From assembly GCA_031385045.1 (NCBI GenBank), contig JANNBC010000011.1, forward strand, positions 8,210-72,209: 64,000 nt of DNA, read 5' to 3'. The stretch comes from a bacterium. GTDB taxonomy: Bacteria; Bdellovibrionota_C; UBA2361; CALJRW01. The notes beneath the pieces were generated by a model. It saw nothing but the letters and a program-made list of their open reading frames with translations. It searched no databases and was not told the origin of the DNA. The position numbers and the translations under genes were made by a program. Below, piece after piece: positions 1 to 64,000 of the stretch. Numbering within the stretch: position 1 is the stretch's first letter; every line of letters begins with the position of its first letter.

Positions 1-33
1 TAAACTCTGTACTATTGGTTTTTTCAGTTTTCG

Positions 34-993
34 ATGGCTCAAGAGTTAAACAATAATTTAGATCAAATTGCTCAACTAATTAAAGACTTCTCTGGTGCTC
101 AGAGTGTCTTAATTTTTAGTCCAATTAAAAACCCCAAGGGTGAACAGACTGACAACTCCACTGTCCTTAGTCTTTCTGGGCTGGCCTCAGAACAAAAAGT
201 CGATCGTCGCTACCTATCGAAATCCGGCGCTGGATTTGTTGGCTGGATTGCCAAGAGTCATAAGCCTGCAAACGTCTCACCTTTTAGCAACACATCAAGA
301 TCACTAGGGTTTTATCATTATGATTGCCCGGTACAAAGCATCTTCGGCTTGCCAATCATTAGTGAAACAACTGACCTTTACTCTTCTGAAGTAACACCAG
401 TTCTTTATTGTGATAGCGAAAAAGCTGGATTCTTTACTCCTGAGCTTGAAGCTTACCTACAAAAAGCTTGTCGACTAATCTCTAGCATTATGGATCTAGA
501 GAGAAATTCTAATGCTAATAAAATTGAAAATTTAGATTTCGCAGAATTTTACTCCCGAGCAGAAAAACTTTTAAACAAACTTGGAGCTAGCTCTGTAGAA
601 ATTTTAAGATTAAGACTAGTGAACTCAAGTGACTTAGAAAAAGAAGTTGGCTTTCCACAAGCGCTATCAATTTTTCAGAGAATGCAGCGCTTAATCCAAC
701 AAGTACTTCCACCTAACTATCCGGTAATCCACTCCCCTAGTGGCGAAACAATCATCGTCCTAGATAACATGATGAGCGCCTTCTATGAAAATAAAATTCG
801 GATTATCGCTTCCCAAATTAGTCCCGAAAACGTTCTAATTAATTACGATTTCCAACACTTTACTGTAAAAAATAGTAAAATCAGCTCAATTGATGACCTA
901 TTTAATGCGATGTGCTCTAAACCATCAGAGCATCATCAGACGACTCAGAAAGCTGTACCACTAAATGTTAACTCAAAACTAAGCTTTCGCTAA
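34..993 (+). CDS. hypothetical protein, possible N-terminal GAF-like domain
   Basis: 319-aa ORF. The segment GFVGWIAKSHKPANVSPF...SLGFYHYD...VQSIFGLPI resembles the GAF small-molecule-binding fold. No other motif recognised. Confidence 0.45.
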   Translation: MAQELNNNLDQIAQLIKDFSGAQSVLIFSPIKNPKGEQTDNSTVLSLSGLASEQKVDRRYLSKSGAGFVGWIAKSHKPANVSPFSNTSRSLGFYHYDCPVQSIFGLPIISETTDLYSSEVTPVLYCDSEKAGFFTPELEAYLQKACRLISSIMDLERNSNANKIENLDFAEFYSRAEKLLNKLGASSVEILRLRLVNSSDLEKEVGFPQALSIFQRMQRLIQQVLPPNYPVIHSPSGETIIVLDNMMSAFYENKIRIIASQISPENVLINYDFQHFTVKNSKISSIDDLFNAMCSKPSEHHQTTQKAVPLNVNSKLSFR

Positions 994-1016
994 AAAAGTA
1001 TTTGGTTTTCCTAATA

Positions 1017-2630
1017 TTAAAAACCCAAGATATTTGAGCGAAATAAGCTATTTCGAAAATACAAAATTAATCGATAATAACAAATTACCAACCAAAGCAA
1101 TACTAAAGTCATCAACAATAATGGACTGCTAATGTTTTCTGAAAAGTAATAACTAATAATCTTTAAGCTTTCATTTAAATAATAGATTAAGAATACACAG
1201 AGATCGAAGAACCACTTATAGTCGAAATACAATAGTCCCAGAGCTACAAATCCTAACTGACAACTAATCACAGTTGCTATTGGGGCAATAATTAAATTCG
1301 TAAAAAAGGAAATTAAATAAAAGTTATCAAACCAAACAATACTAATAAGTCCAGTAGAAATAGTTGTATAAAAATTAATCCGAACTAAATTAACAAAAAA
1401 ACCACTTCCCGCTTGATGCCCAAGAGCAATCCCCAGAAGTGCGAAATAAGTTAGTTGCGAGCCAGGTTGGCGATAACAATAGGGATTAATAATCAGATCA
1501 ATTAGGAAGGTGCTACAAATTAGATTTAGAAAACTAACATTTCGATCTAATATTTTAGTAATCGCTAATAAACAAAGCGCAATTACAGCCCTTGTACAGG
1601 CGCTATCAAAACCAACTAGGCGAGCATAATAATAACTAACGACCACCGCCAAGCAACTAGCTAAGGACTCTAAATTAAACCAAGATGCTAATCGACGACT
1701 AAGTAATAAAGTTTTTAAAACTATGAAGCGAATAAAATAAAAAATAAGCGTAACTTGAAATCCAGAAACAACCAAAAGATGTGCTAATCCCAAGCCCTTA
1801 AAAAGCTGAGTCTGCGAACCGCTAAGAGCTTGCTCATAGCCAAGCGACATCGATAAAAATAACGCCGTGGCATCATCAAAGAATTGATTAATACTAGAAT
1901 TTTGAATTATCCGCTCTTTAACCTGAGCGACCCAACTCCTTTCTGATGGAAGTGGCGCTAAATAATCCAATTGGCATTTAGCATCAAATCCCTGAAGTAA
2001 TAAGCTACGATCAAAATTGCTTTCGGCAGAAATTTCTAATTGTTCAAACTTACCAGCAATTACATAACTCCCCCCTGCTTCTAGATAATCTGCATTATTT
2101 CCTATTAAGCTAACACTTCGGCAATAGATCCGCGCGGATCTAGGCAACTTTAACTCCACGCCGGGATCAATAACTTGAAACTTAAGTTGTAAGTCACGAA
2201 CTTGATGAACCTGTGGGTTACTTTCTAATTTAACTAATACTGACCGAGCAGAATGTGTTTTAAAAACTGGAGTGAAATTATCTGTAGTTAACCAAGCAGT
2301 TGCTAGAAGAGTAATTAAGAAGATCGCTCGATAACAGCGAAGAGTTAGTAATAATAAAGAACCAATGCCAATCGCCCAAAAGATTTGATACTGCCCAAAG
2401 GGAATAAAAGCTTCTTGCACTAGGACTACCAATAGAATTGGAAGCAACAAGGGATAGCGCTTTTTGAATTTTAATAATAATCTTTCGCTAATCTGGTATA
2501 CTCTAAGCAACAATGAACCGACCTCCTTTAAATATTTGCCAATTAATTTTAATTTTTTGCTTAGCTCCCTGGATAGCCTGTTGCAGCGGAATAAACACTC
2601 AGAAAGATCCTCAAAAAACAGAATCTTCAT
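1017..2630 (-). CDS. comEC: ComEC/Rec2-family DNA-uptake channel protein without the C-terminal metallo-beta-lactamase domain
   Basis: 537-aa polytopic membrane ORF. It has a DUF4131-like N-terminal part followed by a competence-domain-like core (GLAHLLVVSGFQVTLI resembles the ComEC GLSHLLAISG block). The 5-prime about 118 nt overlap the convergent... actually divergent plus-strand ORF 2513..3217, so the true start is probably internal, and no ATG/GTG/TTG candidate was obvious. Confidence 0.65.
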   Translation of the reverse strand: MKILFFEDLSECLFRCNRLSRELSKKLKLIGKYLKEVGSLLLRVYQISERLLLKFKKRYPLLLPILLVVLVQEAFIPFGQYQIFWAIGIGSLLLLTLRCYRAIFLITLLATAWLTTDNFTPVFKTHSARSVLVKLESNPQVHQVRDLQLKFQVIDPGVELKLPRSARIYCRSVSLIGNNADYLEAGGSYVIAGKFEQLEISAESNFDRSLLLQGFDAKCQLDYLAPLPSERSWVAQVKERIIQNSSINQFFDDATALFLSMSLGYEQALSGSQTQLFKGLGLAHLLVVSGFQVTLIFYFIRFIVLKTLLLSRRLASWFNLESLASCLAVVVSYYYARLVGFDSACTRAVIALCLLAITKILDRNVSFLNLICSTFLIDLIINPYCYRQPGSQLTYFALLGIALGHQAGSGFFVNLVRINFYTTISTGLISIVWFDNFYLISFFTNLIIAPIATVISCQLGFVALGLLYFDYKWFFDLCVFLIYYLNESLKIISYYFSENISSPLLLMTLVLLWLVICYYRLILYFRNSLFRSNILGF

Positions 2631-3217
2631 CTAAAACGAGTCTGGCCGAAGAAGCGTTTTATCAAAAAAACTTTCAGTTTATTAGTGATTACCAAAGCGC
2701 TCGTTACTTATTTGGTCTTAATCAACAAATCCAAGAATCATTAGCAAGACTTTATCAAAGCAAATGTGCCGAATCTTCCAGTGTACTAATTGCTAATCAC
2801 CTACAATCATTTGCTCTCACAACTGGCAAAGCTCAAATTATTATTTCTAAAGGCTTAGTTTCTAAGCTCCGTTCTGAAGATGAATTATTTTTTGTGCTAG
2901 CGCATGAAAATGCCCATATTGCTAATTGTGATTTACGAAAAGATACTTCTAATCACCGTAACTTAGAGCAAGAGTTAATTGCCGACCTTGTAGCCAGCAA
3001 TTTGCTAATTGCCACCAATCGTCCAATGTCCGCTGCCTATTCAGCAATCAATCGCCTTTATGAATTACAACCTGAGCAAGAAATACTAGCTGAACATCCA
3101 AGCCAAACTACCAGATTAAAAAATTTGAATCAGATACCAAAAGACATTGGTAGAATTCTTATCAGATCAAACCAGCAGTTTTTTAATTTGCAGTTAGCTA
3201 TTAAGCAGTTATCGTAA
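2513..3217 (+). CDS. putative M48-like zinc metallopeptidase lipoprotein
   Basis: 234 aa. N-terminal signal peptide with cysteine-containing lipobox-like end (LAPWIACCSG). HExxH zinc motif in FVLAHENAHIANCDL. Confidence 0.5.
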   Translation: MNRPPLNICQLILIFCLAPWIACCSGINTQKDPQKTESSSKTSLAEEAFYQKNFQFISDYQSARYLFGLNQQIQESLARLYQSKCAESSSVLIANHLQSFALTTGKAQIIISKGLVSKLRSEDELFFVLAHENAHIANCDLRKDTSNHRNLEQELIADLVASNLLIATNRPMSAAYSAINRLYELQPEQEILAEHPSQTTRLKNLNQIPKDIGRILIRSNQQFFNLQLAIKQLS

Positions 3218-5062
3218 TTTTTGCAGTAAAGTTTCAGCTAGCTGTAAATTCATTCTTCCAGTTTGAGCAACTTCTTCGATTGAGGCATTTTTAATCTCTT
3301 CGATACTGCCAAATGCTTTAAGAAGTAGGGTCTTACGCTTTAAACCAATCCCTGGAATGTTATCTAAAGCAGAAGAAAAGACTCGTTTGGCTCTTTGCGA
3401 GCGGTGGAAAGTAATTACAAAGCGATGCACCTCATCACGTATGCCCGCAATTAACTTTGTTAACTTGCGCTCAGCCGATAATTCCAAGGGAACATTTGCA
3501 TAAGGCAAATAAATTCTCTCAGGCTTATTAACACGAAACTTACGAACCTCCGTCGTCCGCTCTTTTGCTAAGGATATTATTTCCTGACTAATCTTTAGTT
3601 CCTCTAAAGCCTCCATGGCATATCGCAATTGAATTTGACCACCATCAATAATTAATAAGTCTGGAAAATCAGCATTCTCCATTGCTGCTTGCATTCTACG
3701 CTTTACAACTTCCTTAACGGCAGCAAAATCATTGGGCTGATCTTGAAAACTGATTTTATATTTTCGATAATTTTGTTTGTCAGGCTTACCATCGTAAAAA
3801 CTAACGATAGCTCCCACGATATCACTACCTTGCAAATTAGAAATATCTAAACACTCAATTCTTCGAGGAACTTGTTTCAACTTACAAAGCTTGGTTAATT
3901 CTTCTGCTAGATTTTGATACTCAACTTCAGAGTTAAATCTAAGTTCAAAATACTTCTGGGCATTTAGCATGGCTAAACTTACCAAGCGAAATTTCAAACC
4001 TTTTTGAGGTTCTGTGATTGGTACTTTATGACCTGTAATAATCTTTAAATGATTCTGGATAAAATCTGGGCTAAGTGGCAAAATATTGCAAACAACTTCT
4101 TCCGGAACATCTCGACCGGCAAGATAATATTGTTCAATAACTGACTGCATTAAATCTTCATCTGGCAAATCAACTAATTCAAAGGGATAATTATTGTTAT
4201 AAGCGATACGACCACTCCGAACCTGCATAACCGCTACTACCGCCAAACTTTCTTCTCGGTAAAGTGCAAAGATATCGCGATTCTCCGTTCCTGAAGAAAT
4301 ATACTTTTGACCTTGTTTAAACTTCTTTAAGATTTCAATCCGATCCCGAGCAATCGCAGCATCTTCAAAAAATAAGTTTTGACTAGACTGCTCCATTTGT
4401 GTTTCTAACTGCTTTACAATTGGTTGGATTTGTCCGTTTAACAAGGAAGTGGCTTGTTTCACCCAATCGGAATATTGATCAGGATCTACTGCCAGACAAC
4501 ACGGCCCGGCACATCGTTTAATTTGATATTCCAAACAAGGTCGCTGACGATTATGAAAAACTGTATCAGTACAAGTTCTAAGTGGGATTGTCTGATGAAT
4601 TAGTTCCGTTAACTCCCTAACTTCATAGCTATAGCTATATGGTCCAAAATACTTAGCACCATCATTTTCCACTCGGCGGACTAGCTCAACTCTAGGCCAC
4701 TCAGCATTAGTATCAACTCGAATACTTAGGTAGTTTTTATCATCTTTAAGGCGAATATTATAACGAGGTTTATATTTATTAATTAAGTCTCGTTCTAAGA
4801 TTAAAGACTGCTCTTCCGTTTCAGTCACTATCGTTTGGATTTGATAGACCCGTTGCATTAAAAACTTAATTTGATAGCGGTCATCACGACCAAAGAAATA
4901 ACTACTTAAGCGAACTTTTAGATCTTTAGCCTTTCCAATGTAAACTACCTTAGCTTCCTGATCTTTCATCAAGTAAACCCCAGAGGAACGTGGTAAATTA
5001 TTTAAGAAGGCGCGCTCACCAGCGTTAAATTGGTCAAAAAGCAACGTCACTGATTCGGACAC
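3209..5062 (-). CDS. uvrC: excinuclease ABC subunit C
   Basis: 617 aa. N-terminal GIY-YIG block (SGVYLMKDQEAKVVYIGKAKDLKVRLSSYF), UvrC central region and C-terminal helix-hairpin-helix. Lies immediately downstream of uvrB. Confidence 0.95.
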   Translation of the reverse strand: MSESVTLLFDQFNAGERAFLNNLPRSSGVYLMKDQEAKVVYIGKAKDLKVRLSSYFFGRDDRYQIKFLMQRVYQIQTIVTETEEQSLILERDLINKYKPRYNIRLKDDKNYLSIRVDTNAEWPRVELVRRVENDGAKYFGPYSYSYEVRELTELIHQTIPLRTCTDTVFHNRQRPCLEYQIKRCAGPCCLAVDPDQYSDWVKQATSLLNGQIQPIVKQLETQMEQSSQNLFFEDAAIARDRIEILKKFKQGQKYISSGTENRDIFALYREESLAVVAVMQVRSGRIAYNNNYPFELVDLPDEDLMQSVIEQYYLAGRDVPEEVVCNILPLSPDFIQNHLKIITGHKVPITEPQKGLKFRLVSLAMLNAQKYFELRFNSEVEYQNLAEELTKLCKLKQVPRRIECLDISNLQGSDIVGAIVSFYDGKPDKQNYRKYKISFQDQPNDFAAVKEVVKRRMQAAMENADFPDLLIIDGGQIQLRYAMEALEELKISQEIISLAKERTTEVRKFRVNKPERIYLPYANVPLELSAERKLTKLIAGIRDEVHRFVITFHRSQRAKRVFSSALDNIPGIGLKRKTLLLKAFGSIEEIKNASIEEVAQTGRMNLQLAETLLQKLR

Positions 5063-5065
5063 AAA

Positions 5066-7078
5066 CTACTCGGCAATTAATAAAAGTTCTTCTAGCTTAA
5101 AGATCAAATCTCGTACTTTTGCAGCTTCTTCAAATTCTTTCTTGGCTGCAAATTGAAACATCTTTTCTCTTTGTAGATTAATTAATTTTAAGATTTCTTT
5201 AGGATCTTTTGGTAACCCCTGATGTTCCAGATCAATTTCTGAAAGATCCACTAATGATTCAAAAATAGAGGCATCAACTGAGCGTTTAGCAGAAACTGGG
5301 GTAATATTATTTTCCAGATTATACTTCGCCTGAATTAATCTCCGCCGATTTGTCTCATCAATTGTTGCTTGAATTGAACCAGTCATTTTATCAGCGTAAA
5401 GAATTGCTCGGCCATTTAAGTTTCTAGCAGCTCGTCCAACTGTCTGAATTAGAGAACGTTCTGATCTTAAGAACCCCTCCTTATCAGCATCTAAAATTGC
5501 TACTAAGCTAACTTCCACCAAATCAAGCCCCTCGCGCAATAAATTAATCCCAATTAAAACATCAAACTCGCCTTTTCTAAGACCTCGAATAATCTCGACC
5601 CTTTCAATGGTCTTTACATCTGAATGTAAATAGCGACATTTAATATCAATCTCTCGAAAGTAAGTAGCCAAGTCTTCCGCCATTTTCTTGGTAAGTGTTG
5701 TTACTATTACTCGCTCTCCTCTTTCGATAGTTAAGCGAATCTCATGAGTCAGATCATCCACTTGATTTTTAGCAGGACGAATAGAAATTTCTGGATCTAA
5801 CAAACCAGTTGGTCGGTTAATTTGCGCAAAGGTTTTGCCTTGGGATTTTTCTAATTCTCTATCGCCGGGGGTTGCTGAAACAAAAATTACTTGTTTGGCG
5901 CGATCCCAAAATTCATCACTATTAAGTGGGCGATTATCTAAAGCTGACGGTAAGCGAAAACCATACTCCACAAGATTTGTTTTCCGAGCACGATCGCCAG
6001 CAAACATTCCCCCAATTTGAGGAACAGTTACGTGTGACTCATCAATAATAACTAGAAAATCATCAGGGAAATAATCAATTAACGTAGTGGGTGATTCCCC
6101 CGCCTCTCGCCCAGCTAAATGTCGACTATAGTTTTCAACCCCCGGACAAAAACCTACCTCTTGGAATAATTCTAAATCATACAATGTTCTCTGCTTAATT
6201 CGTTCGGCCTCAAAGCCCTTGCCCCTAGCTCGAAAGACAGGTAACCAAGCATTTAGTTCCTCTTTAATGGAAACAATTGCCTTCTTCACACTCTCTTGGC
6301 TACTTAAAAAGTGGCTAAGTGGATAAACGGCAACTTTTTTTACTTTTTTTAGAAACTTACTAGTAAGTGGATCAATAAAATTAAGACTTTCTACTTCATC
6401 GCCAAATAATTCGATACGAATCGCTAAGGAATCTTGATCCCCAGGGAAAACATCAATCACATCACCGCGAACTCGAAACGTTCCCCGCTTAAATTCCAAA
6501 TCACTACGCTGGTACTGCATGTAAACTAACTGCTGAATAATTTGTTCCCGATCCACCGTGTCACCATCTTCGACATAGAGCATCAAGTTAAAATATTCCT
6601 CTGGAGCACCAAGTCCATAAATACAACTAACACTAGCAACAATGATTGTATCTCGTGATTCTAGAATTGCTCGCGTAGCGGCATGTCTTAACTTATCAAT
6701 CTCCTGATTAATTGAAGAATCCTTTTCAATGTAAGTGTCTGATATCGGCAGATAAGCTTCGGGCTGGTAGTAATCATAATAACTCACAAAATAGTGCACA
6801 TTGTTATTAGGAAAAAATTCACGAAACTCATTGTAGAGTTGCGCTGCTAAAGTTTTATTGGGCGCAATAATTAATGCTGGGCGATTAACCTCTTCAATCA
6901 CTTTGGCGATAGTATAAGTCTTACCTGAACCAGTAATTCCAAGTAGTGTTTGATAAGTGTTTTTAGCATTTACGCTTTCAATCAAACCAGCAATAGCAGT
7001 TGGTTGATCACCTCTCGGCTCAAAGGTCGATTCCAGTTTAAATTTTCCAGGAGAAGGAGTGAATTCACGTTTAGCCAT
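5066..7078 (-). CDS. uvrB: excinuclease ABC subunit B
   Basis: 670 aa. N-terminus FKLESTFEPRGDQPTAIAGL matches the UvrB N-terminus. Walker A GITGSGKT, DEAD-like helicase motifs and a C-terminal UVR domain are present. Confidence 0.95.
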   Translation of the reverse strand: MAKREFTPSPGKFKLESTFEPRGDQPTAIAGLIESVNAKNTYQTLLGITGSGKTYTIAKVIEEVNRPALIIAPNKTLAAQLYNEFREFFPNNNVHYFVSYYDYYQPEAYLPISDTYIEKDSSINQEIDKLRHAATRAILESRDTIIVASVSCIYGLGAPEEYFNLMLYVEDGDTVDREQIIQQLVYMQYQRSDLEFKRGTFRVRGDVIDVFPGDQDSLAIRIELFGDEVESLNFIDPLTSKFLKKVKKVAVYPLSHFLSSQESVKKAIVSIKEELNAWLPVFRARGKGFEAERIKQRTLYDLELFQEVGFCPGVENYSRHLAGREAGESPTTLIDYFPDDFLVIIDESHVTVPQIGGMFAGDRARKTNLVEYGFRLPSALDNRPLNSDEFWDRAKQVIFVSATPGDRELEKSQGKTFAQINRPTGLLDPEISIRPAKNQVDDLTHEIRLTIERGERVIVTTLTKKMAEDLATYFREIDIKCRYLHSDVKTIERVEIIRGLRKGEFDVLIGINLLREGLDLVEVSLVAILDADKEGFLRSERSLIQTVGRAARNLNGRAILYADKMTGSIQATIDETNRRRLIQAKYNLENNITPVSAKRSVDASIFESLVDLSEIDLEHQGLPKDPKEILKLINLQREKMFQFAAKKEFEEAAKVRDLIFKLEELLLIAE

Positions 7079-7116
7079 GAGTTATAGAATGTCTAACGAC
7101 TAATGATAAAAATAAT

Positions 7117-8286
7117 TTAACCCAGGATAACATTAATTTCTTGTTCGATAAATCTCTTCCAATCGATCAATCTAAATTCATTATTTACGATCCTTTCATT
7201 TTGCTCATTAACCAGGACAAAACAAGGCACCGTTGGATGTTCCTCTTTGAATGACTTTAGTCCAGTTAAATCCGCAGCACCAATCTTTTTCCTACTTTTA
7301 ATTTCAATTGCACAAAGAATTTTAGCTCCTCTCGCAATCAACAAATCAACTTCTGCTCCATGATTCGTTCTCCAGAAATAAAATTGCAAATCAAGCCTTT
7401 GATAATCACAATAAGCAATAATTTGATTGATGACTAATTGTTCAAATCGACGTCCTTTAACAATTGGATCAAGTTCTGAATTTAATTGATGGGTTAAAGC
7501 ATTTGTGACTCCACAATCAAAAAAATAATAACGTGGATGACTGATTAACTGTTTTCTTACACTTCGCGACCAACCAGATAGTTTATTAACGAGAAAAGTA
7601 TCTTCTAAAATTTGAAAATATCCTTTCACAGTATTGGAAGTAACTGCACATTCTCTGGCGATACTGCTAAAATTAGTAATCTCTCCATCATTTGCTGCTA
7701 CTATATCAAGGAAAGATCCAAATGATCCAATATCTCTCACCAAGCCTTCTTGTTGAATTTCTTCTTTTAAGTATGTACTAACGTATGCTCTTAAAAATTC
7801 CACAGAATCTTCTTGATCGTTTTCGTAAAGTGTTGGGAGTGTTCCCACTTTTAGTGCCCGATCTAAATTAAAATCCTCTCCTAATTCTTGAAATGTAAGT
7901 GGATAAAGTTGGTATGTGTACGCTCGTCCCGCCAATAAGTTAGCGCCACTACGTTTTAATTTTCGGGCACTCGATCCAGTTAAAATAAATCTAGCTTTTT
8001 TTGATTCAATTAATTCATGTACTTCATCCAGCAAACTAGGAACTTTTTGAATTTCATCAATTACAAAAATGGCCTTAGGATACTTTTTAAGATGCAGTAA
8101 GATCTCCTCTCTAAATCTCGAGGGATCTTTAGCGTAAGCAATAAAGTTTTTATGTGGCAGAAGATCAATATAAAAATCATCCTTCTTTAAAAGGGACTTT
8201 ACTAAGGTACTTTTACCAGTTTGCCGAGGTCCAAAGAGAAAATAACTCTTTTTTTTTGTTGGAATAATTAATCTTTGATAAGTCAC
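7117..8286 (-). CDS. AAA+ ATPase with C-terminal DUF4143 domain (COG1373 family)
   Basis: 389 aa. P-loop LFGPRQTGKSTL near the N-terminus. Conserved blocks shared with the paralogs at 27124 and 28355 (FILTGSSARKLKRSGANLLAGRA). A 9-T homopolymer sits at the 5-prime end of the gene. Confidence 0.8.
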   Translation of the reverse strand: MTYQRLIIPTKKKSYFLFGPRQTGKSTLVKSLLKKDDFYIDLLPHKNFIAYAKDPSRFREEILLHLKKYPKAIFVIDEIQKVPSLLDEVHELIESKKARFILTGSSARKLKRSGANLLAGRAYTYQLYPLTFQELGEDFNLDRALKVGTLPTLYENDQEDSVEFLRAYVSTYLKEEIQQEGLVRDIGSFGSFLDIVAANDGEITNFSSIARECAVTSNTVKGYFQILEDTFLVNKLSGWSRSVRKQLISHPRYYFFDCGVTNALTHQLNSELDPIVKGRRFEQLVINQIIAYCDYQRLDLQFYFWRTNHGAEVDLLIARGAKILCAIEIKSRKKIGAADLTGLKSFKEEHPTVPCFVLVNEQNERIVNNEFRLIDWKRFIEQEINVILG

Positions 8287-8517
8287 TTCAAAAATATACG
8301 GTATATATGAAGCCTTGTAAAGACTTTTAAATATTTTCTAAATTTTAATTTAAGTAACATAATCTGCTTACCCAAACGATAACTAACTGATACCACTGAT
8401 TATTTTCTAAAAAGCCGTACTATTCTTTGAGTTATTGCCCCAAATTAACTTACTAACTGAACCAATCACTAAATATAGCGAATTTTTTAAGAACTCTTGG
8501 ATCGCAGGGGAGATAGA

Positions 8518-9585
8518 CTAAAGAATCGTTCGTTCCTTAATTCTTTTCTTAGCTAATTGAATGGCAGTCTCTTCCGGAAATTGTGATAGTTTTTCCGCGT
8601 TATCAAGAATCTTAACCAGAGTATGAGGAATCTGCATAATTTTATTGTGCACCCACTCACGTTTCCAACCACCTTGATTTAGTTCTGCACCAACAGAGAT
8701 TACACCACCAGCATTTACAACAAAATCTGGACAATAAATAATTCCACGACCTGTGATTTCCGACCACATGGAAGAATCACTGATTTGGTTATTAGCTGCT
8801 CCTAAAATAACCTTACAAGTTAAACTCTTAATTGTTTTTTTATTAATTGTCTGACCAATGGCACAAGGAGCAAAGACGTCACATTCAACTTTATGAATCT
8901 CATTTAAGGCGACAAGCTTAGCACCTAATTCGTTCTTAGCTTGATCTAAATTTGCTTGGTTAACATCAGTGACTATTAATTTGGCCCCATGATCTTTTAA
9001 CTGCTGGGCAAGTCCGTAACCAACTTTTCCAATTCCTTCAATTGCTACCGTAATTTCAGAAACTTTCTTATTTAACTTCTGTTCAACAACTGTTTTTAAA
9101 CTTTCGAAAACGCCCTTAGCTGTCCAAGGAGAAGGATCTCCACTTCCACCAGCCTCTTCCGCAAAACCAACGCAGTAGTTACTAACTTGTTTAATAGTTT
9201 GAATATCAGAGACGCGGGTTCCCATATCTTCAGCGGTATAATAAGTTCCACTGAGTGTATTTAAGTATTTTCCAAACTGCGTAAATAACTCATCGCGTCC
9301 TTCATCCAAATGAGAATCAGCAATTATACAGGCTTTTCCACCACCAAGATTAAGTCCGGCAATAGAATTCTTATAAGACATCCCTTCAGAAAGTCTGGTA
9401 ACATCCTCTAGTGCTTCTTCCTCACTGCTGTAATTTTTAATTCGACAGCCACCTAAGCTTGGGCCTAAGACAGTACTATGAATGGCAACGATAGCTTTTA
9501 GTTTTGTTACCGGGCAATAAAAGAATACGACTGATTCATGCTCTCTTGCCTGAGCCCTAGAGAATACGCCACTATAATTGAACAT
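8518..9585 (-). CDS. Glu/Leu/Phe/Val dehydrogenase family enzyme, short-form (Leu/Phe/Val DH-like)
   Basis: 355 aa. Catalytic-lysine block NLGGGKACI and a Rossmann GxGxVG (GIGKVGYG). The length fits the Leu/Val/Phe dehydrogenase subfamily rather than the larger GdhA type. Confidence 0.8.
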   Translation of the reverse strand: MFNYSGVFSRAQAREHESVVFFYCPVTKLKAIVAIHSTVLGPSLGGCRIKNYSSEEEALEDVTRLSEGMSYKNSIAGLNLGGGKACIIADSHLDEGRDELFTQFGKYLNTLSGTYYTAEDMGTRVSDIQTIKQVSNYCVGFAEEAGGSGDPSPWTAKGVFESLKTVVEQKLNKKVSEITVAIEGIGKVGYGLAQQLKDHGAKLIVTDVNQANLDQAKNELGAKLVALNEIHKVECDVFAPCAIGQTINKKTIKSLTCKVILGAANNQISDSSMWSEITGRGIIYCPDFVVNAGGVISVGAELNQGGWKREWVHNKIMQIPHTLVKILDNAEKLSQFPEETAIQLAKKRIKERTIL

Positions 9586-9597
9586 TTTATTTACTGA

Positions 9598-9750
9598 TTA
9601 ATTAGTTTGATCAGGAGTTGTTTCGCGTACTGCTTGAGTATACTTAACTTTATCCTTAGGCTCTTTAATGTCGGCAGATGGCAGAGGCAGTTTTTGACAG
9701 GCAGAGAAAGTTAAGGCCAAAACTAAGAATAAATAGACTAGGGTTTTCAT
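9598..9750 (-). CDS. possible small lipoprotein (50 aa)
   Basis: Read by eye. It is below the ORF-track length cutoff. Sequence MKTLVYLFLVLALTFSACQKLPLPSADIKEPKDKVKYTQAVRETTPDQTN, with a signal peptide ending in a lipobox-like FSAC. Confidence 0.3.
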   Translation of the reverse strand: MKTLVYLFLVLALTFSACQKLPLPSADIKEPKDKVKYTQAVRETTPDQTN

Positions 9751-9819
9751 GGTATTTATGGATAAATAAGCCCTTAGATTATAGCATCGCTTGAAATTAG
9801 GTGCAATTCTAAGTAGAAA

Positions 9820-10005
9820 TCAAATCAGACCTGCTTTTTCGCAAGCATCACGGAAGACAAAGTCTACAAATCTAGCCCGCTCTTCGCGTTTTTTTCTTTT
9901 TTCTTCAAGATAGGCAGGAAGGTTATCTAATACTTCAAGGACATCCCACATCCTAGAGTCCTCAAATTCAAATCCCAATTCTCTTAAACGCTTTACTTGA
10001 CTCAT
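9820..10005 (-). CDS. small charged protein co-transcribed with the zeta-like kinase
   Basis: 61 aa. Its start overlaps the upstream gene stop by 4 bp (ATGA). No recognisable domain. Possible partner or antitoxin-like component. Confidence 0.4.
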   Translation of the reverse strand: MSQVKRLRELGFEFEDSRMWDVLEVLDNLPAYLEEKRKKREERARFVDFVFRDACEKAGLI

Positions 10006-10562
10006 AATTCTTGAAATAAATTATATTTGATTTGATCAAAGACTATTTCTTTTCCATTAGGCTTAGCTGCAATGATTATAGCAGAATTATTAGTATTATT
10101 AAATAACCACCAATTATCAACTAGCTTCTGGTAAATGGAACGGAAATTATTAAGAGATCTTGGAAAGCGACGCAGAATAGTATCACCTGGTATATTATGC
10201 CCTCCCTCTTTAACACGATTAGCTACTCTTTGAATTGCTAAATCAACTGATTCCACAAAAATAAAATAGATTTCTATATGATACCCCAATGTTCGTGCAT
10301 CTTTAATCAATTTAATCCAAATCTTCCCAGAAAGAGTGGTTTCAAAAGCAATATCTTGTTTTGCATCCAATAAATTACGAATAACTTTGATTAGAACACG
10401 CCCTGATTCTATTTCTGACTTAACTGAATTCCCTAAACCATTAGCAATTGTATCTGCATTTAAAAATGTTTTAATTTGACCATTTTTTTTCAAAACATCT
10501 GCCAAGGTAGATTTTCCACTACCATTTGGTCCTGCAAGAATAATTAATTTAGGAGGTGTCAT
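10002..10562 (-). CDS. P-loop kinase of the zeta-toxin / AAA_33 family
   Basis: 186 aa. Walker A LAGPNGSGKSTL at residues 9-20. Size and layout resemble zeta-toxin/UNAG-kinase-like proteins. Confidence 0.55.
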   Translation of the reverse strand: MTPPKLIILAGPNGSGKSTLADVLKKNGQIKTFLNADTIANGLGNSVKSEIESGRVLIKVIRNLLDAKQDIAFETTLSGKIWIKLIKDARTLGYHIEIYFIFVESVDLAIQRVANRVKEGGHNIPGDTILRRFPRSLNNFRSIYQKLVDNWWLFNNTNNSAIIIAAKPNGKEIVFDQIKYNLFQEL

Positions 10563-10750
10563 TATTTAATTAGAATATAACTTTGAGGGAAGTGGCTCAA
10601 GGGGGAAGTTTGTTAGGTGTAAAAAAGTTATGTTTGAAAACTAAGTCCGCAGTCGCCTGAGGTTATTGAGAAATTTTGGAGCTTTATCGGGACATTCCGT
10701 CTTCGCCAGAAGTTATCAGGAAGAAGGAAATAATTAGAGGGCTTCGACGT

Positions 10751-10797
10751 GACACTTATTTTTACTTATTAGCCTATGGCTAATAAGTAAAAATAAG
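10751..10797. other. 47-nt perfect inverted repeat (22-bp stem, 3-nt loop) abutting the tRNA 3-prime end
   Basis: CACTTATTTTTACTTATTAGCC-TAT-GGCTAATAAGTAAAAATAAGTG. It begins directly after the CCA of the tRNA. It is AT-rich and no U-tract follows on the tRNA strand, so it is not a canonical intrinsic terminator. Confidence 0.6.
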
Positions 10798-10874
<77 letters not shown>

Positions 10875-11064
10875 CAAATATTGTAGATCATTCAAGAGTT
10901 TATAGCAAGTTTCATCAAAAATAACCGTGATTTTCGAAACTTCTGGGCAATTTAAATCGTGGTATAGCTAAGCTTAAATACCAAAAATAACATTCATTAG
11001 GAACTCATTTAAAAGCATCAAGCCTATATTAGTGCCAGCAAAATGGGTAATTTATTAGCTATGA

Positions 11065-12177
11065 TTGAAGCTCAAACGTTTCACTGTTACAATGATCAGA
11101 CTTTATGAAGATAATTCCTTAGTGCCAGATTTAAATTTTGAACAAAAATGGACCAACACTCCAAGTAGACTAATTATCTTACGTTCTAACGACCGTGAAG
11201 TTCAAATACTAGCGATTGCCGTCTCCGCCCTCTTCCATATAGTTTTATTTTTTATAGTCTACCTTAACTTTACTGGTCTTTTTTCCAAAGAGACAGAAAG
11301 CCTAACCGAGAAAGTTTTAGAGGTAGAGCTTTTACCAGAGCTATTTAGTAAGAAAAAACAAATTGTCAGTGAATCCGAAAAAGTTAATCAGATTAAATCA
11401 GAACAAGCATTTAAAGAAGCAGAACAAAATAATTCTATTCTAGAAGAATCAGTTAAGCGTGGAGATGGCGGGAAACCAATTGCTAAAACAATCACAAAAC
11501 CAGTAACGATCCAAAAAGACCCTTCGCCAAAAACTACTCCAAAAGAAAAGCCTGCTAAACAAGTGGTAGAGAAAACTAAACCGAAAACAAATGAGCCAGG
11601 CAATAAAATAGTTCCAGAAATTAAATTAGAAAAAACTACATCTGCCTCTGATGCCTCTGAAGAAAAGATTGACCTACAAACTAAAACTCAGAATAATTTA
11701 AATTCCGCCCTAGCTGGGAATCTTTTTGCCGGACAAGGGGGGAGTCCTGATTTATTACCAAATGTTCGCGAAGGAGAAATCACTTTACTAAACACTAAAG
11801 CTTCTAAGTATGCTGTTTTTGTTAGGCGTGTTGCCCTACAAGTTTTTAACGAACTAAAAAATCGTGCTTGGAAACAATTAAATTTTGAAGAAATTCAAAG
11901 TATTATTGGGAATGCTACCGTCATTGCCAAGCTTGATCCAAAAGGTAATTTACTAAGCGCTCAACTAATATCTAATTCGGGATCAAAGATTTTTAATGAT
12001 CTAATCTATCTTGCGGTCAAAGATAAAGCCCGCGATCCACATCCACCAGAGTCGGCTTTAGTTGATGGTCAATTTCATTTTGTATTTCAAACCAAGATGA
12101 CATCAGCAATGTCACCTGGTCGAAATGGTGGATACTCTGAAAGACGCTGGTTGGTGCTTAGTGTTGGGTTGGAATAA
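11065..12177 (+). CDS. TonB-family energy transducer
   Basis: 370 aa. N-terminal transmembrane helix with the TonB SxxxH signature (AVSALFHIVLFF). Pro/Lys-rich spacer (KPVTIQKDPSPKTTPKEKPAKQVVEKTKPK). C-terminal block (ATVIAKLDPKGNLLSAQLISNSGSKIFNDLIYLAVKD) matches the TonB/TolA C-terminal pattern. Confidence 0.6.
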   Translation: MKLKRFTVTMIRLYEDNSLVPDLNFEQKWTNTPSRLIILRSNDREVQILAIAVSALFHIVLFFIVYLNFTGLFSKETESLTEKVLEVELLPELFSKKKQIVSESEKVNQIKSEQAFKEAEQNNSILEESVKRGDGGKPIAKTITKPVTIQKDPSPKTTPKEKPAKQVVEKTKPKTNEPGNKIVPEIKLEKTTSASDASEEKIDLQTKTQNNLNSALAGNLFAGQGGSPDLLPNVREGEITLLNTKASKYAVFVRRVALQVFNELKNRAWKQLNFEEIQSIIGNATVIAKLDPKGNLLSAQLISNSGSKIFNDLIYLAVKDKARDPHPPESALVDGQFHFVFQTKMTSAMSPGRNGGYSERRWLVLSVGLE

Positions 12178-12220
12178 TCAATAGATTAGCTATAATACTA
12201 AAAAATATTTAAAAATATAA

Positions 12221-15200
12221 TTAGAATTCAGGCTTTAATTTCTTCAACTCATTCATAGCATTTTCGGCGCCATCTTTAGCCATCTTTGTTGGGCTAAAAC
12301 TAATTGGCTGCGCAGTGATTTGTCCATTCACAGCTTTATCTAAATCTGCACCATTTGATGATTTTGATAAAGTCTGACCTGCACCTGCTAAAGCAACCAA
12401 CCCCTTCCCTGGATCTTTAGTAGCTATAGCTTCCCCTCCTAACAAGCCAGCAGTTTGAGTTACAGCACCTTGCAACCGCTGATGATTACCTTTTAGATCT
12501 AAGGTACTACCAGTATTGGCCTGATAATTAGTTGAAGCATAAGAAACTGCAGGTGATAATGCGCTAACTTGCCCACCCAATTCAGACATAAATCCATTAC
12601 TTGGATAGCTAAAGGCTTTATCATAACTAGAACCTAACATTCCTCCAGCACCAATTAACTCTAAGTCTTTTGGTTTATCTTTTGGATCAAATGCTCCAGC
12701 AACAACTCCACGAGCCGCCATCATGCCCGACATGTGATTACTAAACTTAGCTCCTTGACTATAACTCTGTTCCCGCATGCCAAAGTTAGCTTGTTGAGTA
12801 AGTCGTCCACCCATTTCATTGGAAGCACGAGCTTGTTGTCCCATGACAAGTTGTCCCATCGAAGATTGAATATTGGCATCCCTGGAAGCTTGCTTAGAAT
12901 CAAGAACTCCTGTCTGTCGATCTTTTTCCCAGTCTGCTCTTTGAGCTGCAACATCCGCTGACTCAATTCCAAGTTTTCCTTGTTGATTCTGAACGGCGGC
13001 ACGATAAAGTGCAGGAGCACCTTTTTTGGTCAAATCAGCTGCCTTACCACCAAGACCTTTCATGGTCTCTACCATAGAAGGATCTCCAGGTGCCCCCGCT
13101 CCGCTTGTTCCAGGGGCACTCTGTGATGAATTTGGCGAAGCTGAACCAGGAGCTGCTGGGGCTGTTTTTGCTAACTGTGTTACTTCATCAAAAGCCATAG
13201 CTGCTTTCATTGAACCCATTACAGATTCCGCTCCCGCTTTACTCTTATCAAACTGGGCAATCTTAGCCGCGTTTCCAATTTCTCCAAATTGTTTCCCATC
13301 AGGAATACTTTGACTACCTTGATCAAATAAACTGCTTCGTGTCCCCAGTGCAGAACTCCGCATTTCTAAGCCCATCGCACTATTCTTAGATTGTAAAGCT
13401 CTTAAAGCTAAGCCTTCCTGACGAGCACCTTTCGCATTAAATGTCTGCTCTGCAGCCATGTTGTTCATTGTACCATGACGAGTCTCTTCGGCAATGGCAC
13501 CTGACCTAGCAGCCGATCCACCCTCAGATGAAACCCCACCAATCCCTTCTTTAACCATGTTGGACATACCAGATTTAGCACCTAGTAATAATTGTCCAGT
13601 TACTGCCGGCACTGCGAAATAAAGAGCTGACATTAAGTAAATGTAATAGGCATTTACAAGATCATGGTTTAGAGAACGAGAAAGAATTAATCCGCGATCA
13701 AATAAATCTAAAGCAGTACCTTCTGTTAAACGTAGACCTTGAAGAATAGAAGTAGCCTTTCCATCAGGACCAAAAACAAAATCTACAGAGTTAGTAGTGT
13801 TTACATCATTTGGAAAATCTAACTTTAAAATACTATAGTTTAAAGAAGCTACGTTATTAGAGTTACCAAGATTTGCCCAAATAGATTTTTCAATATTTTG
13901 AATCACAGCAAAGCCTGCATCCCAACTCTTGGCCCAAACATAAAAACTAGACCAAGTAATCATCCACTTCCACCAACCAGGAACTAGTACCATGACACAG
14001 GCGAGTGGGTAACCAATCGAAAGAAGATAAAGAATCATCCCTTGAACGTGTGGTAACATTTTTGCCCAAGTATAAACCTCGGCAAACTTATTTTTAGAGT
14101 TAGTTGTTCTACTAAACTCTTCCGCGTAATTGGCACTTCGATCTGATGGTAATAAATTTTGATCAGCAAGTTGTGGTGCCAGTGCAAACTCATTGCGAAT
14201 CATATAAGCCATAATCATATGCAACATGAATTGCTGTCTTTGCGAAGCTGTGGCAATTGGCTCTTCAGTACCATCAGACTTTAAAAATTCCCAATCATAG
14301 GTAAATACAAAATCCATCACATCAGTTTTTATAACTTCATTCTTCACAGAATCAGCAGCCACAGGTAGGTCTAAAGAAGTTCGTAAATTAATGTAATGCA
14401 ATGCTGATTCCCATCGAATCCCAGTCATCAACATCCATAGCCAATCATCACAGGTAATAGTTGTCGCTTGAAATTGCACATCGGCAGAACTTGGCGCTGT
14501 GTTGTTATCGCTAAAAGCAAATTGTTGAAAACCTGGGTTGGCTAAATCATTAGTCTTCTTATTGAGTAATTGCTTATAGGCATAAGGAGTTGGAATTCTA
14601 ATCTTATTTAACTCGCACAGTAACTTATCTTTATCATTACCAGAACTACAATCAGTAGAAATGCTTGTACCAGAATTGGTAATTGTGTCAGGAGTTCCAG
14701 TAAATAAAGTTTTAGGTAAATTAAGTCCATTGGAACTTGAAGCTTTAATAAAAGCCCCCTTATTTAAGTATTCACTCATTTTATCACCGCACTCACTGGA
14801 CATATACTGAACCAGTAATTCTCGGAGCTCATTATTGGTAATCTTAGCACCAGTAATATTTTCCATTAACTCCCACTTCTCAGTGCTTAATAGTGGCCAG
14901 TTTGTGGTTTGTGTTGGTGCAGAGTTCTGGTGACGATCTTTAGGTAACTCCCCTCTAATCCCCATTAATCCCACAACGTTCTGTATTACCTCGCTAGAAA
15001 CTTCATCGATTTTGGTAAAAAACCAAGGAACATAAATAGCATAACTTGCTCCTGTTTTTTGATAGTCAGGAGTAATCGCTCCAGAAGCAGTACTACTAAT
15101 AATTGGGTTATTAAGTCCCGTGTAGGCAAGTTCCCAAACTACTCTTTGATCCTGCCTCTCTCCCCCAATCTCCCAAGCAACACCGTGACGCTCGACAATG

Positions 15201-15610
15201 TTAAAGAGCAAGAAATACATAATTCCTGGGCCGGCTGCAAACCAACCGTACATCTTAGGTGGCTGACCAAGAGCCATCATAATAACTGCTATGAAAAAAC
15301 TTAGCATGAAGATAAAAGCACCGATTGTTTTAAGGTAGGAAGCATCGCCACCCATTGGACTACTGTTTGCAGTTCCCAACTGATCTAATCCACCAAATTT
15401 TTGAAGCAATGCACCAAGAGTCCAATAACCCATCGTGGCATAAGAAGCAGTAATAGGATTTGTAGCAGAAGAACAATATTGTCCCCAGGCAAGGTGGCCG
15501 TCCGCATCTGGCGTACAGCGAGTTGTAATTACAGGTTGGGCATAGGCAGATCCAGCTACCCCAAAAACAATTACTAATAGAAAAAACCCTGTTAAAATCC
15601 TTTTAATCAT
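12221..15610 (-). CDS. large polytopic membrane protein, TraG-N-like (F-type T4SS mating-pair stabilisation)
   Basis: 1129 aa. Signal peptide, two clusters of transmembrane helices and a long Gly/Ser/Ala/Gln-rich C-terminal domain. This overall architecture matches F-type TraG. Assigned from architecture only. Confidence 0.45.
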   Translation of the reverse strand: MIKRILTGFFLLVIVFGVAGSAYAQPVITTRCTPDADGHLAWGQYCSSATNPITASYATMGYWTLGALLQKFGGLDQLGTANSSPMGGDASYLKTIGAFIFMLSFFIAVIMMALGQPPKMYGWFAAGPGIMYFLLFNIVERHGVAWEIGGERQDQRVVWELAYTGLNNPIISSTASGAITPDYQKTGASYAIYVPWFFTKIDEVSSEVIQNVVGLMGIRGELPKDRHQNSAPTQTTNWPLLSTEKWELMENITGAKITNNELRELLVQYMSSECGDKMSEYLNKGAFIKASSSNGLNLPKTLFTGTPDTITNSGTSISTDCSSGNDKDKLLCELNKIRIPTPYAYKQLLNKKTNDLANPGFQQFAFSDNNTAPSSADVQFQATTITCDDWLWMLMTGIRWESALHYINLRTSLDLPVAADSVKNEVIKTDVMDFVFTYDWEFLKSDGTEEPIATASQRQQFMLHMIMAYMIRNEFALAPQLADQNLLPSDRSANYAEEFSRTTNSKNKFAEVYTWAKMLPHVQGMILYLLSIGYPLACVMVLVPGWWKWMITWSSFYVWAKSWDAGFAVIQNIEKSIWANLGNSNNVASLNYSILKLDFPNDVNTTNSVDFVFGPDGKATSILQGLRLTEGTALDLFDRGLILSRSLNHDLVNAYYIYLMSALYFAVPAVTGQLLLGAKSGMSNMVKEGIGGVSSEGGSAARSGAIAEETRHGTMNNMAAEQTFNAKGARQEGLALRALQSKNSAMGLEMRSSALGTRSSLFDQGSQSIPDGKQFGEIGNAAKIAQFDKSKAGAESVMGSMKAAMAFDEVTQLAKTAPAAPGSASPNSSQSAPGTSGAGAPGDPSMVETMKGLGGKAADLTKKGAPALYRAAVQNQQGKLGIESADVAAQRADWEKDRQTGVLDSKQASRDANIQSSMGQLVMGQQARASNEMGGRLTQQANFGMREQSYSQGAKFSNHMSGMMAARGVVAGAFDPKDKPKDLELIGAGGMLGSSYDKAFSYPSNGFMSELGGQVSALSPAVSYASTNYQANTGSTLDLKGNHQRLQGAVTQTAGLLGGEAIATKDPGKGLVALAGAGQTLSKSSNGADLDKAVNGQITAQPISFSPTKMAKDGAENAMNELKKLKPEF

Positions 15611-15618
15611 TATTCCTG

Positions 15619-16569
15619 CTATCTTTTTACATACTCCGGTTCTTTATAATTCTTAACTCTTTCGTTCACTGCTTCATGCATTGCCAGAATACTTTTAGCA
15701 ATATTTAACTGCGTAGCTTGTAGATCTGATAATTTACCTTCAGTACTTTCATTTAATTGACTTAACAAGACTTGTAGTGCTTCGCGCTGATCTTCATTAA
15801 AGGTTCCAATTGCAGTATTCACCAGTCCCGCATAATTATAAATAATTCCTAGAGCATGATAATAGGCAATATTAGTTACAAAGATAAAGTAATAATTAGA
15901 ATAACTAAAAGCATCTCGTTGTGCGTCAGTTAACTCTCCTGTTGGGCTTCCATAAATCTTCCAAAATTCCGAATATGGCTTAGGACTTTTAAATGCCTCA
16001 CAGGATAACTCTTTAGTAAAAGTTCGATAAAGTTTTAAGAATGACTGGGCCGCAAACTCAGTAAATTTAACATCAGGGATTGAAAGTAGATTATATTTAG
16101 CAGCAAGTGCCTCTTGATTATTAAAATATGTATCACTTCCCTCTTTTAACTTATCGGGAGTAGAGTTAGCTTCCCCTGTGCAAATTTTTTCTAAAACCTC
16201 CGATAAGGCTTTCCACTTAGCAGTTGCTAACTCACAAGTTAAAGTAGTAACTGCTTTTTGGCCTTCAGCCTTACAGTCATCAACCGTAGATCCTGTAGGC
16301 TCCACTCGTTTCGTAGTCCACTCTACCTCAGTTTCAGCATTACCAGTCCGTTCAACTGTTACATCCCCAAAATACTTTTTATATTCCTCCTTAAAGTCAT
16401 TTAATTTATCCTGAGGAAAAGTAGTAATTAGAGAATTGGCACAAAAGGTCACATCAACAAGGGAAATCTTTTTCTTGCCTGTAAAATTACAATCTTGGGC
16501 ATACAAGATATTTGTAAAAAGTATTAATATTGCTAAGAAAAAGCTTTTTTCTAAAACCTTTAGATTCAT
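15619..16569 (-). CDS. secreted hypothetical protein, possibly TraH-like
   Basis: 316 aa with a signal peptide. The C-terminal patch AIGTFNEDQ is weakly reminiscent of TraH ATGNYDEAV. Assignment is weak. Confidence 0.4.
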   Translation of the reverse strand: MNLKVLEKSFFLAILILFTNILYAQDCNFTGKKKISLVDVTFCANSLITTFPQDKLNDFKEEYKKYFGDVTVERTGNAETEVEWTTKRVEPTGSTVDDCKAEGQKAVTTLTCELATAKWKALSEVLEKICTGEANSTPDKLKEGSDTYFNNQEALAAKYNLLSIPDVKFTEFAAQSFLKLYRTFTKELSCEAFKSPKPYSEFWKIYGSPTGELTDAQRDAFSYSNYYFIFVTNIAYYHALGIIYNYAGLVNTAIGTFNEDQREALQVLLSQLNESTEGKLSDLQATQLNIAKSILAMHEAVNERVKNYKEPEYVKR

Positions 16570-16571
16570 GA

Positions 16572-17231
16572 CTAATTGTTTACAAATAAATTGTTCATAC
16601 CAGCAGCATCTCCATCCGCACGTCGCTTAGGCGTCTCTTCTTGCTTGGAATCTTCTGCGTCTTTACTCGATAAACAAGAATCAACAATTAATCCAACATC
16701 ATGAGATTTATTAGCAGTAGCTTTATCAGTAATACACTTACTTAATTCAGCAAGTAATTGTTTTGCTGGTTGAGAACCAGAATTCTTAGCAACTTCGGCA
16801 ACAAGTTGATAAGTGCTCATGGATCGCTCCATTTGTTGATTACTAAATTCATTGGCCGCTTGTAGCCCTGCTAAAACTGCCGGCTCTGTCATGGCCACAC
16901 CAGTCATATAAAGTGTCACTTGTCCTTTAAGACCCAAGTTTAATAAATCAACACTTCCTTTATGACTCATAGAATCTACATAACCCTGATACGATCCAAC
17001 TCGTAAATTCTTATTTTTAATTGGGGCAGGTGCAGCGCCAGCTCCATCGCCACCATCGCTCGGAACTCGAGGCACAAGCACAGGGGGAAGAAAGTTATCT
17101 CCAATCGCAGTATTTGTCGGCCCCAATGATTCATTTGCTTTATACATTAATGGGGTACTATCCTCTGCTTGAACGATACCCTGACTGCAAATCATTAAGC
17201 CTGCAATTAAAACTAGCAATCCCTTTCTCAT
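16572..17231 (-). CDS. secreted hypothetical protein
   Basis: 219 aa with a signal peptide (MRKGLLVLIAGLMICSQGIVQA). Overlaps the upstream gene by 4 bp. No domain recognised. Confidence 0.45.
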   Translation of the reverse strand: MRKGLLVLIAGLMICSQGIVQAEDSTPLMYKANESLGPTNTAIGDNFLPPVLVPRVPSDGGDGAGAAPAPIKNKNLRVGSYQGYVDSMSHKGSVDLLNLGLKGQVTLYMTGVAMTEPAVLAGLQAANEFSNQQMERSMSTYQLVAEVAKNSGSQPAKQLLAELSKCITDKATANKSHDVGLIVDSCLSSKDAEDSKQEETPKRRADGDAAGMNNLFVNN

Positions 17232-18301
17232 TTGCCTCTCACAATTTTAAACATTTCATCCAAGTAATTAGCGCTAACAACATCATTTATTTGATAAAAC
17301 TTCCCAGAGCTAGAATCGACAACCATAATTGTTGGCGCACTAGTAATATTTAATTTCTGAGCTAACTCTTTAGATGCCAAAGTCGTGAACTTCGCTCCGG
17401 TTCTTTTCTGGAAATTAGCTAACGCCCCGTCCGATACGTCATCTAATGAGAATCCTAGGATATTTAACTCGTCACTATCATCTAACTTAGCAAACACTGT
17501 TTGTAATGCGGTAGCTAAGTCAATTGATTTTTGATCGGTTGTCTTAAAAAAGAAGTAAACATCTACCTGACCAGTTGGAAGATAAGGAACCTTACCAGTA
17601 AGTTCTGATCTAGCTTGAGCTCGCTCGGCTTGTGCAATATCTCTTTTCTCTTCCGGGGATCCAGAGAATAAATCATTATCTTTGCGCTTAGCTTTTTTTA
17701 GTAACTCTTGAGCATCAACTGCCAAGCGACCCACTTGGTTTTCAACTTTAGGCTGCTCGTCAATAAACTGCATTAAGTCAGGATTATTATTAATTTCTGA
17801 CTTAACCCAACCATCGGCTGGAATTGCTCCCGTTTTATACATGGCTAAACCATGAATGGAGGCAGCATCTTTGTTGATCTTCTCTAGTGCTTCAATATAG
17901 TTTTGGTACTGAACAGCATATTCAAAAGCTAATTTCTTATCCCCGACCTTCAAAGCTTCAATCATTGCTTGGAAAGGTTTTGGAGCATCTTTAATCGCCT
18001 TTACTTCGTGAGGTAGTTTTGGATCGCCATACTCGGCAATAATTTTTTCTTGAGGAGTTTCAGGTTGTTTAGGAGTAGAATCGGCTTTTTCAGCATTGGG
18101 AAGAAGATCACTTGGTTCTTCTTTATAATAGGCTTTCTCAATTTTTAGCTGTTTACCAAAAATATTTCGAACATCTCTTTCCTGCCCAGGGAAAAAAGAT
18201 TGTGAGTCAGCCTGGCAATTAAGACTTGCTATAGCTACTTGAGTAACTACTAAACAAAGTCCTAAATATTTAAATTTACTAAACATTTTTCTAATACCCA
18301 C
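17228..18301 (-). CDS. periplasmic thioredoxin-fold protein, TraF-like (no CxxC)
   Basis: 357 aa with a signal peptide. C-terminal blocks VDVYFFFKTTDQKSIDLATALQTV and LAQKLNITSAPTIMVVDSSSGKFYQINDVVSANYLDEMF align in pattern with F-plasmid TraF (MFFYRGQDPIDGQLAQVI and LGVKYFPAMMLVDPKQGSVRPLSYGFISQDDLAKQF). Confidence 0.5.
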   Translation of the reverse strand: MGIRKMFSKFKYLGLCLVVTQVAIASLNCQADSQSFFPGQERDVRNIFGKQLKIEKAYYKEEPSDLLPNAEKADSTPKQPETPQEKIIAEYGDPKLPHEVKAIKDAPKPFQAMIEALKVGDKKLAFEYAVQYQNYIEALEKINKDAASIHGLAMYKTGAIPADGWVKSEINNNPDLMQFIDEQPKVENQVGRLAVDAQELLKKAKRKDNDLFSGSPEEKRDIAQAERAQARSELTGKVPYLPTGQVDVYFFFKTTDQKSIDLATALQTVFAKLDDSDELNILGFSLDDVSDGALANFQKRTGAKFTTLASKELAQKLNITSAPTIMVVDSSSGKFYQINDVVSANYLDEMFKIVRGK

Positions 18302-18405
18302 TTCCCAAAAACTGCCTCTACATATTTCATATCGTACTAAAACATTGAAATGCTTCAGCTAAATCACGATATTTTCTTTAAAATCGATCAAATAGTTAAT
18401 GGCAA

Positions 18406-18828
18406 TTACGGCTCTAAAATTTTATTATAACTATCAAAAATAGCTTTATACTGATCCACAATGGCATTATCAGCTAATGGATTATCACTACTAGCACCCT
18501 TTTTCTTAGTGCTAAGCGAAGATTGTAACTTTTTCTCAGTTCTTTTTGGCATAGTTTTAGCCAATTCTAAGTCAACAATCGGACTCTTCCACTCATTAGT
18601 CTCTTCACAGGTCTCAACAACTAAGTCATCAACATTCTTTAAAGGCGAAATATACTTATTCCCCCCATTTCCACAGTAAACTGAAGATGCCACCAGCTCG
18701 CAGTCCTCCCCTTGCTTAGTGCTATAAACACCATTTTTACAGTTCCAAACCTCAGCATCAGCCAAAGATGTTATAATTAATAATAACAATAAGTTAACTC
18801 GCACCATAGAAAGACTATCGGCTAACAA
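18406..18828 (-). CDS. small secreted Cys-containing protein
   Basis: 140 aa. Signal peptide, six cysteines in the mature part and a Lys-rich tail. First gene of the minus-strand block that ends with the TraG-like gene. Confidence 0.45.
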   Translation of the reverse strand: MLADSLSMVRVNLLLLLIITSLADAEVWNCKNGVYSTKQGEDCELVASSVYCGNGGNKYISPLKNVDDLVVETCEETNEWKSPIVDLELAKTMPKRTEKKLQSSLSTKKKGASSDNPLADNAIVDQYKAIFDSYNKILEP

Positions 18829-18912
18829 AGCAAACTTAATTAGAAATTTTCGCAGCTTAAAACAATTAATTTATCAAGCTCACGATAAACTAGAATTAGT
18901 ATTCAAAAAATT

Positions 18913-18927
18913 TTGACATATATATGT
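18913..18927 (+). promoter_or_regulatory. TTGACA -35-like box overlapped by the perfect 12-bp palindrome ACATATATATGT (18916..18927); putative VapB autoregulatory operator
   Basis: Located 20-35 nt upstream of the vapB ATG. Ribbon-helix-helix antitoxins typically bind inverted repeats in their own promoter. A second related half-site ATATATATGC follows. Confidence 0.4.
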
Positions 18928-18948
18928 TTAATATATATGCTTAAACAT

Positions 18949-19197
18949 ATGAAAAGAACTTCCCTCATGTTAGATGATAATTTACTAGAAGAAATCCGAG
19001 CTCTGGCTCAACAAGAAGGGCGAACCTTAAAAGATCAAATTCAATTAATACTAAGAGAAGGAATTAGAAATATGCCTAGTGCCGAGAAAAAAAATTTTAA
19101 ACTTAAACTCCCAAGAACAATGGGAAAATTAATTTCAGAAGTTGATATAAGTAATCGAGATCAATTATTTAATATCTTTGATCAGAAATCTAAATGA
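18949..19197 (+). CDS. vapB: VapB-type ribbon-helix-helix antitoxin
   Basis: The N-terminus MKRTSLMLDDNLLEEIRALAQQEGRTLKDQIQLILREGI is a typical RHH/CopG motif. The ORF-track start at 18913 is a TTG inside the operator, so I prefer the ATG at 18949 (an alternative ATG lies at 18937). Overlaps vapC by 4 bp. Confidence 0.7.
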   Translation: MKRTSLMLDDNLLEEIRALAQQEGRTLKDQIQLILREGIRNMPSAEKKNFKLKLPRTMGKLISEVDISNRDQLFNIFDQKSK

Positions 19198-19625
19198 TTG
19201 CAGTTGATACAAATATTTTGGTATATGCGACTCGCCAGGAATTTCCTCAGCATCAGATTGCCTATGAACTTTTAGTGGACCTAGCTGAGGGCAACAGTCT
19301 TTGGGCAATCACCTGGCCTTCAATTTATGAATTCAGTCGAGTACTAACTCATCATAATTTGGTGAATCCTCCCGCCAGTACCAATGAAATATTTTTAATA
19401 ATTGAAAGCTTACTTAAATCCCCAAGCCTTAGAGTCTTATCACATGGCACTAATCATCAACAAACAATGCTAGCAGAAACTAAAAATACATTCGCTAAGG
19501 GAAATTTTTTCTTTGACTTACAAATCGCCTCGATTCTTAAGGAGCATGGAGTAAAAGAAATTATTACAGCTGACAGTGATTTTTTAAAATTCTCTTGGTT
19601 AAAAGTCACGAATCCGTTTCTCTAG
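19194..19625 (+). CDS. vapC: VapC PIN-domain ribonuclease toxin
   Basis: 143 aa. N-terminus MIAVDTNILVY carries the first PIN acidic residue. A C-terminal ITADSDF acidic motif is present. Classic 4-bp ATGA overlap with vapB. Confidence 0.8.
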   Translation: MIAVDTNILVYATRQEFPQHQIAYELLVDLAEGNSLWAITWPSIYEFSRVLTHHNLVNPPASTNEIFLIIESLLKSPSLRVLSHGTNHQQTMLAETKNTFAKGNFFFDLQIASILKEHGVKEIITADSDFLKFSWLKVTNPFL

Positions 19626-19993
19626 CAAAATCTTTAATAGCAAAACCTTCCCTCTTAACAATTCATTGCTTAGGCCTACCCTAATAACTCTTCAAAAGTT
19701 CTTAAAAATACTTTTTAGCACAACTTACTCATAATTTTCTCGATTATCTCCCATCCATAATCGCTACTTATTCTTAGAAGATAAGATCAGCGACTTGAAA
19801 TCTAAATGTAACTGAGTTACAATATGAACAAGAATCATAAGACAACAAACCTCTTAATGAAAGTTAAGTTTTGTATTCAACACGGGCTTTATCTTGACAC
19901 TAGACACGCTTCAGATCGACAGTCGTCAGAAAGACAAATTAATAGATTTGAATATTTTGTTGATTATTACAGCAATTGATTTGGACCTAGAAC

Positions 19994-20446
19994 ATGCTAA
20001 TAAAAACTAAGAAACATCACATCGATCATGGGTTAGGGTTTCCAATTAAACTTTTAAATGTGCCAATGTGCAAAATGAGAGGAGAATGGACACCTGCTAT
20101 TAATTATAACTTGCTTAGTAAATTAGTGCTTCATCAACTCTGCTGTCTGGAAAGCAAGCTAAGTGGCAATCACGTCAGATTTATCAGATTATATTTTGAA
20201 ATGACCCTACAGCAATTTGCTGAGCGTTTTGGAATTACTCACCCTGGCGTTATTAAATGGGAAAATATGAGGGGCGAACCAACTGGCATGACTTGGGCAA
20301 TTGAAAAAGATGTGAGATTATTTATTCTTTGTCGGCTCTCTAAGAAATCAAAAGAGTTAGTGAGTCTTTACCGAACCCTTGAAAAAGTAATTAACAAAAC
20401 TGACTCTATTTATTTAGAAATAGATCTTCGAAAACTGGCGGCATAA
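19994..20446 (+). CDS. hypothetical protein with XRE-like helix-turn-helix
   Basis: 150 aa. MTLQQFAERFGITHPGVIKWEN fits the Cro/C1 HTH pattern. Preceded by about 370 bp of AT-rich non-coding DNA. Confidence 0.45.
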   Translation: MLIKTKKHHIDHGLGFPIKLLNVPMCKMRGEWTPAINYNLLSKLVLHQLCCLESKLSGNHVRFIRLYFEMTLQQFAERFGITHPGVIKWENMRGEPTGMTWAIEKDVRLFILCRLSKKSKELVSLYRTLEKVINKTDSIYLEIDLRKLAA

Positions 20447-20448
20447 AA

Positions 20449-23304
20449 CTACTGCGAACAACTACAAACCAAATTCCGATCTCCATAAGCCGCATCAATC
20501 CGCGCAACAGTTGGCCAGAATTTATAGCTCTTCACAAAACTGGTTGGATAAGCTGCTAGTTCACGAGAGTAAGGATGCTCCCAAACGTTAGCACAAACTT
20601 CCAGCGCTATGTGAGGCGCTGACTTTAAAGGATTATCAGCACGATCTAATTCCCCTGATTTAATATCAGAAATTTCTTTAGAAATTCCAATCATTGCTTC
20701 GCAAAAGCGATTAATTTCCGATAGGCTTTCAGACTCAGTTGGTTCCACCATAATCGTTCCCGGAACTGGCCAAGAGACTGTAGGAGCATGAAAACCATAG
20801 TCCATTAATCGCTTAGCAATGTCTTCCACTTCCACACCAACTTCTTTAAATGATCGACAATCTAAAATACACTCATGCGCTACTAATTTATTTTTACCAC
20901 GATAGAGAACTGGATAAAAACTAGCTAACTTATGTGCCATATAATTAGCACTAAGAATTGCCACCTGAGATGCTTTAACTAAACCTTCAGCTCCCATCAT
21001 GGCGATATAAGCAAGAGAGATGGAAAGAATTGAGGCACTGCCATAAGGCGCAGCCGAAACTGGCCCAAAGCCATCATTACTAAATGCAAGTGGATGTGAT
21101 GGTAAATAATTTCGCAAATGTTCTTTAGCGGCAATTGGCCCCACTCCCGGCCCGCCACCACCATGTGGAATACAAAATGTTTTATGCAAATTAATGTGCA
21201 TGACATCAGCTCCAATTTCTGCTGGATAAGAAAGTCCCACTAGCGCATTAAAATTAGCACCATCTAAATATACTTGCCCGCCATGCTTATGAATTAATTC
21301 ACAGATAATCTTAATGTCTTCTTCAAATACTCCATGAGTGGAAGGATAAGTAACCATTAAGGCAGCTAAATTACTTTGATGTAATTTAGCCTTTACTTCC
21401 AGGTCTACTAAATCAACATTTCCATCATTGTCGCACTCCACTACAATAACTTTTAAACCAGCGATCACGGCACTGGCAGGGTTTGTTCCATGCGCCGACT
21501 TAGGAATTAAGCAGATATCTCGATGAGCTTCTCCCTTAGCATTTAGGAAAGCTTTAATCGCAATTAATCCAGCGAACTCCCCTTGAGAACCAGCATTAGG
21601 TTGTAAGGAAACACAATCAAAACCAGTAATTTCCTCCAAAGACTTCTCTAGAGTTTTAATTAACTCCAAGTAACCAATAGTTTGAGAATCAGGTGCAAAC
21701 GGGTGAATCTTAGAAAATTCTGGCATAGTAACTGGCAACATTTCAGCAGTAGCATTTAATTTCATGGTGCAAGACCCAAGTGGGATCATTGCTGTTGCTA
21801 AAGATAAATCCTTTGTCTCTAATCTTTTGGCGTAACGCAAAAATTCAGTTTCAGTATGATAGGCATTAAAGACAGATTCTTTTAAATACTGATCACTTCT
21901 GCTTAAGGAAAAACCAAGTTGCTCGTTGGCAAAAATTGATTCAATTTCTTTTAGTGATATTTCCTTTTTAATTAGAACTTTAATTAATTCTTGAAGATCT
22001 TCGGCCGAAGTTGTTTCATCAAGTGCAATAATAATGGAACCCTTTTTCCAAAGACCTAAATTGATATTTAATGCTGCTGCCCTAGCAAGCATCTCCGGAT
22101 TGGCATCAATTTCAATCGTATCAAAAAATTCTTTTTGCTTAATGGCAATTCCATTTTGCCCTAAAACTTGTGCTAATGTTTTTGTTAAGCGATGTACCCG
22201 CGAGGCAATTGCTTTTAAGCCAGCTGGACCATGATAAGTTGCGTACATAACTGACATAATTGCCAGTAGTACTTGCGCCGTACAAATATTACTAGTCGCC
22301 TTATCCCTACGAATATGTTGCTCACGAGTTTGTAAAGATAATCTAAGTGCCGGATTACCTAAGCGATCCTTAGAAACACCAATTAATCTTCCAGGAATTA
22401 ATCTTTGAAACTCGGTCTTACAAGCAATAAAACCTGCGTGCGGGCCACCAAACCCCATTGGCACACCAAAGCGTTGTGCTGAACCAACAGCGATATCCGC
22501 TCCTAATTTTCCAGGAGACTCTAATAAACAAAGCGCTAACAGATCTGTACCAACGGTAATAAAACATCCGGCATTCTTTGCCGTGGTAATAAATTTACGA
22601 TAATCAACAACCCCACCATGACTAGCAGGGTACTGTAAGTAACAACCAAAGACTTCTTGAAACTCAGAAAACATTTGATAATCGGCAACTTCTAATTCAA
22701 TTCCTAGACTCGTAGCTCTAGTTTGAATTACAGCCAGCGTTTGTGGAAAAACATTTTGATCAACAAAATACTTACGAACGTTAGGATTATTTTTCCCATA
22801 AAGATTATAGGACATATACATAGCCTCAGCCGCGGCAGTGCCCTCATCTAGAAGTGAAGCATTAGAAATCTCTAAGCCTGTTAAACTCATAATCATTGTT
22901 TGAAAATTTAACAATGCTTCTAAGCGACCCTGAGAAATCTCTGGCTGATAGGGAGTATACTGTGTATACCAACTTGGATTTTCTAAAATGTTTCTCTGAA
23001 TTACTGCAGGAATAACTGTATCATAATACCCGCAACCAATATAACTTTTGCCAATAATGTTTTTCTTAGCAAGTGATTGAAAGTATGCCAAACATTCAGC
23101 TTCCGACAGAGGCTCGGAAAAAGTACTAAGCTTTAAATCTTTGGAAACTCGAATCTGATTAGGGATAACTTTAGTAATAAAATCATTTAAGGTTTGATAC
23201 CCAAGTTCTTTTAGTAGAACATTAATCTCAGAATCACTAAGACCAAGATGTCGATTTGCAAAGATATCCGTTGTCTTAGTTGATGATTGTTGTTCAATTC
23301 CCAT
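20449..23304 (-). CDS. gcvP: glycine dehydrogenase (decarboxylating), single-chain P protein
   Basis: 951 aa. Conserved PLP-lysine region and full-length collinearity with single-chain GcvP. Confidence 0.95.
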
Positions 23305-23361
23305 AATTATTATTGGCTAAATATCTAAATTAAAGTTTTCTCTATCCTCACACTAGTGAGC

Positions 23362-23742
23362 TTAAGCATGTGTAAGTTTGGCGTATTCTTCAGCTGACAT
23401 AAGTTTAGCAACTTCTACTTCCGAAATATTTTCCAACTCAAAAATCCAAGCAGCGCTATGGGGATCTGAATTTAGTAAATTAGGCTGGTCGTTTAATTCT
23501 TGATTAACGCTAACAACTTTCCCAGAAATAGGCGCGTAGACATCAGAAGCCGCCTTTGTAGATTCCACAACACAGGCGGGACTCCCAGCATGCAGTTCCT
23601 TGCCAATAGCAGGAAGTTCCACATAAACAACCTCACCTAATTCCGACTGAGCAAAATAGGTAATCCCAATTCTAGCTACGCCATTTTCCAGCAACACCCA
23701 CTCATGATCTTTAGTATACTTATAATTTGTTGGATAATTCAT
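23362..23742 (-). CDS. gcvH: glycine cleavage system H protein
   Basis: The lipoyl-lysine motif ESTKAAS is present. I trimmed the ORF-track N-terminus to the Met of MNYPTNYKYTKDHEWV, because the longer ORF would overlap the ald stop. Confidence 0.9.
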   Translation of the reverse strand: MNYPTNYKYTKDHEWVLLENGVARIGITYFAQSELGEVVYVELPAIGKELHAGSPACVVESTKAASDVYAPISGKVVSVNQELNDQPNLLNSDPHSAAWIFELENISEVEVAKLMSAEEYAKLTHA

Positions 23743-23747
23743 AATAT

Positions 23748-24857
23748 CTACTCCAAAACTAAATCTACACATTCTAAATTAAGCGCATGGGCAACTTCCA
23801 AGTTACAGATTTGCCCACCATAAGTATTCACAGCTTTCATTAATTCAGGCGTAGCTTTTAAGGCTTCCGTTAAACCTAAATCAGCAATCTTCTGAACATA
23901 AGGAAGTGTTACTTTTGTTAAAGCCTTAGTTGAAGTTCGCGCAACTTGCGATGGCATATTTGGAACGCCATAATGAATCACTCCAGCTTCAACATAAGTT
24001 GGATGCTCCAAGCTAGTTGTCTTAATTGTTTCCGCAGCTCCACCTTGGTCAATAGAAATATCAATCAGGACTGAACCTTCTTGCATTAACCCTACCTGCT
24101 CTTTAGTTAATACTCGTGGAGCTTTTGCTCCAGGAATTAGCACAGCTAAGATCATCACATCAGTTTCGGGACATAACTTAGAAATATTTTCTGGAGTAGA
24201 TTGGTAAGTCTTTAAGCGATCTCCATAACGACTAGCTAAATCAGCTAAGCGTGCTTCATTAATATCTAAGACATGAACCCTAGCTCCCATCCCATAGGCT
24301 ACTTCAACCGCAGCCTGACCCGCAATTCCAGCACCAATCACGGTTACTTCCCCAGGAGAAACTGTATTTGTTCCCCCTAGCAGGACTCCCCGCCCACCTT
24401 TTTGTGTCAAAATTAAATGCGCTCCAAGTTGCACCGCAAGTTTTCCAGCAACCTCGCTCATTGGCTCCAAAAGCGGTAGTCGCCCATCAGGCATTTGAAC
24501 TAATTCATAACTAATTCCTGTCATCCCTGACTTAACTAGTTCCTTGGCAACTTCTGGTAATCCAGCCAAATGTAGATAATCAAAAATTACTAAATCTTTG
24601 CGAAAATATTGATATTCTTCCGGAGCTGGCTCTTTCACCTTTACTAATAATTCGGCTCGCTTCCAGCACTCCTCAAGTGTTGAAACAACTTCACAACCAA
24701 CATCTAAATAATCTTGATTTGTGAAAAAAGAGCCTAGGCCCGCATCTTTCTCAATTAAAACTTTATGCCCTGTAAGAATTAACTGCCTTGCTCCATAGGG
24801 AGTGATCGCGACTCTTTTCTCTAGGGTTTTTCTTTCTCTCGGTACGGAAATGATCAT
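23748..24857 (-). CDS. ald: alanine dehydrogenase
   Basis: 369 aa. AlaDH/PNT N-terminal domain and a Rossmann GAGIAGQAA. The size fits Ald rather than transhydrogenase alpha. Confidence 0.85.
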   Translation of the reverse strand: MIISVPRERKTLEKRVAITPYGARQLILTGHKVLIEKDAGLGSFFTNQDYLDVGCEVVSTLEECWKRAELLVKVKEPAPEEYQYFRKDLVIFDYLHLAGLPEVAKELVKSGMTGISYELVQMPDGRLPLLEPMSEVAGKLAVQLGAHLILTQKGGRGVLLGGTNTVSPGEVTVIGAGIAGQAAVEVAYGMGARVHVLDINEARLADLASRYGDRLKTYQSTPENISKLCPETDVMILAVLIPGAKAPRVLTKEQVGLMQEGSVLIDISIDQGGAAETIKTTSLEHPTYVEAGVIHYGVPNMPSQVARTSTKALTKVTLPYVQKIADLGLTEALKATPELMKAVNTYGGQICNLEVAHALNLECVDLVLE

Positions 24858-24966
24858 TGTAATTTTTTTTTTAATTAGTAAGATTAGGCTGATAGGATAA
24901 TATTGAAAATATTCCCAATGATTTAACGAGTATTGTCAATCCGCCTACGCTAAAGCTTTGGCGCAT

Positions 24967-25013
24967 AATTATTACACCCAGTTAGTCGAAACGACTAACT
25001 GGGTGTAATAATT
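24967..25013. other. 47-nt perfect inverted repeat (22-bp stem, AAA loop) in the ald/folD divergent spacer
   Basis: AATTATTACACCCAGTTAGTCG-AAA-CGACTAACTGGGTGTAATAATT. It ends 25 nt upstream of the folD start codon. Its architecture is the same as the hairpin next to tRNA-fMet, but the sequence differs. Confidence 0.6.
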
Positions 25014-25038
25014 AAAAACCTTTAACTAATAAGTCAAC

Positions 25039-25962
25039 ATGAAGTTTAATAAAGATAAAAATAATTTTAAGAAATTAAGTGGCAACTGGTTGTCTAGTAT
25101 TTTGCAAGCTGAAATACTAGAAGAAGTTCAGCAACTTAAGACTAAAAAAGGACGCGTCCCCGGACTTGGAGTAATTTTAGTTGGCAATAATCCCGCATCC
25201 CTTTCTTATGTCAAACGTAAAAGTATGGTTGCTGAGCAACAATGTGGCTTTATTACTAAAGATCTAAACTTAGCTGATAACTGTACTGAAGCTGAACTCT
25301 CCGAGGCAATTAAAAAGTTTAATCAAGATCCAGAAATAGATGGAATTCTCTTACAACTTCCACTACCAAGACACCTTTCGGCAAATAAATTTATTGATCA
25401 GATTGATCCTAGAAAAGATGCCGATGCGCTTCACCCCTTAAACCAAGGGATTATGTTTCGGGGGGAAGGATATTTAAAACCTTGTACACCACTTGGCTCA
25501 ATGGCGCTAATTGATCTAGCCTATTCTAAGTTTGAATCTGATCAAGCTAATGTTAAATTCTCAGATATTCCCGAAGTAGATTTAAAAGGTAAGACTGCTG
25601 TTATTATCGGCCGTTCAATTTTAGTTGGGAAACCACTTCACTCCCTACTTCTAAATCGTGACTGCACAGTAATTCAAGCTCACTCTAAAACAGGAAATAT
25701 CGCGGAAGTGTGTAAACAAGCAGATATTATTTTAGCTGCCGCTGGCGTACCACAATTAGTTAAGGCTTCGTGGATTAAAAAAGGTGCTGTTGTGATTGAT
25801 GTTGGAATTAATCGTAACCCAGAAGGATTTTTAATTGGAGATGTGGACTTTGAAGAAGTTGCCCCTCTCTCCTCTGCAATTACTCCTGTCCCTGGTGGAG
25901 TCGGTCCAATGACAGTCGCAATGTTAATGAAAAACACTCTAGAAATTTACAAAAGACAGTAA
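25039..25962 (+). CDS. folD: bifunctional methylene-THF dehydrogenase / methenyl-THF cyclohydrolase
   Basis: 307 aa. GRVPGLGVILVGNNPASLSYVKRK substrate block and C-terminal NAD(P) Rossmann. The N-terminus is about 20 aa longer than usual, so the start is uncertain. Confidence 0.9.
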   Translation: MKFNKDKNNFKKLSGNWLSSILQAEILEEVQQLKTKKGRVPGLGVILVGNNPASLSYVKRKSMVAEQQCGFITKDLNLADNCTEAELSEAIKKFNQDPEIDGILLQLPLPRHLSANKFIDQIDPRKDADALHPLNQGIMFRGEGYLKPCTPLGSMALIDLAYSKFESDQANVKFSDIPEVDLKGKTAVIIGRSILVGKPLHSLLLNRDCTVIQAHSKTGNIAEVCKQADIILAAAGVPQLVKASWIKKGAVVIDVGINRNPEGFLIGDVDFEEVAPLSSAITPVPGGVGPMTVAMLMKNTLEIYKRQ

Positions 25963-27056
25963 TGACTATCCAAAGAACTCCGCTTTACACCGAACATCTA
26001 AAACTTAAAGCCCAGATGGTTCCTTTTGCTGGTTGGGAAATGCCAGTTAGCTATTCAGGAATCATTGCCGAGCATCAAGCTTGTCGACAATCAGCAGGAC
26101 TATTTGATGTTAGCCACATGGGTGAAATCTTAGTCTCTGGAGCTCAGGCTGAAGAAACTTTACAATATCTCTGCTGTAATGATCTAACTAAAATTAAAGA
26201 TGGGCAAGCTCAATATTCAGCTTTCTTAAATCCTAACGGCGGTGTTATCGACGACCTAATTATTTACCGTTTTAATTCTACTAAATTCCTTCTTTGCGTT
26301 AATGCTTCTAATGCCGAGAATGACTATCAGTGGATGCTTACTCATAATAAATACCAGGCAGAGATTTTAAACCTGAGTAATTTTTACGGACAAATTGCTA
26401 TCCAAGGCCCAAAGGCTGAAGCAATTCTAATAAAACTTTTTCCAACTGCTTCGGAATTAAAATACTTTCACTTCTTAGAAACTAACTGGCTAGATCGCCC
26501 AGTGCTAATTGCGAGAACTGGCTACACCGGAGAAGATGGCTTTGAAGTATACTTGCAAGCGGAACACACAGCTAAACTTTGGACTGAGTTACTAGAACTT
26601 GGTGGAGCAGACATTACACCTTGTGGTTTAGGCGCTAGAGACACATTAAGACTAGAAGCTTCCTATCCTCTGCATGGTCATGAATTAACACCAGAGACCC
26701 CTGCTCTCTCTTCAGGACTAGCTTGGATTATAAAATTTAATAAGCCAAACTTTATTGGCAAAGATGCCTTAGTTAAATACAAAGAATCAAACTATCCAAG
26801 ACTCACTGGCCTGGAATTACTAGAACCAGGAATTGCTCGTGAAGGAACTAAAGTTTTCAACGGAGCAGGAGTTGATATTGGACACTTAACTAGTGGCACA
26901 AAAACACCAACACTTAATAAAGCAATTGCCTTAGGAATTATCGATGCCAAAGAATCTGAACTTGGAAATGAAGTCTTCCTAGATATTCGTGGACGTAAAG
27001 TTAAAGCAATTGTTAGGAAGCTACCTTTCTATCAAAAATCCCCGAACCAGTCATAA
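25962..27056 (+). CDS. gcvT: glycine cleavage system aminomethyltransferase T
   Basis: 364 aa. N-terminus RTPLYTEHLKLKAQMVPFAGWEMPVSY is canonical GcvT. Start overlaps the folD stop (TAATG). Confidence 0.9.
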   Translation: MTIQRTPLYTEHLKLKAQMVPFAGWEMPVSYSGIIAEHQACRQSAGLFDVSHMGEILVSGAQAEETLQYLCCNDLTKIKDGQAQYSAFLNPNGGVIDDLIIYRFNSTKFLLCVNASNAENDYQWMLTHNKYQAEILNLSNFYGQIAIQGPKAEAILIKLFPTASELKYFHFLETNWLDRPVLIARTGYTGEDGFEVYLQAEHTAKLWTELLELGGADITPCGLGARDTLRLEASYPLHGHELTPETPALSSGLAWIIKFNKPNFIGKDALVKYKESNYPRLTGLELLEPGIAREGTKVFNGAGVDIGHLTSGTKTPTLNKAIALGIIDAKESELGNEVFLDIRGRKVKAIVRKLPFYQKSPNQS

Positions 27057-27123
27057 TAACGATCGTTCTAATCTAAGTAAAATTCACTTGACTGAATTTT
27101 ACTCACGAGTATAATTCAGTCAT

Positions 27124-28251
27124 ATGAATATTACTCGTTCTCTAAAAAAGCCAATTACAACTGATTTAAAAGATAAGATCGTGTTAATTGGAGGACCTAG
27201 GCAGGTTGGAAAAACAACACTAGCCAAAACATTTATTCAGAAGAATGAACAATATTTAAACTGGGATGACTTAGAAGATCGTCAAATACTAAAAACTCAT
27301 CAAATCGATCCAAAACTAAAAATCGTTATTCTGGATGAAATTCATAAATATGCCAGATGGAGAACACTCTTAAAAGGTTTATATGATAAGTATAAGCAGG
27401 AACTAAAAATCATCGTAACTGGATCAGCAAAACTTGATCATTTCAGAAAAGGTGGAGATTCTCTTTTCGGTCGTTTTTTTTACTATCGGCTTCATCCCTT
27501 AACTCTAGCTGAAGTAGATCCTAAACTTCAAACTCAAACTCAAACTCTGGAACGCCTAATTAAATTTGGTGGATTTCCAGAACCATTTATTAAAGCGGAT
27601 CAAGATTTTCACCGCAGATGGCAAAGGGAGCGAATTAGCCGAGTTATAAAACAAGACCTAAGCGATCTAAGTCATGTTAACGAAATTTCCTTACTAGAAC
27701 TTTTAGTTGATGCTCTTCCACAACGAGTTGGCTCCCCCTTATCAATTAAAAGCCTACAAGAAGATCTAGAGGTTTCACCAAATACTGTTTCTAGATGGAT
27801 CAGTCTCTTAGAAGAAATCTATTACTGTTATCGGATTATTCCCTATGGCCCACCAAAAATCAGGGCAGTTAAAAAAACTAATAAACTATATCTCTGGGAC
27901 TGGTCAGAAGTGCAAGATGTTGGAGCACGCAATGAGAACCTAATTGCTTCGCACCTTTTGAAGTACTGTCACTATCAGGAAGATACCAAAGGCTTCAAAA
28001 TGGAACTTCGCTATTTAAAAGATGTTGATGGAAAAGAAATAGACTTTGTAGTCATAAAAGATAAGAAACCAATCTTTGCTGTAGAATGTAAAACTGGGGA
28101 ATCAAATATCTCTAAAAATCTCTTCTATTTTCAAGAAAGAACCGAAATCCCTAAGTTTTACCAAGTTCATTTTGGTCAGAAACAATACCAAAATAAAAAT
28201 ATAATGGTTTTGCCATTTGCTGAATTCTGCAGGATTGAAAAAATTCCCTAG
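27124..28251 (+). CDS. AAA+ ATPase with C-terminal DUF4143 domain (divergent paralog)
   Basis: 375 aa. P-loop LIGGPRQVGKTTLA and the IIVTGSAKLDHFRKGGDSLFGRF block. Confidence 0.75.
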   Translation: MNITRSLKKPITTDLKDKIVLIGGPRQVGKTTLAKTFIQKNEQYLNWDDLEDRQILKTHQIDPKLKIVILDEIHKYARWRTLLKGLYDKYKQELKIIVTGSAKLDHFRKGGDSLFGRFFYYRLHPLTLAEVDPKLQTQTQTLERLIKFGGFPEPFIKADQDFHRRWQRERISRVIKQDLSDLSHVNEISLLELLVDALPQRVGSPLSIKSLQEDLEVSPNTVSRWISLLEEIYYCYRIIPYGPPKIRAVKKTNKLYLWDWSEVQDVGARNENLIASHLLKYCHYQEDTKGFKMELRYLKDVDGKEIDFVVIKDKKPIFAVECKTGESNISKNLFYFQERTEIPKFYQVHFGQKQYQNKNIMVLPFAEFCRIEKIP

Positions 28252-28354
28252 ATCCTAATTGCCTGTATTTACTAGTAATGATTTTTATTACTTGAAAAAT
28301 TAGGCTGTATAGGCTAGTATTTCATGAAATACAACATGTTGCACGTCAAATATC

Positions 28355-29494
28355 ATGTACATTAGAAGAATACTAAATCTCGAAAAAACTCTACAAAGAA
28401 AATCCTGCTTCCTACTGGGACCAAGGCAAACAGGCAAAACTAGTCTGATTAAAGAAACATATCAGGATGCAAAATATTATAACCTACTAGAAGTAGAAAC
28501 TTTTCGAGCACTTAGTCAAAAACCAGGCTTGATCAAAGCTGAACTAAGCCCCAAAGATCAATTAATAATCATTGATGAAATCCAAAAACTTCCGGAATTA
28601 TTAGATGAAGTGCAACTAATTACTCAAAGTTCCTCTGTAAAATTTTTACTAACTGGATCTAGTGCCAGAAAATTGAAACGTGCCGGAGTAAATCTTTTAG
28701 GTGGGCGAGCAAAATCAATTAACTTGCATCCTCTAGTCAAAATTGAACTTAAAGATCAATTTAACTTAAACCAAGCTTTACAAAAAGGACTACTACCCTC
28801 GATTTATTTTTCAGATGATTACTACTCAGACTTAAAGGATTATATTGAGTTATACCTAAAAGAAGAAATCGCTATTGAAACTCAAATCAGAAATCTCTCT
28901 AATTTTTCTCGTTTTCTAGATATAGCGGCTCTTTACAATTCACAAATAATTAATTTCACAAATATAGCTAATGATGCACAAGTAGCTCCAAGCTCCGTTA
29001 AAGAGTATTTTCAAGTTCTAGTTGATACTCTCATAGCTAATCGCTTACCAGCTTGGACTAAATCAAAAAAAAGAAAGGCATATTCATCTGATAAATTTTA
29101 TTTCTTCGATATTGGTGTAACTAGGTACCTTCAAGGTAGAAAAACTCTTGATCGCAACTCTAGTGATTTCGGTGAAGCCTTAGAAAGTTATCTTTTTCAT
29201 GAACTATCCACTTATTGTGATTATGTTTCTGGAGATAATCTAGCTTACTGGAGATCCACGTCTGGATATGAAGTTGACTTCCTACTTGGAGAACATACTG
29301 CCATAGAAATTAAAGCGACCGAAAGAGTTGTATCCAAGGATCTAAAAGGGCTTTTAGCCTTGAAAGAGGAAAGCATTTTCAAAAATTATCTTTTGGTTAG
29401 CCTAGATACTCGAGAACGCAGAGAAGCTGGGGTAGAAATTCTTCATTTAAATACTTTCCTGAGTCGACTTTGGAATAATGATTTTAGCGATTAA
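28355..29494 (+). CDS. AAA+ ATPase with C-terminal DUF4143 domain (close paralog of 7117..8286)
   Basis: 379 aa. P-loop LLGPRQTGKTSL and FLLTGSSARKLKRAGVNLLGGRA, nearly identical in pattern to the 7117 gene. Confidence 0.8.
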   Translation: MYIRRILNLEKTLQRKSCFLLGPRQTGKTSLIKETYQDAKYYNLLEVETFRALSQKPGLIKAELSPKDQLIIIDEIQKLPELLDEVQLITQSSSVKFLLTGSSARKLKRAGVNLLGGRAKSINLHPLVKIELKDQFNLNQALQKGLLPSIYFSDDYYSDLKDYIELYLKEEIAIETQIRNLSNFSRFLDIAALYNSQIINFTNIANDAQVAPSSVKEYFQVLVDTLIANRLPAWTKSKKRKAYSSDKFYFFDIGVTRYLQGRKTLDRNSSDFGEALESYLFHELSTYCDYVSGDNLAYWRSTSGYEVDFLLGEHTAIEIKATERVVSKDLKGLLALKEESIFKNYLLVSLDTRERREAGVEILHLNTFLSRLWNNDFSD

Positions 29495-29497
29495 ATG

Positions 29498-29538
29498 AGA
29501 AAAGCCCCTTAAATTGTTTCCAACCTAAGGGGCTTTCT
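29498..29538. terminator. bidirectional intrinsic terminator between convergent genes
   Basis: GAAAAGCCCCTTA ... TAAGGGGCTTTC, an 11-12 bp GC-containing stem flanked by A-run and T-run. It sits between the stop of the 28355 ATPase gene and the stop of minE. Confidence 0.65.
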
Positions 29539-29558
29539 AATTAGTCTTCTGAAAAGAC

Positions 29559-29906
29559 CTAAGCTACAGGAGCAGCTTCTGCAGTTGCTGTCGCAAGTTC
29601 TTCTTTCTTATTTTTTTTGGTAGACGTAGCCTCAACTTCAATCTTCTTACGCGCCTTACGAACTACTACTGGGGAATTAATCACTAGAGCAGTCTCTTCA
29701 TCTTCTCGCTTATAAGAGATATCAAAACCATCTTTCTCAATTTCGAAATATTTTTCGATCACCTGAACTAACTCTTCTTTAAACGAAGCCATTTCTTCAC
29801 TGTTTAATCCAGTGCGGTCTTGAACCAACACGAAATGTAATCTGCTCTTGGCTGTCTGATTGCTACTAGCTGCACTGCCAAAAATTTTCTGCCATAAAGT
29901 AATCAT
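29559..29906 (-). CDS. minE: cell division topological specificity factor MinE with extended C-terminal tail
   Basis: N-terminus AKSRLHFVLVQDRTGL matches the MinE anti-MinCD region. 115 aa versus about 85-90 typical. The extra tail is Lys/Ala/Glu-rich. Confidence 0.85.
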   Translation of the reverse strand: MITLWQKIFGSAASSNQTAKSRLHFVLVQDRTGLNSEEMASFKEELVQVIEKYFEIEKDGFDISYKREDEETALVINSPVVVRKARKKIEVEATSTKKNKKEELATATAEAAPVA

Positions 29907-30020
29907 TTGAAACCCCTTAAATAATTATCCGAACGCTAATCAAAGTTTGAATAGCTAAAAAACAACTCGCTAAACAATGATAAATTTTAGTATTTATCAG
30001 GTAGCTGTTAACTCTCTATT

Positions 30021-30851
30021 CTAAGCCATACCTAGGCGACGTGACAACCTAGTAAATATAGATGGTGCACGATAATCTGACTCATCCATCTCGCCATGAC
30101 CGCATAAACGATCAGCAACTTGCATAAATCCTTTAGCAGATCTAGCCTTAGGATTATAAACAACTGGCTCACCAGTATTAGCAGCAATAATTACATTATC
30201 ATCACGCTCTACAACACCAATTAATTCGATTCCTAAAATCTCTTTTACGTCAGCCACTGATAGCATGTCACCACGGCTAACCATGTTGTAATCTAAACGA
30301 TTAATTAACATCTTAGCTTCAATTCCTGCCGCAGCTAGCAGACCAATTACTCGGTCACCATCACGAATCGAAGAAACTTCGGGAGTAGTAACAATAATAG
30401 CGGAATCAGCAGCGGCATAAGCATTCTTAAAGCCTTGCTCAATACCTGCTGGAGAATCAATTAAGATAAAATGAAATTCACGTTTGTATTGTTCAATTAC
30501 GTGTCGAACTTCATCTTCAGTGATCACATCCTTGTCATCAGTTTGTGACGCCGGAAGCATATAAAGATTCGGAGATTTTTTAGATTTAATAATTGCCTGG
30601 CTTGGCTTACAAACACCCTTAGCAACATCAACGATGTTAAAGACAATGCGATTCTCTAACCCTAGAATCACATCAAGGTTACGAAGTCCAATGTCAGCAT
30701 CAACTAATAATGTTCTCATGCCTTTCATAGCTAAAGCAGCACCGATACTTGCAGTAGATGTTGTTTTACCAGTACCGCCCTTACCTGAAGTAATTACAAT
30801 TACTTCGGCTAAGCCTTTCTTTTTACCTGTGGATCCGTTTGAATTATTCAT
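30021..30851 (-). CDS. minD: septum site-determining ATPase MinD
   Basis: 276 aa. Deviant Walker A GKGGTGKTT and a C-terminal amphipathic helix. Confidence 0.95.
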   Translation of the reverse strand: MNNSNGSTGKKKGLAEVIVITSGKGGTGKTTSTASIGAALAMKGMRTLLVDADIGLRNLDVILGLENRIVFNIVDVAKGVCKPSQAIIKSKKSPNLYMLPASQTDDKDVITEDEVRHVIEQYKREFHFILIDSPAGIEQGFKNAYAAADSAIIVTTPEVSSIRDGDRVIGLLAAAGIEAKMLINRLDYNMVSRGDMLSVADVKEILGIELIGVVERDDNVIIAANTGEPVVYNPKARSAKGFMQVADRLCGHGEMDESDYRAPSIFTRLSRRLGMA

Positions 30852-31068
30852 AAGATTAACTACCTACATCGACAAATTTACTCTAACAAAGCTGAGGCTG
30901 AGTTAGAAACACATTGGGAATATTGTTGCCGCTAAACTAGTACAATATCCAAAAAAATCAAGAAAATTTATCTTGTTTTGTCATTTAATAAAAAAATATT
31001 ACTAAATCAGAAAACAATACAAACTTTAGTGAGATGAAAACCTTTGATAAAAATCCTTCAGTACGAAA

Positions 31069-31920
31069 TTAACGAATTCGATTCGCTGCATTTCTGGAGT
31101 TATACTGCTCAACAACAATAGCACTTCCATCTACGTACGCAATCTCAACGCCTTTGCCCTTTTTAAGCTCTGTTCCTCTAGAAATTACCGAACCAATACG
31201 AAGTTGTGTTGGCTGTAAATCTAAAGAAAAGATAAAGCGTCCACCACCATTCTCATCATAAGCACCAGCGTGCACGACACCACGAAGAATCCCAAGGACA
31301 ATCACATCCCCTCCAGCAACAATCTCAGCTCCGTAATTCACATCCCCTACAAGCACAATAGAATTTTCTGTTTCAATTTTTTGACCAGAGCGTAAAGTTG
31401 CGTGCACAATCATGGCATCGGGGTTATCCCAGAACATTGAATTAGCAAATGGCGAATTCTTAGATTTTGCTTCTGGAAAGCTAACATCAAAATCATCTTT
31501 GGTAACTTCAGTCTCAATCGCTTCTGATAAATTTTCAATACCAGCAAAAAGTCCTGAGCGTGGAGTGGAACTTGTTCTTTCCGGTTGGAAAGAAGTCGTA
31601 CGAGACACATGCAAGCCAGAGTAATCATCCATCGCATCGTCCTTGGAAGCAAACTCTTTATTTTGCACTTTAATTTGAAATTTTGTTTTTAATAGCTCGA
31701 TCACCTGAGCACAAAGCTCATCAGACGGGATCCCTTCACACCACTCTAAAATCACCTCATTTCCTGAAAGAAATGAGCGACGAGCTTCTAGATAATCGGC
31801 AATCGCGTGAAGCAAGACTGAAGATTCCTCCGTAGCAAGCAATCTAAGAGTTAAACCATCCCCCGTTCCGCGGGCACTGACTAAGGAAGAACCTGATTTG
31901 TTACTTGATTCGTTTTGCAT
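31069..31920 (-). CDS. minC: septum site-determining protein MinC
   Basis: 283 aa. C-terminal beta-helix region with MinC glycine-rich repeats (VLVGDVNYGAEIVAGGDVIVLGILRGVVHAG). Lies upstream of minD and minE. Confidence 0.85.
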   Translation of the reverse strand: MQNESSNKSGSSLVSARGTGDGLTLRLLATEESSVLLHAIADYLEARRSFLSGNEVILEWCEGIPSDELCAQVIELLKTKFQIKVQNKEFASKDDAMDDYSGLHVSRTTSFQPERTSSTPRSGLFAGIENLSEAIETEVTKDDFDVSFPEAKSKNSPFANSMFWDNPDAMIVHATLRSGQKIETENSIVLVGDVNYGAEIVAGGDVIVLGILRGVVHAGAYDENGGGRFIFSLDLQPTQLRIGSVISRGTELKKGKGVEIAYVDGSAIVVEQYNSRNAANRIR

Positions 31921-32084
31921 ATGGATTTTTACTTGGTTGGTTTAAACTACTTGTAGTATGCTTATAGCAAAATTAGATCTTCCTAGTCAAATGAATTATC
32001 TTAGATAATCAGTTGGCAAAGGCTTACTAGTCATATACGAAGCGACATTAAAATTTACTGAAAATTCAAATGCGCTTAGTATAT

Positions 32085-32210
32085 CAAGTGCGAAGCACTT
32101 GAAGCGACCCTTGGGGGTCGCTCAGGCATTGAGTCTTATCCTATAAGGCTCAATGCTGGGGAATACACATATACTAAAACCTAATAAACTGAAAAAGCCG
32201 CGGCTTTTTG
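32085..32210 (+). ncRNA. candidate structured small RNA (three tandem hairpins plus an intrinsic-terminator-like hairpin)
   Basis: Hairpins CAAGTGC-GAA-GCACTTG (32085..32101), GCGACCC-TTGG-GGGTCGC (32104..32121) and GCATTGAG-15nt-CTCAATGC (32126..32156), then AAAAAGCCG/CGGCTTTTT (32192..32209). A second terminator-like hairpin AAAACCC-TAGT-GGGTTTT lies at 32225..32242. All sit in the minC/pgpA divergent spacer. The strand is not certain. Confidence 0.3.
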
Positions 32211-32358
32211 CCAAGCAGTTAAGAAAAACCCTAGTGGGTTTTAGTATATTTTGGATTTACTACATACTACTTCTTTGCCTAACAAATACCAAGTATTAAC
32301 AGATTTCCAATGAAGTATTTTTACCCACTAAAGCTGTATAAATTTTAGATTTGCCATT

Positions 32359-32862
32359 ATGAAGAAAGCTAAATTAAGCCTCCCTAAATTATCTAAAGTT
32401 GAATTTGCAAAATTCTTCTGCTCCGGCTTTTACACTGGAGAGTTCCCTTTTGCCCCCGGAACGGCTGGAAGCTTTGCCTACCTTTTAATTTGGTATTTCG
32501 TACTTTCCCCTAACTACCTTTGGCAATTAATCGCCCTAGTCCTTGTGACCACTATTGGCTGGATTCTAACCGCCTACCTACTCCCAAGAATAAATCAGGA
32601 TGGCAATAAAAAACACAACGACCCATCTTGGATTGTAATCGACGAATGGGCTGGCCTGGCCATAGCCTTCCTAGCCGTAGACCCCAAAAATGTATGGCAA
32701 ATAATCGCCGCCTTTGCTCTATTTCGCTTCTTTGATGCCACCAAGATTTGGCCAGTAAGTTATGCAGAAAAAAAGGCTGGGGCGGCTGGGGTGATGTTGG
32801 ATGATATTGTTGCTGGGGTATTGAGCGTTATAATTCTAGCCTGCGCTCAATTTTTAATATAA
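32359..32862 (+). CDS. pgpA: phosphatidylglycerophosphatase A
   Basis: 167 aa membrane protein with the PgpA signature around WIVIDEWAGLAIAFL. Confidence 0.8.
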   Translation: MKKAKLSLPKLSKVEFAKFFCSGFYTGEFPFAPGTAGSFAYLLIWYFVLSPNYLWQLIALVLVTTIGWILTAYLLPRINQDGNKKHNDPSWIVIDEWAGLAIAFLAVDPKNVWQIIAAFALFRFFDATKIWPVSYAEKKAGAAGVMLDDIVAGVLSVIILACAQFLI

Positions 32863-33003
32863 ACAGCTGGGCATTCAATTTAAGACTAAAAAGTTGCCTA
32901 TCTTTCCAAGACTTTTCTTGGCCCTTGAATAAAAAGCACTACATTGCTTAAATCTCTAAACATAAAACATATGCTATAAAACAAATTATTAGCTTAATTA
33001 TAC

Positions 33004-36000
33004 TTACTGAGCACTTCCCGTTTCATCTTCTTGCAGACTAGATAACATCTGCGTCAAGATACCTCTCATTGCTTTTCTAGTAGCCGGATCCATCGGAACT
33101 TCAGGAAGAGGCACTGCATTAGGCTGTACTTGCTCAGTACCAGGTGCCCTCTCCTCACTTACAGAATTTATCGGAAGCTCTGAAAGAACCTTTGATGCAA
33201 AAATATTCATCGCGCTATCATTAGGATTAAATTGCAAAACATGAGGATTTTCAACAGGCCTACGAACATAAAACTGGTTAGACCACCTTTCTAAACTATC
33301 GGCTGTTATTACATGATAACCAATCTGGCGAGCACCAATTACCAACCGAAAATACTCATCATGTAACTCCAAATCATCGGAGTAAGCTCTCGGATTATTT
33401 GTAAGTGCTGGTTGATCACTCCTATATGTAAAGTGATTATAAATCTGCATATTTGAATAAACAACATGATACAAATATGCTTGAAATTTTCCTATGGTGA
33501 TTGGATCTGAAACGGAATCAAAGTAAGCTTCCAAAGCTACTATTTTAATTTGATCTTCTTTACTCCATCTCTCCTCGTCATTTCGATCTCGCTCCTCAAC
33601 ATGCCTCTTAAATAAGGCAGCATCGTAAGCTAGCTCTGCAAGTTGCTTACTACTTAGTGTGTTTGAATTAAATGCGTAAACTAATGGATAAATATTAAAA
33701 GGGCTATTCTGTACTAACTCCATAAACTCCTCTGTTTTGACTGTAGGATCAAAACAAGCTCTAAAAAGATTAGCCTCTGCCTTAGTTTCGGTTAGAAGCC
33801 ATACTCCTTCTCTATATTTGATTATTTCACTCCCTGATACCTTTTTTTCGAATGGCACTTGGGCAAATTTATTTAGGTTAGCGATGAAGTCACCTAACTG
33901 CCCATCTAGACTATCAATAAACTGAGAAACCTGAATTTTCTCTCTCGATCTCATTATATCATAGACTTCAATGAAAGGATTATTAGCATTTTCAGCTGCA
34001 AAGCGAATATCATCAATTGCTCGCGATGAGATATTTGCGGACGAAGATAGCTCACCTAACCCTTGAATCGCAAGCAAGGCTTCCTTAACTTTAATAAAAT
34101 GGCGCGCATCACTCTCAAAAACAATCTCTGCGATTGCCTGTAATCTCAACTCTAATCTTCTAGTTAAAGCTGCTTGATCACCATTATGATAATTACGATT
34201 AAAACAATGCATAACATACGGTAGGGCAACTAAAACTGAATGTGCTTCTTGATTTGTATTCGTTTCATCATAATTTTTAAAAATGCGAATTACATCTCGC
34301 ATAATTTGGAACTGCCCCTTCTGCCCGCAACTCTCTCTATAGATATAATTAAAAGTAGTTTTTAATAAGTTTGCTGAATATGGTGCCTGCAGCGACGAAA
34401 ATCCAGTAGCATCATATTCAAATAAACCAGCAGAAATTATATTTCTAAAACCTTGAGTATTTACTCCAGCATCAGTCTCTTGAGATACTAACCTCTCCCC
34501 AACCATCAACTTAGCGATATAGTGGCTTAAAGGGTCTTGTCTGTGGCCTAGAGAAATAGACTGCAACTCTGATATCAATTCAAATTGTCGATTTCTGGAT
34601 TGTTCAAGGTAATAGCGAAGGGCTAAAGCAAAATTTACTACTGGAATAGAGGTCGATCCATTTTCCTTTACAAGCATTAAATCAACTTGTTCAACAAGTT
34701 TGCCGACTAAACTTGGATCTACCTCACTAAACAATGGTAAAGTACTAAATTCTTTTATAAGATCTAAGATTACACTATGCATTGATGTTCTATCTTGAGG
34801 CAAGAGATCATGTTTCATGACTGAAAAAGCAGGAATACCGATGGCATAAGCTTGAGTATCTGCAGCTTTAAGTAACATATCTATTTGAATTGCAGGATGC
34901 TTTGCATTTGATGAAAAAATTCCTCGCTGCTGAGAATCCCCTTTAGTCCTATCTTCAACTTTAATATCTTCTAATAAATATTGGGCTAATTCTGGACCAG
35001 AGATAAATCTTCGATCTCCAAACTGAAGACTTATTAAAGATTCATTAAGTTGACCTAAAAGAATATCATTATCGGTTTTTCTTGAATCTAGTTGCGTATC
35101 TGAACGAAGTGGGATCTTAATCTTATCTACTACCGATTTTCTTTCTTGAATTCCCCATTGCTTCCCATTTATGCCCGGCCTAGCTAGATTATCTAAAGTA
35201 TCAAAGTAGCTTGGGACATCAGTTAATTTATAAAGTAGGATCTCAGGGAAAAATAATTCCCTAAAAATTGGGTTAATTTGCTTCCAGTCTTTCGCCATTT
35301 CAGTTTCGATTTTATCCTTGGATAAATCATTACCAAAGATTACAATCAATTCGAATCTAATAACATGCATGATCTTAGCAAGACGAGTTTGCTCATCGAC
35401 AGCACCTTCAGGGTGAAGCTCCTTATGACGCAAAGCCCAATTCAAATTTTGCAAAAGATCATTCTGACTTCTTGAAGCTTCCGTTCTTAAAGGACTCATA
35501 GTCATAATATCATCATCGCTACCATACGAAAGATACCCACTATCGTTTGGCACTTTATGCAAAAGAAATGTCAGAACTGAATTTTGAACATCAACCATAT
35601 TCCTGACCGCCTCAGGCCAAATACAAAGCTGACAATCCTCAGAATCTTCTGGGAGATTTTTAAATTTAAAATCTGGCTCAAGAATACAATTTAATGTTGT
35701 CGCTAAAATCCTACTTACAACATGAATATCATTTTGAAATCCAGAATAATCTTGATAATGATTAAATGTTAAAACAACCTGATCCCAAAGCAATTTAAAG
35801 GCAATCCTACTTACCTTATCACTAACTGGCCTCTCACCATCTGCTAGACCTAATCTATCTTGAGGAAAGATCAAACCTGCGATTGTTGGTTGCGCAATTA
35901 AAACTAATGAATCAGCAACCGCTTTATAAACAATCTGCAAAGCACTAAGCGAAGAATAATCTCTTTTAAAGTTACCATTTTCTCGAACCTCCTGAATCAG

Positions 36001-36540
36001 CGCCCCCAGATTTTGATTCAAGATACTTTTAGGAGAGAATACTGTATCCTTTCTATGTTCTGTCTGATAAATTTTATCAAGTACGTTAACAGCAGCAACC
36101 CCATTGAAAATTAAATCTTGAATAATTAACGAGCCCACTCTATTTGAATCTTGCCCATGGAGCGCAAACTGGTTCCATTCTTTAATGTCATTACGGGCAC
36201 CACTTGCCTGACCAAGCCAAACACCATTAATTGACTGCGCAGCATCAAAACATCGAGTAAAATAATGAATGATAAAGGTACAATCTTTAGCGTCTAAAGT
36301 ATCATATATATTTTTCAAGCCAGACGTATCCTTTACCCAAGTAGCTTCAGGGCTTAAGATCTTGGCGCTAAGCGCATGAATCAAGTTAGTAGAACTCAAA
36401 TCACGTAGATAATCTGCAGGGACAAAAGACCGCAAATCAAATTCAGTAGATATTTTCAATCGCTCCAATTGCGCGACAAACTGTACTTCAATTTCACGAT
36501 GATTTAGTAATGGACTATTGGTTTGATGATAACTAGCCAT
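33004..36540 (-). CDS. giant hypothetical protein, paralog A (1178 aa)
   Basis: No signal peptide or transmembrane segment. Collinear conserved blocks shared with the upstream 1257-aa paralog, for example EMAKDWKQINPIFRELFFPEILLYKLTD, IFKNYDETNTNQEAHSVLVALPYVMHCF, YLYHVVYSNMQIYNHFTYRSDQPALTNNPRAYSDDLELHDEYFRLVIGAR. No domain I recognise. Confidence 0.7.
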   Translation of the reverse strand: MASYHQTNSPLLNHREIEVQFVAQLERLKISTEFDLRSFVPADYLRDLSSTNLIHALSAKILSPEATWVKDTSGLKNIYDTLDAKDCTFIIHYFTRCFDAAQSINGVWLGQASGARNDIKEWNQFALHGQDSNRVGSLIIQDLIFNGVAAVNVLDKIYQTEHRKDTVFSPKSILNQNLGALIQEVRENGNFKRDYSSLSALQIVYKAVADSLVLIAQPTIAGLIFPQDRLGLADGERPVSDKVSRIAFKLLWDQVVLTFNHYQDYSGFQNDIHVVSRILATTLNCILEPDFKFKNLPEDSEDCQLCIWPEAVRNMVDVQNSVLTFLLHKVPNDSGYLSYGSDDDIMTMSPLRTEASRSQNDLLQNLNWALRHKELHPEGAVDEQTRLAKIMHVIRFELIVIFGNDLSKDKIETEMAKDWKQINPIFRELFFPEILLYKLTDVPSYFDTLDNLARPGINGKQWGIQERKSVVDKIKIPLRSDTQLDSRKTDNDILLGQLNESLISLQFGDRRFISGPELAQYLLEDIKVEDRTKGDSQQRGIFSSNAKHPAIQIDMLLKAADTQAYAIGIPAFSVMKHDLLPQDRTSMHSVILDLIKEFSTLPLFSEVDPSLVGKLVEQVDLMLVKENGSTSIPVVNFALALRYYLEQSRNRQFELISELQSISLGHRQDPLSHYIAKLMVGERLVSQETDAGVNTQGFRNIISAGLFEYDATGFSSLQAPYSANLLKTTFNYIYRESCGQKGQFQIMRDVIRIFKNYDETNTNQEAHSVLVALPYVMHCFNRNYHNGDQAALTRRLELRLQAIAEIVFESDARHFIKVKEALLAIQGLGELSSSANISSRAIDDIRFAAENANNPFIEVYDIMRSREKIQVSQFIDSLDGQLGDFIANLNKFAQVPFEKKVSGSEIIKYREGVWLLTETKAEANLFRACFDPTVKTEEFMELVQNSPFNIYPLVYAFNSNTLSSKQLAELAYDAALFKRHVEERDRNDEERWSKEDQIKIVALEAYFDSVSDPITIGKFQAYLYHVVYSNMQIYNHFTYRSDQPALTNNPRAYSDDLELHDEYFRLVIGARQIGYHVITADSLERWSNQFYVRRPVENPHVLQFNPNDSAMNIFASKVLSELPINSVSEERAPGTEQVQPNAVPLPEVPMDPATRKAMRGILTQMLSSLQEDETGSAQ

Positions 36541-36686
36541 GATTAATTTATTATAAATTTTTAATCAAAAACTTATCATAAACTGAATCGCTAAGAAATC
36601 TAGACGACTTAAAGTACTAATATCATCAAGATTTTTATACAATAACTAAGTTAAACATTATATTATTAGTAATAAGGAGAAATAAA

Positions 36687-39600
36687 CTAATTCAGCCCGC
36701 CCAAATACTGTTTAGTTAATTCAACTTTTTCATCATTAGAGAGATCTGGATTTGCCAGTAAGCCTGCCAATAGAACTTTGGTTAAATGTGAGGAATTTGC
36801 AGGTATTTTTAGTGATTCTTGATCAAGCTTAGTATTTTCTTGCTCAGTTTCTTCTTCCGCAAGCGTCTTAGCCATATAAGTTGTGATGGCTGATTTTTCT
36901 GGATCAAAGTGAATCATTTCAGCCTTATGCGACCAACTAGAAGAATGAATCTTTGCAGACCAATTAGCTAAAGAACTAGAAACGGCCTTATCATAACTCA
37001 TACCTCTAGCACCAACTACTAAACGGTAGAACTCATCATGTAAACGTGAATCATCCGCACGCACTCTTGGATTACTAGTTAAACCAGGCTGATCTCGACG
37101 ATAAGTAAAATGATTATAGATCTCCATGTTGGTATAGAGAACGTGATAAAAATAAGACTGATACTTCAATCTTAATTCTTTTTTCTTCTGCGCAATTTCA
37201 GCATGAAGCAATTCTTGATCGACTTCGATAACCTTAACATTTTCGTTGTTGTCAGTAGCTTCTGCCCCAGCTAGCTCTAAGTTTGCTTTCTCAGCATTAG
37301 CAATATGTTTCTCCCTTACAGTACTTGCAACTTGAGTTAATGAATCAGCGAAAAATTTATTTAAGCTTGCTAAGTTCTTTCCTTTATCTGCGTGATTATC
37401 ACCAAAAAGGCTTGCATCATAAGCTAACTTTGCCAGATCACCCGGCTGTAATGCTGGCATTTCTAAGGCCAACAAAAATGGATAATTATTAAAAGGTCCT
37501 TTTTCTACTTCTTCTTTATAAGCATCTATGGTTACATTACTATCAAGGCAAGCCTTAAAAATTTTAGCTTCAGCTGCTGTTTCATCTAGTAACCATCTAC
37601 CTTCAACTAATTCTATCCTTTTCTTAAACCACTTTGTTTCCTCGGCTGCTACATTTTGAGTACCTGAACTATCCAAAGAAGAGTCAGCATCAGAAGCTAT
37701 GCTCTCTCTTTTAGGCTTTTCATCTTCGCCTGCTAAATAAATTAATTTATCAAGACGATCTTGATAATTTGCAAGTCCCGCTTGCAAATCAGAACCAGAG
37801 ATTATCGAAATGAATGCTGGTAAATCAATTGACTGCCTCGCATTCATAATATCATAAACCTCGACAAAGGGATTATGATCATACTCAACAGACTTTGAAC
37901 TTCTAACGAGAGCATCATCAGGTAAATCCTTACCTAAAGCCTTCATTGCTGTTTTTACAGGCTCAAATAACTTGGAGTCTTCACCAATACCAAAAACAAC
38001 TCCCTGAATAAGATCTAACCTCTCTGCTAAATTAAACTTAGCAAGGCCATCGGTTCCTTTTAAACGATTAAGAACATACGGCAATGCAACTAAGACCGAA
38101 TGCGCCTCTTGCATACCACCATTTGTCTGATCATAATTTTTAAAGATCTGGATCACATCTTTCATAATCTGTAATCCATCAGGTTGCTCTTGTATATTCT
38201 TATATATAAATCTGAATATCGTCTCATTTAAACGGAGCGGGTATGGGCTATGTACGAAAGTAAAATTAGACATGTTAAACATGAATAGATTCGTTCCAAT
38301 TTCATTTCGTAAGCTAAATTTAGATCCAGGATTTGGCTTGTCATTTGGATCTTTAACAATTCCCTCTTTCGGAACTACACAAGCACCATGCATCAAACTT
38401 GCAATAACTTGACACTTATCATCCTGTCTATGTCCATCGATGATACATTTTAATTCCGCGGCAAGATCATATTGCTTATTACGAGTCTGTTCTAATAAAT
38501 ATGCCAATGCCATGCCAAAATTATTTACCTTTATGCCTGTTTCCTGAGTCTGAAACATGGCATCAATTTTCTCTTTAAGCACAAGCTTCTCCATCGGGTC
38601 GTTAGCAAGTGCCACAAGACCCATTGAATTAGCATTTGGTAATGTTCCAAAATCTTCAACAATCTTTAATATTAAATTTCGCGTTGCTTCATTCAAATCG
38701 GCAGTCTTTGTATGACTCTTCTGCGCAGTTGCCAATCTTTGTTTAAAGCCAACAAATTGACCTTGCGCGACAGCACCTTCACAATAAACATCAAGCGTTG
38801 CCGCTTTTAATAATTGATCTTCTTGTAATTTACGATGGTTAGATTTCGCTGAAAAAATACCCTTCAGTGCAGATTCTCCTTCAACTTTATCCGAGCCATC
38901 AATCAGAAATTTTGCTAACTCTACTCCTGAGTGAAATCTCCTATCTCCAATTTGCAAACTCAGTAAAGATCGATTTAATTCTTTTAAATTATCTGGAGCT
39001 TCTGGCTTAAGTGGGATTGCTAGTCGTTCAATTAAATTTTTTCTCTCTTCGGCAGATAAATTTACACCGACTAGCTCTGGTCGCACCAATTTATTTAACT
39101 CATTAAAGTAAATAGAAGTAGGGTCAGTTAATTTAAAATGAAGAATCTCAGGGAAGAACATTTCTTGAAAAACCTGATTCATATCTTTCCAATCTTTGGC
39201 CATTTCTTTCTTGACGGTATCTACAGAAAGGTTTTCACCAAAAATTGTCATTAACTGAAAACGAACTACATCAGTAATTCCAGTTAATCTTGCTTGTTCA
39301 TAAATAACACCATCTGTGTACAACTCTGTGTGTCTAATCTTCCAGTTAATATATTTATAAAGATCATTTCTAGCCCCATTATCTTCACCTCTTAAAGGAG
39401 AGCTAATCATCCAACCATCATCTGCTAAATAACCTAGAAATCCATTATCATTTGGAACTTTCGAAAAGAGAAAGGTCTGCACGGTATTTTGCAAACTCAC
39501 AGAGGTTTTGATTGCCTCGGGCCAACGAGTAATGTGGCATACATCAGAGCTTGCAGGTAAATTTTTAAAGTCAAAGTCTGGCTCTTTCAAACATCGGAGC

Positions 39601-40460
39601 GTTGTCATCAAGACCCTATTCACAATTGGGGAATCTCGATCAAACCCTGGCATTTGATCATAGTGATTTAAGGTTGCAACTGACTGATCCCAAAATAACT
39701 TTGTTGCCAAGGTGCTAACTCGATCTTCAATATCACTTAACTGCACATCATTATCAGTTGCTCCTTTCTGAGTAGATGTAACCATTCCAAATTTTTTTGG
39801 TTCATAAATAAGCTGCAAAGACTCCGCAACAGATTTATAGATAATCTGCAAAGAGCCCAAGGCAGAATAAGGCTCTTTAAAACCACCATCCTCACGCAAT
39901 TCTTTTAAAAATGCTCCAAGGTTTTGATCCAGAATTTTCTGTGGTGAGAATGGAGTATCTTTCCTAACTTGAAGTTTAAAGACTTCCTCCAGAGCTTTAA
40001 TTGCGGCTATGCCATTAACGACCAAATCCTGCATAACCTGACAACCTGGTCGCGCAAGATTGTCAGTCAATAAAGATACAGTCTTCCACTCTTTAACATC
40101 ATTACGATCACCACTTTTATCACCAAGCCAAACCAAATGTCGCTTTTGGGCTTTATCGAAAAACTTAGTTGTTTTATCAATTAATTCGTTAGTATCAGCT
40201 CCAAAAATTTTCCCATAGGCGATCTTTAATTCCTCATTTAATTTTCCAAAATCTGTTCCTGAAGTCGTTGCTGCTTGACTAAGTTTATGCACTAAATTTG
40301 CTGAGCTTAATCTATAACTAATACTTTTTGGAAGACATTCCCGAATATCAAATTCAGCGGCATTATCAAGCCTTGATAAATTATCTAAAAATTCCTGGTT
40401 AATGTCGACACGACTGACAACTGGTTTTGGTGATGATGGATTACTAACAGCTTCTGGCAT
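36687..40460 (-). CDS. giant hypothetical protein, paralog B (1257 aa)
   Basis: Matching blocks EMAKDWKDMNQVFQEMFFPEILHFKLTD, IFKNYDQTNGGMQEAHSVLVALPYVLNRL, YFYHVLYTNMEIYNHFTYRRDQPGLTSNPRVRADDSRLHDEFYRLVVGAR. Also carries extra acidic/Ser-rich insertions. Confidence 0.7.
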   Translation of the reverse strand: MPEAVSNPSSPKPVVSRVDINQEFLDNLSRLDNAAEFDIRECLPKSISYRLSSANLVHKLSQAATTSGTDFGKLNEELKIAYGKIFGADTNELIDKTTKFFDKAQKRHLVWLGDKSGDRNDVKEWKTVSLLTDNLARPGCQVMQDLVVNGIAAIKALEEVFKLQVRKDTPFSPQKILDQNLGAFLKELREDGGFKEPYSALGSLQIIYKSVAESLQLIYEPKKFGMVTSTQKGATDNDVQLSDIEDRVSTLATKLFWDQSVATLNHYDQMPGFDRDSPIVNRVLMTTLRCLKEPDFDFKNLPASSDVCHITRWPEAIKTSVSLQNTVQTFLFSKVPNDNGFLGYLADDGWMISSPLRGEDNGARNDLYKYINWKIRHTELYTDGVIYEQARLTGITDVVRFQLMTIFGENLSVDTVKKEMAKDWKDMNQVFQEMFFPEILHFKLTDPTSIYFNELNKLVRPELVGVNLSAEERKNLIERLAIPLKPEAPDNLKELNRSLLSLQIGDRRFHSGVELAKFLIDGSDKVEGESALKGIFSAKSNHRKLQEDQLLKAATLDVYCEGAVAQGQFVGFKQRLATAQKSHTKTADLNEATRNLILKIVEDFGTLPNANSMGLVALANDPMEKLVLKEKIDAMFQTQETGIKVNNFGMALAYLLEQTRNKQYDLAAELKCIIDGHRQDDKCQVIASLMHGACVVPKEGIVKDPNDKPNPGSKFSLRNEIGTNLFMFNMSNFTFVHSPYPLRLNETIFRFIYKNIQEQPDGLQIMKDVIQIFKNYDQTNGGMQEAHSVLVALPYVLNRLKGTDGLAKFNLAERLDLIQGVVFGIGEDSKLFEPVKTAMKALGKDLPDDALVRSSKSVEYDHNPFVEVYDIMNARQSIDLPAFISIISGSDLQAGLANYQDRLDKLIYLAGEDEKPKRESIASDADSSLDSSGTQNVAAEETKWFKKRIELVEGRWLLDETAAEAKIFKACLDSNVTIDAYKEEVEKGPFNNYPFLLALEMPALQPGDLAKLAYDASLFGDNHADKGKNLASLNKFFADSLTQVASTVREKHIANAEKANLELAGAEATDNNENVKVIEVDQELLHAEIAQKKKELRLKYQSYFYHVLYTNMEIYNHFTYRRDQPGLTSNPRVRADDSRLHDEFYRLVVGARGMSYDKAVSSSLANWSAKIHSSSWSHKAEMIHFDPEKSAITTYMAKTLAEEETEQENTKLDQESLKIPANSSHLTKVLLAGLLANPDLSNDEKVELTKQYLGGLN

Positions 40461-40699
40461 CTTTACTTAATTAACTAATTATCCTTAATTTGCATGAGTA
40501 TTTAAACCAATACTTTAATTGAGAAACTCATCTTATAACTAATAAAGATAAGAAAACTCAGTAGCACATACCCTTACGTCTCATTGTGTCGACAGTTTGA
40601 TCCTATAAATTAAGCTCTTTTTACGCATATAAGTAGCTAAATTCTTTAAATAAATGCTGATATTCAGAACTAGGGAAGGTTCTGACTTATTAAAACATG

Positions 40700-40737
40700 A
40701 TTAGGCGAGTGAAAGCTTAAACTTCCAATCGCCTAAT
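40700..40737 (-). terminator. hairpin downstream of the 627-aa gene (possible terminator)
   Basis: ATTAGGCGA ... TCGCCTAAT, a 9-bp stem with a 20-nt loop, 16 nt after the stop codon. A moderately U-rich tract follows on the minus strand. Confidence 0.35.
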
Positions 40738-40752
40738 TTGATAGCAAATTTA

Positions 40753-50480: not shown

Positions 50481-51545
50481 ATGATTAAATCACTATTTCA
50501 ACTGCTCCTTTGCCTAGTCATTTCAACTAACATCTTTGCTGAGGAAGCCTTTAAGATTGGAGTGATTGTTGCCCAAACAGGAGCGGCAGCAAAATATGGT
50601 AAATTCGCCAAAATGGGTCTCGAGCTAGCTAAAGAAGAGATTAACCAAGCAGGTGGTGTGGCTGGTAAACCAGTGGAATTAATCTATGAAGACTCCCAAA
50701 CTCAACCCAACAAAGCTCTTGGTGCTTTTAACAAACTCCATAATATCGATCATGTTGATGCTATCATAGGGGACGTCTGGGAATTTCTAACTAATGCTTT
50801 TCTACCCCAAGCTGATAAGACTAAGACTCTAGTTATGTCACCCACCTCCATGCCACACTCGATCACTATTACTAGTCCCTACTTCTTTACTATGGGGCAC
50901 CACATAGAATACCTAGACTCTGCCTTTCGTTTATACTTTAAGAAACATCCCGAAATAAAAAAGATGGCACTTATTAACTGGGATAATACTTGGGGACTGG
51001 GTTACGGCAAAAAGATTAAAGAAATTATTAAAGAATTTAATATTGAATTAGTTGATGAACTTGCTACTCAAGATTGGAACACAGACATGAAATCAGAAGT
51101 CACTAGAGTGTTACGTAAGAAACCAGATCTAATCTTCGCACCCTACCTAGGAGAACGAATCGCCAGACGTGTAAAAGAATTTAAATCTTCTACAAAAATC
51201 TTAACAACTTTAAATATAGTAGAAAGCCTACTTGATGACAGTGCTAACAAAGAACAATTAGAAGATATTTATTTTGTTGATTTCACTGCGCCAGAAGAAT
51301 ACAACAAGAAATTCCAAGATCGTTTTAATGAAGTGCCACAATTTGAAAGTCACCTGAGCTACGAATCGCTTCGGAGCCTAGTTAAAGCCTATAATCAAAA
51401 TCCAGAAAATATACAGACAGGATTAAAGAGTGTGGCCTATCAAGGAGTATCTGGGAAAATTGATTTTACTAAATCAAATAATGGGAATAATGCAGAGGCC
51501 GTTCTATATAAGATTGTGAATGGTAACGCTGAAAAAGTTAGTTAG
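50481..51545 (+). CDS. periplasmic substrate-binding protein, PBP type-1 (branched-chain amino acid / Liv-like)
   Basis: 354 aa with a signal peptide. KIGVIVAQTGAAAKYGKFAKMGLELAKEEINQAGGVAGKPVELIYEDSQ is a typical LivJ-family N-lobe. No permease or ATPase genes are adjacent. Confidence 0.75.
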   Translation: MIKSLFQLLLCLVISTNIFAEEAFKIGVIVAQTGAAAKYGKFAKMGLELAKEEINQAGGVAGKPVELIYEDSQTQPNKALGAFNKLHNIDHVDAIIGDVWEFLTNAFLPQADKTKTLVMSPTSMPHSITITSPYFFTMGHHIEYLDSAFRLYFKKHPEIKKMALINWDNTWGLGYGKKIKEIIKEFNIELVDELATQDWNTDMKSEVTRVLRKKPDLIFAPYLGERIARRVKEFKSSTKILTTLNIVESLLDDSANKEQLEDIYFVDFTAPEEYNKKFQDRFNEVPQFESHLSYESLRSLVKAYNQNPENIQTGLKSVAYQGVSGKIDFTKSNNGNNAEAVLYKIVNGNAEKVS

Positions 51546-51573
51546 CACAAAGATTCTAATAACAAATAAATTA

Positions 51574-52395
51574 TCATTCAATATAAGTTCCGATTCGCTC
51601 AGGCCTACCTATATTGAAATATATATAGGATAATTTACCTAGAATATTTTTCGCTGGAATATACGGATTATCATAATGTCTAGAATCCCTACTGCGATCG
51701 CGATTATCACCTAACAAAAAATAACTTCCTTCGGGAACAAAATATGGCCCTGACTGCTCAGTTCCACCATCAACCCAAATGCCATAATCCACTTTAACTG
51801 GAGCACCATTAAGAAAAACTTTAGCATCTTTCACTTCAATCTGATCTCCTGGCAGACCGATAACCCTTTTTATATTTCTTAGTGCAGACTCATCTGCTTC
51901 AGTCTTTGGATTATCTTCTTGGGCAAAAGCTACAAAATCAAAACGCTCAATTGGGCGTGCTAAATAAAACTTTTTACTAACTACTACATAATCTCCATCA
52001 AACAGTGTTGGAAGATTAGATTCCCCCTTAAATCGAAATGCTTCAAAACGATTCAGCATTTTATTTTCAAGGAATAAACTTGGAAGGGACATAATCGCTC
52101 CCAATCCTAAACAAAAATACCACTTATTGTACCAGTTAAGTTTATTTTTTACTTCGCCACTCTGAAATGAGTCTGCTAAAGTGTAAATCATAATTAGCAA
52201 AACAAGTGCACAAACTATGGCCATCCCCCAAAAATAATCTGGAAGATTGAGGTAAACTCCTATAGGAAATGCTAGATAGGCAATCAACATTAAGATTACA
52301 CCTTTTTTGACTTCAGATTTATATATCTGACCCAGGCCTGGAGATAATATACTTAGAAATAATGCTACGTAACGCTTTGGCTTAAAATTAGTCAT
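51574..52395 (-). CDS. lepB: signal peptidase I
   Basis: N-terminal transmembrane segments, catalytic Ser box GESNLPTL, Lys box IKRVIGLPGD and GDNRDRSRDSRHYD box E. Confidence 0.85.
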   Translation of the reverse strand: MTNFKPKRYVALFLSILSPGLGQIYKSEVKKGVILMLIAYLAFPIGVYLNLPDYFWGMAIVCALVLLIMIYTLADSFQSGEVKNKLNWYNKWYFCLGLGAIMSLPSLFLENKMLNRFEAFRFKGESNLPTLFDGDYVVVSKKFYLARPIERFDFVAFAQEDNPKTEADESALRNIKRVIGLPGDQIEVKDAKVFLNGAPVKVDYGIWVDGGTEQSGPYFVPEGSYFLLGDNRDRSRDSRHYDNPYIPAKNILGKLSYIYFNIGRPERIGTYIE

Positions 52396-52428
52396 ATGAA
52401 CAATGCTCTCAGTTACTACAGAATAGAT

Positions 52429-53115
52429 CTACTCAACAAACTTATACCCAACCCCATGAATAGTTAGGATATGTCTTGGCACAGTAATATTAGGTTCTAT
52501 CTTCTGACGTAATTTTGCGATGTGGTTATCAACTGTTCTAGTTGTTGGATAAGAATTGTAGCCCCAGACTTCATCTAGTAATTCATCACGGGAAACTACG
52601 TCCCCTATTTTCCCGATTAGATATTTTAGCAAACGATATTCACGGGCAGATAATTCTAGTGGCTCTTCCTTTTTCTTAGCTTGATAAGCTTTGAAATCTA
52701 TCGAGATGTCTCCGAACTGGTAAGTAGTAATTTCTAAGGTTTGAATTGATCGACGAAGCAAAGCTTTTACTCGAGCCAATAATTCCCTAACTCCAAATGG
52801 CTTGGCAATATAATCATCAGCCCCCAGCTCCAATCCCAGAACCTTATCAACTTCTTCGGTCCGAGCCGTCAGCATAATAATAGGTGTAGAGTTACCCTTA
52901 TTACGCAGCTCTCGGCACATTTGCATGCCGTCCATGACAGGTAACATCACATCTGTAATCACTACGTCGGGACACTCTTTTTCGATTAGAGCAATGCCTT
53001 CCTGACCATTCTCAGCTGTAAATATTTGATATCCCTCAAGTTCTAGGTTTAGAACCAAGCTAGTACGAACTGACTGGTCATCTTCAATTAATGCGATTTT
53101 GTATTTATTAGCCAT
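52429..53115 (-). CDS. OmpR/PhoB-family response regulator
   Basis: 228 aa. Receiver domain with DD...D...K residues and a C-terminal winged-helix (Trans_reg_C). No histidine kinase gene is adjacent. Confidence 0.9.
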   Translation of the reverse strand: MANKYKIALIEDDQSVRTSLVLNLELEGYQIFTAENGQEGIALIEKECPDVVITDVMLPVMDGMQMCRELRNKGNSTPIIMLTARTEEVDKVLGLELGADDYIAKPFGVRELLARVKALLRRSIQTLEITTYQFGDISIDFKAYQAKKKEEPLELSAREYRLLKYLIGKIGDVVSRDELLDEVWGYNSYPTTRTVDNHIAKLRQKIEPNITVPRHILTIHGVGYKFVE

Positions 53116-53345
53116 CTTAACTATTATTTTACAATAGTTTTAGAGAAATTGCATTAGTAGTTATTTAACTACTTAGAAATGACGCTATAACAATCGAGCA
53201 CTAGCAAAATTGACTTAAGCGTCTATTTATCTTATAAATTCCCCCCTGATAGTTTGTACTAAATGATGAAATTTCATTAGTTTAAGTAACTATCGACTGA
53301 ATTAATGCGCTTCTACAAGTTAGAAGGCTACTTAGAATAAATACA

Positions 53346-53666
53346 ATGTCTGAAAATTACGCAATTATTAAATCTGGTGCTAAGCAGTACCGAGTTCATC
53401 AAGGTGAGACCGTTATGGTTGAAAAGTTTGGTGTAGCCGTTGGTGGAACTTGCACATTTGATCAAGTTATCGCAGTTGGTAGCGCTGAAAATCTTAAAAT
53501 CGGCGAGCCACTATTAGCTGGAGCAACAGTTACTGGAACAGTTCTTCAAGCGGTTAAACAAAAGAAAACTATTTCTTTCCAACACCGTAAAAGAAAAACT
53601 CACCGTAAAAAAACTGGTCACAGACAAGAGTTAGTGGCAGTACGAATTGATTCAATTCAAGCATAA
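53346..53666 (+). CDS. rplU: 50S ribosomal protein L21
   Basis: 106 aa. MSENYAIIKSGAKQYRVHQGETVMVEK is canonical L21. Confidence 0.9.
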   Translation: MSENYAIIKSGAKQYRVHQGETVMVEKFGVAVGGTCTFDQVIAVGSAENLKIGEPLLAGATVTGTVLQAVKQKKTISFQHRKRKTHRKKTGHRQELVAVRIDSIQA

Positions 53667-53693
53667 TTTTTATATCATAAACAGGAGTTTACA

Positions 53694-53951
53694 ATGGCCC
53701 ATAAGAAAGCCGCAGGTAGTTCCAAGAACGGAAGAAAGACTGCGGGAAAACGTTTAGGCGTTAAAAAGTTTGGTGGTGAAGCTGTAATTGCCGGAAATAT
53801 TATCATCCGTCAAAGAGGTACTAAGTTTCACGCTGGAGAGAATGTTGGAATGGGCAGTGACCATACATTATTTGCTTTAACTGATGGTGTCGTATCTTTT
53901 AAACAAGGATACAAACATTACGTTAATGTTCAGCCAGTAGTAGCTGAGTAG
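53694..53951 (+). CDS. rpmA: 50S ribosomal protein L27
   Basis: 85 aa. [29 protein letters not shown] is canonical L27. Confidence 0.95.
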
Positions 53952-53960
53952 TAAACCTAT

Positions 53961-53985
53961 CAGGACGAACGCATAGTTCGTCCTG
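53961..53985 (+). terminator. 10-bp stem hairpin after rpmA (partial terminator / attenuator)
   Basis: CAGGACGAAC-GCATA-GTTCGTCCTG, 10 nt after the rpmA stop. No U-tract follows, so read-through into obg is likely. Confidence 0.35.
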
Positions 53986-54089
53986 ACAAAATCCCCTCCC
54001 CCCTTAACTTCTCAAACCTCAAACACACAAAATAATCTGATTAATCAGATAAAAATTTCCATATATTAGAAAGACAAAATAATCAGAAG

Positions 54090-55094
54090 ATGAAATTTAT
54101 TGACGAAACAATTATTGATGTAGCTTCAGGCAATGGCGGTGCCGGCTCGCGTAGTTTTCGTCGTGAAAAATTTGTACCGATGGGTGGGCCAGATGGTGGA
54201 AACGGTGGTCGCGGTGGTTCTGTGATTGTAATTGCCGATAAAAATATCCAGACCCTGATTGATTTTAAATTTAAACCGCTTTGGCGCGCCGATCATGGGA
54301 AATCTGGTTCAGGACGTAGGAAAGACGGGCTTTCTGGTCAAGATCTTGTAATCAAACTACCAGTTGGAACAGAAATTTTTAATAACGCCACGCAAGAACT
54401 TGTTTGTGACCTAACAGAAGAGGGACAAGAAGTTGTGATTGCCAAAGGTGGTCGTGGTGGCAAAGGAAATGTATTTTTCAAATCAGCTACTAACCAAGCA
54501 CCAACCCATGCCCAAGCAGGTGAGCCCGGAGAAAACTTTCGCTTCAAACTTAACTTAAAACTTGTAGCAGACGTGGGAATTGTAGGATTTCCTAATGCTG
54601 GCAAATCAACCTTAATTTCTAAAGTTTCTGCCGCCAAGCCAAAGATATCAGATTATCCTTTTACAACACTCACTCCCAACTTAGGAGTTGTCCAAGGTAA
54701 ATTTAGAAACTTTGTAATTGCTGATATCCCTGGATTAATTCCGGGAGCTAGCGAAGGTAAAGGGTTAGGTTTTAAATTTTTAAAACACGTAGAGCGTACT
54801 AAAGTCTTATTATTTTTAGTTGATCCCTTTGCCCTCGATGAGCATGGAGAGCAGATTTCAGCCTGGGATAATTACAACCAATTAAGTCATGAATTAACAA
54901 ATTTCAGCGAATGGATGGAGAGCAAGAAAAAAATTATTGCTATTAGTAAATCTGAAACAATTGCCCAAGAAGAAGAACGTACGGCTATAGAACAGATCTT
55001 TAAGGATAATAATCAAGAGGTCCATTTTATTTCCAGTTTAACTGCCGAGGGTCTGCCAGACCTACTACTTAATATTGAAAAAATACTTGCTTGA
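54090..55094 (+). CDS. obg: GTPase Obg
   Basis: 334 aa. N-terminal Gly-rich Obg fold (GGPDGGNGGRGGSV) and G-domain motifs GFPNAGKST, DIPG, ISKSE. Confidence 0.95.
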   Translation: MKFIDETIIDVASGNGGAGSRSFRREKFVPMGGPDGGNGGRGGSVIVIADKNIQTLIDFKFKPLWRADHGKSGSGRRKDGLSGQDLVIKLPVGTEIFNNATQELVCDLTEEGQEVVIAKGGRGGKGNVFFKSATNQAPTHAQAGEPGENFRFKLNLKLVADVGIVGFPNAGKSTLISKVSAAKPKISDYPFTTLTPNLGVVQGKFRNFVIADIPGLIPGASEGKGLGFKFLKHVERTKVLLFLVDPFALDEHGEQISAWDNYNQLSHELTNFSEWMESKKKIIAISKSETIAQEEERTAIEQIFKDNNQEVHFISSLTAEGLPDLLLNIEKILA

Positions 55095-55129
55095 GACAAT
55101 CGCACCGTTTATAATTAAAACATAACCTA

Positions 55130-55501
55130 ATGAATAACTCTTTAATCAATCAAATTATCACCTCTGCTTCGGACAGCAAATCAATTAACCCGATTGCCTT
55201 TGACGTCAGAGGCCTTGTTGATTATACAGAAACTATCATTGTCCTTAGTGGACGCTCAGACCGGCATACTATTGGTATCGCTAATCGCATCATCGAAGAT
55301 TTAAGTAAGCATAAAATTAAACCCAAGTATCTAGAGGGATATGATAAAGGCCATTGGATCTTAATCGATTTCTTTGATGTTGTTGTGCATGTATTTTACG
55401 AGCCAACTAGAGAGATTTATAACCTAGAAGCCTTGTTCCATCGCGCAAAAGTTATTAACCTCAGTAAAATTATTGATAATTCTAAAAAAGAAGCAGCTTA
55501 A
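55130..55501 (+). CDS. rsfS: ribosomal silencing factor RsfS (Iojap)
   Basis: 123 aa. DYTETIIVLSGRSDRHTIGIANRIIEDL matches the RsfS/DUF143 core. Follows obg as usual. Confidence 0.85.
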   Translation: MNNSLINQIITSASDSKSINPIAFDVRGLVDYTETIIVLSGRSDRHTIGIANRIIEDLSKHKIKPKYLEGYDKGHWILIDFFDVVVHVFYEPTREIYNLEALFHRAKVINLSKIIDNSKKEAA

Positions 55502-55721
55502 AGCGACTCCCTGCTGTTTTCAAAATTGCGCCAAGCTTGTGGGTTTAGGTCAGGCAGAGTAATATCCTTTTGGTACTAATTAATCCTAGTTAATAAAGCA
55601 GTGAACCCGACTAAGATCTACGTTTTAATCGGGCATCTTCTTTCGGTTTCACTAAAATTATCCTTAGTTACCTTTCCACTTCTCACTCATTTAAGTGAGC
55701 TTTTAAGTACCTAAGAACTAA

Positions 55722-56423
55722 ATGTTTTATTCCCCTTTTCATCTGAGCACCCAACAAAGAAATTCGTGTTTAGGGTTTTTAATTTCTAAAATAACTAAAG
55801 CTATCCATCTGACACTTCGCTGGAAACAGGAAGGTGTTATTCAGAATAGTAAACATTGGTCTGAAGGCGAACCTGCTGTCTTAGCTTTTTGGCACTCACA
55901 GCAAATTTACATGCCCTACATTTACGACGTTAAAGACTACCCAGTTAATATATGTAAACCACTTTTTGCGCTTGCCAGTAATCACCGAGACGGGCAACTA
56001 GCGGCTCAAACAATTAAAGATCGGAATATTTCCGTTATTGGTGGCTCATCCACTCGGGGTGGTCGTAAAGCATTTATTGAAATGATTAAAAAGATTAAAA
56101 CTGGGAATCATGTGATTATTTCCCCAGATGGACCAAAAGGTCCGGCAGAAATTGCTAAATATGGGACTATTAAACTAGCTTCAATGACTGGTGCTAAAAT
56201 CATACCGGTCGCCCTGAATGCCAAATGGAAGTGGAGCTTTAATAGTTGGGATGAAATGTTTATCCCCAAACCATTTTCCAAGGTCTTTTTGCTAGTCGGA
56301 GAAGGATATAGTATAAAGAAGAACCTAAGTAAGGAAGAGTTAGTATCAGAGTCAACTAAACTAACTGAGATTTTAAAAAAATTAAACAATCGGGTAAATT
56401 TTAAATTAGGCATTAATGAATAA
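55722..56423 (+). CDS. DUF374-domain protein (lysophospholipid-acyltransferase-like fold)
   Basis: 233 aa. Conserved middle region. The start may be downstream of the annotated ATG. The stop overlaps the start of the desaturase gene by 8 bp. Confidence 0.55.
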   Translation: MFYSPFHLSTQQRNSCLGFLISKITKAIHLTLRWKQEGVIQNSKHWSEGEPAVLAFWHSQQIYMPYIYDVKDYPVNICKPLFALASNHRDGQLAAQTIKDRNISVIGGSSTRGGRKAFIEMIKKIKTGNHVIISPDGPKGPAEIAKYGTIKLASMTGAKIIPVALNAKWKWSFNSWDEMFIPKPFSKVFLLVGEGYSIKKNLSKEELVSESTKLTEILKKLNNRVNFKLGINE

Positions 56424-57261
56424 AGTATTTTTCATAGTGATTCACATCTTAGCAATCGCGGCTTTTATTGTCGGCTATTCACCTTTTGCATTGGCACTCT
56501 GCTTAGCATTTTATTTGATTCGCATGTTTGCCATCACTGGTTGCTTTCATCGCCTGATGTCTCACCGTACATATCAAACAAGTAGATGGTTTCAATTTGT
56601 CTTAGCTTTCATCGGAACTTGCGCGGCGCAAAAAGGTCCACTTTGGTGGGCGGCAGCTCATCGCCATCATCACAAACATGCTGATACGGAAGAAGATATT
56701 CACTCTCCAGGAATTAAAGGAATTTGGTGGGCACATGCTGGTTGGGTTCTTTCTGAGGAGCATGATGAAGCAGATTTAAAACTAGTTAAAGACTTGTCAG
56801 TTTATCCAGAATTAAATTGGTTAGATAAATATCATTACGTTCCACCTCTAATGTACATGGTTGGATGTTATCTACTAGGACTGATAGTTGAAAATTACTT
56901 CCCTGGCTTACATACAACAGCATTCCAATGTTTATTCTGGGGATGTTTTCTGAGTACTGTACTACTTTATCATGGAGTTTTTTGTATTAATTCATTTACA
57001 CATTTAGTTGGTAAAAGACGTTTTAATACTAGTGACGAAAGTCGCAATAGCTTCTTCTTATCGATTATCACTCTAGGTGAAGGTTGGCATAATAACCACC
57101 ACCGTTATCCTGGCTCTGAACGACAAGGATTTTATTGGTGGGAAATGGATATAACACATTATGTTTTAGTGATTTTTTCTAAGCTAGGGCTGGTATGGAA
57201 TCTAAGAACTCCTCCAGAGAGAATCTATCAAGAAGCTCTGGAGAATAAGCGTAACAGATAG
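56416..57261 (+). CDS. membrane acyl-CoA (delta-9 type) fatty-acid desaturase
   Basis: 281 aa. Three His boxes HRLMSH, HRHHHKHAD and HNNHHRYP, interleaved with transmembrane helices. Confidence 0.9.
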   Translation: MNKVFFIVIHILAIAAFIVGYSPFALALCLAFYLIRMFAITGCFHRLMSHRTYQTSRWFQFVLAFIGTCAAQKGPLWWAAAHRHHHKHADTEEDIHSPGIKGIWWAHAGWVLSEEHDEADLKLVKDLSVYPELNWLDKYHYVPPLMYMVGCYLLGLIVENYFPGLHTTAFQCLFWGCFLSTVLLYHGVFCINSFTHLVGKRRFNTSDESRNSFFLSIITLGEGWHNNHHRYPGSERQGFYWWEMDITHYVLVIFSKLGLVWNLRTPPERIYQEALENKRNR

Positions 57262-57390
57262 AATTTTCTGCCGTACTTAAGTAAAGAATAAAATCAAAAC
57301 GAATATTCCAAGCCTATGTGCAGATGAGTGGCTTTTAGTTATACTAGAACCATGCCTTAATATGGGACAACCTTAACCGTTCATACAGAT

Positions 57391-58464
57391 ATGCAAAAAC
57401 AATTTATTAGCTTACTGACTCTGGCAGTATTAATTTTTCCAAGCCTAACTATTGCCGAACCTACCTATCGGGGCTTCCAAATTGGGATTACTGATTTTAC
57501 TGATGAAGAAATAAATTCTTTAAATACAGATTGGCATGCTAATGTCGTTCGCATTCAGGTTGGAAACAATGCTGAGATGGATGGCACTACTGGAGCTGCT
57601 TATTTTCAAATGATTAGTGATAACCTTGATGAAATTGATTTACTGATTCCAAAGTTTACAGCAAATTCAATTAAAGTAATCTTAACACTTTACTCCCCGC
57701 CTGGCGGATTTTTAGCTCGCTTTGCTCCTTCCCACTACGCAATGTTCTCTGACTTAAGCTTGCAAGATGAGTTTGTCACCATGTGGGGAATCTTAGCTAC
57801 TAGATACAAAGATAACCCAACAGTAATTGGATATGATTTATCTAATGAGCCTGCATTAAGAAAATCTTTAAAATCAAAAACATCACTACCTTGGCCTGAT
57901 CTAATCAAACGAACCATTGCGGAAATCAGAACAATCGATCCAATAAAACAAATTATTGTGAAATCACTGTATGGCAACCCAGCAACATTAGCTGCCTTAC
58001 CAAAATTAAATGATCCTAATTTTTGCTATAGCTTTCATGTTTACCCAGACAATCGCTATATCAATCAAGGATTTGATGGAAAACCAATTAAACATAATCC
58101 ACCTAAAAAATCTGTGATTATTAAACATAGTTTTTTACCAATTCAAAAACTACTTAGAAAATTTCCGCTCCGAGAGCGAAGTAATGTCTGCTTTAATATT
58201 GGTGAGTTTGCTGTACCACGTTGGGCCCCAAAAGCTGATAATTACATGCAAAACCTTTTAAGGATTTTCGAGGCGAGCAGAGTACCGGCGACAACTTATG
58301 CCCGTGCTAGAAAAATCAATCTTCAGTCTTGGACTTACCATGCTTTTAACGAATCTACAGTTTGGGATCCACGAGCAAGCACTGATCCAAATATTGAAGA
58401 ATTTCCAATCGAGACCCCCCTACGCGCTGTGGTATTGCAAACTTTTATGCAGAAAAATCAGTAG
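57391..58464 (+). CDS. secreted glycoside hydrolase family 5-like protein
   Basis: 357 aa with a signal peptide. GYDLSNEP contains the GH5 catalytic-acid NEP motif, and upstream (beta/alpha)8-like blocks are present. Confidence 0.55.
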   Translation: MQKQFISLLTLAVLIFPSLTIAEPTYRGFQIGITDFTDEEINSLNTDWHANVVRIQVGNNAEMDGTTGAAYFQMISDNLDEIDLLIPKFTANSIKVILTLYSPPGGFLARFAPSHYAMFSDLSLQDEFVTMWGILATRYKDNPTVIGYDLSNEPALRKSLKSKTSLPWPDLIKRTIAEIRTIDPIKQIIVKSLYGNPATLAALPKLNDPNFCYSFHVYPDNRYINQGFDGKPIKHNPPKKSVIIKHSFLPIQKLLRKFPLRERSNVCFNIGEFAVPRWAPKADNYMQNLLRIFEASRVPATTYARARKINLQSWTYHAFNESTVWDPRASTDPNIEEFPIETPLRAVVLQTFMQKNQ

Positions 58465-58518
58465 TAAGCTAACATAATCTATTTTTGGCTAATTAAGAAT
58501 TTGTGATAAACTCGTTCC

Positions 58519-59496
58519 ATGATTTTCTCACCTAGTTCAATAAACTTACTAAGAGCCACAGAAGCTTTAAAAAATAATCAACTGATTGGACTGCCGACTG
58601 AAACCGTTTATGGTTTAGCTGGGAATGCGCTAAGCGACGTTGCTATCCAAAGAATATTTGCTCTTAAGGGACGCCCAGCAACCAACCCTTTAATTGTACA
58701 TATTGCCGACTTTAATCAGATCGATTCACTGATTGCACCACTAAATACCCAGCAAGCTAAAAACTTAGAGAAATTAAAAGTTTTTTGGCCAGGGCCACTG
58801 ACTATCATCCTTCCAAAAAGCTCCCTTGTTCCAGATCTTCTTACCGCCAATAGTCCAACTGTTGCTATTCGTATTCCTAACCACCAAATTGCTCTAAAAA
58901 TTATCCGTGACTCGGGATTGCCACTTGCAGCTCCAAGCGCTAACCGCTCAAACTATATCAGCCCAACTTCTGCACAACATGTCTTAGAGGAATTTGGTGA
59001 AGAATTAGAATTTATTATTGATGGTGGTAGCTGTACTATTGGCTTAGAATCAACAGTGATCTCTTTAGTTTCAGATATCCCTCAGATCTTACGTCCGGGA
59101 GCAATTACTCTTAATCAAATTCGTTCAATTATTCCAGAGGTTCAGTTGCTAGAAAGAATACTCTCCCCAGATGCCCAACAATCAGCGCCAGGTCAACAAA
59201 TTAAACATTACAGTCCAAAAACAAAGTTAATCTTTAAAGAGGACTATAAACCTACAAAAGACTTACAAAAGATTGCCTATGTCGCCTTTACCCAACTTTC
59301 GGAACTAGAACAAAAGTCTTTTTTTAGTTATAAGTTATTAAGTACTAGTGGTAACTTAACTGAAATTGCCCAAAAACTATTTGGAACACTTAGAGAATTG
59401 GATCAACAAAACTTAGACTTAATTATAATCGATAAGTGTCCTGAGGAGCAATTAGGCTTAGCGATTATGGATCGACTAAAACGAGCAACAAATTAA
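58519..59496 (+). CDS. tsaC: L-threonylcarbamoyladenylate synthase, Sua5-type (YrdC domain plus C-terminal Sua5 domain)
   Basis: 325 aa. The YrdC motif LIGLPTETVYGLAGNA is present. Confidence 0.9.
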   Translation: MIFSPSSINLLRATEALKNNQLIGLPTETVYGLAGNALSDVAIQRIFALKGRPATNPLIVHIADFNQIDSLIAPLNTQQAKNLEKLKVFWPGPLTIILPKSSLVPDLLTANSPTVAIRIPNHQIALKIIRDSGLPLAAPSANRSNYISPTSAQHVLEEFGEELEFIIDGGSCTIGLESTVISLVSDIPQILRPGAITLNQIRSIIPEVQLLERILSPDAQQSAPGQQIKHYSPKTKLIFKEDYKPTKDLQKIAYVAFTQLSELEQKSFFSYKLLSTSGNLTEIAQKLFGTLRELDQQNLDLIIIDKCPEEQLGLAIMDRLKRATN

Positions 59497-59507
59497 AGAG
59501 ATAAAAT

Positions 59508-60047
59508 ATGGAAGCAAAGATTTTTGGTGTAGAAATTAAAGATTTAAAATCTTTCCCTGATGGTCGTGGATTTTTTAGAGAAATTTTTCGTCATAATGAG
59601 AGTCTATTTACTGGCGGTCAATTTGCTCAGTGGAGCCACAGTAAAATGCAGAAGGATGTTGTCAAGGCTTGGCATTATCATCACCTTCAAACTGATTGGT
59701 GGTATGTTCCTCTCGGTCAAGTTCAAGTAGTACTCTATGATAAGCGAGAAGAAAGCCCAACTTACCAAACAAAAATGGTTCTTACTGTTGGAGAAACGGA
59801 CACTTATGGACCTGAAACAAAAGAAGTCTGCATTAAAATTCCACCTGGAGTCTTACATGCCTGCCAAGTGCTCAGCCCAATTGCTCATTTATTTTATATT
59901 ACATCTGAAATTTACAACCCAGATGATGAGGGACGCTTTGCTTATAACTCTCCATTAATCCCACATGAATGGACAGCTAATGCTATTACTTCCGAAAAAG
60001 ATCGCGTCGATTTTATTCCAATAAATCCTCGCAAACTATCTTGCTAG
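59508..60047 (+). CDS. dTDP-4-dehydrorhamnose 3,5-epimerase-like cupin
   Basis: 179 aa. IFGVEIKDLKSFPDGRGFFREIFR matches the RmlC N-terminal strand. Conserved His/Lys/Tyr positions are present. No other rml genes are nearby. Confidence 0.7.
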   Translation: MEAKIFGVEIKDLKSFPDGRGFFREIFRHNESLFTGGQFAQWSHSKMQKDVVKAWHYHHLQTDWWYVPLGQVQVVLYDKREESPTYQTKMVLTVGETDTYGPETKEVCIKIPPGVLHACQVLSPIAHLFYITSEIYNPDDEGRFAYNSPLIPHEWTANAITSEKDRVDFIPINPRKLSC

Positions 60048-60050
60048 AAA

Positions 60051-61160
60051 TTAAATAATTTCGATATTAGTTCGGGGGACTGTAATAACACGCCGATCTT
60101 CCAACTCTAACTCAGCGACACGCACCATGGCACCAGTTTCAATTAGCTCCGGATTTACTGGTAAATTAATAATTTTTCCATTCATTCCAAAGTAAGGATA
60201 GCGGATGACTTTTACTTCTGCTCCAATTTCTAAACCGGTAATCTTTGCTGTCCGCTTATTCTTAAGGGATGTATTGGCAACAATAATTTCAGGCCTCACA
60301 GCACCAGCGCGAATCTGTGTAGCTCCATTAATTGCAGTGGAACTTCCTTCCAATCTACCTAAGATTTCTAAATAGCGATCCGACATGTGTAGATCACCAA
60401 ACCCTTCTGTAATAATTAGGGTAAAAGGTAAAACTTCTCCTCCCGTAATAGGCAAGCCAAGTTCATACCCTAAATATTTTGTTAAAAGCTGATTATCAAT
60501 ACTTCCAAGGATTAGGCCAGCAGCTCCCGATTGTTTAACAGCTTCTAGCGCTTCCCAAGTTGGAAAATTTGGACTGACAAGAATTTTATCTTTAGAATCA
60601 CTGGGAATATCACTAGCTAATAGCTCTAATTCCATTTCGGGATGAAGAATTTTGATTTCACCGAAACGCTCTCCACCAACTCCAAAAATACCTTGCACAA
60701 AAGTTGCTTGGGAGACAATTTCAACTTGTTGTTCTCCAATGATATTTTTTACTGTACCCGCTAAATAGGCTTGAAGCTTTAATTTTTTTGAAGATCCCCG
60801 AATTCCTACATGAGCATTATGTTGACTGATAAATTCAATCTGCCCACTGATTGGCGCCAAAACATTTGTTTCAAATAAACCAAAGAAAGTTTTGTATTGG
60901 AAAATTAATTGGTTTTTTTCTACTTGCTCACCTTCTTTTAAAGTTAAGTTCCGCATCACAAGATCTAAATCTAATCCAGACTGCTCTACTAACTTAACTA
61001 CTAAAAGATCTCCCGGCATTTCTGCTTCAGCAATAATTTGATCTGCTATAACCTGCTGGCCAATCTGAACTAAAATCTTTCCTTTAAGTGGCAATTCACG
61101 GAGTTTTACTAACTCTGTTTTCTCAGCAAGAATTAAACTTGGGACTAAACTACTAGACAC
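60051..61160 (-). CDS. hypothetical protein, last gene of a 4-gene overlapping operon
   Basis: 369 aa. Start overlaps the stop of the GlmL-like gene by 8 bp. The C-terminus has an SH3/KOW-like basic beta segment (GAEVKVIRYPYFGMNGKII). No named domain recognised. Confidence 0.55.
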   Translation of the reverse strand: MSSSLVPSLILAEKTELVKLRELPLKGKILVQIGQQVIADQIIAEAEMPGDLLVVKLVEQSGLDLDLVMRNLTLKEGEQVEKNQLIFQYKTFFGLFETNVLAPISGQIEFISQHNAHVGIRGSSKKLKLQAYLAGTVKNIIGEQQVEIVSQATFVQGIFGVGGERFGEIKILHPEMELELLASDIPSDSKDKILVSPNFPTWEALEAVKQSGAAGLILGSIDNQLLTKYLGYELGLPITGGEVLPFTLIITEGFGDLHMSDRYLEILGRLEGSSTAINGATQIRAGAVRPEIIVANTSLKNKRTAKITGLEIGAEVKVIRYPYFGMNGKIINLPVNPELIETGAMVRVAELELEDRRVITVPRTNIEII

Positions 61161-62904
61161 TTAGCAACCTCCCATCTAAGATTAAACCTGATTCTCCAGC
61201 TACGATGTTCACATCCAGCATTTCTCCATAACCTGCGCCGACATCGATTAATTTATTATTAGGAATTACAGTCAGTCGATAGCTATCCCCTTTACCCAAG
61301 GGAACAACCTTCACTTCTCCTTTAACAATCTGAATCGGATGGCGATCGTTAATTTGGATACTAGCTAAATTTAGCCCTAAACCCTTCTGATGCTTAGCAA
61401 CTGGCGTGATACTATGAGCGACATGCACCAAGCAGTCATTTAAAAAAATCTCTTCCGCCGCGGCTGGCGCAACTTCAGCAAAGACACCGAGATGTGGCAA
61501 CATAAAGATTGAGTCTACCGTAATTTTTGTAAGCCCCTTTAGAGCAAAACCATCCTGCATCATCATTGCCGCTTGCATCCGATCAGGAGCATGACTAATT
61601 ACACCACCAGAACCAATTACTAAATCTAATGCCATCATATCTACTAACTCAATCTTAGAGGAACGTTGATTGAAAATATTGGCAATTCCTTTTTTTTGAA
61701 CCTGCTGATTAACTCCAATCGCTAAGTGTTTATGATGCAATAAAGATAAGCGCAAAGCCTCACGACAGATAGCTTGCTCCAGAAATAAATCATCTTGAGC
61801 CTGTGGGATGGAGGTAGGGCGAATCATTTTATTACGGATGCGGTTAATTACTTCATCGGGATCTTGAACCTTATCTAACCACCGCATAATATTCTTAAGC
61901 CCTGCTTCTTTTAGGACATTGGCAACCGAGTAACTCATTCCCAAATTAGCTGAGACAGTACGATTAAAAACATATTCTCCTTGGCTTAGAAAAACACTAA
62001 AGACATCCGTTGTAGCTCCACCAATATCTACTGCTAAAATATTTTGATTACTCCTCTCGGCATAGGTCTTAATAATCTTACCTACAGCAGAGGGTGTCGG
62101 CAGAATTGGTTCGGGTGTCCAAGTAAGCAAACGATCATATCCAGGAGAATGACTCATGACATGAGTTAAAAAAAGTTCATGCACGGCTTCTCTAGTTGGG
62201 ATTAAATTCTCATCTAAATAGCTTGGGCGAAGGTTTTCAACCGCAGTAAAGCTAGCAAGTGGTTGTAGAATTTTTTGAACGTCAGGAAGAGCTACTTTAT
62301 TACCAGCATAAATCACTGGCAATTTTAATGTTTTACCAAAACGAGGAGTTGGCGCTGCTGCTAGTAAAATCTCAGCAAGCTCGATTACCTGATCCACTGC
62401 TCCAGATTCAAATCCTCCGGCCAGTAAAAAGATATCCGGTTTTAAATGGCGGATCTGATTAATCTTTTCATAATCTTCTAAGTGATCATCAAAGGAAATA
62501 GTTCCCAGCACAATAGCACCGGCACCAAGAGCGGCTCTAGCTGCGGAACTAGCACTTAAGTTACCAACAATTCCAGCAACCAACATTTGTAGTCCACCAC
62601 CAGCAGAGCTTGTTGATAAATAAAGATCTATACCTTGAGTTGGATCTTTACTATCTAAAACAAAAGGCTGCTCATTTAACTTAATTGTTTTCTTTAAAAA
62701 TAGTCGCCCGCTAACTTCCTCTAATTCACGAAAAGCATTTAGGGCACCAACAGTTACATCAGCAATCGGATTTTCAACAGTTGTTGGAGCTTCCCCACGA
62801 AATGTTAATTGCCAACGACTTTGCTTCCGCTCAAAGAGCAAAGCTTTAGTGGTCGTTGATCCACAATCAGTAACTAAAACAGTTTGTAAACGACGATCAC
62901 CCAT
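61153..62904 (-). CDS. GlmL/MutL-family actin-like (ASKHA) ATPase (not the mismatch-repair MutL)
   Basis: 583 aa. Two phosphate-binding motifs of the GlmL (glutamate mutase L, PF13941-like) type: VLVTDCGSTTTKALLF near the N-terminus and ILAVDIGGATTDVFSVF in the second half. Confidence 0.55.
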   Translation of the reverse strand: MGDRRLQTVLVTDCGSTTTKALLFERKQSRWQLTFRGEAPTTVENPIADVTVGALNAFRELEEVSGRLFLKKTIKLNEQPFVLDSKDPTQGIDLYLSTSSAGGGLQMLVAGIVGNLSASSAARAALGAGAIVLGTISFDDHLEDYEKINQIRHLKPDIFLLAGGFESGAVDQVIELAEILLAAAPTPRFGKTLKLPVIYAGNKVALPDVQKILQPLASFTAVENLRPSYLDENLIPTREAVHELFLTHVMSHSPGYDRLLTWTPEPILPTPSAVGKIIKTYAERSNQNILAVDIGGATTDVFSVFLSQGEYVFNRTVSANLGMSYSVANVLKEAGLKNIMRWLDKVQDPDEVINRIRNKMIRPTSIPQAQDDLFLEQAICREALRLSLLHHKHLAIGVNQQVQKKGIANIFNQRSSKIELVDMMALDLVIGSGGVISHAPDRMQAAMMMQDGFALKGLTKITVDSIFMLPHLGVFAEVAPAAAEEIFLNDCLVHVAHSITPVAKHQKGLGLNLASIQINDRHPIQIVKGEVKVVPLGKGDSYRLTVIPNNKLIDVGAGYGEMLDVNIVAGESGLILDGRLLSV

Positions 62905-62907
62905 AAC

Positions 62908-63606
62908 TTAAACACTTATCCCTAAAACTCTTAGGAAATCAAAAATCAAGAATTGAATCCGCTCGACCAATAATGCCATCCGCGCCATGACAGTAGAACC
63001 AAAGAAGGCTCCAAAACAAACCATTAACAATACTCGCCCCGACTGATTAAATTTACGGGCAACAAGGGTTTGTTGCTTATTAGAAAAGAGAAAATAAAAT
63101 AGGACAGCAATAAAAGTATAAACAAAAACAATATTACTAAAGCTTGCTAACCAATCAATTTGATCATTTACCTTAACAACTAAAGGCTTAAAACTCCCGG
63201 CAATCTGTGGCAAATACTGATTAAAAAAGCCTTTAAAGGCAAGACCACCACTAGCTCCTAAAGTAAAGCCAATTACTAGTTTGGCAAGCCAGTTAAATCT
63301 TTTGCTATAAATAAAATAATACAAAAGCCCAAAGGCTGCTGGTAATAAATACCAAAAGTATAAGTAATTATGCTCCTTAGAAACTGTACCATCAGGAAAA
63401 GTATAAATATCTAAACCAAAGATAGGAACAATCACTTCCGGATAAAGAAAGTTCTTAACTGTAAAAAGCAACCCAAAGGCTGCTGAAATTCCAATAAATA
63501 AATGCTCAAAGAAGCGATAAAAGGAATTTTCTTTATACAAGAAACTAAAGATAGCTAATGTGCTAACTCCTCCAGTAATAATGGTTAAACTTTCCCAGTT
63601 AAACAT
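62908..63606 (-). CDS. polytopic membrane protein
   Basis: 232 aa with about 6 hydrophobic helices. 3-bp spacing to the downstream GlmL-like gene. Confidence 0.5.
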   Translation of the reverse strand: MFNWESLTIITGGVSTLAIFSFLYKENSFYRFFEHLFIGISAAFGLLFTVKNFLYPEVIVPIFGLDIYTFPDGTVSKEHNYLYFWYLLPAAFGLLYYFIYSKRFNWLAKLVIGFTLGASGGLAFKGFFNQYLPQIAGSFKPLVVKVNDQIDWLASFSNIVFVYTFIAVLFYFLFSNKQQTLVARKFNQSGRVLLMVCFGAFFGSTVMARMALLVERIQFLIFDFLRVLGISV

Positions 63607-63931
63607 TTCGCTTCCGCTTCACAAAATAAACAATATTACCAATAATAATTAAAACAATAATTAGTAACTGAGCAACACCTAAGCCAGTATTAACCAAAAG
63701 CGCCGTATCGGGCTCCCGATTAGGAAAATTTTGGTTAAGTAAATGTGAATACCAAGCAGCACCAGCAATACCCTCAAACAAGCCATCTAGCTGCTTCGAA
63801 TCTAAATAGATATAAGCCTCAGGTATGGTAATTGAAGTACAACCATGAATAAATAATGGTCGATGAGTTTTACTACTAAAAAAACCTAAATAACGATCAA
63901 AGACTCCTACTAAACCTGTAAAATGGCCCAA
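63599..63931 (-). CDS. small membrane protein
   Basis: 110 aa with a C-terminal transmembrane helix (VAQLLIIVLIIIGNIVYFV). Overlaps the next gene by 8 bp. The operon may continue beyond the window end. Confidence 0.45.
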   Translation of the reverse strand: MGHFTGLVGVFDRYLGFFSSKTHRPLFIHGCTSITIPEAYIYLDSKQLDGLFEGIAGAAWYSHLLNQNFPNREPDTALLVNTGLGVAQLLIIVLIIIGNIVYFVKRKRNV

Positions 63932-64000
63932 TAGTTTAATTTGATTAAAATCCTTAAAGTCTTTTAAGAAAGCAAAATTGTTTAAGGCGGTGCCATTAAC

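Follow-up and report, generated by a model that had tools for sequence, protein, structure and literature searches.

A candidate remote homologue of the MPF_F traF-traH-traG operon conserved on the chromosome of Bdellovibrionota

Background

Is a group of minus-strand genes on a Bdellovibrionota chromosome the decaying remnant of a conjugative element or a module that the cell has kept, and are its products related to conjugation proteins at all? An earlier note on the 64-kb stretch of DNA analysed here (hereafter the window) described the group as an isolated relic of an F-type mating-pair-stabilisation module with TraF-like, possibly TraH-like and TraG-N-like products, either left behind by a degraded integrative conjugative element (ICE) or retained and repurposed. 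Pilus assembly and the stabilisation of mating pairs both depend on TraF, TraH and TraG, which belong to the least understood parts of F-type systems; to our knowledge, no experimentally solved structure exists for any of them. Many cultured Bdellovibrionota are predatory.

Gene content and selection

ORF calling in the window placed five co-oriented ORFs on the minus strand between positions 12221 and 18828 (Table 1), separated, from the 1129-aa to the 140-aa gene, by 8 bp, 2 bp, a 4-bp overlap and 104 bp, which bears out the tight spacing reported earlier. Signal peptides had been claimed for four of the products; a hydrophobic signal-like N-terminus was seen on all five, as judged by eye and from a Kyte-Doolittle scan and not with a dedicated signal-peptide predictor. 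None of the five genes is disrupted, and all evolve under purifying selection, with dN/dS values of 0.14 (1129 aa), 0.20 (316 aa), 0.12 (219 aa), 0.07 (357 aa) and 0.18 (140 aa), as compared with 0.03–0.11 for flanking housekeeping genes. The GC content across the block (0.38–0.42 vs. a window mean of ~0.37) is unremarkable, and its rise coincides with the part coding for the Gly/Ala-rich tail of the 1129-aa protein.

Table 1. Positions of the block genes and neighbouring features in the window
Feature	Position	Strand	Basis
Initiator tRNA-Met (CAT)	10798..10874	-	ARAGORN; C1:A72 mismatch, GGG/CCC anticodon stem
TraG_N/VirB6-like polytopic inner-membrane protein (putative), 1129 aa	12221..15610	-	ORF, remote profile matches, AlphaFold model
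C-terminal half of middle protein, 316 aa	15619..16569	-	Alignment to the 543-aa L002 orthologue
N-terminal half of middle protein, 219 aa, secreted	16572..17231	-	BLASTP and alignments to the L002 protein
TraF-like (putative) secreted thioredoxin-fold protein, 357 aa	17228..18301	-	Thioredoxin_8, hhalign TraF profile, Foldseek
Small four-cysteine secreted protein, 140 aa	18406..18828	-	Cluster c13, shared by the window and L004 alone
VapBC-type pair, RHH antitoxin and PIN toxin	18913..19625	+	Pfam RHH_5, PIN
gcvP, glycine dehydrogenase, 951 aa; synteny anchor	20449..23304	-	ORF; GDC-P next to the cassette in relatives

The conserved unit within this block is a three-gene cassette encoding the 357-aa protein, a middle protein that is split in the window, and the 1129-aa protein. 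The 140-aa protein had no Pfam or NCBIfam match, and its gene, restricted to the window and its closest relative (locus L004), was added upstream of the cassette in this lineage. The five ORFs of the proposed module exist, but only three genes form its conserved core.

Judged from the alignments, the genes for the 219-aa and 316-aa proteins arose by division of a single ancestral middle gene, which encodes 509–720 aa. The 316-aa protein aligns with residues 244–466+ of the undivided 543-aa orthologue in locus L002, while the 219-aa protein matches residues 85–185 of the same orthologue (BLASTP, E 2e−11) and bears the conserved family motifs L..TEP...AG...A and Cys. The split is shared by L004, and each half has its own signal-like N-terminus.

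Synteny in related loci

Besides the window, the cassette was kept in at least 12 related loci at 24–75% identity. The order of the trio was retained in every locus examined (identical in L001, L002, L004, L005, L006, L007, L010, L011, L018, L020 and the P0145 locus), with the gcvTHP/uvrBC neighbourhood as the usual setting. In 6 of the 9 loci analysed gcvH/gcvP adjoin the cassette, GDC-P does so in L002, L004, L005, L007 and L011, and the opposite flank carries LeuDH-uvrB-uvrC or comEC/M48 in L004, L006 and L010. Synteny with gcvTHP/uvrBC persists across 24–45% identity, and a cassette that retains its housekeeping neighbours (gcvTHP, ald, folD and uvrBC) over this range behaves as part of a core genome, not of a mobile element. 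The synteny comparison proposed earlier as a check spoke against a strain-specific block, since distant relatives carry the cassette at this site too.

Both further landmarks of the earlier note were recovered, i.e., the flanking VapBC pair (as RHH and PIN genes) and a tRNA-Met with initiator features at 1.35 kb from the block (given before as about 1.3 kb). The VapBC pair, also present in L004, sits in the window between the cassette and gcvP and is not a cassette member; it is missing from L002, where gcvP directly abuts the cassette, which indicates a separate insertion. A zeta toxin gene also lies near the block.

Remote similarity to TraG_N and TraF

The description of the 1129-aa protein as polytopic with a Gly/Ser/Gln-rich C-terminal domain agrees with the AlphaFold model (pLDDT 72), in which transmembrane (TM) helices lie at ~92–136, 488–583 and 649–676, and with the composition of the last 440 residues (A 15%, G 13%, S 11%, Q 7%). 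The TM core carries a large periplasmic insert. The protein itself had no match to Pfam TraG_N (PF07916) or its NCBIfam counterpart. Its family comprises 765 representatives at 50% identity (193 at E ≤ 1e−30), all unnamed or annotated as ‘hypothetical’. In searches of family members against 24,736 Pfam models, TraG_N was the sole family matched (11/51 members, E 1e−6 to 1e−2), and all 11 matches fell in the same profile region (~258–420). The best match had an E-value of 1.1e−6 and 28.3 bits, the top members scored 24.4–28.3 bits (E 1e−6 to 1e−5), and none of the 51 members tested reached the curated gathering cutoff of 36.1 bits.

With hhalign, the large protein matched TraG of Persephonella at 76% probability (E 2.2e−5) over the motif W-A-K..P..QG...YPF, the match of the large family to the TraG profile was weak (180 collinear columns, E 0.002, 14% probability), and TraG of the F plasmid alone was not significant (E 0.077). 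A small TraG_N HMM scored 40 of 151 large-family members above every reversed decoy. Only two pairs stood out in a profile cross-matrix with reversed controls, the large family with TraG_N (33 vs. ≤ 18) and the thioredoxin family with TraF (56 vs. ≤ 20). When P0005 was searched by tblastn against 72,556 plasmids, the match of lowest E-value was a TraG_N gene in the corresponding position. The C-terminal domains of the large protein and TraG are both A/G/S/Q-rich and share no alignable similarity (E 0.89). These profile comparisons suggest that the polytopic TM core is homologous to region ~260–420 of TraG_N, with a similarity that is weak but specific. The TraG-N identity claimed before would hold as remote homology of the family (11/51 members, hhalign, decoys), while a direct TraG_N match of the window protein is absent.

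The 357-aa protein (352 aa from an alternative ATG start at 18286) combines a helical N-domain, in which the motif DAPKPF is invariant, with a CxxC-less thioredoxin fold at the C-terminal end; cysteines occur at residues 16 and 29 only, and the active-site position has none. It matched Pfam Thioredoxin_8 (E 3.8e−6), and Foldseek aligned the C-terminal domain with ResA/DsbE/DsbF-type proteins (TM 0.70–0.74, target-normalised, rmsd ~2 Å). The scores for TraF were below threshold, both for PF13728 (12.1 vs. 23 bits, E 0.17) and TIGR02740 (12.6 vs. 232 bits), the generic Thioredoxin_8 outscored TraF on the thioredoxin domain, and weak Pfam TraF matches were found in 2 of 10 thioredoxin-family members; genuine TraFs match the Pfam model at E 2e−69 to 3e−52. 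The direct HMM check, set beforehand as the refuting test of the earlier note, thus went against it, with no TraG_N match for the 1129-aa protein and a sub-threshold TraF score for the 357-aa protein.

At the profile level, the thioredoxin family matched a six-member TraF profile (hhalign 95.7%, E 1e−8), all six genuine TraFs ranked above TrbB and DsbC, and Persephonella TraF matched the thioredoxin member of L007 by phmmer (E 0.003). The N-domain gave a single-sequence match to Persephonella TraF (E 9e−4), which the profile comparison with the TraF N-domain did not reproduce (E 0.3). Of the earlier claim of a CxxC-less, thioredoxin-fold TraF, the fold, the missing CxxC and the profile match (96%) stand, while the Pfam score and the N-domain do not support it. 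Lacking catalytic cysteines, the protein cannot be an oxidoreductase, and a TraF-like binding or chaperone role would be expected in place of a redox one. The thioredoxin-fold and large proteins thus appear to share specific, weak profile similarity with TraF and TraG_N, respectively.

The TraH-like patch reported for the 316-aa protein could not be upheld: the 316-aa, 219-aa and full-length orthologous proteins had no Pfam match to TraH (PF06122), hhalign with TraH stayed at noise level (E 0.08–0.45), and neither sequence nor profile similarity to the TraH motif GGCGGxD..GG.FSF and its conserved cysteines was found in the middle protein. The order of the trio, in contrast, agrees with the one proposed, as five genuine MPF_F-type loci have contiguous traF (295–366 aa), traH (437–480 aa) and traG_N (1052–1204 aa) genes in the same order and of nearly equal sizes (357, 219 + 316 and 1129 aa in the window).

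Origin of the cassette

We consider it somewhat probable that the block works as a chromosomal cassette passed on by vertical inheritance, and that it is a remote homologue of the MPF_F traF-traH-traG operon. Its conservation beside housekeeping genes, with no other conjugation genes within reach, points to a long-kept and probably repurposed module, not a decaying remnant. ‘Retained and repurposed’ is thus favoured over a degraded ICE, with a putative function.

The searches for other conjugation genes covered the window together with ~2 kb on its left side (~66 kb in total) and, around each related cassette, ~20 kb. No other conjugation gene was detected in the window, whether with Pfam or in phmmer searches that used the Tra sets of F and Persephonella, in agreement with the reported lack of traC, traU, traN, traB, relaxase and coupling-protein genes. 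No tra gene was found in the ~2 kb left of the window, phmmer detected neither VirB4/TraC nor other MPF_F genes in eight related loci up to ~10 kb from the cassette, and the gene tables of further related loci contained no tra genes. The block is thus isolated within the window; it is not a relic, since its genes are intact and conserved.

Isolation of this kind could also arise if the cassette were one cluster of a dispersed but complete F-type (MPF_F-like) type IV secretion (T4SS) or conjugation system, as in SXT/IncC, with the remaining clusters (traLEKBV, traC, traWUN, coupling protein, relaxase) elsewhere in the genome. Since traF-traH-traG is itself a detached, stand-alone operon amid unrelated genes in pVCR94 (IncC), pT270A, and Enterobacter and Providencia plasmids, a lone cassette is no proof against a T4SS elsewhere in the genome, and the stretches inspected were short. 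We nevertheless regard a dispersed system as unlikely, given the lack of tra genes in the window, its left flank and the related loci, the constant housekeeping neighbours over 24–45% identity, and a divergence from TraF/G far greater than in any sampled plasmid lineage (TraF E 0.17 vs. 2e−69 to 3e−52).

It is likewise doubtful that the similarity is spurious or convergent, and that a TlpA/ResA-like protein merely neighbours an unrelated polytopic membrane protein. Every match is below curated thresholds, generic families fit the thioredoxin domain equally well or better, matches in TM regions could stem from hydrophobic composition, and the middle protein has no TraH-like sequence; however, reversed decoys of equal composition scored far lower, TraG_N recurred as the sole Pfam match in one region (E down to 1e−6 against 24,736 models), the plasmid search with P0005 led to a TraG_N gene in the corresponding position, and two independent weak homologies fit genuine traF-traH-traG operons in gene order, adjacency and size.

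That the block is the decaying remnant of an ICE inserted near tRNA-fMet, the rest of which was lost, was rejected as highly improbable: the tRNA and toxin-antitoxin genes (VapBC, zeta toxin) are close by, yet all genes are intact with dN/dS of 0.07–0.20, the cassette occupies the same chromosomal site in many distant relatives, GC is unremarkable, VapBC is a separate insertion, neither an integrase (Pfam, window) nor an att-like repeat was found, and tRNA-fMet has the block on its 5′ side, whereas its 3′ end, where tRNA-targeting elements integrate, points away from the cassette.

Putative function

As a repurposed module, the cassette would combine a TraG_N/VirB6-like inner-membrane protein, a cysteine-free periplasmic thioredoxin-fold protein and a periplasmic middle protein in the TraH position, the latter made in this lineage as two separately exported halves. 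By analogy with TraF/TraH/TraG in F, the trio may form one envelope complex that operates without a DNA-transfer machine. Its most plausible role, by pure inference, would be to build or stabilise a surface structure or a contact between cells (prey), possibly with the C-terminal domain of the large protein as the contact part, comparable to the TraG C-terminus in mating-pair stabilisation. More speculatively, a clade of Bdellovibrionota might possess, as part of its core chromosome, a stand-alone, TraF/TraH/TraG-derived (or ancestral) envelope machine, lacking T4SS ATPases, that contacts other cells, e.g., in prey attachment or invasion; we hold this to be possible rather than probable.

If true, such a machine would be the first case of a T4SS sub-module surviving alone. 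A large, unnamed family whose trio has long persisted without further secretion-system genes in the inspected flanks would show that the sub-complex is able to function as an envelope module of its own, and the cassette would be a simpler system in which to study the role of TraF/TraH/TraG. Should the hosts be predatory, it would be a candidate device for cell contact; in any case, an annotation would become available for hundreds of metagenomic proteins now called ‘hypothetical’.

Comparison with known systems

The closest counterparts are the traF-traH-traG operons of IncC/SXT (MOBH) elements and of the Persephonella marina EX-H1 plasmid, which share with the cassette a run of three contiguous genes, co-oriented and ordered alike, the first encoding a secreted thioredoxin-fold protein. 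The similarity is visible only with profiles, the middle protein has no sequence similarity to TraH, the N-domain of the thioredoxin-fold protein differs, and the periplasmic insert of the 1129-aa protein is much larger (TM core at ~490–680 vs. ~320–460 in TraG). Unlike these operons, the cassette is chromosomal, syntenic and apparently vertically inherited, and has no relaxase, coupling protein or other tra gene nearby.

TraG of the F plasmid, the N-terminus of which is a VirB6 homologue and the C-terminus of which serves mating-pair stabilisation (PMC4027160), resembles the 1129-aa protein in its polytopic N-terminal domain and, judged by composition, perhaps also in the long, low-complexity hydrophilic tail behind it, and both contain a P..QG/YPF-type TM motif; the 1129-aa protein misses the Pfam gathering score and has no TraS/TraT/TraN partners. 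F plasmid TraF (PF13728) is, like the 357-aa protein, a periplasmic thioredoxin fold without active-site cysteines, whereas IncC-type and Persephonella TraFs retain CxxC; the ~230 residues before the thioredoxin domain of the 357-aa protein are unrelated to the TraF N-domain at the profile level. The best structural matches to its C-terminal domain, the periplasmic thiol-disulfide oxidoreductases of the TlpA/ResA/DsbE class (TM 0.70–0.74), possess the catalytic cysteines that it lacks, and the 357-aa protein differs from this class in its long extra N-terminal domain and its fixed operon partnership with a TraG_N-like protein.

Gene organization and selection

The block comprises five minus-strand ORFs lying exactly where an earlier note, made from the sequence alone, had placed them, and neighbouring ORFs are separated, in coordinate order, by 8 bp, by 2 bp and, after a pair that overlaps by 4 bp, by 104 bp. 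All five products start with a hydrophobic, signal-like N-terminal segment, while the 1129-aa protein has additional TM helices beyond this segment and ends in 440 residues rich in Ala, Gly, Ser and Gln. A promoter/terminator scan gave a signal no better than chance. Rough as the dN/dS ratios are, all genes are clearly constrained and the block is therefore not a decaying relic, one of the two alternatives offered by the earlier note.

Features of the window and of related loci carrying the cassette; dN/dS is from the comparison with L004, where dS is at or beyond 1 and the ratios are rough
Feature	Locus	Coordinates	Strand	dN/dS
Large protein, 1129 aa, ORF	window	12221-15610	minus	0.14
Middle protein C-half, 316 aa, ORF	window	15619-16569	minus	0.20
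Middle protein N-half, 219 aa, ORF	window	16572-17231	minus	0.12
TraF-like thioredoxin protein, 357 aa, ORF	window	17228-18301	minus	0.07
Small protein, 140 aa, ORF	window	18406-18828	minus	0.18
gcvP	window			0.06
TonB-like neighbour, 370 aa	window	11065-12177	plus	0.11
Zeta-toxin family gene (186 aa) and overlapping 61-aa ORF	window	9820-10562	minus	
tRNA-fMet	window	10798-10874		
AAA_14 + DUF4143 ATPase gene	window	7117-8286	minus	
AAA_14 + DUF4143 ATPase gene	window	27124-28251	plus	
AAA_14 + DUF4143 ATPase gene	window	28355-29494	plus	
Three large ORFs (1178, 1257, 627 aa)	window	33004-42636	minus	
Middle gene, split	window	15619-17231	minus	
Middle gene, split	L004	8387-9991		
Middle gene, single ORF	L002	8369-10000		
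TatA/B/E gene	L018	17230-17433		
TatA/B/E gene	L020	18744-18899		
TatA/B/E gene	P0145 locus	18376-18558		
Genes of 266, 540 and 207 aa	L011	3395-6453		
Genes of 503 and 268 aa, opposite-strand 308-aa ORF	L005	3483-6956		
N-terminus of TraG-like protein aligned with TraT	L005	9836-10390		

The 219-aa and 316-aa proteins, which the earlier note had counted as separate genes, overlooking the split, correspond in alignment to the N-terminal and C-terminal portions of a single 543-aa protein of the related locus L002; this lineage therefore has a divided middle gene, a state common to the window and L004, whereas most lineages have one ORF of 509-720 aa. A pseudogene or frameshift origin was rejected, since L004 carries the same split, purifying selection acts on both halves, and each of them begins at a start codon of its own with a signal-like N-terminus. 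The middle gene is a clean example of the fission of a gene for a secreted protein, in which the downstream half gained a start codon and a signal-like N-terminus.

Distribution and conservation of the cassette

A word-indexed search returned only four relatives of the large protein; an exhaustive profile search was then used, yielding a family of 765 representatives at 50% identity (193 with E<=1e-30). The best 150 representatives are mostly full-length (1000-1400 aa), and no name beyond 'hypothetical protein' is attached to any family member. The closest genome is the Bdellovibrionota MAG of L004 (75% identity). In every readable locus the same pair of genes stands ahead of the large gene, encoding a thioredoxin-like protein of 318-408 aa and a middle protein of 509-720 aa, while the 140-aa gene was seen, among the loci compared, in the window and L004 only. 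The cassette is found near gcvH/gcvP in six of nine loci compared, a proximity that holds in L011 (~24% identity) and in L005 (a MAG labelled Pseudomonadota); the other flank is LeuDH-uvrB-uvrC in L004 and L010, and M48-comEC in L006. As gcvH/gcvP, uvrBC or comEC neighbours are kept across distant loci, the cassette behaves as a vertically inherited core locus.

Three loci that otherwise differ have a TatA/B/E gene 3-10 kb downstream of their cassettes, perhaps as residual synteny, perhaps by coincidence. The distant loci L011 and L005 carry additional genes without Pfam match between gcvP and the cassette, together with an opposite-strand ORF in L005; by BLASTP and phmmer these extra genes grouped neither with one another nor with Tra proteins.

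Genomic surroundings

The block is surrounded by ordinary chromosome, with comEC, M48 peptidase, uvrC, uvrB, an AAA_14 ATPase, Leu/Phe dehydrogenase, a zeta-toxin gene, the initiator tRNA-Met and a TonB-C-like gene to the left (plus RNase E/G in an additional 2 kb left of the window), and VapBC, an HTH gene, gcvP, gcvH, ald, folD, gcvT, minCD, pgpA, RNase II, polA and obg among others to the right. The GC profile of the window shows no island, and a slight rise at 12-14 kb coincides with the gene portion encoding the Gly/Ala-rich tail.

Neither Pfam, run over the entire window, nor phmmer, run with the full F and Persephonella Tra sets against the window and eight related loci, each translated in six frames, detected a further Tra protein. 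The reading of the block as an integrative conjugative element was rejected: neither an integrase nor att-like repeats were found, the 3' end of tRNA-fMet is directed away from the block, and VapBC is missing from L002 and is therefore a separate insertion.

Several neighbouring features were recorded alongside. The zeta-toxin gene and the overlapping 61-aa ORF, on the 3' side of tRNA-fMet, may have inserted at the tRNA as a small toxin-antitoxin unit, unconnected with the cassette. The TonB-type gene, convergent with the TraG-like gene and kept at the same position in L004, encodes a protein with a Lys/Pro/Glu-rich linker and a weakly scoring TonB C-terminal domain (E 4e-4); a TonB_2 gene is near the cassette in L020 too. 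The three AAA_14 + DUF4143 genes of the window are paralogous, and a similar gene is also found near the cassette of L002. The three consecutive large ORFs, without Pfam match at E<=0.001, constitute a second block of large uncharacterised proteins in the window.

Remote similarity to TraG and TraF

The earlier note had staked its claim on direct HMM matches of the two proteins to TraG_N and TraF, and at that level the claim fails: the 1129-aa protein has no TraG_N match (Pfam, NCBIfam), and the 357-aa protein is far under threshold for TraF (PF13728 12.1 bits, cutoff 23; TIGR02740 12.6, cutoff 232). The sole Pfam/NCBIfam match to reach cutoff among the five proteins is a generic Thioredoxin_8 match of the 357-aa protein, just at threshold (27.6 bits, E 3.8e-6).

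Among 51 members of the large-protein family scanned individually, TraG_N was the only Pfam family matched by any (11 members, E 1.1e-6 to 1e-2, always at profile positions ~258-420), with a top score of 28.3 bits vs a cutoff of 36.1. P0005, one of the four relatives of the large protein from the word-indexed search (29% identity), has a weak TraG_N match, and its lowest-E match by tblastn vs 72,556 plasmids (E 2, not significant alone) was a Persephonella marina 'TraG N-terminal domain-containing protein', aligned at the same position. Persephonella TraG was used as tblastn query vs plasmids, the F TraG query having matched mainly close F relatives. With hhalign, a 42-member family alignment matched Persephonella TraG at 76% probability (E 2.2e-5; EvYtWAk-M-P-y-QG-lLY-La-iaYPF...iP vs amflWAKkviPfmQGfleaffvilFPF...iP). 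The match to a six-member TraG profile was weaker (E 0.002, 14%), collinear over 180 columns and including all three core TM segments. With a small HMM of six genuine TraG N-domains, 40 of the 151 family members outscored the best of the reversed decoys (14.4 bits vs 3.3). Of the pairings in a 3x3 matrix that included reversed-sequence controls, only two stand out: large-protein/TraG_N (33 vs <=18) and Trx/TraF (56 vs <=20). The C-terminal halves of the large protein and TraG are alike in composition, with no alignable sequence at profile level. A PDB sequence search with the family profile returned nothing, and Foldseek of the large-protein model vs PDB gave no match. Comparisons with single F-plasmid proteins were too weak to use (hhalign E 0.077 for TraG, 0.45 for TraH), and hmmsearch of the family HMMs vs F Tra proteins was uninformative, the F TraG score being cut by a large composition bias.

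F-plasmid TraT, a surface-exclusion lipoprotein whose gene follows traG at a distance of two genes, can be aligned with the N-terminus of the L005 TraG-like protein (24% identity, 162 residues; phmmer E 4.7e-6, pairwise BLASTP E 1e-9). The alignment takes in a Gly/Ala-rich hydrophobic stretch as well as the motif YW.QA..L, which is conserved in the family, and may be compositional.

The thioredoxin-like family matched a six-member TraF profile at 95.7% (hhalign, E 1e-8), and its HMM ranks six of six genuine TraFs above F TrbB and Persephonella DsbC; one pairwise phmmer match, Persephonella TraF to the L007 member, had E 0.003. Thioredoxin_8 was matched by 6/10 family members and TraF by 2/10, genuine TraFs matching PF13728 at E 2e-69 to 3e-52. 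In its model the 357-aa protein adopts a thioredoxin fold of the ResA/DsbE class (TM 0.70-0.74 normalised to target, rmsd ~2 Å), the mature protein has no cysteine, and a PDB sequence search with the family profile returned thioredoxin-like chains only. The 230-residue N-domain had no profile-level match to the TraF N-domain.

The 'TraH-like patch' reported on the 316-aa protein was mistaken: there is no Pfam/NCBIfam TraH match, and hhalign of the middle protein vs TraH, run with profiles of 8 and 11 members, stayed at noise level (E 0.08-0.45). The guess that the earlier note drew from architecture holds by and large for two of the three proteins.

Proposed role

The TraG N-terminus of the F system is a VirB6-like inner-membrane component, and the C-terminus acts in mating-pair stabilisation (PMC4027160). 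Beyond the homology, conservation and selection seen here, we infer that the three cassette products form one envelope complex. The polytopic large protein, whose periplasmic insert is large and contains Cys and whose C-terminal domain is long and flexible, would be the membrane platform, the cysteine-less thioredoxin-fold protein a non-catalytic adaptor or chaperone, and the middle protein, exported in the window as two separate pieces, the partner at the TraH position. Because of its long retention, the lack of ATPase or channel genes in the examined flanks and its core chromosomal site, the cassette is best read as a stand-alone, repurposed module, the second alternative of the earlier note, which largely holds. 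Such a module would plausibly act in surface-structure assembly or cell-cell contact. The literature searched yielded no description of TraG/TraF-like genes in Bdellovibrio-type bacteria or of an orphan traFHG module, and the database sources no name for such a cassette. The system is real and unannotated, widespread and of intriguing ancestry, with remote homology.

Comparison with conjugation operons

Contiguous and co-oriented traF, traH and traG_N genes are found on the Persephonella plasmid, pVCR94 (IncC), pT270A, and Enterobacter and Providencia plasmids, with sizes of 295-366, 437-480 and 1052-1204 aa; those of the window, in the same order, are 357, 219+316 = 535 and 1129 aa. Four of these five plasmids are typed MPF_F or have a MOBH relaxase. 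The exception is the Enterobacter plasmid, with the types MPF_T and non-mobilizable, although its annotation has the same traF-traH-traG-traN genes. The traFHG operon of IncC/SXT-type elements is itself detached, so that the lack of tra neighbours in the window, the 2 kb to its left and the related loci inspected would also be compatible with tra clusters elsewhere in the genome, which may exist. Since two independent weak homologies agree with a known operon in gene order, adjacency and size, chance or convergence is an unlikely source of the TraF and TraG likeness, and the middle protein is the positional counterpart of TraH, either diverged past recognition or replaced. The cassette is best filed as an orphan, chromosomal, deeply diverged traF-(traH)-traG-like cassette.
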